Positions 1 through 64,000 of a stretch of DNA of 64,000 nt are shown in pieces; positions within the stretch are counted from its first letter, which is position 1; each line of letters opens with the position of its first letter. The notes beneath the pieces were generated by a model that saw only the letters and a list, made by a program, of their open reading frames with translations, was not told the DNA's origin and ran no database searches. Both the position numbers and the translations under genes were made by a program. The DNA comes from Macrostomum lignano (lineage: Eukaryota). The stretch covers positions 1 to 64,000 of the forward strand of contig NIVC01000396.1 in the NCBI GenBank assembly GCA_002269645.1, in the 5' to 3' direction.

Positions 1-541
1 GACCGTGGGCAGTGTGGGGTGGAACATCGGGGGACGCTTGGATGCCCGAGAGAGACAGCGCTGCAATTTTCCTAGCCAAATGTACATTGTGCGATGTACA
101 CTGCAAAACAGTGGCGTGAGGTGGGTGTTTGGTGAGGGGGCGAGAAAGGCTTGTCAATGTACATCCACTAGATGGGTTAGAGGATAGTCAGTGAAAAAGG
201 CTCTTTGGACGTCTTTGAATATCTGAATGTTCAATACGAGCGTAGAGACAGGCAATGTGGCAAAGCCTAAGCCAAATGTACCTGTAGATTGTTTGATGTA
301 CATTGAACAACTTAAGAGTGAGTTGGGTGCTGGTCAGTGATTATGAAGGCTAGTCAATGTACATCCATTTAGTCCAATCACTGACCGAGGAAAATAGGGG
401 TTGACAGCGGTAAGGGAGGTCAAGCGCGGGAGTGAGATTGGGCCACCAATAGCAATCATTTTAAACGACGCGCCTTAGGGGGACCGGCAACAAACACGCC
501 TCCGTCTCTTCAGCCTCAAACTGCGTGCTCAGCTCCGTTGT

Positions 542-777
542 TCATGTTGTGCCGCGCCCTCCTGGCCGCCACATCGGAGCTTCGCCGTCTCTGACGGCCG
601 CCAGTTGAGGCGATACTCTTCCGGTTGCCTGCCAGCCGTACTGCTCAGCGAACTGCTCAGCTCGCAACCGGTCGTTGATTGACTTGCAATGGCAGAGCAA
701 GATGTGCTTGAACGGCGTCCGAAAGTCCCGATTGAACTTGGCGTAGATGATAGGGTTCATGAAGGAATTCACGTAGC
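542..777 (-). CDS. HTR7: 5-HT7-like receptor, coding exon 3 (TM7, helix 8, C-tail)
   Basis: Acceptor cccgcag|GC TAC at 777 (phase 1). Encodes GYVNSFMNPIIYAKFNRDFRTPFKHILLCHC with the NPxxY motif; stop TGA at 544-542. Confidence 0.9.
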
Positions 778-3503
778 CTGCGGGATTCGAGGGCGGATTT
801 GTTGATTCTAGTTTTACAGTCGGCAGTATGAAAATTCTGTAGGCCAATTAAAGTACCGAGTATTCTATTTTCCTTCCTCTGACATTGGGCCTCCAGCATT
901 TTAGCTTTTAATTCTCGTCACAGAATGCTAGATTTTCAAACCAGCTTTCTCCTCCTCCATCAGGTCCAGTGCAAATTTTAGCAACCTCAGCTCTCTCTTC
1001 TCTCCTCGCCATCGCGACCTGACGGGTGGCACAAATCCTGGCTAAGGAAGCTGGAACGCGTGTTTCTGCATGACCTGTCCCGGCGGCACAGCTTGGCCTC
1101 CCCTATCTCTTCCGCTCCCGCTGCTAGGCTCCTACTTAGTAAGACTTCTATTATATATGTGTATACTCCTTACTTCGCCCGCGCTGAAAGGAGCTCCGCC
1201 ATTGCACGGAGCACAAGGAGGGAAGGCTGAAGGGAAGTTAAGGCTTTTGCGCCCCATCCGTCCTATTCTGTCCGTCTTCCAGCGCCCCGATATTCCCGTT
1301 CGCCCTGTCCCGCTTCCACTTCATCTTCTCCACCGTCTCCGGGCACCCTCGGGCGGCTCCCGCCTTAGCGGCTGCCGACGGGCCAAAGAGGGGCGGCGGC
1401 GGCTTCATTAACTTTGTGAGAGGCCCCCGTTCTGACTCTGCCCATCTCCCCTTCTCATCCCATCCCCCTTTCAATTCCCTCAATTCTTGCCCTCTTCTCT
1501 GTCATCTTGCCCCCCCCTCCCCCAGACTCCCGCCCTCTTTTCCTTTCTCCCTCCTTAGCTTTTGGGCCTTTCTCCTCCCAGTTGCAGGCTCGATCGCTTA
1601 CCTCCAGCGCGCACACATTCTGTGCGTTCCTCAGCAGCTTCGCCATTCCCCTCCAATTCTATAGCCGCTCCCAGGGTCTGCCGCCTTCCTCCAGTTGAAT
1701 TAATAAGTGATTGATTATATCCCAGGCTGGCTGACTCCCTTCTGCTATACTCATAGCTGCTGCTGCTACCGCGAGAAAAAAAGTGAAGAAATGCGACCGA
1801 GCTTCATCTCAAAATAGATCTCAAAGTAGCGCAACAGCCATTGAAAATCTTCTCAGGATGAGGACAAGTCCGAATTCCTAGTATTAGCTACCCCCCACCC
1901 CCCTAATCCACGACTTTTTCCCAAGACAGGTTCCTAGAAAGGTTTAGGACAGGAAGGGGTTTAAGTCGAAGGCCTGCCAACTGCCCCCTCTCGCTGGCGC
2001 GCCCGCCGGCAGATAGCGAAAGCAATTTCCGAAGCAGCTCGCTTCCTTTCTCCGGGGCCGATTTCTCGGGGCGTCACGGGGAGGAGAGGTGAGGGAGCAA
2101 AACGCTGCCTTCCTCCAGCCCAATATAGCTTAGCCAATTGCCCCGATCCCCAAATCTATACCCCCTGCCTCTTCCAAACCCATTTTGAGAGAGAAAGAGG
2201 CTGAGAGGGAGGCCGGGACGCCGGGCAGGAAAAGTAAAAGAAGTAAAAACTCTCCTCCAAGTTCCCGTCTCGAAAGATCGCCAACAACAAGGAGACAAGC
2301 AAGGAGAGCCGCGAGGGGATTTAGGCCGGGGGTTTGGGGGAGGGACTGGATGGGATTTGGGCGGGCTGCGGGGAAGGCCAGCTCTGGAAGCTTCCACGGG
2401 AGCGGGGGAGTCGGAGACAGGCGAGGCAGGGCAAGCAAAAGGGCCAAAAGAGAGCAATGGAGCGATGGCGGAGAGTGGGAGGCTGCTGTCTGGGAAGGAA
2501 GAGATAGGCGAGAGGCAGCCGGAGAGCTGCCGGGATGGCATGGCGATTTAGAAGTTTCTGGGGTCTCGGCACTCCCGCCCCCTCCCACACACGGCTCGTA
2601 CTCTCTTCCCATCAATACCGGCTCGCATCCCGGAGCTTCTCCCGTCTCCAGGCATCTCCCAATCCTTCCATTTTTTCTGCATCTTGCTGCCTCTCTTCAT
2701 TTCTTGCTCCCTCATCTGCTTCCTTCCTTTCCTGCTCCGCTTCCACTCTGCTTAAGCTGGCCCTGCCTGCCTCTCCCAACTTTTTGCCGTTGCCCCTCTC
2801 TGGAGCGGCATCGCTCGGATCAACTTTAATGGCTGGCTGATTCGTTTGGGACCCCGCGCAGTTGCGCTGCACAGCCGCCCGCTTCTCTCTATTTGAGCTG
2901 TCCTCATCTCCTAAATCTGATTTTCCAGCTTCTTCTTTCTCCTAATCATCGGCATCATCGTATGATGAAGCCTGCCGCCGGAGTGGAGTCTGCGCAGCCC
3001 AGGGATTTATCTCATTAAAGCGGCTTATATCTTATTCAGGATTTCTTTATATAATATCGAATGCATGGCGAAGCCGGACTTACTCGCTACTATGGGAGAA
3101 AGGTGACGCTCCCCAGCGTATGGGATCCCTCCGTGTGCATGGGGGATAAAAGTAGCTATTTGGTTGAGAAGTATTGAAGCATTGTAGATGGAGTTGGTTC
3201 GAGTTTTGCAGTGAGCTTACACCCACGCGTCCTCTGGTGGCGGAGCTGCCTGCAACCTCGGGGAAATGGGATAATTCCTGTCTGAGCCTGCGGCAAATTT
3301 TCTTTTGGGCGCGTAGAAATGCAGGCGGGGTGGGGGATTTTGGACCGATGGGAATTCCAGAGAGACACGCCGGGGAAAAGTGGAGCACCGTCGGATTTAC
3401 GAAAGCTGCTCCGGACTAACAGACCAACTGAGGATGAGGGAGGCAAATTCAAAAAGATTAATCTGGGATTAAAAGTTGCATCTGATGGAGCGGAATTCTG
3501 GAT

Positions 3504-3696
<193 letters not shown>

Positions 3697-3861
3697 TAGC
3701 CTTAGCCTTCGGCGTCACGAAGTCTACATGTGGCCAGAGCTTGGTGACTGGCACCGATAAATTCGAGCTACAAACCTGGAGTCCAGCATTTCAAGTCGTT
3801 ATCTATACAGACAGGGACGACTCCACATTTTCGCCCCAGACAATCAGAAAAATTGACTCAC

Positions 3862-3943
3862 CAAGCCACAGGAAAAACTCGAACACGTTCGGATTCATGT
3901 CGAGTTTCTCGCCCTGTACAACATTGTAGATCGGCACTACGAT
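3862..3943 (-). CDS. HTR7: 5-HT7-like receptor, coding exon 2 (ECL3 to start of TM7)
   Basis: Not in the ORF track. Acceptor ttgcag|ATC at 3943 and donor CTTG|GTGAGT at 3862. Its 82 nt encode IVVPIYNVVQGEKLDMNPNVFEFFLWL(G), bridging phase 0 to phase 1 as exons 1 and 3 require. Confidence 0.88.
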
Positions 3944-4811
3944 CTGCAATTAGCAATTTGTGAAGCAAACATTGTCAGTCGGCATGCCTGAGTCCCGACA
4001 CCCAGCCCCAGCTCAAAGTTTACCTGAGGAGGATCACCCTGACCCAATTGTAACACTGTACTCCAGAAACAGTTTAGAGGAGACGACACGAGAATTCATT
4101 TTGGAGATTCGGGACTCACATTTTCAAAGAGCAGTGGGAAAGCGAGAAAGAGTGAGGGTGGAAGCGGGAGCAGAATCAATGCTTTCTGGGTTGCCCGAGT
4201 CCCCCTAGCTAATGTAACTGGACGGCAATACGAAAAACCGTCCGCATTTCCGCAGCAATTCTGTTGTGCTCCTGGCTTCCCCGCGTTAGAGGATTTCTAC
4301 CTTGGCCTTATTTAGTTAGAGCAGACTGGGGTTGAGCGGCATTGGCAACTACCCAGGCACCTCCACCCTCTTGCACCGGCAAATGTTTACCCATGGTGTT
4401 TGGACCAAAAAATGCGTTTTTTGCTTTTTAACGTTTTTCGACCCTGGAACTGCCTGTCTGGGGGGGGGGGGGGGTTCGGGCGGGGCTGTGGGTTGGTTCG
4501 GACCGGCATTCTGTCTAATTGTTTGATAGCAGCCCCAGCCCCCTTGTGGTGCAAACTGGTCGTCTGTTTGCTGCGGCTGGACCTGCGCCACTCCAAATGA
4601 TAACATTGGGACATTGTGGCCAGATTTGCTGCAACATGAAATTGGGGAATATCGAGATTGCATGCCAATGGAAACTGACAGAGAGAATTAGAGGGGTGAG
4701 AAGTTAGGATGAGAAGAAATGGAGAGGACATGAGAGGACAAAAAATGACATTAAAGGAAAGGTGAATAGAAGTGAAGAAAGGAAAAATAGAGGAGAAGAA
4801 GGAGAGGCAGA

Positions 4812-4885
4812 GCAGAGAGGAGAGGAGAGGAGAGGAGAGGAGAGGAGAGGAGAGGAGAGGAGAGGAGAGGAGAGGAGAGGAGAGG
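4812..4885. repeat. (GGAGA)n microsatellite in GPCR intron 1
   Basis: About 14 pentanucleotide units. Confidence 0.95.
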
Positions 4886-7739
4886 ATCCAGCCTGATCAG
4901 CACGCTGTCAGGCTCGCAGCGGCTGTGATTAGCCATGGGCCATGGGAGATTTCTCCACTGCTCGGCAAACCGCGGGACAGAAGCATTTCTTACGGCCAGC
5001 TTTCCTCCTTGGCGCCAGCTCTTCTCCTTCAGCCGGAGGGGGAGTATTGGGAGATTATTCCCCTCCCGTCAGTCCTCTCTGGACGGGAGCCCCAAGGAGG
5101 ATTACAAGAGGCTCGGAGGTAGAGTCTATTCGCAGTTTTTTTGCCCCCCCCCCGCAGCGGTGCGGGGATTTGGCGAGTATAGAAGAGAGTGGATAGGCAT
5201 TTTTTAACAATTCTCTCCCTCTCTGTTCCAGCGCGCAGAGGCTGTTGCCACTATCTGGCTTTGCCGCTGTTTGAGCACGGGAGCTAAAGGAGAGACGGGG
5301 GGCCGGCCTGAGCACCGCAAGGGCCAGCGGGCCATGGCGTACAGAACCGGGAGGTTGGCCGTTCCTAGATTGCTGCTCAGGCCTGCAGCTGAGGTAGGGG
5401 GGGGGCAGGCGGAATGCCTTCGGTGCACTGCCGGCGCCACGCCTAACCGTATCGGAATGCATGCGAAGCTGGTCAAGGTGAGCCAGTGTTTTAGTCCGAG
5501 CTGACTCGGACGCGGCCAGGTTGTAAGAGGGCCCAGCCGGTGGCCTTTGACTGTCGCGAGAATCCTTCGCGAAGAATGCGGGCTTTCGGGCTGGGGCTTC
5601 TTCCGCTTCCCCGGTCAATGGAGCGTGAAAACTGCTGCACGGCTTGGCGGGGAGATCGGGACAGCCCGAAGCAGGGCAGCGAATGAAAGCGAGAAGGAGC
5701 TGGGAAAATCGTGGGCCGGATTTATCCAAATGTCCTTCTTTACTTCCCTTTATCCCCTGCCTGCTAGGAGCCGCTGGGGGGTCAGCGGAAGGGGAGATGG
5801 GAACGCACAAGTTTAAGCCAAAATCTTCCCAAACCACCCTTGCTTTTGCACTTTCTGTTTACCTTCGTGAGAGAGTTCTTCAACAGTAACAGCAAAGGAG
5901 TCCGGGGCGGGGGAGAGAGAGGGGGGAGGATAGGTCTATTGTTGACAGTGTCTTCCACAGTCCCGCCTGTCTCCCAGCTGTGTCTCCCGATTGTCTTACT
6001 TGTTGAAATAGCAAAACTCTCCAACCCAAAACCATCCAGTTTTGGAAAGCTGATGCTGCTAATACTAACTCAGAACCAGTCAGTCTGCAGACTTTGCCGG
6101 GTCAGTGAAGCGAGCGCCATCTGGAACTCATCCGCTTGGGTCATAAGTGCCCGGCACTCCTCCTGGCTCTCTATTTCGCATTGTTGTACTGCAGTGCGCA
6201 GCCTAGAAGAGGATTCTGCTTCCCTAGCTGAAAGCTGCACTTCATCTTCGATACTGCGATATGGAGAGACGGGGAGACGGGAGCGGGCGCCATCTCACGC
6301 TTGAGCGGTCGTAAATAGCCCCCGAGTCCTTGACACTGCACTGGGGTGCAGCTCACCTTCCCCATCGTGACAGGGGGAGTCTGCTGAGCCTCCGTCCGCC
6401 TCTCTCCCCGCTTTTCTTTCTCCCCCACTCTCCGCTCCACTCTGTTAGCTCAGCTGCAGCTCCCGGCGCTGCAAGCGAGAATAAGTGCATCATGATTGCT
6501 AGCAGGGTTGGTTTTATTTTTAAGACAGGGTAAAAGCAGGTCGCTTTCTTTCGGATACCTTCGACTGAGACGGGGTCGAGAGGCCTTTCTCTTTCTCAGC
6601 CTTTTCTCGGGCTATTCTCAACATGAACTTATCAGACTGGGCAGAAAGTGTAGCACTTGTGAGGATCGTCTCATCACCCCCCCCCTTTCTCGACCAGTCC
6701 TCGAGACGGCTCCTCATGAGCGCCAAAATCTATCGGAGGGTGAGCAATCCGCTCCTAGCATCTGCTTCCAGCGCCCCCTGCTGCTTCTGTTTACACTCGA
6801 CGGTTCGGCGCGGCACTTGCGGCACCACCTCTCTATTTCTCTCTTTCTAGCAATTTTTGCTTCTTCCGGGAGAAGAAGAGGCTATAGGGAGGCGCGAATT
6901 GGAAGACGGGCAGGGAGCAGACAAGCAGCTTTGGCGGGTCCTCAACAGCGCCTTGCCATCTCATCTCATGCTTCATGAGCAAGTGACTACACACTGAGTG
7001 ACTGCCTGTCCCCTCATTCTCACAACTGCCTCCCATCTTCCCATTTCCATCGCCTTCCATCCATCTAGTTCACCCACCTCCCCCACCCCAAAGCTCATGG
7101 GATTCCGAGGGGTGGCGGGCGGAGAGACAGAGGAGGCGCCCTCGCCCTTGCTCGCGCTAATTATGCCAAGGCGGCAGGCACGCAAAACTTGAGCCAGCTC
7201 GCCGCTCAGCCTCTCTCGTCTCTCTCTCTCTCTTCTTCCTTCTGTCGCGGGGCTCTCAGCCGTGCATTCGGCAGTCCAGCTGGCCGCCAGCTACCGTGGA
7301 CAGCAGATGAAGGCCTCGCCAATACCGTCTAAGTCAAGAGCAGGGAGAGAGAGGGCCAGAGAGCTTCGACCAATTTGTAGTGCGGACAGGGTCAGGCACG
7401 GTGCAGAATATCTCCCCCGGGCGTCAGAAAAGGGATCTCCACGGTCTCTTGGGCCTGAGCTGAGCCCTGGTCAAGAATCTCAATCCTCAGTCCAGCAGGG
7501 GTATACTATTCGCTGAACTTTCCCAGCTTTCGTTCTGCTTTAATAAAATTCAATCTCATATCACGTGACCGCTGCGGCACGCTCAACTGTGGGGAGGAGT
7601 TCGGCTGTGCACTTTATTGAATATGCATAGATCGGCGAAATCCAATTCTTCTGAGTTGAATGCTTTCTCTTCATCTTATTGTGAATTGAATCAAGCTATC
7701 GTACTCAAAATTTATTCAAAATTACCCCGAAAGTCTCAC

Positions 7740-8885
7740 CTGAATGATGAAGAACGGCAGCCAGCACAGCGTGAAACAGCCCATGATGACGCCCAGCGTC
7801 TTGATGGCCTTCGAATCGCTGTTGTTCTTTTTGCGCGAGGCCGGCTGCCGCACTGACCGCTTCGGCAGGTCCGAGGCGGAGCTCTGCATGGAGGGCCGCG
7901 CAGTCTGACCGTTCGGCAGCTGCTCGTCGATGAGGTTCTTGTCCTCCTGCTTGATGTGCACCACCTTCTGCTTCTCGTCGGCTTTGGCCATCTTCCTGGC
8001 CAGCTTGAAGATGTTGCCGTACAGCACCAGCATGATGATGAGCGGCAGGTAGAAGGCCCCGAAGGTAGCGTAGATCTGGTAGCCAAGCAGCTCCGGATAG
8101 CCGCAGTAGCCCGGGACGAACTGCTCCTTCCAGCCGAACATCGGCGGGATGCTGATGAAGGCGCTCAGCAGCCACACGGCGGCGATCATGAGGCCCATGC
8201 GAGTTGGCGTGCGCTTCACCGCGTACTCGAACGGCTTCGTGATGACCAGGTAGCGATCGATGGAGATGGCGCAGAGGTTCAGAATGCTGCTTGAGCACAG
8301 CAGCACGTCGCACGAGATGAAGAAATCGCAGACAACTTCACCGAACGGAAAGTAGCCCAGCAGCTGCGTCATGATGGCGATGGGCAGGACGAGAACGCTG
8401 ACGAGCAGATCGCTGCTGGCCAGGCTGACAATCAGCAGGTTCGACGGGTTCTGCAGCTTCTTCACCAGCCCGACCGCCATGATGACCAGCACGTTGCCGA
8501 AGCAGGTACCGCTGGCCAGGATGGAGAGAAACAGGCCGATGAACACCTTGGCTGGGATGTCGTAGCGACTTGACAGCAACGGCTTGCAATCGTCGCTCAT
8601 GTTGTGGAGGGTGAACACAGAGATGTTCTTCATTCGAAACAAATTCAGCTGGTCTTCACAGTTTAAATTCGCTGACAGCGCTGTTGTAGCTGTTGTGGTC
8701 GCGTTCACCGCTGCCGCCATGGCTGCCATCGCACCTGCTGTCGAAGTCGAAGATACCGCCAACGCCGCCCTGGCCGCGGCCGCGCGGGTGACGGAAGACT
8801 CTGAAGCAGTCGCCGCTGCCGACAGAGCAGTCTGGCCGATGCTGGAGGCCGCCGAGGCGGCGAATTTCATAGCCGAACTGCTCAT
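7740..8885 (-). CDS. HTR7: 5-HT7-like serotonin receptor (class A aminergic GPCR), coding exon 1 (TM1-TM6)
   Basis: ORF 7722-9044 contains GNVLV (TM1), SLASSDLLV (TM2), CDVLLCSSSILNLCAISIDRY (TM3, with aminergic Asp and DRY), YQIYATFGAFYLP (TM5) and KAIKTLGVIMGCFTLCWLPFF (TM6). First ATG is at 8885 (MSSSAMKF; alternative Met at 8870). Donor CAG|GTGAGA at 7740/7739, phase 0. The 5-HT7 subtype is assigned from motif recall, not phylogeny. Confidence 0.9.
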
Positions 8886-11800
8886 ATTTTTGGAACTTCG
8901 ATGGGTGCTATTGTTTGCGCAGTGTTGCTCGGCTGTAGTCTGGAGCAGCCCGCAGTGGTGGAAAAGGTAAGCAAGCGGGAGACCGAGAAAAAAACGTTTC
9001 GTGTGAGGGGGGGTTGGTTGCTTGAAACAGTTGGCAACCCACAAAGCCTGAGGAGCTCCGCTCTTCTTTCTGTCCTTTTCTTGAAGAAACTCTTCTCACT
9101 CACTAGAGCTCTTTCTCTCCCTCTCGGTGCCGAGCTGTTGCGCTGCTTCGCTCAGTTTCTTTTCGTTTTTTTCCAAAACAGCGGGCCAGCAACGGAGGCG
9201 GCTGGAGAGTGTGATGAGATGAGGCTTGAGCGGTGTCTGGCGGCTTGAGGAGATGGAATGCGCTCGGGGGTCCCGGGGGCGATGCCAGGTGAGATGCCTG
9301 CAAGCTTGACGCCCCCCTTAGCGTAGCGGGCCGAGCTTCTACCGGCTGCTCGAGGTGGCGCAGTCTTGAGTCGGCAACTGTAGCTCTGGGGGTGGCTGAG
9401 GGGTCTCTGGAGGCTGGCGCTTCGTTAACTCTGGCTGGCTCGAGACTCTATTGTCATTCAAGCCCGCCTCGCTCGCAACTCGGACTGGCACTGTAAGGGC
9501 ACCGCAGCAGTGAGAAGCATTGGCAAGGCTAGCGGCAACATTGCCAAATCTGACTGCTACAGAGCTACTTTTCTGAGAGCGTATGAATAGAAACACAATG
9601 CCCTGCCGCCCCCCCCCCTCCGGCCGCAACCCCTCCTCCGCATCGAACTCTCCGCCAATCTCCGCCTTCACTCTTTTCCCTCTCCATACTCTCTCTCTCT
9701 CCCTCTCTCTCCCTCGCTATCTCTATCTCCTTTCTCTCTATCCAGTTCAGCTCTTGGGTCCATCGGGTGTCGCCGCCTCTCCCTCGCCTCCGGCTTCCTA
9801 GACGGCACCCTCTCTCAGTCTGCCCCTCCGCGGAGCGCCAACCACAAGCTGTGACAGGACGGGGTTGGCGGGCATGCCGGAGGGTGGAGGGTGAGGAGGC
9901 CTTCCCTCCCAGCAGGGCAGCGGGAGCCAGGCACCCTCAACCTCCCGCTGTTCTCCTGGGTCTTGCGACGACGGATTCATAGCTTGGGGGACGAGCACCG
10001 CTAAGGCAAGGCGATGGCGGGCCAGCTCTGCAGATTGGCAAGTGAAGAAAATGTATGGGGCTTACAAATACGCCGTGAGACTCATTGAGCCGGGGCCCGC
10101 TGAGCGGAGAGGCTGACAGTAAGAAGAGACGCGCCGGTGCAGTTGCAGCAGGCGCAAAGAATGCCCGGCTAACTGTATCGCCTTGGGCCCGTGAGTGACT
10201 GTGAGCAGCGCACAAAAGAAATTGTTTTTATTTGGAAAGAGAGATGATGAATGATGGAAAACTTATTTAAAGACGAACGGAAAAAGAAAATATTTGCTGT
10301 GGTCTGTGGCTTGCTGACTAAGAAATTGGATAGAGAAGCAGTCTGAGCTTTTCCTATCGCCCCTAGCGACACCGCATTGGAGACAGGGGATAGTCTCGCA
10401 GTTTTTCTCTAATGTCTACTTAGCTAGAAAAAAAATCTTGCTGTGAAAACTGCTCAGCTTCCCCGTGTCTTAAGCGCACTTTAGGGAGGCTGAGAGCTAC
10501 CTGAGCAGCGGCTAGGGATCAGTATCTTCGTGGGAGGGGGGGGCGTTATAATTAGCTACCGTGATAAGGACGCAGGCGTAAAACTTATTTTCTATAAGTT
10601 TCCTTACGTCCTCAGCTCTGTTTTCTTTCCTTAAACGCCTGGGAAAAATGTCTGAATGGCTGACGGACACAAACGTCATGGAGTAGGTGTGAATTGAATT
10701 AAATTGGATTCTATATAAGCCAGTACTTGAGCGATATCTTTTTATTCATTGGCCTCAACAGCTTGCTGAAAGCTGTGAGAAAAAAATGCCAATCACATTC
10801 TAAGTAACTACTAATTAGTTTCGAATAACCGACTGAAAAATGTTGGCATCATTCGATTATTCTACAAATAAGTACAAAACCAATAACAAGCTGTCAATTA
10901 AAATGCACTCTTGGTTAGATGCATGTATATTATATATTTGTTTGAGATTGAAATCTAGATTTATTTATTTATTTATTTATTCGACGAAATTGATAAATAT
11001 AAAAATATTCGTATTTATAGAAGTGTATTAAAATGACCTCAGAACAACCGATAAACAAGCAACATCTAATTAAATTCTGTTTCGAATTTAGGTTGTACTT
11101 GATTTTAAGTCAAGTGATATAACAATGATTGCTAAATAAATTAAATAGCGTTTTTTATTGACATTCGGTGAAGTTGTGGGTAGATATCACGGGAGTCGAG
11201 AGGCTCCAACCGGAAATGGGAGTTGGAATTTGCCTGAAACTATATATCCTTAAATGATCGCGATTTTCTCTTTTATGTGTCCAGCAATATTTCAAGTGGG
11301 AAAGCGTAAAGATACATATGCTCACGTATATATGTAGTACACCCATTTAGCAAAAACATAGCAAATAGCTCGTAAATATGCATGCGTAAACGAATACAGT
11401 CGAAGATATATTTTATACTTTGAATGAAACCTTGAAAGCACGAGTCAGCTCTGTTGTGCCGCTAGAACGACTTAAGTAGAAAGGACGGGGAACTTCGTTT
11501 CTTAAGAAAAAATCTTTGGCTTTGTTTGGATAACCAAATCTTTGGATATGCAGATTGTTGTAGATGACATGAATTTTCCGTTTCCGTCACAAAAAAGTGA
11601 CTATTTTTTATTAAAAGAGCTCTAAATGCTCATCTTTTCGCATATGATGCCTGATTTATTGCGCTAAAGATTTCTGTAAAATACGACACAAATAAAAAAT
11701 TTAACGCTTTTAACGATTCTAAAAATTCAACCAATACTTTCGGCTACAATTGATGAGATCCTATTTCCTTAGTGTAATTTTCGCACAAGAAATTGTCAAA

Positions 11801-12700
11801 CAAACAGTTTCCCGTTCTACTACTCCGGGGTTATTAATTTTTAGCATGGCAAAAGTAAATCCGTGCCCTGATTTCTCAAACGATGTGTGATTATTGAAGA
11901 CGAAAAGCATCTTGAGCAAAATTAATTCATTCAGTAGGAACAGTAAATTTAAATAAACTTTATATATTTTTTCGTGTACTTCTTTGCTTTAAAAGAACTT
12001 GTTTTCCTTTGTTTTCTTTATTTAAAAATGTGAATTTCGTCTTTAAGTTGCTCTTTGGTCGATAATTTTGTAAGATATTATGTTTGCTTTCTTATAAATA
12101 TAGTTTTATGACTAATGAACAAGTTTGATATTTCTTAGAAATAATAGTTATGAATTGTGTTCAAGAGCGAATTTTTATTTGTCAACAATGTCCACGACGT
12201 AAATTCACGTAATCGCAGAACGAGAGTCGGGAATATAGATTGAAATGGATTGTTATAGATTGATGGTATTTATGTAACTAAAACTGGATAAATTGGCATT
12301 AAATTTATAAAATATAAATAGAAGATATGTTTATTAATTATACAGATACTGCAAACTATTTATTTATAAATTGTTTTGACCATGTTATCTAAGGCTATAC
12401 TAGGAAATCTTGTTTTCTGGTCTAAATTATTTTTTGTATATATTACTTACAATATAATATAAATCTCTTGCATTACAATATAGCTAAAAATTATGCCTAT
12501 GGCTTTATAAAATATAATACCTTTTAAACTTTGTCTGACATAGAATATTCCAACCATTATTCTAACTCATATTTGTAATCTGGGTTTTTTGGGCCATATG
12601 GGGTTTTTTGGCCCCTTGAAAATCTTATTGCCAATCTGGACAGTTCATTTTCTCCATGCCAGTTACCAATTTAAAAAATGATTTTGTAAGTAAATTAAAA

Positions 12701-13157
12701 GGCATAACTATAGTTTCGTTCGTTATATTATTTCTTGTTTCAAATTTGTTCTAGTGCACGAAGAAATGGCTGGACAACCACTGGCTCCTACGACAATCAT
12801 TCCGGTAGGCGATTTGCATCCGCCTGCAGAGCTATGCCAACTGGACCTCACAATGAGGGACCTGGCAGCCGTGACAACTGATACGCTGGTTGCTGGCTAC
12901 TATTCATTGGTTGACCACCTACACTACAGGCTGCTTGCCAATGAACGGCAGTGTGGATGCCAGCCAGGTGCTCAAATGCGTCTGCAATGCCAAGAAGGTG
13001 CCTGCAAAGACTATCATACCCAAGTTTATAAGGAAGGGGTCTTTTTTTGCCGACCAGAATGATTGTCGTAAGAGCCGGTGGTCATCTAGCATTTCTTCGT
13101 GCGCTGGAACAAATTTGAAACAAGAAATAATATAACAAACGGAACCATAGTTATGCC
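12701..13157. mobile_element. Non-autonomous foldback/MITE-like element with about 100-bp terminal inverted repeats
   Basis: GGCATAACTATAGTTTCGTT...GACAATCATTC (12701 to about 12802) is the reverse complement, with transitions, of about 13057-13157. TTAA lies 2 nt outside each arm (12695-12698, 13160-13163). More diverged inverted similarity extends to about 12490 and 13320. Confidence 0.7.
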
Positions 13158-13638
13158 CATTAAAACAATGGGCAACCAAAAATAGCCATTGGCAACTGGA
13201 TTATGAGTTTGAGCCCCAAGGGCTAGCTGGCAATTAGATTTCCAACCTTAAAAGAACCCAGCTTGTAATGTGGTTAAATTAAAAAGTTTAAAAGGTAACA
13301 TAATAATTTTTTATACTTGATGACTTGCCTTAATTAGTAATTAATTACATTTGCACATCAATTGCTTAGCTATAGCCTGCAGCTATTGTAAAGTACATCT
13401 AAAGGCTACATAGGCCATAGTTTAGAAAGTGATATATATGCCAAGATTTTGATAGTCACTGGTCAAATCATCATATTCCATTTTGTCATATTGGATGACA
13501 AAGTGACCAGAAGCAAAATAGCTTTGAAAAATAATATGATAAAGTGACCAAATATTTAGTTATGCTAAATATGCTAGATTATTTATGCTCTATTTATGTA
13601 CAAGAATACTTACCATTTTTTAAACATTCAATAGTGTA

Positions 13639-14912
13639 CCAGGTGTTGCAAAAAAACTTGACAAATCTGTTTACTAAAAACAAAGGCCCCCTAGAAAGGG
13701 AAGCATGATTAAAACCAAGTAAAAAGCTATTAAATATAAACATAGGCATGAGTAGCACATGTTCAGTCAATGTAGCCGCCGTTGGCCGAAACAACTCTCT
13801 CTAGGCGTGACCGGAAGCTGGAGCACACACTGATTATGAAATCGGGCGGCATGTTTGTCCATTTCTCAGACACACTGGCTTTGAGCACCTCAACGCTTGG
13901 ATATCGCATAGCGCAGGCCTCAGACTCTACACGCGCCCAAATGGCAAAGTCCAGCAGGTTTAGGTCTGGTGACTGGGGTGGCCAAAACGATTTGTCCCAA
14001 AACGACATCTTCTGTGCCATCCAGCTCTGCACGGTGATAGCCGTGTGTGCAGGTGCTCCGTCCTGCTGGAACACATAAGGCTTCCCCTTAGTGACTCGAG
14101 TGATCCATGGGAGCACTTTCTTCTGTAGAAATGGCTTGTAGTCGGCCGCATTTAGGCGATACCCTTGCGAGAACCAAACAGGAGGCATGACGTCACCGCT
14201 GGAGGCTACGACGCCGAGCATCATCATGGAGGCCGGATGCTTGGTGGTGGAAACATACCGGCGGGCTCAATCCTCCTCGCTGAAGCTGACAAATCGATCA
14301 TTTTGCCAGTTGAACACGGGATCAAAGGTGAATGTCTTCTCATCCAAGAAAATCAGAATGCGACCGCCAAAGCTTTTCAAGTTGTTAAGCAACTTCTTGG
14401 ACCGCTCCAATCGTATCTGCTGCTGCTGATCTGACAGCAGTGGCCACTCAACTTGGCGAAGGGAAGTGCCTCCAGCACTCTTGACAGCTCTAGAGACAGT
14501 TGATTTGCTAACACCTGCCGCCTCGGCCACCTCGGACATTTTGGCCATTGGGTTGTCCGTGAAAATCTGCCTGACTTCGGCCAAGTCGAGTTTTGGAGGC
14601 CTGCCCGATCCTGGCTGTCTTTCGAGCCCTTTGCCGTCATCCAGTCGCCTTTTGATGTCATAGACTGCCTGCCAGCTGATGCCAATGCTCTTGGCAATCT
14701 GCGCCACAGGCATGCCTGCGTCCAGTAAGGTCGACACTCTGTGCCTTCTTGCTTCCATTTCAGACTGTGCAGATGCAATTGGCTTCACTGTAAGAGCAAA
14801 TGAATGCTTAGAAAGAGCGCTTCGAAATGACTATAAAATATCTGGTATTGATGCTATATAGGCCTATTTATATAGGGAATTAGAAGTGTCAAGTTTTTTT
14901 TGCAACACCCGG
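13639..14912 (-). mobile_element. Tc1/mariner-superfamily DNA transposon, maT (DD37D)-like, 1274 bp
   Basis: TIRs CC(A/G)GGTGTTGCAAAAAAA(A)CTTGACA at both ends, with TA target duplication at 13637-13638 and 14913-14914. A transposase ORF lies inside, with a TATA-like TATAAATA on the minus strand at 14865-14872. Confidence 0.93.
13763..14758 (-). pseudogene. DDD transposase, 331 codons, interrupted by one in-frame TGA (14269-14267)
   Basis: The two listed ORFs are in the same frame. They give an N-terminal HTH (IAKSIGISWQAVY; VAEAAGVSKSTVSRAV), FLDEKTF, EED*ARRYVSTTKHPASMMMLGVV, FQQDGAPAHT and WPPQSPDLNLLDFAIW. Confidence 0.9.
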
Positions 14913-15820
14913 TATATCAGGGCATTAATAACCAAAGAAATTTTTTTTCTTATATTTATTATCTATGGTTAGGATCTATAAAAATTAAAGTTACTTTATA
15001 TAGGATACCACATGCAACACTATCAACAGAGAACAAGGAATAGGGGCCTAATAAAAACCAATTTAAAACTTTGTATCCTGAAAAATATTTTTTTAATAGC
15101 AAATCAAAAGTATAAGTAAAATCTAAATGGAAATCATTAAGCTTGATTAAAAACTAATAAAACTAAAACTATTAAAAATTTTCTTAAGATAAAAATATCA
15201 ACAAATTTATTTCTTATTCAACAATTTGTAAATATAAGATATCTCATTTTAAATCTAAAGTTGTTGCATACCATGTCTCCCTTTCTTTAAGATCCTTTCC
15301 CCAATGACATGTCTATAACTAGTATTATATATATGCATAACCCCCTGATTTACACTGGCATATGACTTATTTTTTTTTATCAAAATTGTGACTTAACTTT
15401 GAAAGAAACTGTAAAGTAAAAATTATTGCAATTTTAGATAAATGGTAAAAGTAACTATGACTGTCTTATTAAGCCTTAATGCCTTGTCATCTAATTAGTA
15501 CTATTGTCTATTCCTTTGGGTGAGCATTTTTGCAATTTACCCATGGTCCACCATAATTTACAGTGGTTGGATTGGCCAAGTTGGCTAACAATTGCACATG
15601 TATACTATACTAGTATAGATTGTTATATTTGGAGAGACAAACCTCTATAGCATTTTAACAATATTAACAAAGAGATTGTTGGGAAACTCCCATCCTACTC
15701 CACATCCTATCCTACCTTTATTTTTTATCAATAAAATAGTTCTATAACAAGAAATTTTTTTGTCTGCTCAATTGATGAATGGTTAGTAGACAAAACAATT
15801 AGTATCTCTCTCAATTATCC

Positions 15821-15980
15821 CAGCTAATGCTAGTACCCATTTTATAGCTAGATAAAACTGAAGCAATACTTAGTTAATGTCTTGCTTAAGAACAAAATTA
15901 ATTGATTTTAAGTAGATCAAGTAGGTCAAGTACTGAACCCTTGACCTTTCAGTTATAAGTCTGATACTCTAACGACTAGC
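15821..15980 (-). mobile_element. Decayed copy of the tRNA-derived SINE seen at 60520-60805
   Basis: The reverse complement aligns with 60530-60674 (AGCAAGACA-TTAACT...ATTGCTTCAGTTT...AGCT.TA.AATGGGT...AGCATTAGC) with many C>T/G>A changes. Confidence 0.7.
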
Positions 15981-16519
15981 CTATTCCTATAGGCAATAAC
16001 CTCCTAGGAACTATGAAATTGCATATTTCATTAGTAGTTTAGTTCTAGAGTAAGAATGATGATCCATGATAGTAGAATGTATCTTACTATATTACAAATG
16101 GCTGCAATGGCAAATGAATAAAATATATAATTTAGAATAAGAAACCAAAGGCTTAGCCAATGGGCCAGGATAGAATTCTTGCTAAAATATAAATAGCAAA
16201 ACTTTGGTAAACTTAAGCATATATAAGCATGTTGTATGCATATAAAATTCAAATCCTATGATTCTGTGGCAAACAGCTTTTTATGCAAGTACACATAAGC
16301 ATCCACATACATGCGCAACTGCTGGCCGACCTGGCCGATCCGGCCACCGTAAATCGTGGCTGACCAGGGGTAAGTCGCAAAATTGAGTCAACCAAAAACC
16401 GAAAAACACAAGAACCAAGAAAGGCAAGAGGAAAGCGAAAGAAAGAGCAGTTCAGGGAAAATAATGAAGCAAAAGAAAAACAATTCGCAAAAGAAGCAAG
16501 CTAAGTTGTAAAAATAATC

Positions 16520-17530
16520 AGGTAAGTCGCAAAAAGGATTAGTTAAGTCGCAAAAGAAGCAAACTAAGTCGCAAAAAGGATCAGGTAAGTCGCAAAAAGG
16601 ATTAGGTAAGTCGCAAAAAGGATCAGGTAAGTCGCAAAAGGGTTAGGTAAGTCGCAAAAAGGATCAGGTAAGTCGCAAAAGGATTAGGTAAGTCGCAAAA
16701 AGGATCAGGTAAGTCGCAAAAGGGTTAGGTAAGTCGCAAAAAGGATTAGGTAAGTTGCAAAAAGGATTAAGTAAGTTGCAAAAAGGATTAAGTAAGTCGC
16801 AAAAAGGATTAAGTAAGTCGCAAAAAGGATTAGGTAAGTCGCAAAAGGATTAGGTAAGTCGCAAAAAGGATTAGGTAAGTCGCAAAAAGGATTAGGTAAG
16901 TCGCAAAAGGGTTAGGTAAGTCGCAAAAGGATTAGGTAAGTCGCAAAAAGGATTAAGTAAGTCGCAAAAAGGATTAGGTAAGTCGCAAAAGGGTTAGGTA
17001 AGTTGCAAAAAGGATTAAGTAAGTTGCAAAAAGGATTAGGTAAGTCGCAAAAAGGATTAGGTAAGTCGCAAAAGGATTAGGTAAGTCGCAAAAAGGATTA
17101 GGTAAGTCGCAAAAAGGATTAGGTAAGTCGCAAAAGGATTAGGTAAGTCGCAAAAAGGATTAGGTAAGTCGCAAAAACGATTAAGTAAGTCGCAAAAAGG
17201 ATTAGGTAAGTCGCAAAAGGGTTAGGTAAGTCGCAAAAAGGATTAGGTAAGTCGCAAAAAGGATTAGGTAAGTCGCAAAAGGATTAGGTAAGTCGCAAAA
17301 GGATTAGGTAAGTCGCAAAAAGGATTAGGTAAGTCGCAAAAAGGATTAGGTAAGTCGCAAAAGGGTTAGGTAAGTCGCAAAAGGATTAGGTAAGTCGCAA
17401 AAAGGATTAAGTAAGTCGCAAAAAGGATTAGGTAAGTCGCAAAAGGGTTAGGTAAGTCGCAAAAAGGATTAGGTAAGTCGCAAAAAGGATTAGGTAAGTC
17501 GCAAAAAGGATTAGGTAAGTCGCAAAAAGA
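16520..17530. repeat. 20/21-bp satellite (TAGGTAAGTCGCAAAAAGGAT)n inside the transposon
   Basis: Roughly 45-48 near-identical tandem units. Confidence 0.96.
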
Positions 17531-18062
17531 AGCAACTAAGTCGCAATAAGAGGGAAGTAAGTCACAATCAGAGGCAATCAGGGGGTAGTAGGTGCAAGTG
17601 TGGCAGGAGAGCAAAAACAGAATAGAAGCCTTCAACCACAGACAAGATCTTTGAAATCAGAAGCCCGCGTCAACAGTTTCCCATTGATTTCTTAAACTCT
17701 GGAGCAGGGGTCGGCAAACTCCGGCTCGCGAAGCCCCTCTATCTGGCCCTCGCCCCTCGGGTTCTTTGAAACTTCCTAACTAGCAAGGTTGGTGTCTCTT
17801 TAACTCTCATCTCTCTCTTCTTCTCTACCTTGCCTCCCCTCTTCTCTCTCTCCCCCTTTTCCCTCTTCTCTCTCCTCTCATTTTTACTCTCCTCTCTTCT
17901 CCCCCTTTCTCTACCCTTTCTCCTCAATGCCCTCTTCTCTCCTCTTATCTTCAGCAAAAATATGTGCATATTTTCTTACTTCAAAGTAGAGGGAATAGAA
18001 GATTAGAGATAAGCAAACAGAGGAGAGGCGAGCGTTCCCGTTGAATTTTGAGTTTTTAAAGT

Positions 18063-19080
18063 AGGCATGAAAGGTGAAAAGTTTTACACCGTCTGCCTCA
18101 CTTTCGCCTCTTTTATGCCTATTTTGTGCCACTTGTGCACCGCGTGTTCACTTGAGTGCCTCTGCAGGGTCAGAAGGTGAATATAAGGCACGAAATAGGT
18201 GGTAGGGGCACAGGTGTCATAGGGGAGTTTGGTGTATTAAAGGTGCACAGTGTGCATTGGAGGCACAAAAGGTGAACAAAGTAGGAATTGGGGGCATTGG
18301 TGGAGTGAAAGGTGAAAAAGGTGCGCTGTGGTGGAGGTGCATAAAAAGTGTACAGTGTGCATTGGAGGCACAAAAGGTGAACAAACGGTGCACAGTGGGC
18401 ACTTTAGGTGTAGAGGCAATGCAAGGGGCGTTCCAACTTGCGAAAGTTCTTTGCTACTTTTTCTTATTATTCTTTAAACAGATTCAAAGCTTTTCGTCAC
18501 TTTTCGGAACTTTTCCTGAGTATTTGAAAGTTATTAAAACTTATCAGTACAGGAAATGCTTACTTTTGTGGTTAGTCAGGATCAGGAAGGGGATAGCAGC
18601 AATTAGTATAGGTGTAAATAAAGCTTTTCTATGTTCGATCTGTGCGTGCAATGTACGAGTATGTAACTCTCAGTTAATTTTTTGTTACTGATTATTAATG
18701 CGTTAATTCGTGCATAGGCATGAAAGGTGAGCGAGGTGCACAGAAGAGGCACTTTGGGGTCTATTTCGAGCGTGTTTTGGAAATGCACCTGTATACATAT
18801 TTACGCTGCAACATGTACACCTTATGCACCTCTAATTCACCTTTTGTGCACTTTCTGCGCCCCTTCAGCACCTTTACTGCCCCTACCGCCGCAGCCAATC
18901 AAAATTGAGAATTCACCTACTGCCTGACCAGTTCACCGATTTTACACCTTTCATGCCTCTTTTCAAAAATATTGGTGACATTTAGGCATAAAAGGTGCAC
19001 TCAGGTGCATTTCCAAAACACACACGAAATAGGCCACCAAAGTGCCTCTTTTGTGCACCTCGCTCACCTTTTGTGCCTCT
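18063..19080. repeat. Overlapping inverted repeats built on an AGGCAYRAAAGGTG motif (nested MITE-like remnants)
   Basis: About 18717-18790 pairs with about 19000-19078, and the motif at about 18064 pairs with about 18940-18958. Direct copies of the motif occur at about 18262, 18366 and 18985. Confidence 0.6.
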
Positions 19081-22000
19081 GCAGGTGCATAACTTTTCCA
19101 ACGGGGTTGCGATGGGAGAAAAGATAGAAGAGGAGAGGAAAGCTGAGGGAGGAAAAAGAGATGAGAGAGAAGAGGAGATTAGAGGAAAGAGGAAAGAAAA
19201 GATGATGGATGAGATCAGAAGAGAGAAAAGAGGAAAGAGGAGAGAGTAGATGAGAGAAGAGAGGATAAAGAGGAGATGAGAGGAGAGTGAAGAGAGGAGA
19301 GATGAGAGAGTAGAGAAGAGAGGAGAGATAAGATGAGAGAGTAGAGTGGAGAGAGACGAGAGGGAAGATAAGATGAGAGAGTAGAGTGGAATGGAGAGAG
19401 ACGAGAAGAGAGATAAGAATGTAGAGAGGAGACAGAAGAGATAGGAGAGGAGAGGAAAGAGAGGAGAGAGGAGAGGAAAGAGAGAAGGGATAAGGGATGA
19501 GAGAGAAAAGAAAAAGAGGATGAGAAGATTGAGGAATGGAGAGAATTTGCAAAGGCCTCAAATCTTAGTTTAACATGCATTACTCCCATCTTTGCCTTTT
19601 TCCTAACTGTTAACAAGTTTTTGTTTGAGCATGACTTCAAATTTAGAATCTATGCAAAAATAGTTCCGGGAATTAGAATTCAGTGGTTTAAAAATCTGTG
19701 GGTTTTCACAGCTTGTATCTCTACTGGATTCGTATTTTGCATCTGATGAGCCATCTGAATCAGGGCTCTCATCTTCCATGCCAAATCGTCTAGCAAATCG
19801 TTCTTGAGCTATAGGTCACACTGTATTCACTTCACTTACTTCTGGACATTCATGAATCATGACTTTTGTAGTATGCTCACTACACTGTACTGACAATTTA
19901 CTAATTGCTTCATGCCGCCACTAGATGACATACTGATTAGCTGTTATAAAAACGCGAAATCTGCACGCAGCACTAATTAGCTGGCGAGGCATTTAGCTTT
20001 AAAAATATGGTCATAGTTACTCCTGCCGTTTACCTAAAGTTTTTGCTTGGCTCTTTCATAGGTAAGTCGCATTTTTTATCGAAAACTAAGTCGCACGGCC
20101 AGCGTAATTTCAGAAGTTGCGCATGTATGAGCATCCACATATCTTTAAAAGTGTGCAAGTAGGCCCCTTTTTAGTGCCTAAGCATGTACAAATTTGCCAA
20201 ACATGCACAAATGCATAATGACTTTTATATAAGAATTTCATTTTGGCAAGACAAGGGGGAGACACAGGGAATATATCCCCTTTCCCCTTGGAAAAATGAC
20301 AATTTTTTATTGCCTTTTGTATTCTGGTTCTATCAATAATGTTAGAGATAAATTGATATTTTGCCTCACTCCTCTATAATATAAATATTGGCTATGAACC
20401 CATTGTAAACACTAGAATTGTGTTTATATCAAAGTGAACAAACAATGGCCTCCTCTTGTCTCGACTGGGGCTATCCAGCCAGACTGGCTCTACACTAAAG
20501 AACAGAGGGCAAAAGCTATGGTTTTAAGGCCAAGCCTGCAAGTACATGACACAGTAGACTCGTAGCAATGCTTTGGGGGGTGATATAGCTGCCTAGCAAT
20601 GGGACAAAGAAAAAATGCTTGAGCAATAACCCTGCCTTGCTCAAACTATACATTGCTCTTCATTTTGTCAACTAAACCAGTTTGCTTGCTTGACTATAAA
20701 ATACATTGCCTTGAATAATTTGCAGCACAGAGCTTCAGACAGAATCTCAGATAGAAGTGAGCCTTACACTCATAATAGGGCCCTTAGAGGCCAGTGTGTT
20801 AGAAATTCTTTCTAGCTTGTGAGCAGAAGATAGCAGGAATAAAACCTGTTATACCTATAAGAAATAGGATTTAAAAGCATTGCCTTTTAAGCTATATTAT
20901 ACTATGTTTTTAATATGCAAAATATAAATTATATACTTTTTGCTTACTATAATCAAATGGGTTACAATTATAAAGGGTTATAGAAAGGGCTGATTCTAAA
21001 TAGTGAAACTCAAGGGGGTTGAGGAAATAGTTTTATATTTTGGCAAAATGTCCTTGGTCCTCCTTTGCTCAATGCCTCAATAAAAAACTCAACAAAGCCT
21101 CAATAAACTTATTTCAATGTTCTAAAAAATGAAAATAGCATGTCATTGCTTTTACTGCATTTTCTTATAATATATGTATATATGCTTATTTCAGATAGGC
21201 CCTTAATTAAACTGGCATTTTGAAAAACATTTTTGTGATTTGAACTATTGACAGCAGTAATTTAAAATGAAATTAAAGCCTGCAAATATACAAATTTGTC
21301 TATGCATTTATTAAAATAGTCATTAGTTATAGTTTATATCCTTAAAAATATTTAAAAAAATCCCAATAAAATTTATTAGATGAACCAGTAATTAAAACAG
21401 GTAACTAAATTACTGAAGCCAAAAATATTGACTTCTATTTTGATTTTATATGCTATATTTGTAATAGATTTAGATTAATTTCATATTAATATTTAACAAT
21501 AGCTAAGAAGATAATAATAATAATAATAATAATAGTTTTCTTTTTATTTGTTTTTCAATGTATAGCAAATGTGTGGGATTTATGCTGAGATTTAATAGAT
21601 CTTAGGATTTTGAATGACAAATAATTGTCATAATTTTAATTAATATGATTAAAACCTTATCCTATCTCTAGTTAAAAAATAAACATAGTTTTTTATACTA
21701 GGGTGAACTTATAATTTTAAGGTTAGACTTGCTTTAACTAGGTCAAAGATATTGAAACAGTCAATGTGTTTTTTGTTTTATTTGGTTTTAAAACTTATAG
21801 AATTGGCAATCTGGTCACTAGTTAAATAGGTCAAGTGTATAGTATAACTTCTGTAGATTTTTTTGTGTGATTGTTAAAATTGTTTATGCTATATATAAAA
21901 ATTATATAAAATTTGTAAAGCATATCAGTTGTATTCTATTATGTTCTAGATTTTCTAATTTACTTTTTCTATAAATGGCTGGATTTAATTTTTTCCAATA

Positions 22001-24678
22001 ATATATGTCTCTATATCTATATTCATAGCTAATTTATTTCGTATTACTTTCTAAAAATTTAATGATGGTAAATCCAATAGCAACAGTTTCTCTATCAGTC
22101 ACTATAATATAGTGGCAAAGTAAAAATGATAGCAATATCTTTATCTATTACTCATTAATAGGCATTTTATCTTATTCCAAGTATATGGGTTCCCAGTGCC
22201 CTAACTAAACAATGTGCATATTGCAATGAGATTCTCTGTTACTCAAGTCCCTAACCCTAGAGACTTATCACAGCCCCCCCCCCCTTACAAAAATTTGAAG
22301 CAAGCAACATTCATTCATTTTTACTAATTTACCCCTTACCTATGAAATTAAAGGCTCCAATTATATTTTATCACTTTTAATCTCAGTTATTTAGTGGCAA
22401 ATATTACTTGAACTCAATATAGGAAATATGCATTCACCTATCCATATCTCTACGAGTATGTGCTCTGTCTAAAAACCTCTATATCCATAACTTGCCATCG
22501 TGCCATCGCCATACCCAGAGCTGCAGTGGACCACTATAATTAATTACGAGTTACTTAACAGGAACTAACAATTCCAACAATATTAGATTTTTCTTATTGA
22601 AATTGTGTTCAATTTCTCATTTTTCTACTCTCAGTAGTGTGTGTTGACTATTGAGCCAGTTTTGTATTTTTTTTGAATATTTTTATGAAGCCTGGCGATG
22701 TGCACTTTTTAATATTGCTGTCTGATTGAAACCTCGAACTGGTTAAATGCCACTCGGCTTTGCTATGCAATGAAGTCATTTCTTATCAGCCCTAGCATTG
22801 CCAAGTCAATCTTTTCTGGGATGTATTGGGAATATTTCTTACAGACTGAGCTGCTGGAGATGAGGCTTGGGCTTCTCGTTGCTATGTCACTGCTAACTGC
22901 CAGTTCTTGGCTAGCGAGTGTGCACCTGCCCACTTCCTGTATGTCTCGCCTAGGATAGATATTTTTATCACGCAACCAGCGCAGGTCTACGGCCTTCATA
23001 AATTCTATCCTCTCGGGGCCATCCAGCAGCGCTCATCCGGTTTCATCCCGCCCCCTCTCGCCTATTCAATTTCCATGCTGGATGAGCTCAACTAGCCAGT
23101 TCAGAATATCATTACATCTAGCATCAATGTTGGGGTTGATTCACTAGCTCGAAATTTCATATTTTTTGATTGTCAATTCAATGTTCCAACATCGGAAAGT
23201 TTCAAGCTTGCAAAATTTAATTGTCTTTAAAAAAGTCGAAAATTTCGTATTAGTATTAGTGACCTAAAATACTAATCTTCATCATGATGCAGCTTTGGGG
23301 TGAGTCAGATCGGGCTTGTTGTCTCGCCCAGGCCAGCCGAGCTGCAATCTAGCTTGGTCTAAAGAGTATTCTCTATTCCATCTTTCTTTTAATAACCGTG
23401 GCCCACTCGGTCTATTGTGCTGTGATAGCCTGGAGTTACATGGCTGGCCTGGGCCTGAGAGAGAGAGAGAAGCTAAGCTCAGCAAGGGCGATTGTTGACA
23501 GCTGCCTAAACACAGCATGTGAATTAATTTTCTTCTGCGCTGGGCGTTTACGTATAACCACCGTAGTTTACCTTCTCTGTAAGCATTGTATATTGTTACT
23601 AATTTGTATGCCCCACCTAGTAAATTGCTGAATGCTTTACTGTATGGGCCGTCAGTGTGCTTGTTTGTTTAGATTATTATGTAAACTAAACGCTTTCGGT
23701 GCGTGTATGAAAATCTGATAGTAAATAGACAGGGACCCCAGTTAAGTTTCTACAATAGATAGATAGAAGCCCCGATATTTGATAGAATTGTGCGCAGCGT
23801 ATCTGCTGCACGCAGCTAAAGGATGCGACTAAAAACATTTTATCAAAGCCTGGCTTCTTAGTTGTCGCTTCTGTGGATGGAACTTCGGCTAAAAAGGCCT
23901 GTAGTGGGGTCCGATCCTTAACTAATTCTCTATTGGTCCCCAAGGCAGTAGCAAGTTAGCAGTAGTCCATGGAGTTTCTGATAAGAGTATCTGGATTGCA
24001 AAATTCTACGAGGCTGGCTTCGGCTTGGCTTAATCTAATATTCTAATTGAAGGGTTGGCAAACTTTTTTGTTTATGAATAAAGGAGAAGAGAGGAGAGGA
24101 GGGATGACGATGAGGCGGGATGGAGACTAGAGAGAAGAGAGCTGAGAAGAGACACAAACCTTGGAACGGGCCGGATTGGCCGACTTGACTCAGCTGCAGG
24201 GGGCTCCGGGCATCCGGGTACAGCGAGGAGGCGTTGCCGCGCATTCCGCTAACCCCTGGCGACCACGGGCAGCTGGTGCCCTTAGTTAGCGGACGAGCTG
24301 GCAGAGATTCACGGGCCTGAAAACGTCGGAGAGGTCCGGGTCGGATTGCTTTTGTAAAGTTTCAAGGGACCCTAAGGCCGGATAGAGAGGCTTTGGGGGG
24401 CACCATTATCTAAACTTCGTTTTTAAAAAATGAGAATTTGGCATCCATCCGGATAGCTCTGTTTGGAACTCCCTGTTTGGCCCTGCGCCATTTTTTTTCT
24501 CTGCCCCCCCTACCTCAACCCCACCCCAACTCCAACCCTCTCTGTATCGAAAGTTCGCTGCAGAGTTCTTCGTCTGCCTGTCTCTCTCCCTCTGTTCGAG
24601 ATTTTTCTCTCTATAAATGCATATAAGAGCCACATTGGCACCTATGATTTATCATTGCCAAAGCGGGCAATTATCACC

Positions 24679-25069
24679 ATGGATAGCCGGCCTGTGCAGC
24701 CTTGCATCTCTTCTACTTACAGACTGCGCCGATCGGCATCGTCCGATCGAGCATACAGAGCTGTCCGTTTCGCCCTAGTGGACATTCCGGCCAGTGACTC
24801 GCCCAGTCCGGACAATCGGCATCAGAAGCAGCGACTCCGCGCCGGCCTGCCTCGCGGCCAGTCAGTGATCGGCATTAGCGGCCTGGAGATGTCAACATCT
24901 CAGGCGTCCCCGAAGGCTTCAATACTGCCGCAGCAGCGTCGCAAAACTGACGGTGCCACCGCCGCTACCGCTGCCGCTGCCGACGCTGGCGAATTTATTG
25001 CGGCTGTGCAGCGAGGCGACGTCCAAAGCGTGCTGAGACTGCTGGGTCGGACTGCCGGTCAGCACAACA
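24679..25069 (+). CDS. CASKIN: Caskin-like protein (ANK-SH3-SAM-SAM scaffold), exon 1
   Basis: ACCATGG start at 24679 (alternative Met at 24889). Ends AGEFIAAVQRGDVQSVLRLLGRTAGQHN, like the Caskin N-terminal helix. Donor A|GTAAGA. The 13-exon model totals 3276 nt with all phases matching. Confidence 0.75.
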
Positions 25070-25147
25070 GTAAGACTTACTATTGTATTGATTGCTTTTA
25101 GTGTGCTATGCTTTTAGTGTGCTAAACCAAAAACCACTGTTTGACAC

Positions 25148-25915
25148 CCATCCATCCCCTGTCTGAGACTCATCCATCCCCTGTCTGAGACTCATCCATC
25201 CCCTGTCTGAGACTCATCCATCCCCTGTCTGAGACTCATCCATCCCCTGTCTGAGACTCATCCATCCCCTGTCTGAGACTCATCCATCCCCTGTCTGAGA
25301 CTCATCCATCCCCTGTCTGAGACTCATCCATCCCCTGTCTGAGACTCATCCATCCCCTGTCTGAGACTCATCCATCCCCTGTCTGAGACTCATCCATCCC
25401 CTGTCTGACACTCATCCACTGCCTGACACTCACCCATTGTCTGACACTCATCCACTGCCTGACACTCACCCACTGCCTGACACTCACCCACTGTCTGACA
25501 CTCACCCACTGCCTGACACTCACCCACTGCCTGACACTCACCCACTGCCTGACACTCACCCACTGTCTGACACTCACCCACTGCCTGACACTCACCCATT
25601 GTCTGACACTCATCCACTGCCTGACACTCACCCACTGCCTGACACTCACCCACTGTCTGACACTCACCCACTGTCTGACACTCACCCACTGTCTGACACT
25701 CACCCACTGCCTGACACTCACCCACTGCCTGACACTCACCCACTGCCTGACACTCATCCACTGCCTGACACTCACCCACTGTCTGACACTCACCCACTGC
25801 CTGACACTCACCCATTGTCTGACACTCACCCACTGCCTGACACTCACCCACTGTCTGACAGTCACCCATTGTCTGACACTCACCCACTGTCTGACACTCA
25901 CCCACTGTCCCACTC
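25148..25915. repeat. Caskin intron 1 minisatellite: 22-bp (CTCATCCATCCCCTGTCTGAGA) array grading into an 18-bp (CACTCACCCACTGCCTGA) array
   Basis: Direct tandem periodicity with a switch near 25405. Confidence 0.95.
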
Positions 25916-25966
25916 TCACTGTCTCACACATCTCATAATAATTATCCACCTTCGCCGAATCGCCAG

Positions 25967-26024
25967 GGTACCCGATGAGTTCGTCCGCTCCGAAGGTGAA
26001 CGTGAACACGCAGCTGAAGAATGG
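25967..26024 (+). CDS. CASKIN: Caskin-like exon 2
   Basis: ccag|GG...AATGG|GTGAGG; encodes YPMSSSAPKVNVNTQLKNG, matching the Caskin KxNVN..D.DG segment; phase 1 to 2. Confidence 0.8.
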
Positions 26025-26244
26025 GTGAGGAATTCTGTTGGCGCTTTCACCGCCTCCAAGAATGCTATGCTTGCTATTTGTGTGTCTACTTTAAGTAGGC
26101 ATGCCAGCATCAGCGATGCAGTTTAAATCAAACTAAATCAGCAACGTACTGAATAAATTGTTTAAAGCATTCAATTTTTCCATAATTTTATTTCATAATT
26201 TCTTCAGCTGGTAGAGTCACTGCCACTCTGCCAGCTCATCATCA

Positions 26245-27830
26245 AGTTGCTGGGCCAGCCTCCGAGATCCTCAGTTGCTGGGCCAGCCTCCCAGATCCTC
26301 AGTTGCTGGGCCACCCTCACAGATCCTCAGTTGCTGGGCCAGCCTCCCAGATACTCAGTTGCTGGGCCAGCCTCCCAGATCCTCAGTTGCTGGGCCAGCC
26401 TCCCAGATGCTCAGTTGCTGGGCCAGCCTCCCGGATCCTCAGTTGCTGGGCCAGCCTCCCAGATCCTCAGCTGCTGGGCCACCCTCACAGATCCTCAGTT
26501 GCTGGGCCAGCCTCCTAAATCCTCAGTTGCTGGGCCAGCCTCCTAAATTCTCAGTTGCTGGGCCAGCCTCCTAAATCCTCAGTTGCTGGGCCAGCCTCCC
26601 AGATGCTCAGTTGCTGGGCCAGCCTCCCAGATCCCCAGTTGCTGGGCCAGCCTCCCAGATCCCCAGTTGCTGGGCCAGCCTCCCAGATGCTCAGTTGCTG
26701 GGCCAGCCTCCCAGATGCTCAGTTGCTGGGCCAGCCTCCCAGATGCTCAGTTGCTGGGCCAGCCTCCCAGATGCTCAGTTGCTGGGCCAGCCTCCCAGAT
26801 GCTCAGTTGCTGGGCCAGCCTCCCGGATCCTCAGTTGCTGGGCCAGCCTCCCAGATCCTCAGCTGCTGGGCCACCCTCACAGATCCTCAGTTGCTGGGCC
26901 AGCCTCCTAAATCCTCAGTTGCTGGGCCAGCCTCCTAAATCCTCAGTTGCTGGGCCAGCCTCCCAGATGCTCAGTTGCTGAGCCAGCCTCCCAGATCCCC
27001 AGTTGCTGGGCCAGCCTCCCAGATGCTCAGTTGCTGGGCCAGCCTCCCAGATGCTCAGTTGCTGGGCCAGCCTCCCAGATGCTCAGTTGCTGGGCCAGCC
27101 TCCCAGATGCTCAGTTGCTGGGCCAGCCTCCCAGATGCTCAGTTGCTGGGCCAGCCTCCCAGATGCTCAGTTGCTGGGCCAGCCTCCCAGATGCTCAGTT
27201 GCTGGGCCAGCCTCCCAGATGCTCAGTTGCTGGGCCAGCCTCCCGGATCCTCAGTTGCTGGGCCAGCCTCCCAGATCCTCAGCTGCTGGGCCACCCTCAC
27301 AGATCCTCAGTTGCTGGGCCAGCCTCCTAAATCCTCAGTTGCTGGGCCAGCCTCCTAAATCCTCAGTTGCTGGGCCAGCCTCCCAGATGCTCAGTTGCTG
27401 AGCCAGCCTCCCAGATCCCCAGTTGCTGGGCCAGCCTCCCAGATGCTCAGTTGCTGGGCCAGCCTCCCAGATGCTCAGTTGCTGGGCCAGCCTCCCAGAT
27501 GCTCAGTTGCTGGGCCAGCCTCCCAGATGCTCAGTTGCTGGGCCAGCCTCCCAGATGCTCAGTTGCTGGGCCAGCCTCCCAGATGCTCAGTTGCTGGGCC
27601 AGCCTCCCAGATGCTCAGTTGCTGGGCCAGCCTCCCAGATGCTCAGTTGCTGGGCCAGCCTCCCAGATGCTCAGTTGCTGGGCCAGCCTCCCAGATGCTC
27701 AGTTGCTGGGCCAGCCTCCCAGATGCTCAGTTGCTGGGCCAGCCTCCCAGATGCTCAGTTGCTGGGCCATGAGGCCATGAGCCTCCCAGATGCTCAGTTG
27801 CTGGGCCAGCCTCCCAGATGCTCAGTTGCA
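26245..27830. repeat. Caskin intron 2: 28-bp minisatellite (CTCAGTTGCTGGGCCAGCCTCCCAGATG)n with higher-order structure
   Basis: About 56 units; variant monomers recur at roughly 390-420 bp spacing. Confidence 0.95.
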
Positions 27831-28489
27831 TTTATAGTTTAACTGCTCAGGGTTAACTAAAGTTTTATTACTCGAATTTAGCCTGAGAATCTTGACTGGT
27901 AGATACCCTACGGTGTCAGCATATCAAATCCATACTTCCGCAATAAGTATTTCCCTTTCGGTAAGCTCCGATGATCCTATTCCAGCATCTCCCAGGCCCT
28001 CTTTGCGCTTTAACGCTCTCGCAGTCCGCTAATCTGACAGGCGGTCTGTCCGCTCCTTGCCGCACGGGATGCAATAGATGCTGCCGTCTGATTGTGATTG
28101 ATGGGTTTATAGCCTGAGCGGCTGTAGTGCCTGCAGAGCGGGATGTCCAGCCGGCTACCCAAGTGCGGATTGCGCTGAAATTCTTCGTGTTTCAGCAACA
28201 ACACGCAGTCGGATTTGTTTATTGCTTACCGACTTTGATTGATTCGTTTTAATCGCCCGCACTGCGCTGCGTTTGGTTCCGAATTCTGCCAGGCGCAAAC
28301 CGCATCGACCTTGTTAAGAAATTAATTATCCTGCACCGATACTCCCAATCCAGTATTATAATATGAAAACATTGTGACGCTTCTAAATACCCCTCCCTGT
28401 CCGGATTTCCCCGTTGGCATATTCTAAATTGCCCGAGATGCTTGATTCCCTTAGATTCCCTGGTGACTCGATTTTCTACGAGTAGTTTG

Positions 28490-29490
28490 CAGGTTCTAAA
28501 TTCCCCTTGTGACTTGATCCCCTAGTAGATATTCATATTCTAAATTCCCCTTGTGACTTGATCCCCTAGTAGATATTCATATTCTAAATTCCCCTTGTGA
28601 CTTGATCCCCTAGTAGATATTCATATTCTAAATTCCCCTTGTGACTTGATCCCCTAGTAGATATTCATATTCTAAATTCCCCTTGTGACTTGATCCCCTA
28701 GTAGATATTCATATTCTAAATTCCCCTTGTGACTTGATCCCCTAGTAGATATTCATATTCTAAATTCCCCTTGTGACTTGATCCCCTAGTAGATATTCAT
28801 ATTCTAAATTCCCCTTGTGACTTGATCCCCTAGTAGATATTCATATTCTAAATTCCCCTTGTGACTTGATCCCCTAGTAGATATTCATATTCTAAATTCC
28901 CCTTGTGACTTGATCCCCTAGTAGATATTCATATTCTAAATTCCCCTTGTGACTTGATCCCCTAGTAGATATTCATATTCTAAATTCCCCTTGTGACTTG
29001 ATTCCCTAGTAGATATTCATATTCTAAATTCTCCTTGTGACTTGATTCCCTAGTAGATATTCATATTCTAAATTCTCCTTGTGACTTGATTCCCTAGTAG
29101 ATATTCATATTCTAAATTCCCCTTGTGACTTGATTCCCTAGTAGATATTCATATTCTAAATTCTCCTTGTGACTTGATTCCCTAGTAGATATTCATATTC
29201 TAAATTCCCCTTGTGACTTGATCCCCTAGTAGATATTCATATTCTAAATTCCCCTCGTGACTTGATTCCCTAGTAGATATTCATATTCTAAATTCCCCTT
29301 GTGACTTGATCCCCTAGTAGATATTCATATTCTAAATTCCCCTTGTGACTTGATCCCCTAGCAGATATTCAAATTCTAAATTCTCCTTGTGACTTGATTC
29401 CCTAGTAGATATTCATATTCTAAATTCTCCTTGTGACTTGATTCCCTAGTAGATATTCATATTCTAAATTCCCCTTGTGACTTGATTCCC
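28490..29490. repeat. Caskin intron 2: 44-bp minisatellite (ATTCTAAATTCCCCTTGTGACTTGATCCCCTAGTAGATATTCAT)n
   Basis: About 23 near-identical units with no spacers. Confidence 0.95.
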
Positions 29491-32139
29491 TAGTATATAC
29501 ACAGCTTATAAATTCGCCAGCTGATTAGGTTTTGGTTATCATGGTGTCTATCGTTTTCGTTACATCTACTCTGTCCTTGCACTAAAATTGCATAAATTTT
29601 TCTTCGTAAGTCTCAACCTCGAACTTCCAAGCCTCGACCCCTAGGAAACCGTTTTGAGTAGTTTTCTGTTCACCATCAATCTGTTACAAATTGGTTCCTT
29701 GTGTTTGCTTTCTCTTCCCCCTTGGCCCTCGCTCTCCAGCACTTCCTCCAGCTGAGGCCTGGGGCCGTTCTGTATTTGCCAGCCTCTCCACTCGCCTGTG
29801 CTCAGTTTGGTCTTGTTTACCGCTAGAATATTAGAGTTCAACATACACAAGTACATTAAACAGGGGGCCAACCCACAAGGCACAGAGTGTACATGCCTGA
29901 GGATTAGAAAGTCACAAGGGTCGCTGTGCCAGCAGTCCTTGTGCAATCACCTACACTAAACAGTGGCTTCGGTGCAGTGCAGGCTCGACAGAAGGCGAGA
30001 GCAAAATGCCAATTGCTTAGTCGTTCTGTTGGGGTGCTCTTTTGCATCGGACTTTTTCCTCCCGTTGCCATTCATTCCCTCCGTGTTGTTCCGCATCAGA
30101 GTACTCGCGCTTATTTTCCTGGAATGCGTTCGCCCTCTCGCTGCTTCTGTCCTGCCCCTCTGTTTTCTGCTTCCTTGTCTTTCTCGGAATTTTTGCTTCC
30201 TTATCTTTTATCCTGCAGCCGGGCAGTCCATTCCCCTGTTCACCTATCAGTGTTTAGCAGTTCAGCTAGTTAGAGGCCTGTAAGGGAAACTCTGCCGCAT
30301 TGTTGCATTGCAATTTGTTCTCACGGCTTTACCCTTCTGCTCTATTGTTATTAACTGTGTTGCCATGCAATTTTCAGTTGTACTCAGTCAAGCCCTTGCT
30401 TGCAGCTCTCCCTCTGTCACCCACCCCCTCCTCTACTTACTAAGCGAGAACTTCTTATGGCATCATAAAAAACCGGGGAACCAGGCTAAAAAAAACTTCT
30501 GCATTCAGTGGAGGTGTTGATTAAACTGGTTGAGTCTACAGGCTTAAGGCGGGCGCGCTGGAGACGGGGGTAGCAGGGCCAGGACTCTGTCTCCTCACCC
30601 TATAGGAGGCCATCTCTGTAGCAACTGTTTTTGGCACCCTGCCAAGTCAATAAAAGTTTTAGCGCATAGATTGATCATTGTGAGCTTCTGTGCGTGGGAT
30701 TATTTTAGGGAGAGCTGAGCTAAGATGGTTAGTGGTTCAAGTTATCAGGGAAAGCAACCATATTAAAATTTAAAATTTTGCAAGATTTTCTACATCAATG
30801 CGACCTAAAAAGATTTGTTTTAGCATTGCTCAAACGGTTTCTTAGAATCTCGTCGAAACCCTGTGATTTCTTAGAAATATCCAAATATTCTTAGAATCAC
30901 CAGAAAGGATTTTGGAAAAATCTTGACATACTTCCTAGAGCTTTAAAATCCCTTTTAAAAATTCTTGGAGTGAACTTTTCTTAAATTCCTAGAATCCCCC
31001 TAGAATGCACTTTAAAATGAAACTATCTTTACAGGTGACAACAACCAGGTGCACTTTCAATAGAAAAATGGTGGGTGTTAAAATGGCCAAAGCTATTGAC
31101 AGCACTGGTCGCACTGGTTGGCGGCCACAGGTTGAGGGGGAGGGCGGAGTTCGGCCAGTTTTTGACACTGGATAGAGGGAGAGACAGGCAGCGATTGCGA
31201 CAGAAATCCCCTGCAGAAATATATCCCATTCCCATTCGACTTGCCTCTTGGGAGGGAAGTCCGGCGTGGGAGATACGCGCGGGAAATAGCGGCCCCCCCA
31301 TCAGCCTGTGCTGCGTGGGATTTCTCCCCTGACAAGGGAAGGCCGAAGCCGCGGCTTCAGTCGGAGGCTTTGGGGGAGGGCACTGGAGAAGCTGGACGGG
31401 AAAATAGCTGGTGAGGATTTTGAAAGCGGGGATAGAGTGAGGATGAGGAGGAAAGGATTCTGTGCTTTCCTCTTCCCCGGTTTTCATCTCGGCCAACGGT
31501 CTGTTCTCCCTTTCGCTCATCAGCTCCTCTCTAGCCGGCTTCTATCTGTAGCCAAGGACTTCTAGGAAATAAATAAGCTATCTGGAATGGAAACTCACTA
31601 AAAACTTCAGTTGCAGCCGTATTTTATTAAGCATATTTTGTCTGTCGCATTAAGACTCATTCATCTGACTAAAATGTCAGATTTAATGTTTTTTTAAAAA
31701 TTAGCGAATCTACCCAGTTCAGTTTCCATTCCGGTTATCTTTTTCTAAAAGTCCATGCCGCTGCCTTCAGCGTCTCTCTTCCTCCCTCTCCTCCCCTTCT
31801 GTGTCCCTCATCTCGTTTCGTATTCGCGAGCCAGTCCAGGGGGTTGGGGGTGGGGAGGTTCAACCAAACAGTGACGCCCGGGCTGAGGGTGTTGAGGACT
31901 GCGCCAGTGAAGGCCTGAACTGTTTTTGCCCGAAAGAGAGAGAGGGAAGAAAAGCCGATATCGCCGATTTTGGGCTGCTGACTGAAAGCGAATTTAAAGA
32001 AGTTTTCTTATTTAATACATTGAGACGCGCTAAATAAGAAGCACGGATGACAGAGGCGTAGTTTTACTATTATAGCCTGACTGCATCGGGCAGAAGACAA
32101 TCCGCTTGAATTCACTGACTGCCGATTTCCGTGTTGCAG

Positions 32140-32237
32140 AATGTCTGCCCTGCATCAGGCCGCCTTCAATGGCAACCTGGCTATCATGCAAGTGCTGCTG
32201 GAGAACGAATCAGCTGTTGACCTGCAAGACTCTCGAG
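32140..32237 (+). CDS. CASKIN: Caskin-like exon 3 (ankyrin repeat)
   Basis: ttgcag|A ATG...CGA G|GTGAGA; encodes MSALHQAAFNGNLAIMQVLLENESAVDLQDSR. Confidence 0.9.
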
Positions 32238-32294
32238 GTGAGAATTGCTTGCCTTTAAACGTTCGGGACTGTTTTCTAAGAATAAGGGCCGGAC

Positions 32295-33390
32295 TAGGTC
32301 CTTAAGAATCGCCCCAATAGGTCCTTAAGAATCGCCCCAACAGGTCCTCAAGAATCGCCCCAACAGGTCCTCAATAATCGCCCCAACAGGTCCTGAAGAA
32401 TCGCCCCAACAGGTCCTGAAGAATCGCCTCGACAGGTCCTGAAGAATCGCCCCAACAGGTCCTGAAGAATCGCCCCAACAGGTCTTTAAGAATCGCCCCA
32501 TAAGGTCCTCAAGAATCGCCTTAAAAGATCTTGAAGAATCGCCCCAAGAAAATCCTGAAAATCGCCCCAACAAAAGCCCGAGAATCGTCCCAACTAAAGC
32601 CCGAGAATCGCCCCAACAAAAGCCCGAGAATCGTCCCAACAAAAGCCCGAGAATCGCCCCAACAAAAGCCCGAGAATCGCCCCAAGAAAATCCTGAAAAT
32701 CGCCCCAACAAAAGCCCGAGAATCGCCCCAACAAAAGCCCGAGAATCGCCCCAACAAAAGCCCGAGAATCGCCCCAACAAAAGCCCGAGAATCGCCCCAA
32801 CAAAAGCCCGAGAATCGTCCCAACAAAAGCCCGAGAATCGTCCCAACAAAAGCCCGAGAATCGCCCCAACAAAAGCACGAGAATCGCCCGAAGAAAATCC
32901 TGAAAATCGCCCCAACAAAAGCCCGAGAATCGTCCCAACAAAAGCCCGAGAATCGCCCCAACAAAAGCCCGAGAATCGCCCGAAGAAAATCCTGAAAATC
33001 GCCCCAACAAAAGCCCGAGAATCGTCCCAACAAAAGCCCGAGAATCGCCCGAAGAAAATCCTGAAAATCGCCCCAACAAAAGCCCGAGAATCGCCCCAAC
33101 AAAAGCCCGAGAATCGCCCGAAGAAAATCCTGAAAATCGCCCCAACAAAAGCCCGAGAATCGCCCCAACAAAAGCCCGAGAATCGTCCCAACAAAAGCCC
33201 GAGAATCGCCCGAAGAAAATCCTGAAAATCGCCCCAACAAAAGCCCGAGAATCGCCCCAACAAAAGCCCGAGAATCGTCCCAACAAAAGCCCGAGAATCG
33301 CCCCAACAAAAGCCCGAGAATCGTCCCAACAAAAGCCCGAGAATCGCCCCAACAAAAGCCCGAGAATCGCCCCAGCAAAAGCCTAAGAAG
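32295..33390. repeat. Caskin intron 3: 23-bp minisatellite (AACAAAAGCCCGAGAATCGCCCC)n and variants
   Basis: 23-bp periodicity with an older variant (AACAGGTCCTGAAGAATCGCCCC) at the 5' end. Confidence 0.95.
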
Positions 33391-33887
33391 CGCCCTATGG
33401 CCAGTTACCCTGCAAGAGGCGCATGCGTACTTCAGGAAAGAATTTTAGCAGATTTCCATTCCATATTAATTGCTAAATTATTGATACCCTTCCCGCACTT
33501 TAAATCTGATTTTACAGCTGCCGGGATGCGGGCAAAAGTTTTACAGGTGTAGGCATTATTTATTAATTTCGCAGCTTCGGTTCCGGCTTCAGTTAGGTAC
33601 GGATGGAATGAATTTAATGTGAAGAGTAAATAAGATCTGGGTTGCTATGCAATCAGTAGTGATTGAAGTGGAAAATTCCCATTTCAATTCCATTAGCGTC
33701 TGGGCTTTCATTTTGGCCGGCTAACTTTTCTCAGATTTAAATCTAGCTCTGGGACTTCTCCCCCAGGGTCGGGTTTGTACTTTTCAGACTTAATTAGGCA
33801 TATCAGATTAGTGTGGAAGATGATATATAACTAGGTATGTTCGAGTATTTTTTATAGCAATGGGGTATGTATACTACAGTATGTTAT

Positions 33888-34421
<534 letters not shown>

Positions 34422-34443
34422 AATGTCCCCTCTGCTTTTCCAG

Positions 34444-34589
34444 GTCTCCGCCCGCTGCACGTGGCCAGCTTCCAGGGTCACTTTGAGGCTGTGCACCTGC
34501 TGCTGAAGTGGCACAGCTGCGTGAATTCGGTCGCTCTGGGCGCCCTGACTCCGCTGCACCTGGCTTGCCAGGCCGGCCACTACGACGTG
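34444..34589 (+). CDS. CASKIN: Caskin-like exon 4 (ankyrin repeats)
   Basis: ttccag|GT; encodes GLRPLHVASFQGHFEAVHLLLKWHSCVNSVALGALTPLHLACQAGHYDV; donor GTTAGT. Confidence 0.9.
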
Positions 34590-34689
34590 GTTAGTGTGCT
34601 CACTTCCTCGCTTAAAATGTCTCTTTATATCATCCAGCTGTTATGTTAGTGTCAGTGTTATCCGCACCTCCCATCCCGGAACTGTGCAG

Positions 34690-34785
34690 GTGAAGCTGCT
34701 CCTGTGCAACAATGCCAACCCCATGCTGCGCGCCGATGACGGCCGATCCGCCTTTGACGTGGCCTGCGAGTTCGGCCGCTACACA
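34690..34785 (+). CDS. CASKIN: Caskin-like exon 5 (ankyrin repeat)
   Basis: gtgcag|GTG; encodes VKLLLCNNANPMLRADDGRSAFDVACEFGRYT (Caskin-type DLACEFGR motif); donor GTAAGT. Confidence 0.9.
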
Positions 34786-34834
34786 GTAAGTGGGGCCGTT
34801 TTTTTGAGCAATTTGCTAGTGCGTTTGGGTCAGA

Positions 34835-36112
34835 TGAGTCAGAGCTGTGTCAGTGGATTAGTGTATTTGTGGGTCAGGTGGGTCAGGTCTGTGTGCAGTA
34901 GATCAGTGTGTTTGTGGGTCAGGTCTGTGTGTCAGTGGATCAGTGTGTTTGTGGGTCAGGTCTGTGTGTCAGTGGATCAGTATGTTTGTGGGTCAAGTGG
35001 GTCAGGTCTGTGTGCAGTGGATCAGTGTGTTTGTGGGTCAGGTCTGTGTGTCAGTGGATCAGTGTGTTTGTGGGTCAAGTGGGTCAGGTCTGTGTGTCAG
35101 TGGATCAGTGTGTTTGTGGGTCAGGTCTGTGTGTCAGTGGATCAGTGTGTTTGTGGGTCAGGTCTGTGTCAGTGGATCAGTGTGTTTGTGGGTCAGGTCT
35201 GTGTCAGTGGATCAGTGTGTTTGTGGGTCAGGTCTGTGTGTCAGTGGATCAGTGTGTTTGTGGGTCAGGTCTGTGTGTCAGTGGATCAGTGTGTTTGTGG
35301 GTCAAGTGGGTCAGGTCTGTGTGCAGTGGATCAGTGTGTTTGTGGGTCAGGTCTGTGTGTCAGTGGTTCAGTGTGTTTGTGGGTCAGGTCTGTGTCAGTG
35401 GATCAGTGTGTTTGTGGGTCAGGTCTGTGTCAGTGGATCAGTGTGTTTGTGGGTCAGGTCTGTGTCAGTGGATCAGTGTGTTTGTGGGTCAGGTGGGTCA
35501 GGTCTGTGTGTCAGTGGTTCAGTGTGTTTGTGGGTCAGGTCTGTGTCAGTGGATCAGTGTGTTTGTGGGTCAGGTCTGTGTCAGTGGATCAGTGTGTTTG
35601 TGGGTCAAGTGGGTCAGGTCTGTGTGTCAGTGGATCAGTGTGTTTGTGAGTCAGGTCTGTGTGTCAGTGGATCAGTGTGTTTGTGGGTCAGGTGGGTCAG
35701 GTCTGTGTGTCAGTGGATCAGTGTGTTTGTGGGTCAGGTCTGTGTCAGTGGATCAGGTGGATTAGTGTGTATCCACACACACTAGTCAGTGGATCAGTGT
35801 GTTTGTGGGTCAGGTGGGTCAGGTCTGTGTGCAGTGGATCAGTGTGTTTGTGGGTCAGGTGGGTCAGGTCTGTGTGCAGTGGATCAGTGTGTTAGTGGGT
35901 CAAGTGGGTCAGGTCTGTGTGCAGTGGATCAGTGTGTTTGTGGGTCATGTCTGTGTGTCAGTGGATTAGTGTGTTTGTGGGTCAGGTCTGTGTGTCAGTG
36001 GATCAGTGTGTTTGTGGGTCAGGTCTGTGTGTCGGTGGATCAGTGTGTTTGTGGGTCAGGTCTGTGTGCAGTGGATCAGTGTACTCGTATTTGCGGGTCA
36101 GGTGGGTCAGGT
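34835..36112. repeat. Caskin intron 5: composite 35-46-bp minisatellite (GTCAGTGGATCAGTGTGTTTGTGGGTCAGGTCTGTGT)n
   Basis: Tandem units of variable length. Confidence 0.93.
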
Positions 36113-36209
36113 CAGGATAAAAATTGGTCCGAATCTCCAAGCAACATTTCTTGGATTGCATGTGCAGAAGTCAATACAAACATTGGTTCCCTAACACTGC
36201 AATCGCCAG

Positions 36210-36382
36210 ATTGTGCAGCTCCTCATGTCGCTCAAATCTGTTACCGGGCTGCTATTCGAGGACGCCGAGTATTTTCCCCAGCACAGTCCGCACCGCTCTG
36301 CCGCCTCCGAGCAGCAGGGCTACCGGCGGCCGCCTTCCTGCCTTCATCTGGCCGCCAAAAATGGCCACACCGATGTGCTCAG
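36210..36382 (+). CDS. CASKIN: Caskin-like exon 6
   Basis: gccag|ATT; encodes IVQLLMSLKS...PSCLHLAAKNGHTDVLR (Caskin-type LHLAAKNGH); donor AG|GTGAGT. Confidence 0.9.
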
Positions 36383-36464
36383 GTGAGTCCGGAGTCCTTG
36401 TGTGAAGGACTGTCTTGTACTTTTATTTTAGTAATTCACGGCTGCTAATATTTTCATTTTAAAG

Positions 36465-36576
36465 GCTTCTGCTGAGCCAGCCGGGTGTCAACGTGAACCG
36501 GGTCACCGAGCAGGGCAGCTGCTTGCACATGACCGCCTTCTACGGCCACGTGGAGGCCACCAAGCTGCTGCTTGAG
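36465..36576 (+). CDS. CASKIN: Caskin-like exon 7 (ankyrin repeat)
   Basis: ttaaag|G CTT; encodes LLLSQPGVNVNRVTEQGSCLHMTAFYGHVEATKLLLE; donor GTGAGC. Confidence 0.9.
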
Positions 36577-36604
36577 GTGAGCGGCGGGTGCTGATGACAC
36601 ACGT

Positions 36605-36656
36605 ACAGACAGACAGACAGACAGACAGATACAGACAGACAGACAGACAGACAGAT

Positions 36657-36727
<71 letters not shown>

Positions 36728-36728
36728 G
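36605..36728. repeat. Caskin intron 7: (CAGA)n microsatellite
   Basis: About 30 units starting about 28 nt after the exon 7 donor; reverse complement of the intron 3 array. Confidence 0.97.
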
Positions 36729-37527
36729 CCACACAGAGATGCTCGCCAGGTTATTTACCCCTGGCCAAATCAGCAGATTTTGTCAGCTCTGTGTGCTTGC
36801 ACTTCAACTCTCAGCTTCATTCGTCCGTAAAAGATCTGATCTAACTGGCCTCTCTTCCTGTATAGAGCTTTGCCTACAGTGCAATCAAGCTGTTACTCTC
36901 AAGTCTTGCACTGCATTTCCTAATGCACAATATGCTTGTGCTGTGTTTGTCTCCAGTTCCAATCTGCTGCTTATATCTACATGTAGCTTTGGCTGAGAGA
37001 GGCGCAGCCCCAAGTCAGTCAGTCAGTCATTTTATCGCGACCTTAAGAGTTCACCGCAGTATTTGACATATGCAATACAATAGACATGAAGTGTGCTTTA
37101 TATGTATACTGATAAGAAGGCCAGCTTTTCGGGTGAGGGTTAGGGGGGGTCTAATTTTTTATTGGGGCCTTTTTTGGCCAGTTGGGGTTGCCGCTCGGTC
37201 ACCACCCAAAGCCTGGGCGTGCAGCTCATATATGAGTATTGCAAATGCAGTAGCCAGAATTGAGAGCACCAAAGACTCAATATATTCGTAATTCTAAGAA
37301 AAAGCAAGAAAAAATTATGGATCATCAACTAGATTTGAGCTCGCTGCCGCCGCCTCCGCCTGAGTTCTTTCTTGATAACTTTGATAATGATGAAGAATTC
37401 ATATTTAGCAACAGTAACTGCAAGGATTATAACTGTACTATTAAAGTGAGAGGGATCTTGCATGCTCTCTACTTTCCCAATCGGATTAAACTAATTCGTG
37501 TCCCCCACTGAATTCCCCAATTTGCAG

Positions 37528-37630
37528 CAGGGCATCGACCCGGGCCTGACCAACGCCCACGGCCGCACCGCCAAGGAGGTGATCGCCAGGGACACTCCGT
37601 TTGCCCGCGAGCTGCACCAGATCCTCTATG
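37528..37630 (+). CDS. CASKIN: Caskin-like exon 8
   Basis: Tandem acceptor ttgcag|CAG|GGC; encodes (Q)GIDPGLTNAHGRTAKEVIARDTPFARELHQILY; donor G|GTGAGT. Confidence 0.85.
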
Positions 37631-37789
37631 GTGAGTGGCGTGGCTTGATCTTAATGACTCTTTCTCTTGGGCTCGCTTGTTTGCCCAAGACTAACAGTTA
37701 GAGGGAGAAAGCTTAACCTGAGCCACTAGTTGTGCCTAATATTAGACATCTCTGATGACAAGCAAAAAGTGTGGCGTCTCCGCCTTGCC

Positions 37790-38740
37790 AGATCCCCAGC
37801 CTCCCAGATCCTCAGTTGCTGGGCCAGCCTCCCAGATCCTCAGTTGCTGGGCCAGCCTTCCGGATCCCCAGTTGCTGGGCCAGCCTCCCAGATCCTCAGC
37901 TGCTGGGCCAGCCTCCCAGATCCTCAGCTGCTGGGCCAGCCTCCCAGATCCTCAGCTGCTGGGCCAGCCTCCCAGATCCTCAGCTGCAGGGCCAGCTTCC
38001 CAGATCCTCAGTCTCCCAGATCCTCAGCTGCAGGGCCAGCTTCCCAGATCCTCAGTCTCCCAGATCCTCAGTCTCCCAGATCCTCAGTCTCCCAGATCCT
38101 CAGTCTCCCAGATCCTCAGTCTCCCAGATCCTCAGTCTCCCAGATCCTCAGTCTCCCAGATCCTCAGTCTCCCAGATCCTCAGTCTCCCAGATCCTCAGT
38201 CTCCCAGATCCTCAGTCTCCCAGATCCTCAGTCTCCCAGATCCTCAGTCTCCCAGATCCTCAGTCTCCCAGATCCTCAGTCTCCCAGATCCTCAGTCTCC
38301 CAGATCCTCAGTCTCCCAGATCCTCAGTCTCCCAGATCCTCAGTCTCCCAGATCCTCAGTCTGGGATCCTCAGTCTCCCAGATCCTCAGTCTCCCAGATC
38401 CTCAGTCTCCCAGATCCTCAGTCTCCCAGATCCTCAGTCTCCCAGATCCTCAGTCTCCCAGATCCTCAGTCTCCCAGATCCTCAGTCTCCCAGATCCTCA
38501 GTCTCCCAGATCCTCAGTCTCCCAGATCCTCAGTCTCCCAGATCCTCAGTCTCCCAGATCCTCAGTCTCCCAGATCCTCAGTCTCCCAGATCCCCAGTTG
38601 CTGGGCCAGCCTCCCAGATCCCCAGTTGCTGGGCCAGCCTTCCGGATCCCCAGTTGCTGGGCCAGCCTTCCGGATCCCCAGTTGCTGGGCCAGCCTTCCG
38701 GATCCCCAGTTGCTGGGCCAGCCTCCCGGATCCCCAGGCT
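37790..38740. repeat. Caskin intron 8: the 28-bp family flanking a derived 16-bp array (CAGATCCTCAGTCTCC)n
   Basis: Same monomer as 26245-27830 at both edges, with a 16-bp deletion derivative in the middle. Confidence 0.95.
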
Positions 38741-39244
38741 TCAGTAGCACAACTCAGCACAAAATGCCTGCCATGCAAACCACAAAGCTTGCTGATCAAC
38801 TCTGGCCAGTGTTCAGAATCCATAAAAAATCCAACCCTGACAACGCAAGCTCGGTCAAATCCTATTGCAAACTGTTGTTGCTGGGCTGCGGGCGTTGCCG
38901 GCACCTCGGGGATAATCTCCCACTCTGCTCTCAGTTGTCCCGGTTGCAGAGAATTTCTGACCTCATCTGCATAGCGAGAGACGAGAGATTCTCCGGGTGC
39001 AAGCAGCGCGATTTTAATTGCGGGTTAATTTTCACAAGCGCCGCACCGCCCCAACTCGGGTCATCCGAGGCCACGCAGATCAGACTGCGGACTATTTTAA
39101 TATTTATTCATCTTAAAAACTCGTTTTATCAATCAAATTTATGCTACTGGTGCACTCAGTAGTGTAAGTAGTTTTGATTGAAATATTAACAGTATTCCTG
39201 TGAAGACTTGCTTTTATAAGAATAAACGTCATTGCCAACTCAAT

Positions 39245-39925
39245 TTACCGAGTTCCTTCCGATGCTATGACAGTAGATTACCGAATTCCCCTCCAATGCT
39301 ATGACCGTAGTTTACCGAATTCCCCTCGGATGCCATGACCGTAGTTTACCGAATTCCCCTCGAATGCTATGACCGTAGTTTACCGAATTCCCCTCGAATG
39401 CTATGACCGTAGTTTACCGAATTTCCCTCGGATGCTATGACCGTAGTTTACCGAATTCCCCTCGGATGCCATGACCGTAGTTTACTGAATTCCCCTCCAA
39501 TGCTATGACCGTAGTTTACCGAATTCCCCTCCAATGCTATGACCGTAGTTTACCGAATTCCCCTCGGATGCTATGACCGTAGTTTACCGAATTCCACTGG
39601 AGTCCATGACCGTAGTTTACCGAATTCCCCTCCGATGCTATGACCGTAGTTTACCGAATTCCCCTCGAATGCTATGACCGTAGTTTACCGAATTCCCCTC
39701 GAATGCTATGACCGTAGTTTACCGAATTCCCCTCGAATGCTATGACCGTAGTTTACCGAATTCCCCTCCAATGCTATGACCGTAGTTTACCGAATTCCCC
39801 TCCGATGCTATGACCGTAGTTTACCGAATTCCCCTCAAATGCTATGACCGTAGTTTACCGAATTCCCCTCCAATGCTATGACCGTAGTTTACCGAATCCC
39901 CCTCCTATGAATGCTATGACCTTAG
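39245..39925. repeat. Caskin intron 8: 34-bp minisatellite (GACCGTAGTTTACCGAATTCCCCTCGAATGCTAT)n
   Basis: About 20 units with only 1-4 variable bases each. Confidence 0.95.
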
Positions 39926-40028
39926 TTTTCCTCCAGATGCGATGACCATTGTTTACCAAATTCCCCAGCTGTACTGAATTACAGCATTTTTCAATCGCCG
40001 ATATGTATCGAAAATAAAATTGTCGCAG

Positions 40029-40453
40029 AGCGCATCTCCGCCGTCGCCGCCGTGGCCACCCGCGATTTCTGCAACCTGGCCGACCCGCGTAGCATCGCAT
40101 TCCGCGCCGGCGAGCATCTCACCGTGCTGGAGCGGACCAACGGCGACACCTGGAAGGGCTACGTGACCAGGGAGGGCCTCTCGAGGGCTGGCTACTTTCC
40201 CTGCTCCGCTGTGCGCTTGTTGGAGCAGCAGCAGCAGAAGCAACAGCATCAGCAGCGTCAGGATCCGCCAACCTGCCTGTCTGGCAGTCTAATGCACCAG
40301 TCCCAGCCTCATCAGATGCCGCCAGTCTCGCAGTCGACTCCGGCTAGCAACGCGGCCGTATCGCCAACCTCGGGTAGCAACAATCGGAACAGCGCGGCCA
40401 GCCTGGACAGCGGCCGGAGCAGCTCGCACACGGCGACCAGTTCCGATACGAGG
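40029..40453 (+). CDS. CASKIN: Caskin-like exon 9 (SH3 domain plus Q/S-rich linker)
   Basis: gtcgcag|AG; encodes AVATRDFCNLADPRSIAFRAGEHLTVLERTNGDTWKGYV...GYFPCSAV (SH3); donor AGG|GTGAGA. Confidence 0.9.
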
Positions 40454-40467
40454 GTGAGAGAACGCTC

Positions 40468-41125
40468 GCAGTTTCTTAGAATTCGGTTCATTAGTTATTT
40501 GTCAGGCTAGCAGTTTCCTAATTAGAATTCGGTTCATTAGTTATTTGTCAGGCTAGCAGTTTCCTAATTAGAATTCGGTTCATTAGTTATTTGTCAGGCT
40601 AGCAGTTTCCTAATTAGAATTCGGTTCATTAGTTATTTGTCAGGCTAGCAGTTTCCTAATTAGAATTCGGTTCATTAGTTATTTGTCAGGCTAGCAGTTT
40701 CCTAATTAGAATTCGGTTCATTAGTTATTTGTCAGGCTAGCAGTTTCCTAATTAGAATTCGGTTCATTAGTTATTTGTCAGGCTAGCAGTTTCCTAATTA
40801 GAATTCGGTTCATTAGTTATTTGTCAGGCTAGCAGTTTCCTAATTAGAATTCGGTTCATTAGTTATTTGTCAGGCTAGCAGTTTCTTAGAATTCGGTTCA
40901 TTAGTTATTTGTCAGGCTAGCAGTTTCTTAGAATTCGGTTCATTAGTTATTTGTCAGGCTAGCAATTTCCTAATTAGAATTCGGTTCATTAGTTATTTGT
41001 CAGGCTGGCAGTTTCTTAGAATTCGGTTCATTAGTTATTAGTCAGGCTGGCAGTTTCTTAGAATTCAGTTCATTAGTTATTTGTCAGGCTAGCAGTTTCT
41101 TAGAATTCAGTTCATTAGTTATTAG
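40468..41125. repeat. Caskin intron 9: 46-bp minisatellite (GCAGTTTCCTAATTAGAATTCGGTTCATTAGTTATTTGTCAGGCTA)n
   Basis: About 14 units, starting about 14 nt after the donor. Confidence 0.95.
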
Positions 41126-41194
41126 TTCCCTTAAAGACGCAATCAAGCTGGCATCGATTCCAACATTAATCTCCTGTGCTTCTCTCAAACGCAG

Positions 41195-41951
41195 AGCGCC
41201 GTCGCCTTGACGGCCTCCGGTCCCTCCGGCCCCGCCGGCCCCGCCGGCGCGAACTCTTCAACGGGCTCCGCTGCCGCAGCGGCCGCCGCCTCCGCCGGGA
41301 CCATGTGTTCGCGAGTCTTGAACAGCGCGACTAATACGCCACGTAGCGCCGCGGCACCGGCGGCCGCGAACGGATCTGTGGACTCCGGGCTCGGTCCGCA
41401 CCGGCAGAGCATGGTGAGCACCTGCTCATCCGGCAGTCTGGGCAGCCTGCCAGACGACAACAGCTCGGCTGCGTCAGTGAGCTCTGGCGAGCTGCAGTAC
41501 CAGCAGCAGCAGCAGCACGGCTGGCTGCGGGAGGACTGGCGCAGTCTGACCAGCAGCCAGCAGCTGCACAGGTTCTTAGACTGGTGCCAGCTCGCCTGTT
41601 ACCATCGCTCCATTGAGGAGGCCGGCTACGACCTCGCCACGCTGGTCCGCTGCACTCCTGAGGATCTCAATGCCGCCGGGGTCACCAACCCGCGGCACAG
41701 GAAGCGCCTGCGGTCCGATCTGGCGCGGCTTGGCCAGGCCATGCAGGCCGGCCAGGCGCCCGGCGGCCTGCCCGACCCTATTGAGGACGCCGCCTGCCTG
41801 ACCGCCGATGCCGCCCTGACGGAACTCTGCTGCCGCCTGGGCCTGCCGGATACCGCCTCTGCCTGCCTGCGGCGTGCCGGCTTCCAGCTGGTTAGGGACC
41901 TCGGCCAGATGGCCTGGGAGGATCTGGAGGAGATCGGCATCAACAGGCTGG
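41195..41951 (+). CDS. CASKIN: Caskin-like exon 10 (SAM1 and most of SAM2)
   Basis: acgcag|AGC. SAM1 is LHRFLDWCQL...GYDLATLVRCTPEDLNAAGVTNPRHRKRL; SAM2 includes MAWEDLEEIGINRLG. Donor G|GTAAGG. Confidence 0.92.
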
Positions 41952-41974
41952 GTAAGGAGCGACATTTGAGCTGC

Positions 41975-43115
41975 CTTTCTAGTGAGAGCTGGGATCATCC
42001 ATCTCTAGTGAGAGCTGGGATCACCTATTTCTAGTGAGACCTGGGATCATCCATCTCTAGTGAGAGCTGGGATCATCCATTTCTTGTGAGAGCTGGGATC
42101 ATCCATTTCTAGTGAGAGCTGGGATCATCCATTTCTAGTGAGAGCTGGGATCATCCATTTCTAGTGAGAGCTGGGATCATCCATTTCTAGTGAGAGCTGG
42201 GATCATCCATTTCTAGTGAGAGCTGGGATCACCTATTTCCAGTGAGAGCTGGGATCATCCATCTCTAGTGAGAGGTGGGATCATCCATCTCTAGTGAGAG
42301 CTGGGATCATCCATTTCTAGTGAGAGCTGGGATCACCTATTTCTAGTGAGAGCTGGGATCACCTATTTCTAGTGAGAGCTGGGATCACCTATTTCTAGTG
42401 AGAGCTGGGATCACCTATTTCTAGTGAGAGCTGGGATCACCTATTTCTAGTGAGAGCTGGGATCATCCATCTCTAGTGAGAGCTGGGATCATCCATCTCT
42501 AGTGAGAGCTGGGATCATCCATTTCTAGTGAGAGCTGGGATTATCCATTTCTAGTGAGAGCTGTGTTCACCTATTTCTAGTGAGAGCTGGGATCATCCAT
42601 CTCTAGTGAGAGCTGGGATCACCTATTTCTAGTGAGAGCTGGGATCACCTATTTCTAGTGAGAGCTGGGATCATCCATCTCTAGTGAGAGCTGGGATCAT
42701 CCATCTCTAGTGAGAGCTGGGATCACCTATTTCTAGTGAGAGCTGGGATTATCCATTTCTAGTGAGAGCTGTGTTCACCTATTTCTAGTGAGAGCTGGGA
42801 TCATCCATCTCTAGTGAGAGCTGGGATCACCTATTTCTAGTGAGAGCTGGGATCACCTATTTCTAGTGAGAGCTGGGATCACCTATTTCTAGTGAGAGCT
42901 GGGATCACCTATTTCTAGTGAGAGCTGGGATCATCCATCTCTAGTGAGAGCTGGGATCACCTATTTCTAGTGAGAGCTGGGATCACCTATTTCTAGTGAG
43001 AGCTGGGATCACCTATTTCTAGTGAGAGCTGGGATCACCTATTTCTAGTGAGAGCTGGGATCACCTATTTCTAGTGAGAGCTGGGATCACCTATTTCTAG
43101 TGAGAACTGGGATCA
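41975..43115. repeat. Caskin intron 10: 26-bp minisatellite (TTCTAGTGAGAGCTGGGATCATCCAT)n
   Basis: About 44 units. Confidence 0.95.
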
Positions 43116-43189
43116 TTCTCAGCTAAAGCTTCTATTTAATTTCTCCTAGCGCAAGCATAACTACTTAGAAATTTTTCCCGTCATCACAG

Positions 43190-43378
43190 GTCACCAGAAG
43201 AAGCTGATGCTAGTCATCGACCGGCTCAGACGGCCAAGGCACGGGCCGGAATCTGACCAGAATCAGCCAGACCAACAGCAGGGGACGCTGCGCAGACAGT
43301 CGGCAAAGAGCACCGTGTCCTGCGGCACCTGCACCAGCTCGGACTCCATTGCTGTGCAGCCGGACCCGTTCCTTGCAG
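43190..43378 (+). CDS. CASKIN: Caskin-like exon 11 (end of SAM2)
   Basis: atcacag|GT CAC; GHQKKLMLVIDRLR completes the SAM motif LGHQKKLML; donor G|GTGAGC. Confidence 0.9.
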
Positions 43379-43829
43379 GTGAGCTGACGATCTGTGTGCA
43401 GCACATGCGTAGGCCAAACATTATAATAGAATTCAAAACTATCTGCAAAGCCGATCAGCTGATGATGAATAAACTAATTCCAAATCCTAGCCGCAGCGGA
43501 AATTGCTCAGAGCTCTGCGCTTGGGCTGCTGACATTCAGGCCCAGCCACCGGCTCTCTGCCCGTCGCTATGCAGTTCTTGGTAGTTTGAGATCAGTTTTT
43601 ATCATATATATTTATAATACAGTGCGATTCTAATTATCCTTTTCTTAATAACAACTCGGCCGTCAGCCGCCAGAAAGTAACCGATTTTTTACGACCTCTG
43701 TTGCTAGGAAACATTTGAGCACAGCTGTATTTACTGATTGAACTATATGCGTTTTTTCACCGCCTCACTACCAGCGTGTTAAAAACCTGTCATTTTAAAC
43801 CGAATTTTTAAAGCTCAGGAGCATTGGAT

Positions 43830-44485
43830 TCTGGGATATTGGATCTAGCATTGGGATCTTGGATCTGGCATTGGGATCTTGGATCTGGCATTGGGATCTT
43901 GGATCTGGCATTGGGATCTGGGATCTAACATTTGAGATCTGGGATCTGGAATTGGGATTTTTGATCTGGAATTGGGATCTGGGATCTGGCATTGGGATCT
44001 GGGATCTGGCATTGGGATCTGGGATCTAGCATTGAGATCTAGGATCTGGCATTGGGATCTTGGATCTGGAATTGGGATCTGGGATCTAGCATTGGGATCT
44101 TGGATCTGGCATTGGGATCTGGGATCTAGCATTGAGATCTTCTGGGATCTGGCATTGGGATCTGGGATCTGGCATTGGGATCTTGGATCTGGCATTGAGA
44201 TCTGGGATCTAGCATTGGGATCTGGGATATTGGATCTAGCATTGGGATCTGGGATCTGGCATTGGGATCTGGAATCTGAGATCTGGCATTGGGATCTGGG
44301 ATCTAGCATTGGGATCTGGGATCTGGCATTGGGATCTGGAATCTGAGATCTGGGATCTAGCATTGGGATCTAGGATCTAGCATTGGAATCTGGAATCTGG
44401 CATTGGTATCTGGGATCTAGCATTGGGATCTGGGATCTAGCATTGGAATCTGGGATCTGGCATTGGAATCTGGGATCAAGCATCG
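43830..44485. repeat. Caskin intron 11: about 20-bp minisatellite (GGGATCTGGGATCTGGCATT)n
   Basis: Tandem GGGATCT/GGCATT modules. Confidence 0.93.
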
Positions 44486-44537
44486 GGATTAGGGATATAA
44501 ATTCAGCCCCCCCCCCCTAATATTTCCCAACGTGCAG

Positions 44538-45078
44538 CAGCCGAATCGCAGCAGCAGCCGCCCCAGTCGCCGCCGCAGCCGTCTTGTCACTCGCGCAGCT
44601 TCAGCGGCAGCGGCGCCGCCCAGCAGTCGGTGAAGTTGCTCGGCCGGCCAATTCCAGTTGCTGTGCTGGAGGTGCCGCCGCAGCAGCCGCCACCGACTCC
44701 GCAGCGTGGGGCGCCGCCGCCGCCACCGAAGCGGGTGACTTCGGTCCGCCGCTGCTCAGGCGACGCCGGCTCCGTCACGCCGTGCGCCTCGCCGAGCACC
44801 ACGCCGCGCCACCAGGCGGCCCGGCCGCCAGCCTACGAGAACGCCGCCGCCCTCGCTGATTCGCCCGCACTCGCCCGCCTGGGTGCCGCCGCCTCGGCGA
44901 TGCCCTTCGCCAACGAGGACTGCGGCACCATCCGGCACAAGCCGGCCTCCGCTTCCATCGCCGCCGCGGTCGCTTCGCCTCAGTTTGGCCGGGCCGCCCT
45001 GTTCCAGCAGCACCGGCAGCACCAGCACCAGCTGCATCACCAGCTGCAGCACCTGCCCGCCTCGCCAGCCTTTGCCAG
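44538..45078 (+). CDS. CASKIN: Caskin-like exon 12 (proline-rich region)
   Basis: Tandem acceptor gtgcag|CAG|CC; contains PPPPPKR and MPFANEDCGTIRHKP (Caskin-family PFA.E..TI+ motif); donor AG|GTACGA. Confidence 0.82.
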
Positions 45079-45174
45079 GTACGAGGAATGAAAGATGCTA
45101 AATAGATATCATAGCGGTAATGCGCCAGACTTTTGCGTCCAAAGAGCCTTGCATGATTCACGCCCTTGAGGGCC

Positions 45175-45710
45175 GGGTAGAGTGTACATGTGTGACGATG
45201 AGAGAGTCAGGTAGAGTGTACATGTGTGACGATGAGAGAGTCAGGTAGAGTGTACATGTCTGATGATGAGAGAGTCAGGTAGAGTGTACATGTCTGATGA
45301 TGAGAGAGTCAGGTAGAGTGTACATGTCTGATGATGAGAGGTTCAGGTAGAGTGTACATGTCTGATGAGAGTCAGGTAGAGTGTACATGTGTGACGATGA
45401 GAGAGTCAGGTAGAGTGTACATGTGTGACAATGAGAGAGTCAGGTAGAGTATACATGTGTGACGATGAGAGGGTCAGGTAGAGTGTACATGTGTGACGAT
45501 GAGAGGGTCAGGTAGAGTGTGCATGTGTGACGATGAGAGGGTCAGGTAGAGTGTACATGTGTGATGATGAGAGGTTCAGGTAGAGTGTACATGTGTGACG
45601 ATGAGAGAGTCAGGTAGAATGTACATGTGTGACGGTGAGAGAGTCAGGTAGAGTGTACATGTGTGACGGTGAGAGAGTCAGGTAGAGTGTACATGTGTCA
45701 TGATGAGAGG
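45175..45710. repeat. Caskin intron 12: 34-bp minisatellite (GAGAGTCAGGTAGAGTGTACATGTGTGACGATGA)n
   Basis: About 16 units, ending about 24 nt before the last acceptor. Confidence 0.95.
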
Positions 45711-45733
45711 GCGAACCGCCCAACAACCTGCAG

Positions 45734-45920
45734 GCGCGTCCCGGCCTCTGCCGCTGCCGCCGCCGCTGCCGCTCCGCCGACGCCAAGCCGCTGGGTGCTG
45801 CAGCCGCCGCCGCCTCGCGAGGACCCGGCCCCGAACCTGGACGACATCTGCGGCATGCTGTCCGAGCTGCAGTGCGACCTTGACCGCGAGCTGCAGGAGT
45901 TCGGCCAGAGGAAGGGCTGA
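45734..45920 (+). CDS. CASKIN: Caskin-like exon 13 (C-terminal helix)
   Basis: cctgcag|G CGC; NLDDICGMLSELQCDLDREL resembles the Caskin C-terminal LDDIGSMFDDLADQLDAML motif; stop TGA at 45918-45920. Confidence 0.85.
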
Positions 45921-46559
45921 ATTGCAAATGAGTTCAACTCTGTTAATATCCCAGTGCCCTTGTTGTGTCATGCTTGTTTTTTACGAGCTACTATCGAAAT
46001 TCTCCTTTTTACCTGTTTATTTCAAACCTGACGACCCCCCCTCTCTCTCTCTTCATACAGATTTCTCTGTCATTTTTTCATTAGTTTTGTTCATTAGCGT
46101 GTAGTTTACTTGTTAGCTTCGCTTTCAACGAAATAAGCAGGTAGTTCAAAGTATGCAAAAATGCATTAAGATTCTGTTTGTTTGTTTGTTTGTTGTTATC
46201 TGTTGTTGTTTTGTTGTTTTTATTGTTTGTGTGGACCAGAAGTTTGTGGCAGCCATTTCAGTGTTGTGCGTCTATATAACAGTGGCTCGTGTACTGTTTT
46301 ATAATATTTTCTTTAATTTTTTTCAAACTTTGACACCTTGTCATTTTAGTAACAGACAGTTTAAGTCTACACTCTCAATCAACCTTATTTATGTTCTTAG
46401 TAATGCTAACACTGTTATCTGTAAATACTGCCTACTGCTTGTGCTATTTATATTTTTTTGATTAATTTTAAATCATTCACTTGTGCTTACAATCAGTGAA
46501 CTGCTGATCACCAAGTTCTTGTTCAATTCCCACATCTTCCACATATTCAACTAATTCAT

Positions 46560-47350
46560 CTATCTACCCTGATCCCCCGTCTATCTACCCTGATCTCCCT
46601 GTCTATCTACCCTGATCTCCCTGTCTATCTACCCTGATCTCCCTGTCTATCTACCCTGATCTCCCAGTCTATCTACCCTGATCTCCCTGTCTATCTACCC
46701 TGATCTCCCAGTCTATCTACCCTGATCTCCCAGTCTATCTACCCTGATCTCCCTGTCTATCTACCCTGATCTCCCTGTCTATCTACCCTGATCTCCCAGT
46801 CTATCTACCCTGATCTCCCTGTCTATCTACCCTGATCTCCCAGTCTATCTACCCTGATCTCCCAGTCTATCTACCCTGATCTCCCAGTCTATCTACCCTG
46901 ATCTCCCTGTCTAACTACCCTGATCTCCCAGTCTATCTACCCTGATCTCCCTGTCTATCTACCCTGATCTCCCTGTCTATCTACCCTTAGATCTCCCTGT
47001 CTATCTACCCTTAGATCTCCCTGTCTATCTACCATTAGATCTCCCTGTCTATCTACCATTAGATCTCCCTGTCTATCTACCCTGATCTCCCTGTCTATCT
47101 ACCCTGATCTCCCTGTCTATCTACCCTGATCTCCCAGTCTATCTACCCTGATCTCCCTGTCTATCTACCCTGATCTCCCTGTCTATCTACCCTTAGATCT
47201 CCCTGTCTATCTACCCTTAGATCTCCCTGTCTATCTACCATTAGATCTCCCTGTCTATCTACCATTAGATCTCCCTGTCTATCTACCCTGATCTCCCTGT
47301 CTATCTACCCTGATCTCCCTGTCTATCTACCCTGATCTCCCAGTCTATCC
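46560..47350. repeat. 22-bp minisatellite (CTATCTACCCTGATCTCCCTGT)n downstream of the Caskin-like gene
   Basis: About 36 units. Confidence 0.95.
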
Positions 47351-48012
47351 ACCCTAGTCTTGCCTGTCCCCGCTTGCAATCAATCTAGTCTGTCTACACA
47401 CTGAGCCGCACCCCCCCCCCCTGTACAGTTGCCCAAGTCTGTGCTTGCAGCCAGACAGGCAGTTTCGAACTCGAATTACCCCAGTCACCCATTGGCAATT
47501 GCACCTGGCATGCGAAACAGTCTGTTTTTAAACACTTTAACTCTTGTCTTCTATTTGCTTCTCTGCCCACTAGAAGTTTTCACTGTTAAAAACAACAATT
47601 ATTAAATGTTTATTGCGCTTGTTGAGCGCGCAGATTCTCAGTTGATGTTTCAGAAACCCAGAAGCTGTTGTAAATACTCGATCGGTAGCAATCCTTTTTG
47701 TTTACCTAAAATGCGGAACAGTTTAACAAAATATAGCAATTTTTTGAAGCGCAGACTGCAACTGTCTCTGCCTGAATGCTTGCGGCCCTAATAAAGCTGT
47801 CCTGTTTATCTGTTTCATTCTAGAAGCAAAGACTTTAGCTGGTGACTTTTTGGCTTTTTCAATTTCTCTTCTATTAATATTCTTGGTTTTTTATATAGGT
47901 TTTTTACTTAAATTTACTCTACTGACTACTGTCAGTAACAAGTCTCGAATTTTTTACTAATTTGCATGCTTGTTCAAGTTTAACGAAAAAACCTCCACTG
48001 CCAACTTCGAAT

Positions 48013-48034
48013 ATGGTCTATCACTACAAAACTG
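48013..48034 (+). CDS. GSTO: Omega-class glutathione S-transferase, exon 1
   Basis: ATG GTC TAT CAC TAC AAA ACT G|GTAAAT (MVYHYKTG). Phase 1 matches the exon 2 acceptor and resembles the GSTO N-terminal H-x-x-x-G motif. Confidence 0.7.
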
Positions 48035-48064
48035 GTAAATCTTTTCGGTTAATTTGGGGTGTAT

Positions 48065-48520
48065 TCTGGATGGAGAGGAGAGGCTGGTATCAGTTGGCAA
48101 CTCGGCAGTACAAAATGATGGAGAGGAGAGGCTGGAAGCACATGGCAGCTAGGCAAAAAATGATTTGGAAGCAAATGGAATTCGGCTTCAAAGGATGGAG
48201 AGGAGAGGCTCGAAGCAAATGGCAACTCGGATTATCATGCAAATGATGGAGAGAAGAGGCTGGAAGCTGATGGCAACTCGGCAAAAAAGGATGGAGAGGA
48301 GAGGCTGGAAGCAAATGACAACTCGGCTGCAAATGACGGAGAGGAGAGTCTGGAAGCAGATGGCAACTCGGCAGTACAAAGGATGGAGAGGAGAGGCTGG
48401 AAGCAGATGGCAACTCGGCAGTACAAAGGATGGAGAGGAGAGGCTGGAAGCAGATGGCAACTCGGTAGTAAAGGATGGAGAGGAGAGGCTGGAAGCAGAT
48501 GGCAACTCGGCAGCAAATAT
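48065..48520. repeat. GST intron: about 47-bp minisatellite (GATGGAGAGGAGAGGCTGGAAGCAGATGGCAACTCGGCAGTACAAAG)n
   Basis: About 9 diverged units. Confidence 0.9.
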
Positions 48521-48658
48521 TTAGGGTTGGGCGAGGCTTGGGCGATGCAGAGTAACAGAGCCAGTGTAGACACGAATTAAAATGTGTCACCACTATTGTC
48601 TACTTTTAGTAGGCGAGCGTGTTTTTTATTCTAATTTTTTTGTTTAAAAAATCTGCAG

Positions 48659-49341
48659 GCGACGCCCGCCCGGAGCTGCCAGCCGGCGAGGACGCCCTGG
48701 TGCTGTTCGAATCGAAATTCTGCCCGTTCTGCCAGCGGGTGGTCCTGGCGCTGAACCAGCGCGGCATTCCCTACCAGTCGGTGTACATCAACTTGTCCGC
48801 CAAGCCCGAATGGTTCGCCGAAATCAACCCAGGCGGCAAGGTGCCCGTGCTGATGATGGGGTCTCAGAGGCTGGTCGACTCCCTCATGATCTGCCGCTAC
48901 GTTGACGAGCTGCCGTCTGGCGGCGTCTCGGAGGCCCAGCTGTGCAGCAATGCGGATGCCGAGCGGCTGGCCCTGGCCTGGCTGGGCGAGTTCTTCCCGC
49001 CCATGCACGACCTCATGACTCGGCCGGATGAGGCTCCGGAGAAGCTGGAGCAGGTTACGGCCGCCATGCGCCAGTTTGGCGAGCGCCTCGGCCCCAAGCC
49101 TTTCATTGGCGGCGCTCAGACTGTCGGCCTGGCCGACCTGATCGCCTATCCGGCCGTTGCCATAGCAACCGGTCTGGCCGGCGTGCTCGACTGTCCGGAG
49201 CCGGCTGCCAGCGATACGGCTCTGGCCGGCTGGCTGGCCGAGATGCAGGCAGTGAAGGCGACGTCGGCGGCCACCAAGCCGGTCGAATGGGGCGCCTTTC
49301 TCAAGAGCCTGCGGGCCGGCAACCCGGACTACTCAGTGTGA
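48659..49341 (+). CDS. GSTO: Omega-class (GSTO/DHAR-like) glutathione S-transferase, exon 2
   Basis: ctgcag|GC. Encodes FCPFCQRVVLAL, YINLSAKPEWFAEINPGGKVPVL, LVDSLMICRYVDE and a C-terminal GLADLIAYP segment (N-capping-box-like); stop at 49339-49341. Confidence 0.92.
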
Positions 49342-49484
49342 GCTGGCCAGCCTCTCAGCGCTGGCTTCATCAGCACCTGAGTTCAGCTATTTTTCAAGAC
49401 TGTACTGTTATAGGAGATGAAATATGAAGTATTTTTGTTACTTGGAGTTTAGTGGAGTTGTAGCCATGGAAACTAAAAGGTACA

Positions 49485-49905
49485 GTGTCTAGTCCTGTTG
49501 GTACATCGGTAGTGCAGTATCCATGGTAACTAGCTCTGTTGCTATATGGGTAGTGCAGTAGCCATGGTAACTAGCCCTGTTGCTAGTTGGGTAGTGCAGT
49601 ATCCATGGTAACTAGCTCTGTTGCTATATGGGTAGTGCAGTATCCATGGTAACTAGCTCTGTTGCTATATGGGTAGTGCAGTATCCATGGTAACTAGCCC
49701 TGTTGCTATATGGGTAGTGCAGTATCCATGGTAACTAGCCCTGTTGCTATATGGGTAGTGCAGTAGCCATGGTAACTAGCCCTGTTGCTAGTTGGGTAGG
49801 GCAGTATCCATGGTAACTAGTCCTGTTGCTATGTAGTGAATGTCGTATCCATGGTAACTAATCCGGTTGCTTTTTGGACTATTTCGTTTCCATGGTAACA
49901 AATCC
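49485..49905. repeat. 41-bp minisatellite (GTAGTGCAGTATCCATGGTAACTAGCCCTGTTGCTATATGG)n
   Basis: About 9-10 units downstream of the GST stop. Confidence 0.9.
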
Positions 49906-50916
49906 TGTTGCGATACAGGGAGGCCTGTATTCATAGTGACTAGTTGCTATGGGGGGAATATCCAGAGTAAACTGGTTCTCTAGCTACATTATAACAGTTT
50001 TATAAATTTATAGGAACGGGTCGTATCCATGGTAACAACTATTTTCAATTTACCATTTTCTTAGTCCTAAAAACAGAGATGCTTTGCAGATGGATGTTTT
50101 TGTCGGCAATCAAATTTATGCGGTAACTACTGACTGATAGATCAGTTTGTTGTTTGCTTTCCGTGTGTCTAAAAACATTAGATATTAATATAAATTGTTG
50201 TTTTCATTCACAATCGTATTATATTCCAGATTGCGCTGCAAATGAGGATTTCCTAGCATCCGGTTTTGCAGCTGCAAGCTTTTTTGTGGAATTTTTTCTT
50301 ATTTTAATTGCAAATTTTCAGCTACTCACTACTAATTAGTAGTTTGCGCGCTTTCTAACAAAGCTTCGAAATTGTATTTCTAACTTTTTTGTTGTTTATT
50401 AGTTAATTTAACTGTTATTCTATTTTCAGTAGGAAGCAGTGCAAATGAACATAAAATTATATTATTTATATTAAAAACGCTTCCGTCTGGCTTTAAGCAG
50501 TTATAGTTGAGTAGATAAGTAGTGTGAGCCGCAGACCCCATTGATCATCTTATAAGACAATTAATTATATTGCCACCCGTTTACTGCGGTCCAGTTGTTT
50601 GTTGTCTGCTAATTGTAGTTCAAGCTGGCATTATGTCGAATAACAATATACTCGTATATTATATTTAATAATAGACTGGCTCTACTAAACAGTCAGAGGA
50701 TAATCATTGAATTGATTACGTAATCGTTTTATTAATGACGAACTTTCATTTCTACGAATAAGCTTTGATTGATAGATTTGACACGGATTGACACGGAGAG
50801 ATTGCGCTTAGTTCGTATCGTATGAAGTTATTTTATGTGTGAATCGACACTTCGAACGCATGGAGTGCATGTTAACTCTGCCAAATCATTGGCTATCGAG
50901 GCTTGCTTCAGAGATC

Positions 50917-51614
50917 CTAGCGTAGCGTCACGGCCAGCTTGTCAGCAAGGCGGAAACTGGTCTCAAGCGGCACGTCCGGCTGCGTGCTGTACACCAGCCG
51001 CGGCGGCGAGGTCATGTTGCCGCCGGCCCAGTCGACAGCGCAGCCGTCGGTTACGTCGAGAGCTACCATGAGTCCAAGATCACCCGGGCAGCCGCCGTAA
51101 AACTAGTGAATGAACCAGCGGCGCTGTCCACTAGCATCGCCAGCAATGCTGAAGAATTGGAAGGTCCTGCTGGCGAGGTCGGTTAACGGGCCAGCTGGCC
51201 TTCAGCCGGTCCCGAGAGAACCAGTTGGTCCTGTTCAGCTCGTGAGGCGACGCCGAGAGGTCCAATGTGACCTTCAGGACGACGGAGTCGGCGACGGAGA
51301 GCTGGACGACGGCCTCCTTGAAGGTGAGCTTCGGCGCTACGGTGGGCAGCTGGTCGATGGCGCTGGCGCGGAACAGGTCGGGCAGGAGGCTGGCGGAGCC
51401 GGGCGCGCCCCGGACGGCGGAGTCGTTGCTGTGGCTCGGCGAGTCGACCAGGTCGAACGACTTGACGCCGACGCCCGCTCGGATGCTCAGCGCGAGGAAG
51501 CCGCGCTCGGCGACGTCGCAGGACACGAGGCAGCGGCGAACTGCGACTCCGTGAAGCAGCCGGGCCCAGCAGCAGCGTCAGGCACGTCAGGAGCGGCACC
51601 CTCACATGCGCCAT
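50917..51614 (-). pseudogene. Inverted pseudogene copy of the secreted Cys-rich protein family
   Basis: Homologous to 59473-60396. It has a frameshifting deletion in the signal-peptide region, an internal deletion of about 200 bp, a +1 insertion (GTTAACCGAC versus GTCACCGAC, about 51184) and an in-frame TAG (WFIH*FYGGC). Confidence 0.88.
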
Positions 51615-51651
51615 GTCTGTCGTACAGTGGATTACGTTAGAATCAACTTAA

Positions 51652-54600
51652 CAGTAGAACTACCAAGAGGGGGGGGGAAATTTCCCCCCCCTGACAATTT
51701 TTTTTGCTGCGCCGGAACGGAGCAACGCAGGCACACGAAATTCAAGAACACGGGCTAACTTCTTGTTGCGCACCTTCTCAAACAAGAATCAAGTCGCCAA
51801 CCCTCCGGACCGTCGAGATATTCGACGATTCTGCCAGAAGGTCGGATTTTTCCCATAAGCGCTAGTGTATTCAGTACACCCCTGTGCGCCAATTAGCACT
51901 GCGCCTCAGTGCAGCCTTGCCAAGTCTCCAAATTTCATCAGCACGTCGACCAAATGTGTCTGCATCAGCTCTGACTTCGTTGGTTACTGGCCTTCACCGA
52001 GACGGAGCTTCTAGACCTTCAACAGGTGGCACCAGGTGACTATGAACACCTTGATGCGAATTTATCGAGTTTCACCGATCAAGCCTCGACAGTAGGCAAG
52101 CCTCAACTGCCGGACACCCTCAGCTAGTCTCCTGAGCATTCCGTCATCATCCCGACACCGTCGGCTACTTCAAGAGGTTGCATCAGGTGACTATGGACGT
52201 CCTTTTGCAACTATGTCAGGTCTTTCTTATCAAGCTTCAATAATGGGCAAACCTCAACCGACGGACATTGTCAGCTAGTCTCTCAAGCATTCCGTCATCA
52301 TCCCGACGCCGTCGGCTCCTTCAACAGATGACACCAAGTGACTATGGACACCCTGATGCGAATTTCTCTAGTTTCGCCGATCAAGCCTCGACAGTAGGCA
52401 AGCCTCAACTGCTGGACACCTTCAGCTAGTCTCCTAAGCATTCCGTCATCATCCCGATGCCGTCGGCTCCTTCAACAGATGACACCAAGTGACTATGGAC
52501 ACCCTGATGCGAATTTCTCTAGTTTCGCCGATCAAGCCTCGACAGTAGGCAAGCCTCAACTGCTGGACACCTTCAGCTAGTCTCCTAAGCATTCCGTCAT
52601 CATCCCGACGCCGTCGGCTCCTTCAACAGATGACACCAAGTGACTATGGACACCCTGATGCGAATTTCTCTAGTTTCGCCGATCAAGCCTCGACAGTAGG
52701 CAAGCCTCAACTGCTGGACACCTTCAGCTAGTCTCCTAAGCATTCCGTCATCATCCCGACGCCGTCGGCTCCTTCAACAGATGACACCAAGTGACTATGG
52801 ACACCCTGATGCGAATTTCTCTAGTTTCGCCGATCAAGCCTCGACAGTAGGCAAGCCTCAACTGCTGGACACCTTCAGCTAGTATCCTAAGCATTCCGTC
52901 ATCATCCCGACACCGTCGGCACCTTCAACAGGTGGCATCAGGTGACTATGGACGTCCTTTTGCAACTATGTCAGGTCTTTCTTATCAAGCTTCAATAATG
53001 AGCAAACCTCAACCGACGGACATTGTCAGCTAGTCTCTCGAGCATTCCGTCATCATCCCGACGCCGTCAGCTCCTTCAACAGATTACACCAGGGACTATG
53101 GACAGCCTGATAAGAATTTCTCTAGTTTCGCCGATCAAGCCTCGACAGTAGGCAAGCCTCAACTGCTGGACACCTTCAGCTAGTCTCCTAAGCATTCCGT
53201 CATCATCCCGACACCGTCGGCACCTTCAACAGGTGGCATCAGGTGACTATGGACGTCCTTTTGCAACTATGTCAGGTCTTTCTTATCAAGCTTCAATAAT
53301 GAGCAAACCTCAACCGACGGACATTGTCAGCTAGTCTCTCGAGCATTCCGTCATCATCCCGACGCCGTCAGCTCCTTCAACAGATTACACCAGGGACTAT
53401 GGACAGCCTGATAAGAATTTCTCTAGTTTTGCCGATCAAGCCTCGATAGTGGGCAAAAATCAACTGCTGGACATCCTCAGCTAGTCAGTCAAGCATTTAG
53501 CCATCACCCGACGCCGTCGGCCCCTTCAACAGGTGGCACCAGGGGAGTAAGGACACCTGAGCGTGATTTTTCATCATGCTCTTAACATTTCTGAAGCTCT
53601 CAAAATTTTTAAAGCACGGACATTGCTATAGTTAAGCTTGAACTCATGTTGCTGTATATTTATATTATTATTACACATACTTTTATGCATACGAGCTACA
53701 TACATATTTTATTCGAAAAGCTGTTTAGTTTATTCAACTATAATATTGAACCGAATTTTTATGCAGAAAGGGTTATGCTTATAAGAAGCCAGTAAATTAA
53801 ATCCGTTTTTTCATTTTATAATGATTCAGAAATGTTAAGAGCATGATGAAAAATCACACTCAGGTGTCCTTACTTCCCTGGTGCCACCTGTTGAAGGTGC
53901 CGACGGCGTCGGGGTGATGGCTGAATGCTTGACTGACTAGCTGAGGATGTCCAGCAGTTGATTTTTGCCCACTATCGAGGCTTGATCGGCAAAACTAGAG
54001 AAATTCTTATCAGGCTGTCCATAGTCCCTGGTGTAATCTGTTGAAGGAGCTGACGGCGTCGGGATGATGACGGAATGCTCGAGAGACTAGCTGACAATGT
54101 CCGTCGGTTGAGGTTTGCTCATTATTGAAGCTTGATAAGAAAGACCTGACATAGTTGCAAAAGGACGTCCATAGTCACCTGATGCCACCTGTTGAAGGTG
54201 CCGATGGTGTCGGGATGATGACGGAATGCTTAGGAGACTAGCTGAAGGTGTCCAGCAGTTGAGGCTTGCCTACTGTCGAGGCTTGATCGGCGAAACTAGA
54301 GAAATTCTTATCAGGCTGTCCATAGTCCCTGGTGTAATCTGTTGAAGGAGCTGACGGCGTCGGGATGATGACGGAATGCTCGAGAGACTAGCTGACAATG
54401 TCCGTCGGTTGAGGTTTGCTCATTATTGAAGCTTGATAAGAAAGACCTGACATAGTTGCAAAAGGACGTCCATAGTCACCTGATGCCACCTGTTGAAGGT
54501 GCCGACGGTGTCGGGATGATGACGGAATGCTTAGGATACTAGCTGAAGGTGTCCAGCAGTTGAGGCTTGCCTACTGTCGAGGCTTGATCGGCGAAACTAG

Positions 54601-55496
54601 AGAAATTCGCATCAGGGTGTCCATAGTCACTTGGTGTCATCTGTTGAAGGAGCCGACGGCGTCGGGATGATGACGGAATGCTTAGGAGACTAGCTGAAGG
54701 TGTCCAGCAGTTGAGGCTTGCCTACTGTCGAGGCTTGATCGGCGAAACTAGAGAAATTCTTATCAGGCTGTCCATAGTCCCTGGTGTAATCTGTTGAAGG
54801 AGCTGACGGCGTCGGGATGATGACGGAATGCTCGAGAGACTAGCTGACAATGTCCGTCGGTTGAGGTTTGCCCATTATTGAAGCTTGATAAGAAAGACCT
54901 GACATAGTTGCAAAAGGACGTCCATAGTCACCTGATGCCACCTGTTGAAGGAGCCGACGGTGTCGGGATGATGACGGAATGCTCAGGAGACTAGCTGAGG
55001 GTGTCCGGCAGTTGAGGCTTGCCTACTGTCGAGGCTTGATCGGTGAAACTCGAGAAATTCGCATCAAGGTGTTCATAGTCACCTGGTGCCACCTGTTGAA
55101 GGTCTAGAAGCTCCGTCTCGGTGAAGGCCAGTAACCAACGAAGTCAGAGCTGATGCAGACACATTTGGTCGACGTGCTGATGAAATTTGGAGACTTGGCA
55201 AGGCTGCACTGAGGCGCAGTGCTAATTGGCGCACAGGGGTGTACTGAATACACTAGCGCTTATGGGAAAAATCCGACCTTCTGGCAGAATCGTCGAATAT
55301 CTCGACGGTCCGGAGGGTTGGCGACTTGATTCTTGTTTGAGAAGGTGCGCAACAAGAAGTTAGCCCGTGTTCTTGAATTTCGTGTGCCTGCGTTGCTCCG
55401 TTCCGGCGCAGCAAAAAAAATTGTCAGGGGGGGGGGAAATTTTTCCCCCCCTCTTGGTAGTTCGACGGGCGGAAAAATGGCTTGGTATTCCTACTG
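51652..55496. mobile_element. Foldback (FB-like) element: about 3.8-kb palindrome with long arms containing 151-bp tandem repeats
   Basis: About 51657-53594 is the reverse complement of about 53825-55463, around an AT-rich spacer of about 230 bp. The arms hold about 10 and about 8 copies of a 151-bp unit. Outer CAGTAG/CTACTG are each flanked by TTAA (51648-51651, 55497-55500) if a roughly 27-nt insertion on the right is allowed. No ORF. Confidence 0.88.
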
Positions 55497-56311
55497 TTAA
55501 AGCAGTTTTCCTCTCTACTCATTCTTCTGAATATATTACAAGCGTATACCTGCCAGCTTCCCCACCGGCCCTGTGCTCCTTGGTAGTTCGTAAACAGGCA
55601 AGCAGACTCATTGCTTGGTTAATAATTTAAGAAGGCTTGCAGGAAACGCACCTGCTGGGTCCCAATTATAAAATTGCTTGGGGTAAGCACTGCGTTTCCA
55701 TGGAAACATGCGGACGCACTTCTATGGCGTCTTGTTGCAAGAGTTAAGCTGTGGTTCTATTCCAATTTGCATTGGAATTTTGAAAGAGAGCCGACTGAGC
55801 CCAAGCCTTGTATGCCTGAATACAGCTTTCACTTTAAGCAGCTCATTGTGTGTGACTAGCCTGTTACCTGCAGGATATTTGACGACTGCAGGAAATTTTG
55901 AAGACGTCACAAAAATCCTCCTTTCTCCTTGCAAAAATCGAAGTTACTCAAGTTGACTCACCTTTAGTGTCAAACGCAATTGTTTGCTGATAAATGAGTA
56001 GTGAATTCGTTTCTCCTACCGAGGAAATTTGCGGAAGAATTGCGCTGGCCCCGTCACCATAGAAACGGCGTGTTTTGATAGCCTTTAGCGGAAATTTGAG
56101 TAAACAGACCGGCACTCTGAGCACCTTACTGAGCTGCTCAGCCCGGCTCAACACGTTTTACTTGCTAGAGAATCCCCCTCTGGCCAGAGTGTGCAGTTAA
56201 CTGGGAAGTTAACTGGGTCAGGTATAAGAGATCAAAGGTATAAGAGGCCGCTTGTTCGTTCCCTCGTTTTCGCACTGCTGCTTTTCACCAGTTGAAAATT
56301 TGTCTGCAAAA

Positions 56312-57217
56312 ATGATTGCGCCACTCTTTACGTGCTTGGTGCTGCTGGTGGGCGCCGCTGCTGAGCCCGACTGCTTCACGGAGTCGCAGTTCGCATCGAT
56401 CTGCGAGCCGCCGGTTCGAGTCGCCAGCGGCAGCCAAGGCGTCCGCGGCTGCTTCCGGCCGGACCTGCCGCAGCCGACGGGAGCCGCCGCGGGCGAGTCG
56501 GTCACGTGGGACGCCGCCTCCGGTGTCTGCGAGCGTCGCCCGACCGACTGCGGCGACTTCGCCGCCTGCCCCGTCTCGGCCTCGGCAGGGGGCCGCTGCC
56601 TCGTGTCCTGCGACATCGCCGAGCGCGGCTTCCTCGCGCTGAGCATCCGAGCGGGCGTCGGCGTCAAGTCGTTCGACCTGGTCGACTCGCCGAGCCGCAG
56701 CAACGGCTCCGCCGTCCAGGGCACACCCGGGTCCGCCAGCCTCCTGCCCGACCTGTTCCGCGCCAGCGCCATCGACCAGCTGCCCACCGTAGCGCCGAAG
56801 CTCACCTTCAAGGAGGCCGTCGTCCAGCTCTCTGTCGCCGACTCCGTCGTCGTGAAGGTCACCTTCGACCTCTCGGCGTCGCCTCACGAGCTAAACAGGA
56901 CCAGCTGGTTCTCTCGGGACCGGCTGAAGGCCAGCTGGCCCGTCACCGACCTCGCCAGAAAGAGCTTTAACTACTTCAGCATTGGGGGTCATGTCAAGCG
57001 TAAACTTGAGCGCCGTTGGTTCATCAATTATGCTTACGGCGGCTGCAAGAGAGACCGCGGCCTCATGGTGGCTCTCGACATAACCGACGGCTGCGCTGCC
57101 TCCTGGGGCAACGGCAGCGTGACCTCGCCCCCGCGGCTGGTGTACAGCACGCAGTCGGATGTGGCATTTAAGAGCAGTTTCCAGCTTGCTGACAGGCTGG
57201 CCGTGACCCTACGCTGA
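56312..57217 (+). CDS. Secreted Cys-rich protein, copy A (301 aa, intronless); C-terminal domain resembles the USOMP5-like (uncharacterized skeletal organic matrix protein 5) family
   Basis: Signal peptide MIAPLFTCLVLLVGAAA, then an 8-Cys module. The C-terminal pattern WFSRDRL..SWP.TDL....NYFSI.G.....RRWFINY.YGGC..D.G......D...C..W......P...Y is one I recall from invertebrate USOMP5-like proteins. The family call needs a profile search. Confidence 0.85.
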   Translation: MIAPLFTCLVLLVGAAAEPDCFTESQFASICEPPVRVASGSQGVRGCFRPDLPQPTGAAAGESVTWDAASGVCERRPTDCGDFAACPVSASAGGRCLVSCDIAERGFLALSIRAGVGVKSFDLVDSPSRSNGSAVQGTPGSASLLPDLFRASAIDQLPTVAPKLTFKEAVVQLSVADSVVVKVTFDLSASPHELNRTSWFSRDRLKASWPVTDLARKSFNYFSIGGHVKRKLERRWFINYAYGGCKRDRGLMVALDITDGCAASWGNGSVTSPPRLVYSTQSDVAFKSSFQLADRLAVTLR

Positions 57218-57499
57218 GCTCTGCCTGAAGCCTGTGTGAGCTGGCAGTACAGTGTGCAAACGTTTTGCGCGATACGAAACTTGCATTGACGGTCAGTCAG
57301 TAATGCTTTTTCAATCCTAAATTCTGCGCCCGGCTGCAATTTCACCAGTTTTCTAAATACGATTTTTCAGTAAAGCGGTGTTTCATCTTCGAGGAATAAA
57401 TTTCAGATGTGGTAACTGTGGTCGGTTGTTCGAGCTCGGCCTCAGTACTGTAAATTTCATGCTAATGGGTTTTATTTAGACTTTGGGACACGATGAGTG

Positions 57500-57860
57500 A
57501 AGCCCGCAAATCCATAGGCGTTGGGACGCGATGGGTGAAGCCTGGAGGAGATCCAGAGGCGTTGGGACGTGCAGAGGGAAGCCTGTAGGAGATCCAGAGG
57601 CGTTGGGACATGCAGACTGAATCCCGCAAATCCAGAGGCGTTGGGACATGCAGACTGAAGCCCGCAGGAGATCCAGAAACGTTGGGACGTGCAGAGGGAA
57701 GCCTGGAGGAGATCCAGAAACGTTGGGACGTGCAGAGGGAAGCCTGGAGGAGATCCAGAAACGTTGGGACGTGCAGAGGGAAGCCTGGAGGAGATCCAGA
57801 AACGTTGGGACGTGCAGAGGGAAGCCTGGAGGAGATCCAGAGGCGTTGGGACGTGCAATG
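57500..57860. repeat. 41-bp minisatellite (GCAGAGGGAAGCCTGGAGGAGATCCAGAAACGTTGGGACGT)n
   Basis: About 8 units between copies A and B. Confidence 0.92.
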
Positions 57861-58711
57861 AATCTTCTATGGTTCAGTGCAGATAGTTAGTAGTACATCT
57901 ATAATTGGCGCTCTTCTACTTCAGGTTCGGTACCTGATACTGCTATGGTAACCAGTCTTTGCAAATTTTAATTGCAATAAAATTGGCAGGCCTCTGTTCG
58001 CCGGTTTCGAGCCCTTGTCATAAATCGCAGTCAAGCAAACAGACAGGTCCATTCCGCTTGACCCCAGAGCACGCACACGATACTCTCTCACTCAGATTGT
58101 ACAACGGTCCCGAGTTTCTCAACCTCAGGCCAATCAATAAATCCGTGAAAACTTAAACTTAACTATCAATGTTTTGGTATCCTAAATGTCAGTCACGTAT
58201 GCAAAGATTTTAAAGAATTGTAAAGGCCAAGAGACAATGTCCAGTGCGAATTAAATGGCTGGCAAATATGGCCAGCTTTGTCTGAATTTGCATTATCGGT
58301 AATAGGGGGGATTATCAGTTGCGTAGCGGTAAATTGACTTCTCACCTTCTGTCCTGCCGCATTGCAAATGAAGTTCGAATATGTGCTAGACTTCTTTTAC
58401 TCGTGTTTTATTAGAGGCAGGATGGTGTGTGCACACTGGCGCACATTAAGCGACATTGTCGCACAACCTGCGAGAGGCATTGCTGCACATTCCGCCGACT
58501 CACCTGAGCAGGCACACTCCAAGGGTCCAAGCGCGCGGATACGTACTCAGTCATACGCACAGGCACACACACTCACACAGGAGTGTACAGCGGCCCTAAC
58601 TTTCTTTATCGTTAGACATGTACACTTCACTTTGCCTTGGGAGTTGACCTTCAAGTGCGTTAATTGCACGAGCAGAGTCAAGCCGAGATTCAAATTTAGC
58701 CTCAAATTAAT

Positions 58712-58780
58712 GTGACTGCACTTGGAATCGAACCTGGGCCGTTGGCACATCAGAACACCGCACTGGACTACTAGGCTGCC
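58712..58780 (-). other. Degenerate tRNA-like Pol III A/B-box remnant (possible SINE head)
   Basis: TAGTCCAGTGCGG (A-box-like) and GGTTCGATTCC (B box) on the minus strand; spacing is short and no acceptor stem is visible. Confidence 0.35.
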
Positions 58781-59472
58781 ACAACGACAACAACGGATTT
58801 TGCACCAATTGTCTTCTTTTACAACGGGTAAAAGTGTTCGGTCTAGAAAACTCCACATGGAATGCATAAATGTACATTTATTTTGAAAACGAATTCTGCC
58901 TCTTAGTCGCAGAGTCCAGCGCGCCTCTCCAATACTTTGGCTGGCAATTTCTTGCAGTCGAAACAGTTTAAAGTCCTCCACTTGTTAAGAAAAGTTTCTG
59001 CCTGAAACAGTTGTCTCTTCCTTCAGCCAGTCTTCCTGAGTAGCCTCATCATTAATTAATTAATCCGCAGCCGCCAGTCCCCAGGAGGGAAGAATAATGC
59101 GTGCTTAGTAGCTAACATTAGTGCTTCAAATTATTTTTAACGTAGCCTGAGTAAGCAGGTTTTCTATGCCTAATCGGACGCAAACTTTTCCACTCTTGCA
59201 ATTTGAAGAGTGCAGCAACTCAGCTTGCAAGCCCCTCACTTCGTTGTCAAAACAGCCGTCTTGCGGATCTCCGGAGTCCTGCAGATGGCCGTGCCCAATA
59301 ATTGATGAGTCTGCAGGGCGAGACCAAAATCCCCCAGCCAATCCGCAAAAAGTTTTGCTGGATCCGGCAGCAAGCGAAATAAATGCTCTAAAACCAGCAA
59401 GCGTTAGAGCCGCTCAAAACTGGAAGAGAAAAATCTACTGGCCAAACCACTGACATAGACTTGCACTGAACA

Positions 59473-60396
59473 ATGAAGTCGTCCGGTGTGACACTCCTGA
59501 CGTGCCTGGCGCTGCTGCTGGCCGCCGGGGCCGCCGCCGGACAGCCCGGCTGCTTCACGGAGTCGCAGTTCGCATCGATCTGCGAGCCGCCGGTTCGAGT
59601 CGCCAGCGGCAGCCAAGGCGTCCGCGGCTGCTTCCGGCCGGACCTGCCGCAGCCGACGGGAGCCGCCGCGGGCGAGTCGGTCACGTGGGACGCCGCCGCC
59701 GGTGTCTGCGAGCGTCGCCCGACCGACTGCGGCGACTTCGCCGCCTGCCCCGTCTCGGCCTCGGCAGGGGGCCGCTGCCTCGTGTCCTGCGACGTCGCCG
59801 ATCGCGGCTTCCTCGCGCTGAGCATCCGAGCGGGCGTCGGCGTCAAGTCGTTCGATCTGGTCGACTCGCCGAGCCGCAGCAACGGCTCCGCCGTCCAGGG
59901 CACACCCGGGTCCGCCAGCCTCCTGCCCGACCTGTTCCGCGCCAGCGCCATCGACCAGCTGCCCACCGTAGCGCCGAAGCTCACCTTCAAGGAGGCCGTC
60001 GTCCAGCTCTCTGTCGCCGACTCCGTCGTCGTGAAGGTCACCTTCGACCTCTCAGCGTCGCCTCACGAGCTAAACAGGACCAACTGGTTCTCTCGGGACC
60101 GGCTGAAGGCCAGCTGGCCCGTCACCGACCTTGCCAGCAGGACCTTCAACTACTTCAGCATCGAAGGTCATTCTGATGGCATACTCGAGCGTCGCTGGTT
60201 CATCAATTATGCTTACGGCGGCTGCCCGGGCGATCTCGGCCTCATGGTAGCTCTCGACGTAACCGACGGCTGCGCTGTCGACTGGGCCGGCGGCAACATG
60301 ACCTCGCCGCCGCGGCTGTTGTACACCACCTCACATAACGTCACTTGGAAGCTGAGCGTACAAAGTGCGGATAAACTCGCTGTCATTCTGCGCTGA
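59473..60396 (+). CDS. Secreted Cys-rich protein, copy B (307 aa, intronless paralogue of copy A)
   Basis: ATG at 59473, signal peptide MKSSGVTLLTCLALLLAAGAAAG; about 580 bp are nearly identical to copy A and the C-terminus is divergent. Confidence 0.88.
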   Translation: MKSSGVTLLTCLALLLAAGAAAGQPGCFTESQFASICEPPVRVASGSQGVRGCFRPDLPQPTGAAAGESVTWDAAAGVCERRPTDCGDFAACPVSASAGGRCLVSCDVADRGFLALSIRAGVGVKSFDLVDSPSRSNGSAVQGTPGSASLLPDLFRASAIDQLPTVAPKLTFKEAVVQLSVADSVVVKVTFDLSASPHELNRTNWFSRDRLKASWPVTDLASRTFNYFSIEGHSDGILERRWFINYAYGGCPGDLGLMVALDVTDGCAVDWAGGNMTSPPRLLYTTSHNVTWKLSVQSADKLAVILR

Positions 60397-60519
60397 TGGA
60401 GTTCTGTGATGCAGCGTTGGATTTGAAAAATTGTCACTGTTGTCAGTTTTTCCTTAGCAACTCAGTACCCAAATGTAGCTTTGTGATTGGAGTCCGTCAA
60501 GAATAGTTTTAATTGCTTG

Positions 60520-60805
60520 GGGGTTTTAGCCTTGTGGTTAGAGCGTCGGATTCACGACTTGAAGGTCGGGGGTTCGATTCCCGATCCCACTGGAACAATT
60601 TTTGTCATTGAGCAAGACACTTAACTCTGCATTGCTTCAGTTTAGCCAGCTGTAGAATGGGTGCCAGCATTAGCGACCCTCCAGTCCTTGGACTGAACAG
60701 CCGTACGCAGCCTTCAGATGCGCCGCGCAATAGCTGTGGCTGAGCTGTCGGTTGCACATCTGCCAATTGGGGCAGGTGTAATCAATTATATTATTGTTAT
60801 TTAAT
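60520..60805 (+). mobile_element. tRNA-derived SINE
   Basis: A box TAGCCTTGTGG (60527), B box GGTTCGATTCCC (60571), T-arm CGGGG/TCCCG, body TTGAGCAAGACACTTAAC and an (ATT)-rich tail. A second, decayed copy lies at 15821-15980. Confidence 0.75.
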
Positions 60806-63800
60806 TGCAACAAAAGAAACTTGTTTTATTTCTGATGTCCTTCACGGGGACATCTGTTCTATCAATTATTAAGTGGCCAGAATTTTATTTGCAACCGAAG
60901 CTGTGTTGAACGTGCCTGCTGTTAAACGTTTCCGTATAATTCTCTCAATTTGCATCTGACCCTTATCACTGTGTTATTTTTAGCACTGGCAGGCTTGCTT
61001 GTCGGTATCTTCAAATTAATGCTTATTATACCTTTTTTGTATTTCACGCTTATTGCTTGCTTGTTGTAAAAGATCCTAGCTCATTAGCGAGTCAAGTCGA
61101 ATGTTTTGTAGCCAGTACTTAAAGCAACTATGTGTCCTAACTCAACTGCATGTACATGTAGCTACATGTGTTAAGTACATATATAATTATTGACTCTAAA
61201 TCTATAGCACGCGAAACTCAGCTAAGTTACACTCCGAGCTCCTTAATAATAGCTTCTATAGCTCCTCTCTTATATACATAATTGCATAGAAAGATCGAGA
61301 GACCAACGCAAATATACAGTACTACATGTACGAGATTGCTATCCACTTCAGTCTTGATGTTTGTCCTTGTTCATGTTGCTATACTATACCTCATTCCATT
61401 GTAGCTCGCAATTAAAAACTACTTGAGTTAGTCTTTGGCTTGCACACACACGTACGGAATTACCATGCTCGATTCCTGCCGACAGTCCGTGTCATAAGTA
61501 CGCGTTTTCATTGTAGCTACTGAGATAGTGGGGGCCGGGGATGTACCCGTATGGACAACTAAAGTATAAGACACTGCACTTGGGAATCGCTGGATTTTCA
61601 CTGCATGAATGCCGGGTCTCGTCTTAAATTCATTACCCAATGCAGTAAATTTTTCTGTTTAGTTTTTTAGCCCTAAAATGGCATATATCTAATTATTTAT
61701 GAACTTCCGAATTACAAACATTTGGTTTACCACAGACCAACCAGCCAATGTAGCTCGTATGAATCGCAACGGAAAATCGTAGTTATGCCACTCACATTTA
61801 GTATTTTAGAATTATATTATATTTTATATTACTGTATTCTTCATTTTATATTATTATATTATTCCGATCTAGTATCTTCTAATATAGTATTATTTTAGTA
61901 TATAGGAAGATTGCGGCTCTGACGATAGCTTCCGTCGAAACTCTATTTTAAATTGTTTGTATATTTTATTTAAACACCATTTACAGTTACCAAGAAAATT
62001 TTAGCTGAAAGCATGGGCTTTACGTTTTAATCATTCAAAATACTTAAATATACACTTGTCTCTTTGTTCTAGCTTACCTTTTTCGTCTCAAAATTTTTCA
62101 CAGAAACTAGGTTGTGATTTTTAACTTAGATTTTCTTAGAAACAAATGACTTGATCATTTTATATTGAAGCTTGTTTAATTTGCCAAGCTCTGTATTTAA
62201 TTATAAAATTGACAAAAAGTCTGTAGTCCGAAAAAAATATATATATAATTTTTAACTAATATTTGTTTTCAAGTCGTATTCATGAATTTTTATCGTCGCT
62301 TTATCACGGAATTAGTTCCTGATACTCTACGAAATGTTACTGTGCCTGATAGCTTCTTTGGAATTTTTAAACTTTCAGGTACGTCAATTATTTAATATTT
62401 TTAAGTGATGTTCTTTTTAACGAGACAAAAACTATGAATAAAAAGTAGCATAACTGCCAACCAACCAACCAACGTTGCTGTTAATTTTTCAACATAATGA
62501 AAGCAAATTTTGTTGACACTTGTTTCCAGCATTCAATTTATCTAACTAAGATAAATCTGGTTATCTGGTTGCACCCGACCTGAATTTATAGTAACTTAAT
62601 AAAAAATGTTATGAAATAGCAGTTGGTCAGAAATTGGCCTTATAGGCTGAATGCCATTATTGTATAAAATTTTCTATTGCCATATTAGTAGTAAATATAT
62701 TATATTTCATTATGATCTTAAATAATAGTAATCCGCATTCTGGATCATGTAGTATACCTGTATATGCCAGGGTATCTGTGGTAACTTTAGGCATGCAAGG
62801 CCAATGCATGCCCAAATTTTCTGGCATATTTTTTCTGGCATTGAATAGGTGTGCACAGTTGGCATATATGACTTAAAAAATAGTATATATATATATACCT
62901 AGCATGCAATCCATGGAATAACATGGAAAAGTTAGTGTTAAGTGGATAAAAGATTAAAATATTCATATTTCAGCATAAATTTCTAACTTTTTGGCTTTTA
63001 AGCTTATTAATAATGTATTAAAACAAATGTTTATACATATTGATTTTCTGCTATAAATTGTATAAAACAAGAAAGATAAATAATCAACCAAATTATAAAC
63101 CAAAAAGATCATTTATTGTCGCAACACAGGCCTAGATTTGAGAAAGTGAGCTTGTACTCAATTTTTGCATGCATTTCTAACTCTTCAATTTGTTGTTTGG
63201 GTTGCACCTAGCATAGTTTGGACTTTGGTTAACAATTACTTAATAATTGAATAACTCACACTAGAAACTTCTATCATAGTTTATATACAGTGTAGCTAAA
63301 TAATTAGGAGATATGAGGAGTAGCCTTATCCTTTTAGCATGAGCTTTAAAAGGATTACAAAGATAACCTACAAATACCAGAATAACTAAATAAGCCACTC
63401 AGAGCACATCTGTATACAAGCTACTTTCAGTTCAGTAGTGTAAGTTAAAATGAAGCATTTTATGTATTTTTAAAGATAAGGTTCATTTACTGGCTTTTAC
63501 TTCCAAGTTTTAACACTCAAACTTTATGCAGAACCTCTATCCTCACCCTATCACCCAATTTTTATTACCCTCCTCAGTTGTTCTAGTTCTAGCCTACTAA
63601 GCGTACTAAGTATATGCTTGAGTGGCCTATCTAGTCATTTTAGTATCTGTGGGTAACCAATCAAATTTGTTAATAAAATATAGGCTTACCCCTTTATCCC
63701 TAAGAGCTGCTCCCTTTCTTATCATCTTCATTGCATTATTATATAATTCTATTCATTCTATTTCTAGTTACCATGCATACAAAGGTTTATGAATGTTCAC

Positions 63801-64000
63801 TTATATTTCAATAAGTAGTATAAGTTAAAAACAGTTTTCATTTTATCTTTGGAGTTGCTTCAAAATAGACCCATGTATGATAGAATTTTTTGGTTTTTGA
63901 ATAATTTTCTACAATTGCAATCTACTTTTAACAGGCATATGACATTTCACTGAAATTAACTAATTGATATTCTTGCTTATTGATTTCACAGCATCTGAGC

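Follow-up and report, generated by a model that had tools for sequence, protein, structure and literature searches.

Two neighbouring genes of the flatworm Macrostomum lignano encode proteins that are nearly identical over most of their length and clearly different in the last third, which raises the question of whether this locus houses a system of diversified binding proteins or bears the trace of gene conversion in an ordinary pair of paralogues. A first-pass annotation of the window (here the whole analysed stretch, 64,000 nucleotides of contig NIVC01000396.1) took the pair for a candidate undescribed diversified recognition system, with a homogenised scaffold and a separate, hypervariable C-terminal domain. 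The genes in question are the following.

56312 to 57217, plus strand: gene A, an intact intronless coding sequence for 301 aa (open reading frame with translation).
59473 to 60396, plus strand: gene B, an intact intronless coding sequence for 307 aa with the architecture of gene A (open reading frame with translation).

Separated by 3.2 kb and read from the same strand, both open reading frames consist of a single exon. The product of gene A begins with a signal peptide (aa 1–17, predicted, as judged by eye from the sequence), continues with a Cys-rich N-terminal region (aa 18 to about 93) and ends with an FBG-like family domain (aa 94–301). Signal peptides are predicted in both proteins, which look secreted, as had been claimed, and the signal-peptide regions differ, as also described before, with indels in addition. 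The mature parts align without gaps (A 56363 corresponding to B 59542), 79 of the 852 nucleotides being different, whereas beyond the signal peptide on the 5′ side and the stop codon on the 3′ side A and B share no alignable similarity. A homologue of the Cys-rich region (aa 18–93) was not found outside Macrostomum, and this region is lineage-specific; lookup of the exact A and B products in public assemblies returned no record. On the whole, we consider A and B to be tandem paralogues, an ordinary pair in an under-described lectin-like family.

The differences between the two genes are distributed very unevenly, being nearly absent from the following tract.

56371 to 56952, plus strand: conversion tract in A, partner of 59550 to 60131 in B (582 nt, 6 differences, dS about 0.013, GC3 0.92).
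59550 to 60131, plus strand: conversion tract in B, partner of 56371 to 56952 in A.

The mismatches reside at 56519, 56615, 56623, 56677, 56875 and 56904 (A coordinates), and four of the six alter the amino acid (S/A, I/V, E/D and S/N), in exact agreement with the approximate count of six nucleotides and four residues made earlier. Differing sites amount to 8/588 in the core vs. 71/264 in the tail (Fisher p = 1e-30), a contrast that persists for synonymous differences alone (p = 2e-16), dS being 0.013 and 0.75, respectively. The longest run of identity between A and B spans 197 nt, while in 20,000 shuffles it averaged 50 nt and never exceeded 190 (p < 5e-5). Divergence thus drops sharply, synonymous sites included, the drop is bounded on both sides, and the flanking DNA is not co-duplicated. 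Since the flanks of A and B are unalignable, the 582-bp core is interpreted as an interlocus gene-conversion tract, and the lack of co-duplicated flanking DNA excludes a young duplication of the whole gene. Homogenisation of the core by conversion, as proposed in the first-pass annotation, is in this way upheld by the dS contrast, the unalignable flanks and the permutation test.

The GC content at third codon positions follows the same boundary: the tract has 0.92, the tail 0.72 and other genes of the window 0.77–0.83, which fits GC-biased conversion and argues against foreign origin. Bacterial or other foreign origin of these GC-rich intronless genes was considered as a separate candidate and rejected in view of the similar GC3 of neighbouring host genes. 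A recent interlocus conversion of about 582 bp has evidently overwritten codons from about 20 to 213, where A and B are 99% identical. Neither the signal-peptide region nor the last 88 codons nor any of the flanking DNA was converted, and these parts keep a much older divergence. The boundary of conversion may be kept because selection favours tails with two distinct functions, or alternatively by divergence itself blocking the extension of heteroduplex. Partial interlocus gene conversion between tandem paralogues is known for the human gamma-globin genes HBG1/HBG2 and the red/green opsin genes. The likeness to A/B comprises sharply bounded near-identity inside diverged duplicates, boundaries unrelated to gene or domain limits, elevated GC of the tract and mosaicism of a third copy; the mechanism is the same, and only the organism and the gene family differ. 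A/B may serve as a clean example of such partial conversion, useful for annotation, with a mechanism that is not new.

Outside the tract, the divergence is concentrated in the C-terminal third.

56953 to 57214, plus strand: unconverted 3′ third of A (aa 214–301), partner of 60132 to 60393 in B (71 nt and 30 aa differences).
57023 to 57142, plus strand: sub-segment with the conserved WFINYAYGGC motif, the Cys245–Cys261 loop and adjacent loops, near-identical in DNA outside two patches.

About 30 differences had been estimated for the last 86 or so residues; 30 were counted over 88, including RKS/SRT, VKRK/SDGI, KRDR/PGDL and AASWGNGSV/AVDWAGGNM. The A tail carries a net charge of +8 and the B tail one of −1, and the mature proteins have a pI of 8.55 and 5.65, respectively, which confirms that A is basic where B is neutral or acidic. 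Over the entire tail dS equals 0.75, dN 0.24 and omega 0.32, significantly below 1 (p = 1e-4). The tail is under net purifying selection, and its divergence is old, from a dS of 0.75 up to saturation, so the term “hypervariable” used before does not apply. An omega well below 1 combined with old divergence had been named beforehand by the first-pass annotation as the outcome that would speak against it, and this is the outcome obtained. Separate strata of the tail behave differently. For aa 214–237 omega is 0.15, for aa 278–301 (the last 24 codons) synonymous sites are saturated, and for aa 238–277 dN of 0.18 against dS of 0.125 gives omega of about 1.45, not significant and resting on 14.5 nonsynonymous and 3.5 synonymous differences (p = 1.0 against neutrality; p = 0.057, marginal, for heterogeneity relative to the flanking segments). 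A value above 1 in this stratum is not predicted by simple purifying selection. The nonsynonymous differences here fall into two dense patches, KRDR/PGDL (57047–57057) and AASWGNGSV/AVDWAGGNM (57099–57119), which lie beside Cys245 and Cys261.

The tail had also been described as a C-terminal domain of its own, which is contradicted by the alignment of A with its relatives: a single domain of about 200 aa (aa 94–301) spans the conversion boundary, and the tail is its second half. The unconverted half would carry the motifs NYFSI...RRWFIN..YGGC...C.W together with the Cys245–Cys261 loop, and would distinguish the two products, A being basic and B neutral or acidic, and their N-glycosylation sequons being different. 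Taken together, the converted core, the old tail, purifying selection and a lectin-like identity within the FBG family, considered below, make up what we regard with good confidence as the best explanation of the locus.

Additional information on the history of the tail comes from a third copy.

50917 to 51614, minus strand: pseudogene C, a broken mosaic copy.

It is disrupted by the internal loss of about 200 nt, by a further deletion of 6 nt, by a single inserted nucleotide and by an in-frame TAG. Core identity is 98.6% between A and B and 96% between C and each of them. In the tail, C is B-like opposite A 56944–57139 (87% to B vs. 77% to A) and A-like opposite A 57140–57217 (83% to A vs. 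53% to B). This incongruence of the three copies along the gene, with C following one partner in one segment and the other in the next, indicates repeated exchange between copies, and the tail itself is evidently a patchwork of older exchanges within the family. Four copies were seen in total, namely A, B, pseudogene C and one inside the M. lignano protein A0A1I8IVZ4, and no more were found elsewhere in the window. The copy in A0A1I8IVZ4 and C combine A-type and B-type tail segments in other ways.

Against this background, one may suppose that conversion fixes the scaffold, while positive selection diversifies ligand-facing loops of the C-terminal part, as would suit an immune, allorecognition or reproductive function. 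The 30 variable residues are assigned to predicted loops in 15 cases, helices in 5 and strands in 10. In favour of this reading, within aa 214–270 loops accommodate 12 of the 18 differences, and these lie between family-conserved residues, as the earlier claim of clustering between conserved anchors implied. The charge swap is real, the dense patches beside Cys245 and Cys261 belong to the stratum where dN exceeds dS, and three residue states occur among the four copies at positions 228–231 (VKRK/SDGI/VKGT) and 246–247 (KR/PG/SS). Classical fibrinogen-related lectins, moreover, bind their ligand via the C-terminal subdomain. However, the omega of 0.32 over the whole tail, where dN/dS above 1 is expected of a diversifying recognition family, and the high to saturated dS mean that most of the differences are old, the local omega is compatible with neutrality, and 7 of the 12 changes in the last 31 residues (aa 271–301) fall into predicted strands. 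The known copies number only four, a pseudogene included, and over aa 243–278 B and C do not differ at the protein level, which gives no indication of rapid turnover. We therefore judge such a system unlikely at this locus: A and B display a common gene-family pattern of converted core and old constrained tail, and the proposal of an undescribed diversified recognition system is not sustained. Should diversifying selection nevertheless be demonstrated for the loop patches at the conserved disulfide, the locus would offer a tractable flatworm model for the diversification of binding proteins.

A related scenario, likewise improbable in our estimation, would make the A/B subfamily a set of secreted FBG-like lectins exchanging cassettes, in which short tracts shuffle old, selectively maintained variants of the Cys245–Cys261 loop onto the homogenised scaffold; KRDR/PGDL/SSDR and AASWGNGSV/AVDWAGGNM could represent such variants. 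If true, this would be a flatworm counterpart of the diversification of snail FREPs, on a fold without a solved representative.

The mosaic tails may also be accounted for in the opposite order of events, i.e., by recent duplication of the coding core followed by replacement of the 5′ ends and tails through ectopic conversion from distant paralogues, in which case the core would be young instead of homogenised. The other combinations of A- and B-type segments in C and A0A1I8IVZ4 agree with this, as does the expansion of the family in M. lignano. It requires, however, at least three events (the duplication and a replacement on each side) where a single internal conversion suffices, no trace of duplicated UTR or intergenic sequence is left on either side, and the core of C, at 96% to both A and B, has been kept across otherwise rearranged copies. 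This makes the duplication scenario improbable, and conversion within older paralogues is retained as the preferred reading.

The surroundings of the genes are rich in repeats.

51684 to 55434, no strand assigned: palindrome (foldback) between pseudogene C and gene A, with arms at about 51684–53509 and 53912–55434.
57483 to 57857, no strand assigned: 41-bp minisatellite of about 8.6 copies in the A–B intergenic region.

The foldback arms, made of a 151-bp satellite, are 99% complementary, with a spacer of about 400 nt and a total length of 3.7 kb. That near-identity of the core results from assembly or consensus polishing (cross-paralogue read correction or partial collapse) is scarcely credible, even though the locus is full of satellites next to a 99% palindrome and the Macrostomum genome is highly repetitive and recently duplicated, because both open reading frames are complete and lie on one contig with unique flanks, six genuine differences persist within the tract, the boundaries of identity fall inside coding sequence and not at repeat edges, and an independent M. 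lignano protein model as well as pseudogene C carry the core at 92–96% identity.

What kind of protein is encoded was approached through relatives. The best protein match is M. lignano A0A1I8IVZ4 (86% identical), and the family is expanded in this species. A word-indexed search with B alone returned only one Lymnaea protein, and one with a full-length alignment as query only one match, low-complexity words having filled the candidates; a query alignment restricted to the domain succeeded, giving 159 clusters whose members come from molluscs, amphioxus, echinoderms, nemerteans, corals and some bacteria, and the homologue search yielded 194 representatives at E < 1e-3. Scans of A and B against Pfam (E ≤ 1) and NCBIfam revealed 0 families each, and neither protein matches the curated models of the YCDxxxxGGGW type (PF00147, PF01410 and NF040941). 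Their relatives do so at 22–32, up to 36.7 and 45–72 bits, respectively, with matches to Fibrinogen_C and COLFI above gathering scores and confined to the N-terminal segment. Alignment of A by hhalign with a profile of 12 motif-bearing (coral-type) relatives covers aa 94–301 (probability 98.9%, E = 1.8e-17) and runs through this segment, placing GRCLVSCDIAERGF of A opposite EAFPVYCDMAGGGW in a register identical to that of MAFFT; CLVSCDIAERGFLALSIRAG of A is aligned with FPVYCDMAGGGWTMVFKAVSG. The segment is thus present in other members of the family and degenerate in A and B, which are homologous to proteins bearing it. The profile of relatives matches intelectins, angiopoietins, tenascins, collagen C-propeptides and fibrinogens in PDB (E down to 1.5e-8), and profile searches of PDB with alignments lacking the N-terminal segment gave no match. 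The AF2 model of aa 103–301 is of high quality (pLDDT 87.8, pTM 0.88), and Foldseek found nothing in PDB at E ≤ 0.001 for it or for the full-length model, L-ficolin, MFAP4 and fibrinogen heading the list at non-significant E of 0.6–1 and TM of about 0.3. The family has a signature of its own, NWFS...NYFSI.GH...RRFFIN..YGGC..D.GW...C.W...LYS...AD. The domain of A and B probably belongs, at the same level of confidence as the joint explanation given above, to a family without a name that occurs in metazoans and bacteria and forms part of the fibrinogen/intelectin/collagen-C-propeptide superfamily. Since A and B match no Pfam or NCBIfam model and the predicted structure has no significant counterpart in PDB, we infer a lectin-like function from remote relatives, and the products may act as extracellular binding proteins.

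Comparison with established families specifies this position. Proteins with FReD (ficolins, tachylectin-5, angiopoietins, tenascins and snail FREPs; PF00147, PS51406) are secreted like A and B, have a domain of about 200–220 aa whose C-terminal part contains a short loop closed by a disulfide, and share with the relatives of A/B the segment C..I....G.Y.I...... F.VYCDM..GGGWT (PDB matches at E of 1e-7 to 1e-5). Snail FREPs also form multigene families reshaped by gene conversion. In contrast, beyond the GGGWT segment the family is unrecognisable to FReD models, residue-by-residue alignment with solved FReDs was reliable only within the N-terminal segment, and A/B differ in the absence of any Pfam match, a predicted fold with TM of only about 0.3 and the separate signature. 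Intelectins, or X-type lectins, are secreted carbohydrate-binding proteins (XEEL, ITLN1) that the family profile matches best in PDB by sequence (E = 1.5e-8 and 1.3e-7) and, similarly to the A/B family, they resemble fibrinogen domains only in a short N-terminal FBG-like segment, beyond which they are divergent; however, no similarity to the family was detected beyond this segment, and intelectins are absent from Foldseek matches of aa 103–301. COLFI (PF01410) recognises coral relatives above the gathering threshold at profile positions 17–108, and NF040941 (“fibrinogen-like YCDxxxxGGGW domain”, NCBIfam GGGWT_bact) recognises relatives at E of 2e-20 and 8e-12, whereas A and B match neither and have no upstream collagen triple helix. 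The C-terminal family domain is also found in some bacterial proteins; these end in PEP-CTERM or VPLPA-CTERM sorting tags, which A and B lack. Members in scleractinian corals come from Montipora, Pocillopora, Stylophora, Porites and Oculina. The first-pass annotation had likened the C-terminal domain to the family of uncharacterised skeletal organic matrix protein 5 (USOMP5) of Acropora millepora. All that PMC3748352 says of USOMP5 is that it is an “orphan” of incomplete sequence, and neither its sequence nor a domain description appears in that paper; its name, compared by source name only, is absent among the 159 family clusters and 10 coral clusters. The family thus has strong motifs of its own, is linked to fibrinogen and intelectin domains through a short N-terminal stretch only, and has a body without a Pfam model. 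Its definition, probably as lectin-like, would fill an annotation gap concerning hundreds of “uncharacterized protein” entries in genomes of marine invertebrates.

One more repeat borders the pair.

60531 to 60798, no strand assigned: tRNA-like SINE just 3′ of B.

Over 274 nt this repeat shares 82% identity with an element of M. lignano contig NIVC01002179. No tRNA genes were found within the window, and the tRNA-like stretches that occur in it are SINE-type repeats.

The neighbouring genes A and B are tandem paralogues of a family linked to the FBG-like superfamily (fibrinogen C-terminal, intelectin and COLFI domains), joined by a recent conversion of 582 bp and carrying old mosaic tails maintained under purifying selection. 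They are spaced 3.2 kb apart on the plus strand, and a third copy is found on the opposite one:

56312-57217, plus strand: gene A, complete intronless ORF, 301 aa
59473-60396, plus strand: gene B, complete intronless ORF, 307 aa
50917-51614, minus strand: pseudogene C, third copy with disrupted coding sequence

C carries two deletions (~200 nt, internal, and 6 nt), an insertion of 1 nt and a TAG in frame. Both intact products start with a hydrophobic, signal-peptide-like segment followed by a Cys-rich stretch, and their C-terminal part contains the motifs NWFSRDRL, NYFSI.GH, RRWFINYAYGGC and C..W; sequons are present at 267 in A (NGS) and at 275 and 289 in B (NMT and NVT, respectively).

An ungapped alignment of mature A and B shows differences at 79 of 852 nt, with 8/588 differing sites in the core versus 71/264 in the tail, i.e., the last 88 codons, aa 214-301 of A (p=1e-30), a contrast retained for synonymous differences alone (p=2e-16); the longest identical run reaches 197 nt against a permutation expectation of 50. 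The first-pass annotation had counted about 6 nt differences (4 aa) within 56371-56952 and 59550-60131, and the count proved to be exactly 6, 4 of them nonsynonymous. Among the last 88 residues 30 positions differ, and the tail has a net charge of +8 for A against -1 for B (mature pI 8.55 versus 5.65). The core with its dS of 0.013 is young, while the tail is old. Designation of the latter as “hypervariable” had to be abandoned, because dS of 0.75 and omega of 0.32 (dN 0.24), significantly lower than 1 (p=1e-4), denote old sequence under net purifying selection rather than a fast-evolving one. GC3 amounts to 0.92 in the tract, 0.72 in the tail and 0.77-0.83 in neighbouring host genes, the high value of the tract being compatible with GC-biased conversion. 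Foreign origin of A and B is disfavoured by their GC3 set against that of the host genes.

Rates of substitution between A and B along the tail:
aa 214-237: dS 1.3, dN 0.20, omega 0.15
aa 238-277: dS 0.125, dN 0.18, omega 1.45
aa 278-301: dS essentially saturated, dN 0.40, omega not computable

The earlier proposal of a diversified recognition system, where a homogenised core is combined with a charge-swapped, diversifying C-terminal part, finds its sole trace in aa 238-277, encompassing WFINYAYGGC, the Cys245-Cys261 loop and the next loop. Here omega rises to 1.45, and nonsynonymous changes are crowded into one patch at KRDR/PGDL and another at AASWGNGSV/AVDWAGGNM within otherwise nearly identical DNA. 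Positions 228-231 and 246-247 adopt three states across four copies. However, this omega, derived from 14.5 nonsynonymous and 3.5 synonymous differences, is indistinguishable from neutrality (p=1.0) and deviates only marginally from that of the flanking segments (p=0.057), leaving the trace not significant; moreover, B and C proteins are identical over aa 238-277, therefore turnover is not rapid, and diversifying recognition is judged unlikely. By predicted secondary structure, 12 of 18 variable residues fall in loops within aa 214-270, and 7 of 12 in strands within aa 271-301. In the last 24 codons (57143-57214 versus 60322-60393) 16.9 of 17.2 synonymous sites differ, which exceeds random saturation (0.75), B codons being AT-ending where those of A are GC-ending; this excess may be a path-counting artefact of the Nei-Gojobori procedure or a genuine shift in codon usage.

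No alignable similarity was obtained between the A and B loci either 5′ of the signal peptide or 3′ of the stop codon. Since the flanks are unrelated and the core is young, the latter is best explained by a single internal interlocus gene conversion of ~582 bp and not by recent duplication; a history of duplication plus replacement, against which the unrelated flanks also speak, has a rather low chance of being correct. Comparison with the pseudogene yields the following pairwise identities:

core: A-B 98.6%, A-C 96.0%, B-C 95.8%
tail segment 1 (opposite A 56944-57139): A-B 81.5%, A-C 76.7%, B-C 87.3%
tail segment 2 (opposite A 57140-57217): A-B 55.1%, A-C 83.3%, B-C 52.6%

Such three-copy incongruence would be the expectation for conversion among family members. 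A fourth copy is contained in M. lignano A0A1I8IVZ4, a fused model; B-like at its signal-peptide end and in “ASRTF”, this copy is A-like elsewhere. That the pattern is an artefact of assembly appears very improbable. The mechanism matches the classical partial conversion between duplicates described for gamma-globin and opsin genes, and as such is already known.

The under-described domain family of A and B deserves more attention than the contrast between them. Scans of both proteins with Pfam and NCBIfam models gave no match. Exhaustive phmmer search retrieved 194 representative proteins at E<1e-3, and a domain-only profile search 159 clusters of relatives, found in gastropods, bivalves, amphioxus, sea stars, brittle stars, one crinoid, one hemichordate, nemerteans, scleractinian corals and, in few cases, bacteria, where they bear PEP-CTERM or VPLPA-CTERM tags. 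Judging from sequence, this distribution points to a family spanning animals and bacteria, a spread worth a phylogeny. The bacterial members P0245, P0246 and P0260 (and P0127, P0131) have E from 1e-37 to 1e-41 and include proteins of a Sedimenticola MAG and of Rhodovulum sp. P5, the PEP-CTERM/VPLPA-CTERM sorting tags being placed at the end; P0127 matches GGGWT_bact strongly and has in addition a Cys-rich region of myxobacterial type. A word-indexed homologue search with B missed A0A1I8IVZ4 (P0002, 86% by phmmer) although it was present in the searched collection, therefore an empty result of such a search is weak evidence.

In other animals the domain is accompanied by ZP, EGF, Sushi, TSP1, PAN or SUEL-lectin modules, and in M. 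lignano predicted proteins it is repeated in tandem, with as many as nine copies in a single protein. Wide conservation is limited to ~aa 105-301 of A, the Cys-rich aa 18-93 having a counterpart only in the M. lignano copy. Relatives with complete N-terminus contain a fibrinogen-type segment “SCKDI...GVYWI...FPVYCDM..GGGWT” and score above threshold for NCBIfam GGGWT_bact and, only over profile positions ~2-108, for Pfam Fibrinogen_C and COLFI. Their profile matches intelectins (E=1.5e-8), angiopoietins, tenascins, collagen C-propeptides and fibrinogens in PDB, only in the GGGWT segment. With hhalign, aa 94-301 of A are placed on this profile with a probability of 98.9%, “GRCLVSCDIAERGF” being paired with “EAFPVYCDMAGGGW” in the register also obtained with MAFFT. 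Alignment to GGGWT-bearing relatives thus places A and B, as divergent members, in an unnamed branch within the FBG-like superfamily, an assignment reached only via intermediate relatives, as A and B themselves did not pass the model-based tests; fibrinogen-related lectins and intelectins are the nearest known proteins. What had been taken for a separate C-terminal domain turned out to be the second half of this single domain, with the conversion boundary inside it. The C-terminal part may resemble the USOMP5-like family, as proposed in the first-pass annotation; none of the retrieved coral relatives carries the USOMP5 name. USOMP-5 was termed an incomplete orphan in the original paper (PMC3748352).

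The AlphaFold2 model of aa 103-301, built from 76 aligned sequences, is mostly beta and of high confidence (pLDDT 87.8, pTM 0.88). Foldseek comparison of it with PDB gave no match at E<=0.001, the top of the list being occupied by ficolins, MFAP4 and fibrinogen with non-significant values (TM ~0.3, E ~0.6-1); the full-length model led to a similar outcome. The body of the domain thus lacks a close solved relative. Nor is it covered by a Pfam model.

The products of A and B may be secreted binding proteins, the unconverted half of which would set A (basic, one sequon) functionally apart from B (acidic to neutral, two sequons). Persistence of the boundary could be ensured by selection purging convertants that lose the A/B difference, or by divergence of 20-45% that would stop heteroduplex extension. 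The overall account, combining conversion with putative secreted binding proteins, we regard as probable.

The locus is surrounded by the following elements:

7722-9044, minus strand: rhodopsin-family GPCR exon (7tm_1, E=1e-61)
13763-14788, minus strand: Tc1/mariner-like transposase remnant (HTH + DDE_3)
40052-42034, plus strand: SH3 and SAM domain exons
48619-49341, plus strand: GST-like ORF
49508-49915: 41-bp minisatellite, ~10 copies, just upstream of the pseudogene locus, unrelated to that between A and B
51684-55434: palindrome of ~3.7 kb, arms ~51684-53509 and ~53912-55434, spacer ~400 nt
57483-57857: 41-bp minisatellite, ~8.6 copies, between A and B
60531-60798: tRNA-like SINE 3′ of B, 82% over 274 nt to an element within a gene of M. 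lignano contig NIVC01002179 (L001 11463-11725)
15823-15897: further tRNA-like SINE copy, with a tRNA-like stretch near 58700-58790

ARAGORN found no genuine tRNA gene over the window. The best protein match belongs to Macrostomum lignano (86% by phmmer, 80-82% by tblastn), as do most top-scoring homologues; these matches, the shared SINE and the neighbouring coding pieces therefore identify the window as ordinary flatworm chromosomal DNA. The palindrome, located between C and A, which point apart, is built of a 151-bp satellite, and the near-perfect identity of its arms (99% complementary) suggests that it was formed recently or that the arms converted each other; together with the minisatellite it may promote exchanges among the copies. 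Long minisatellite and microsatellite arrays open in several frames (25368-26126, 32325-33378, 33867-36448, 37730-39162 and 43845-44363) are probably non-coding and swell lists of ORFs.
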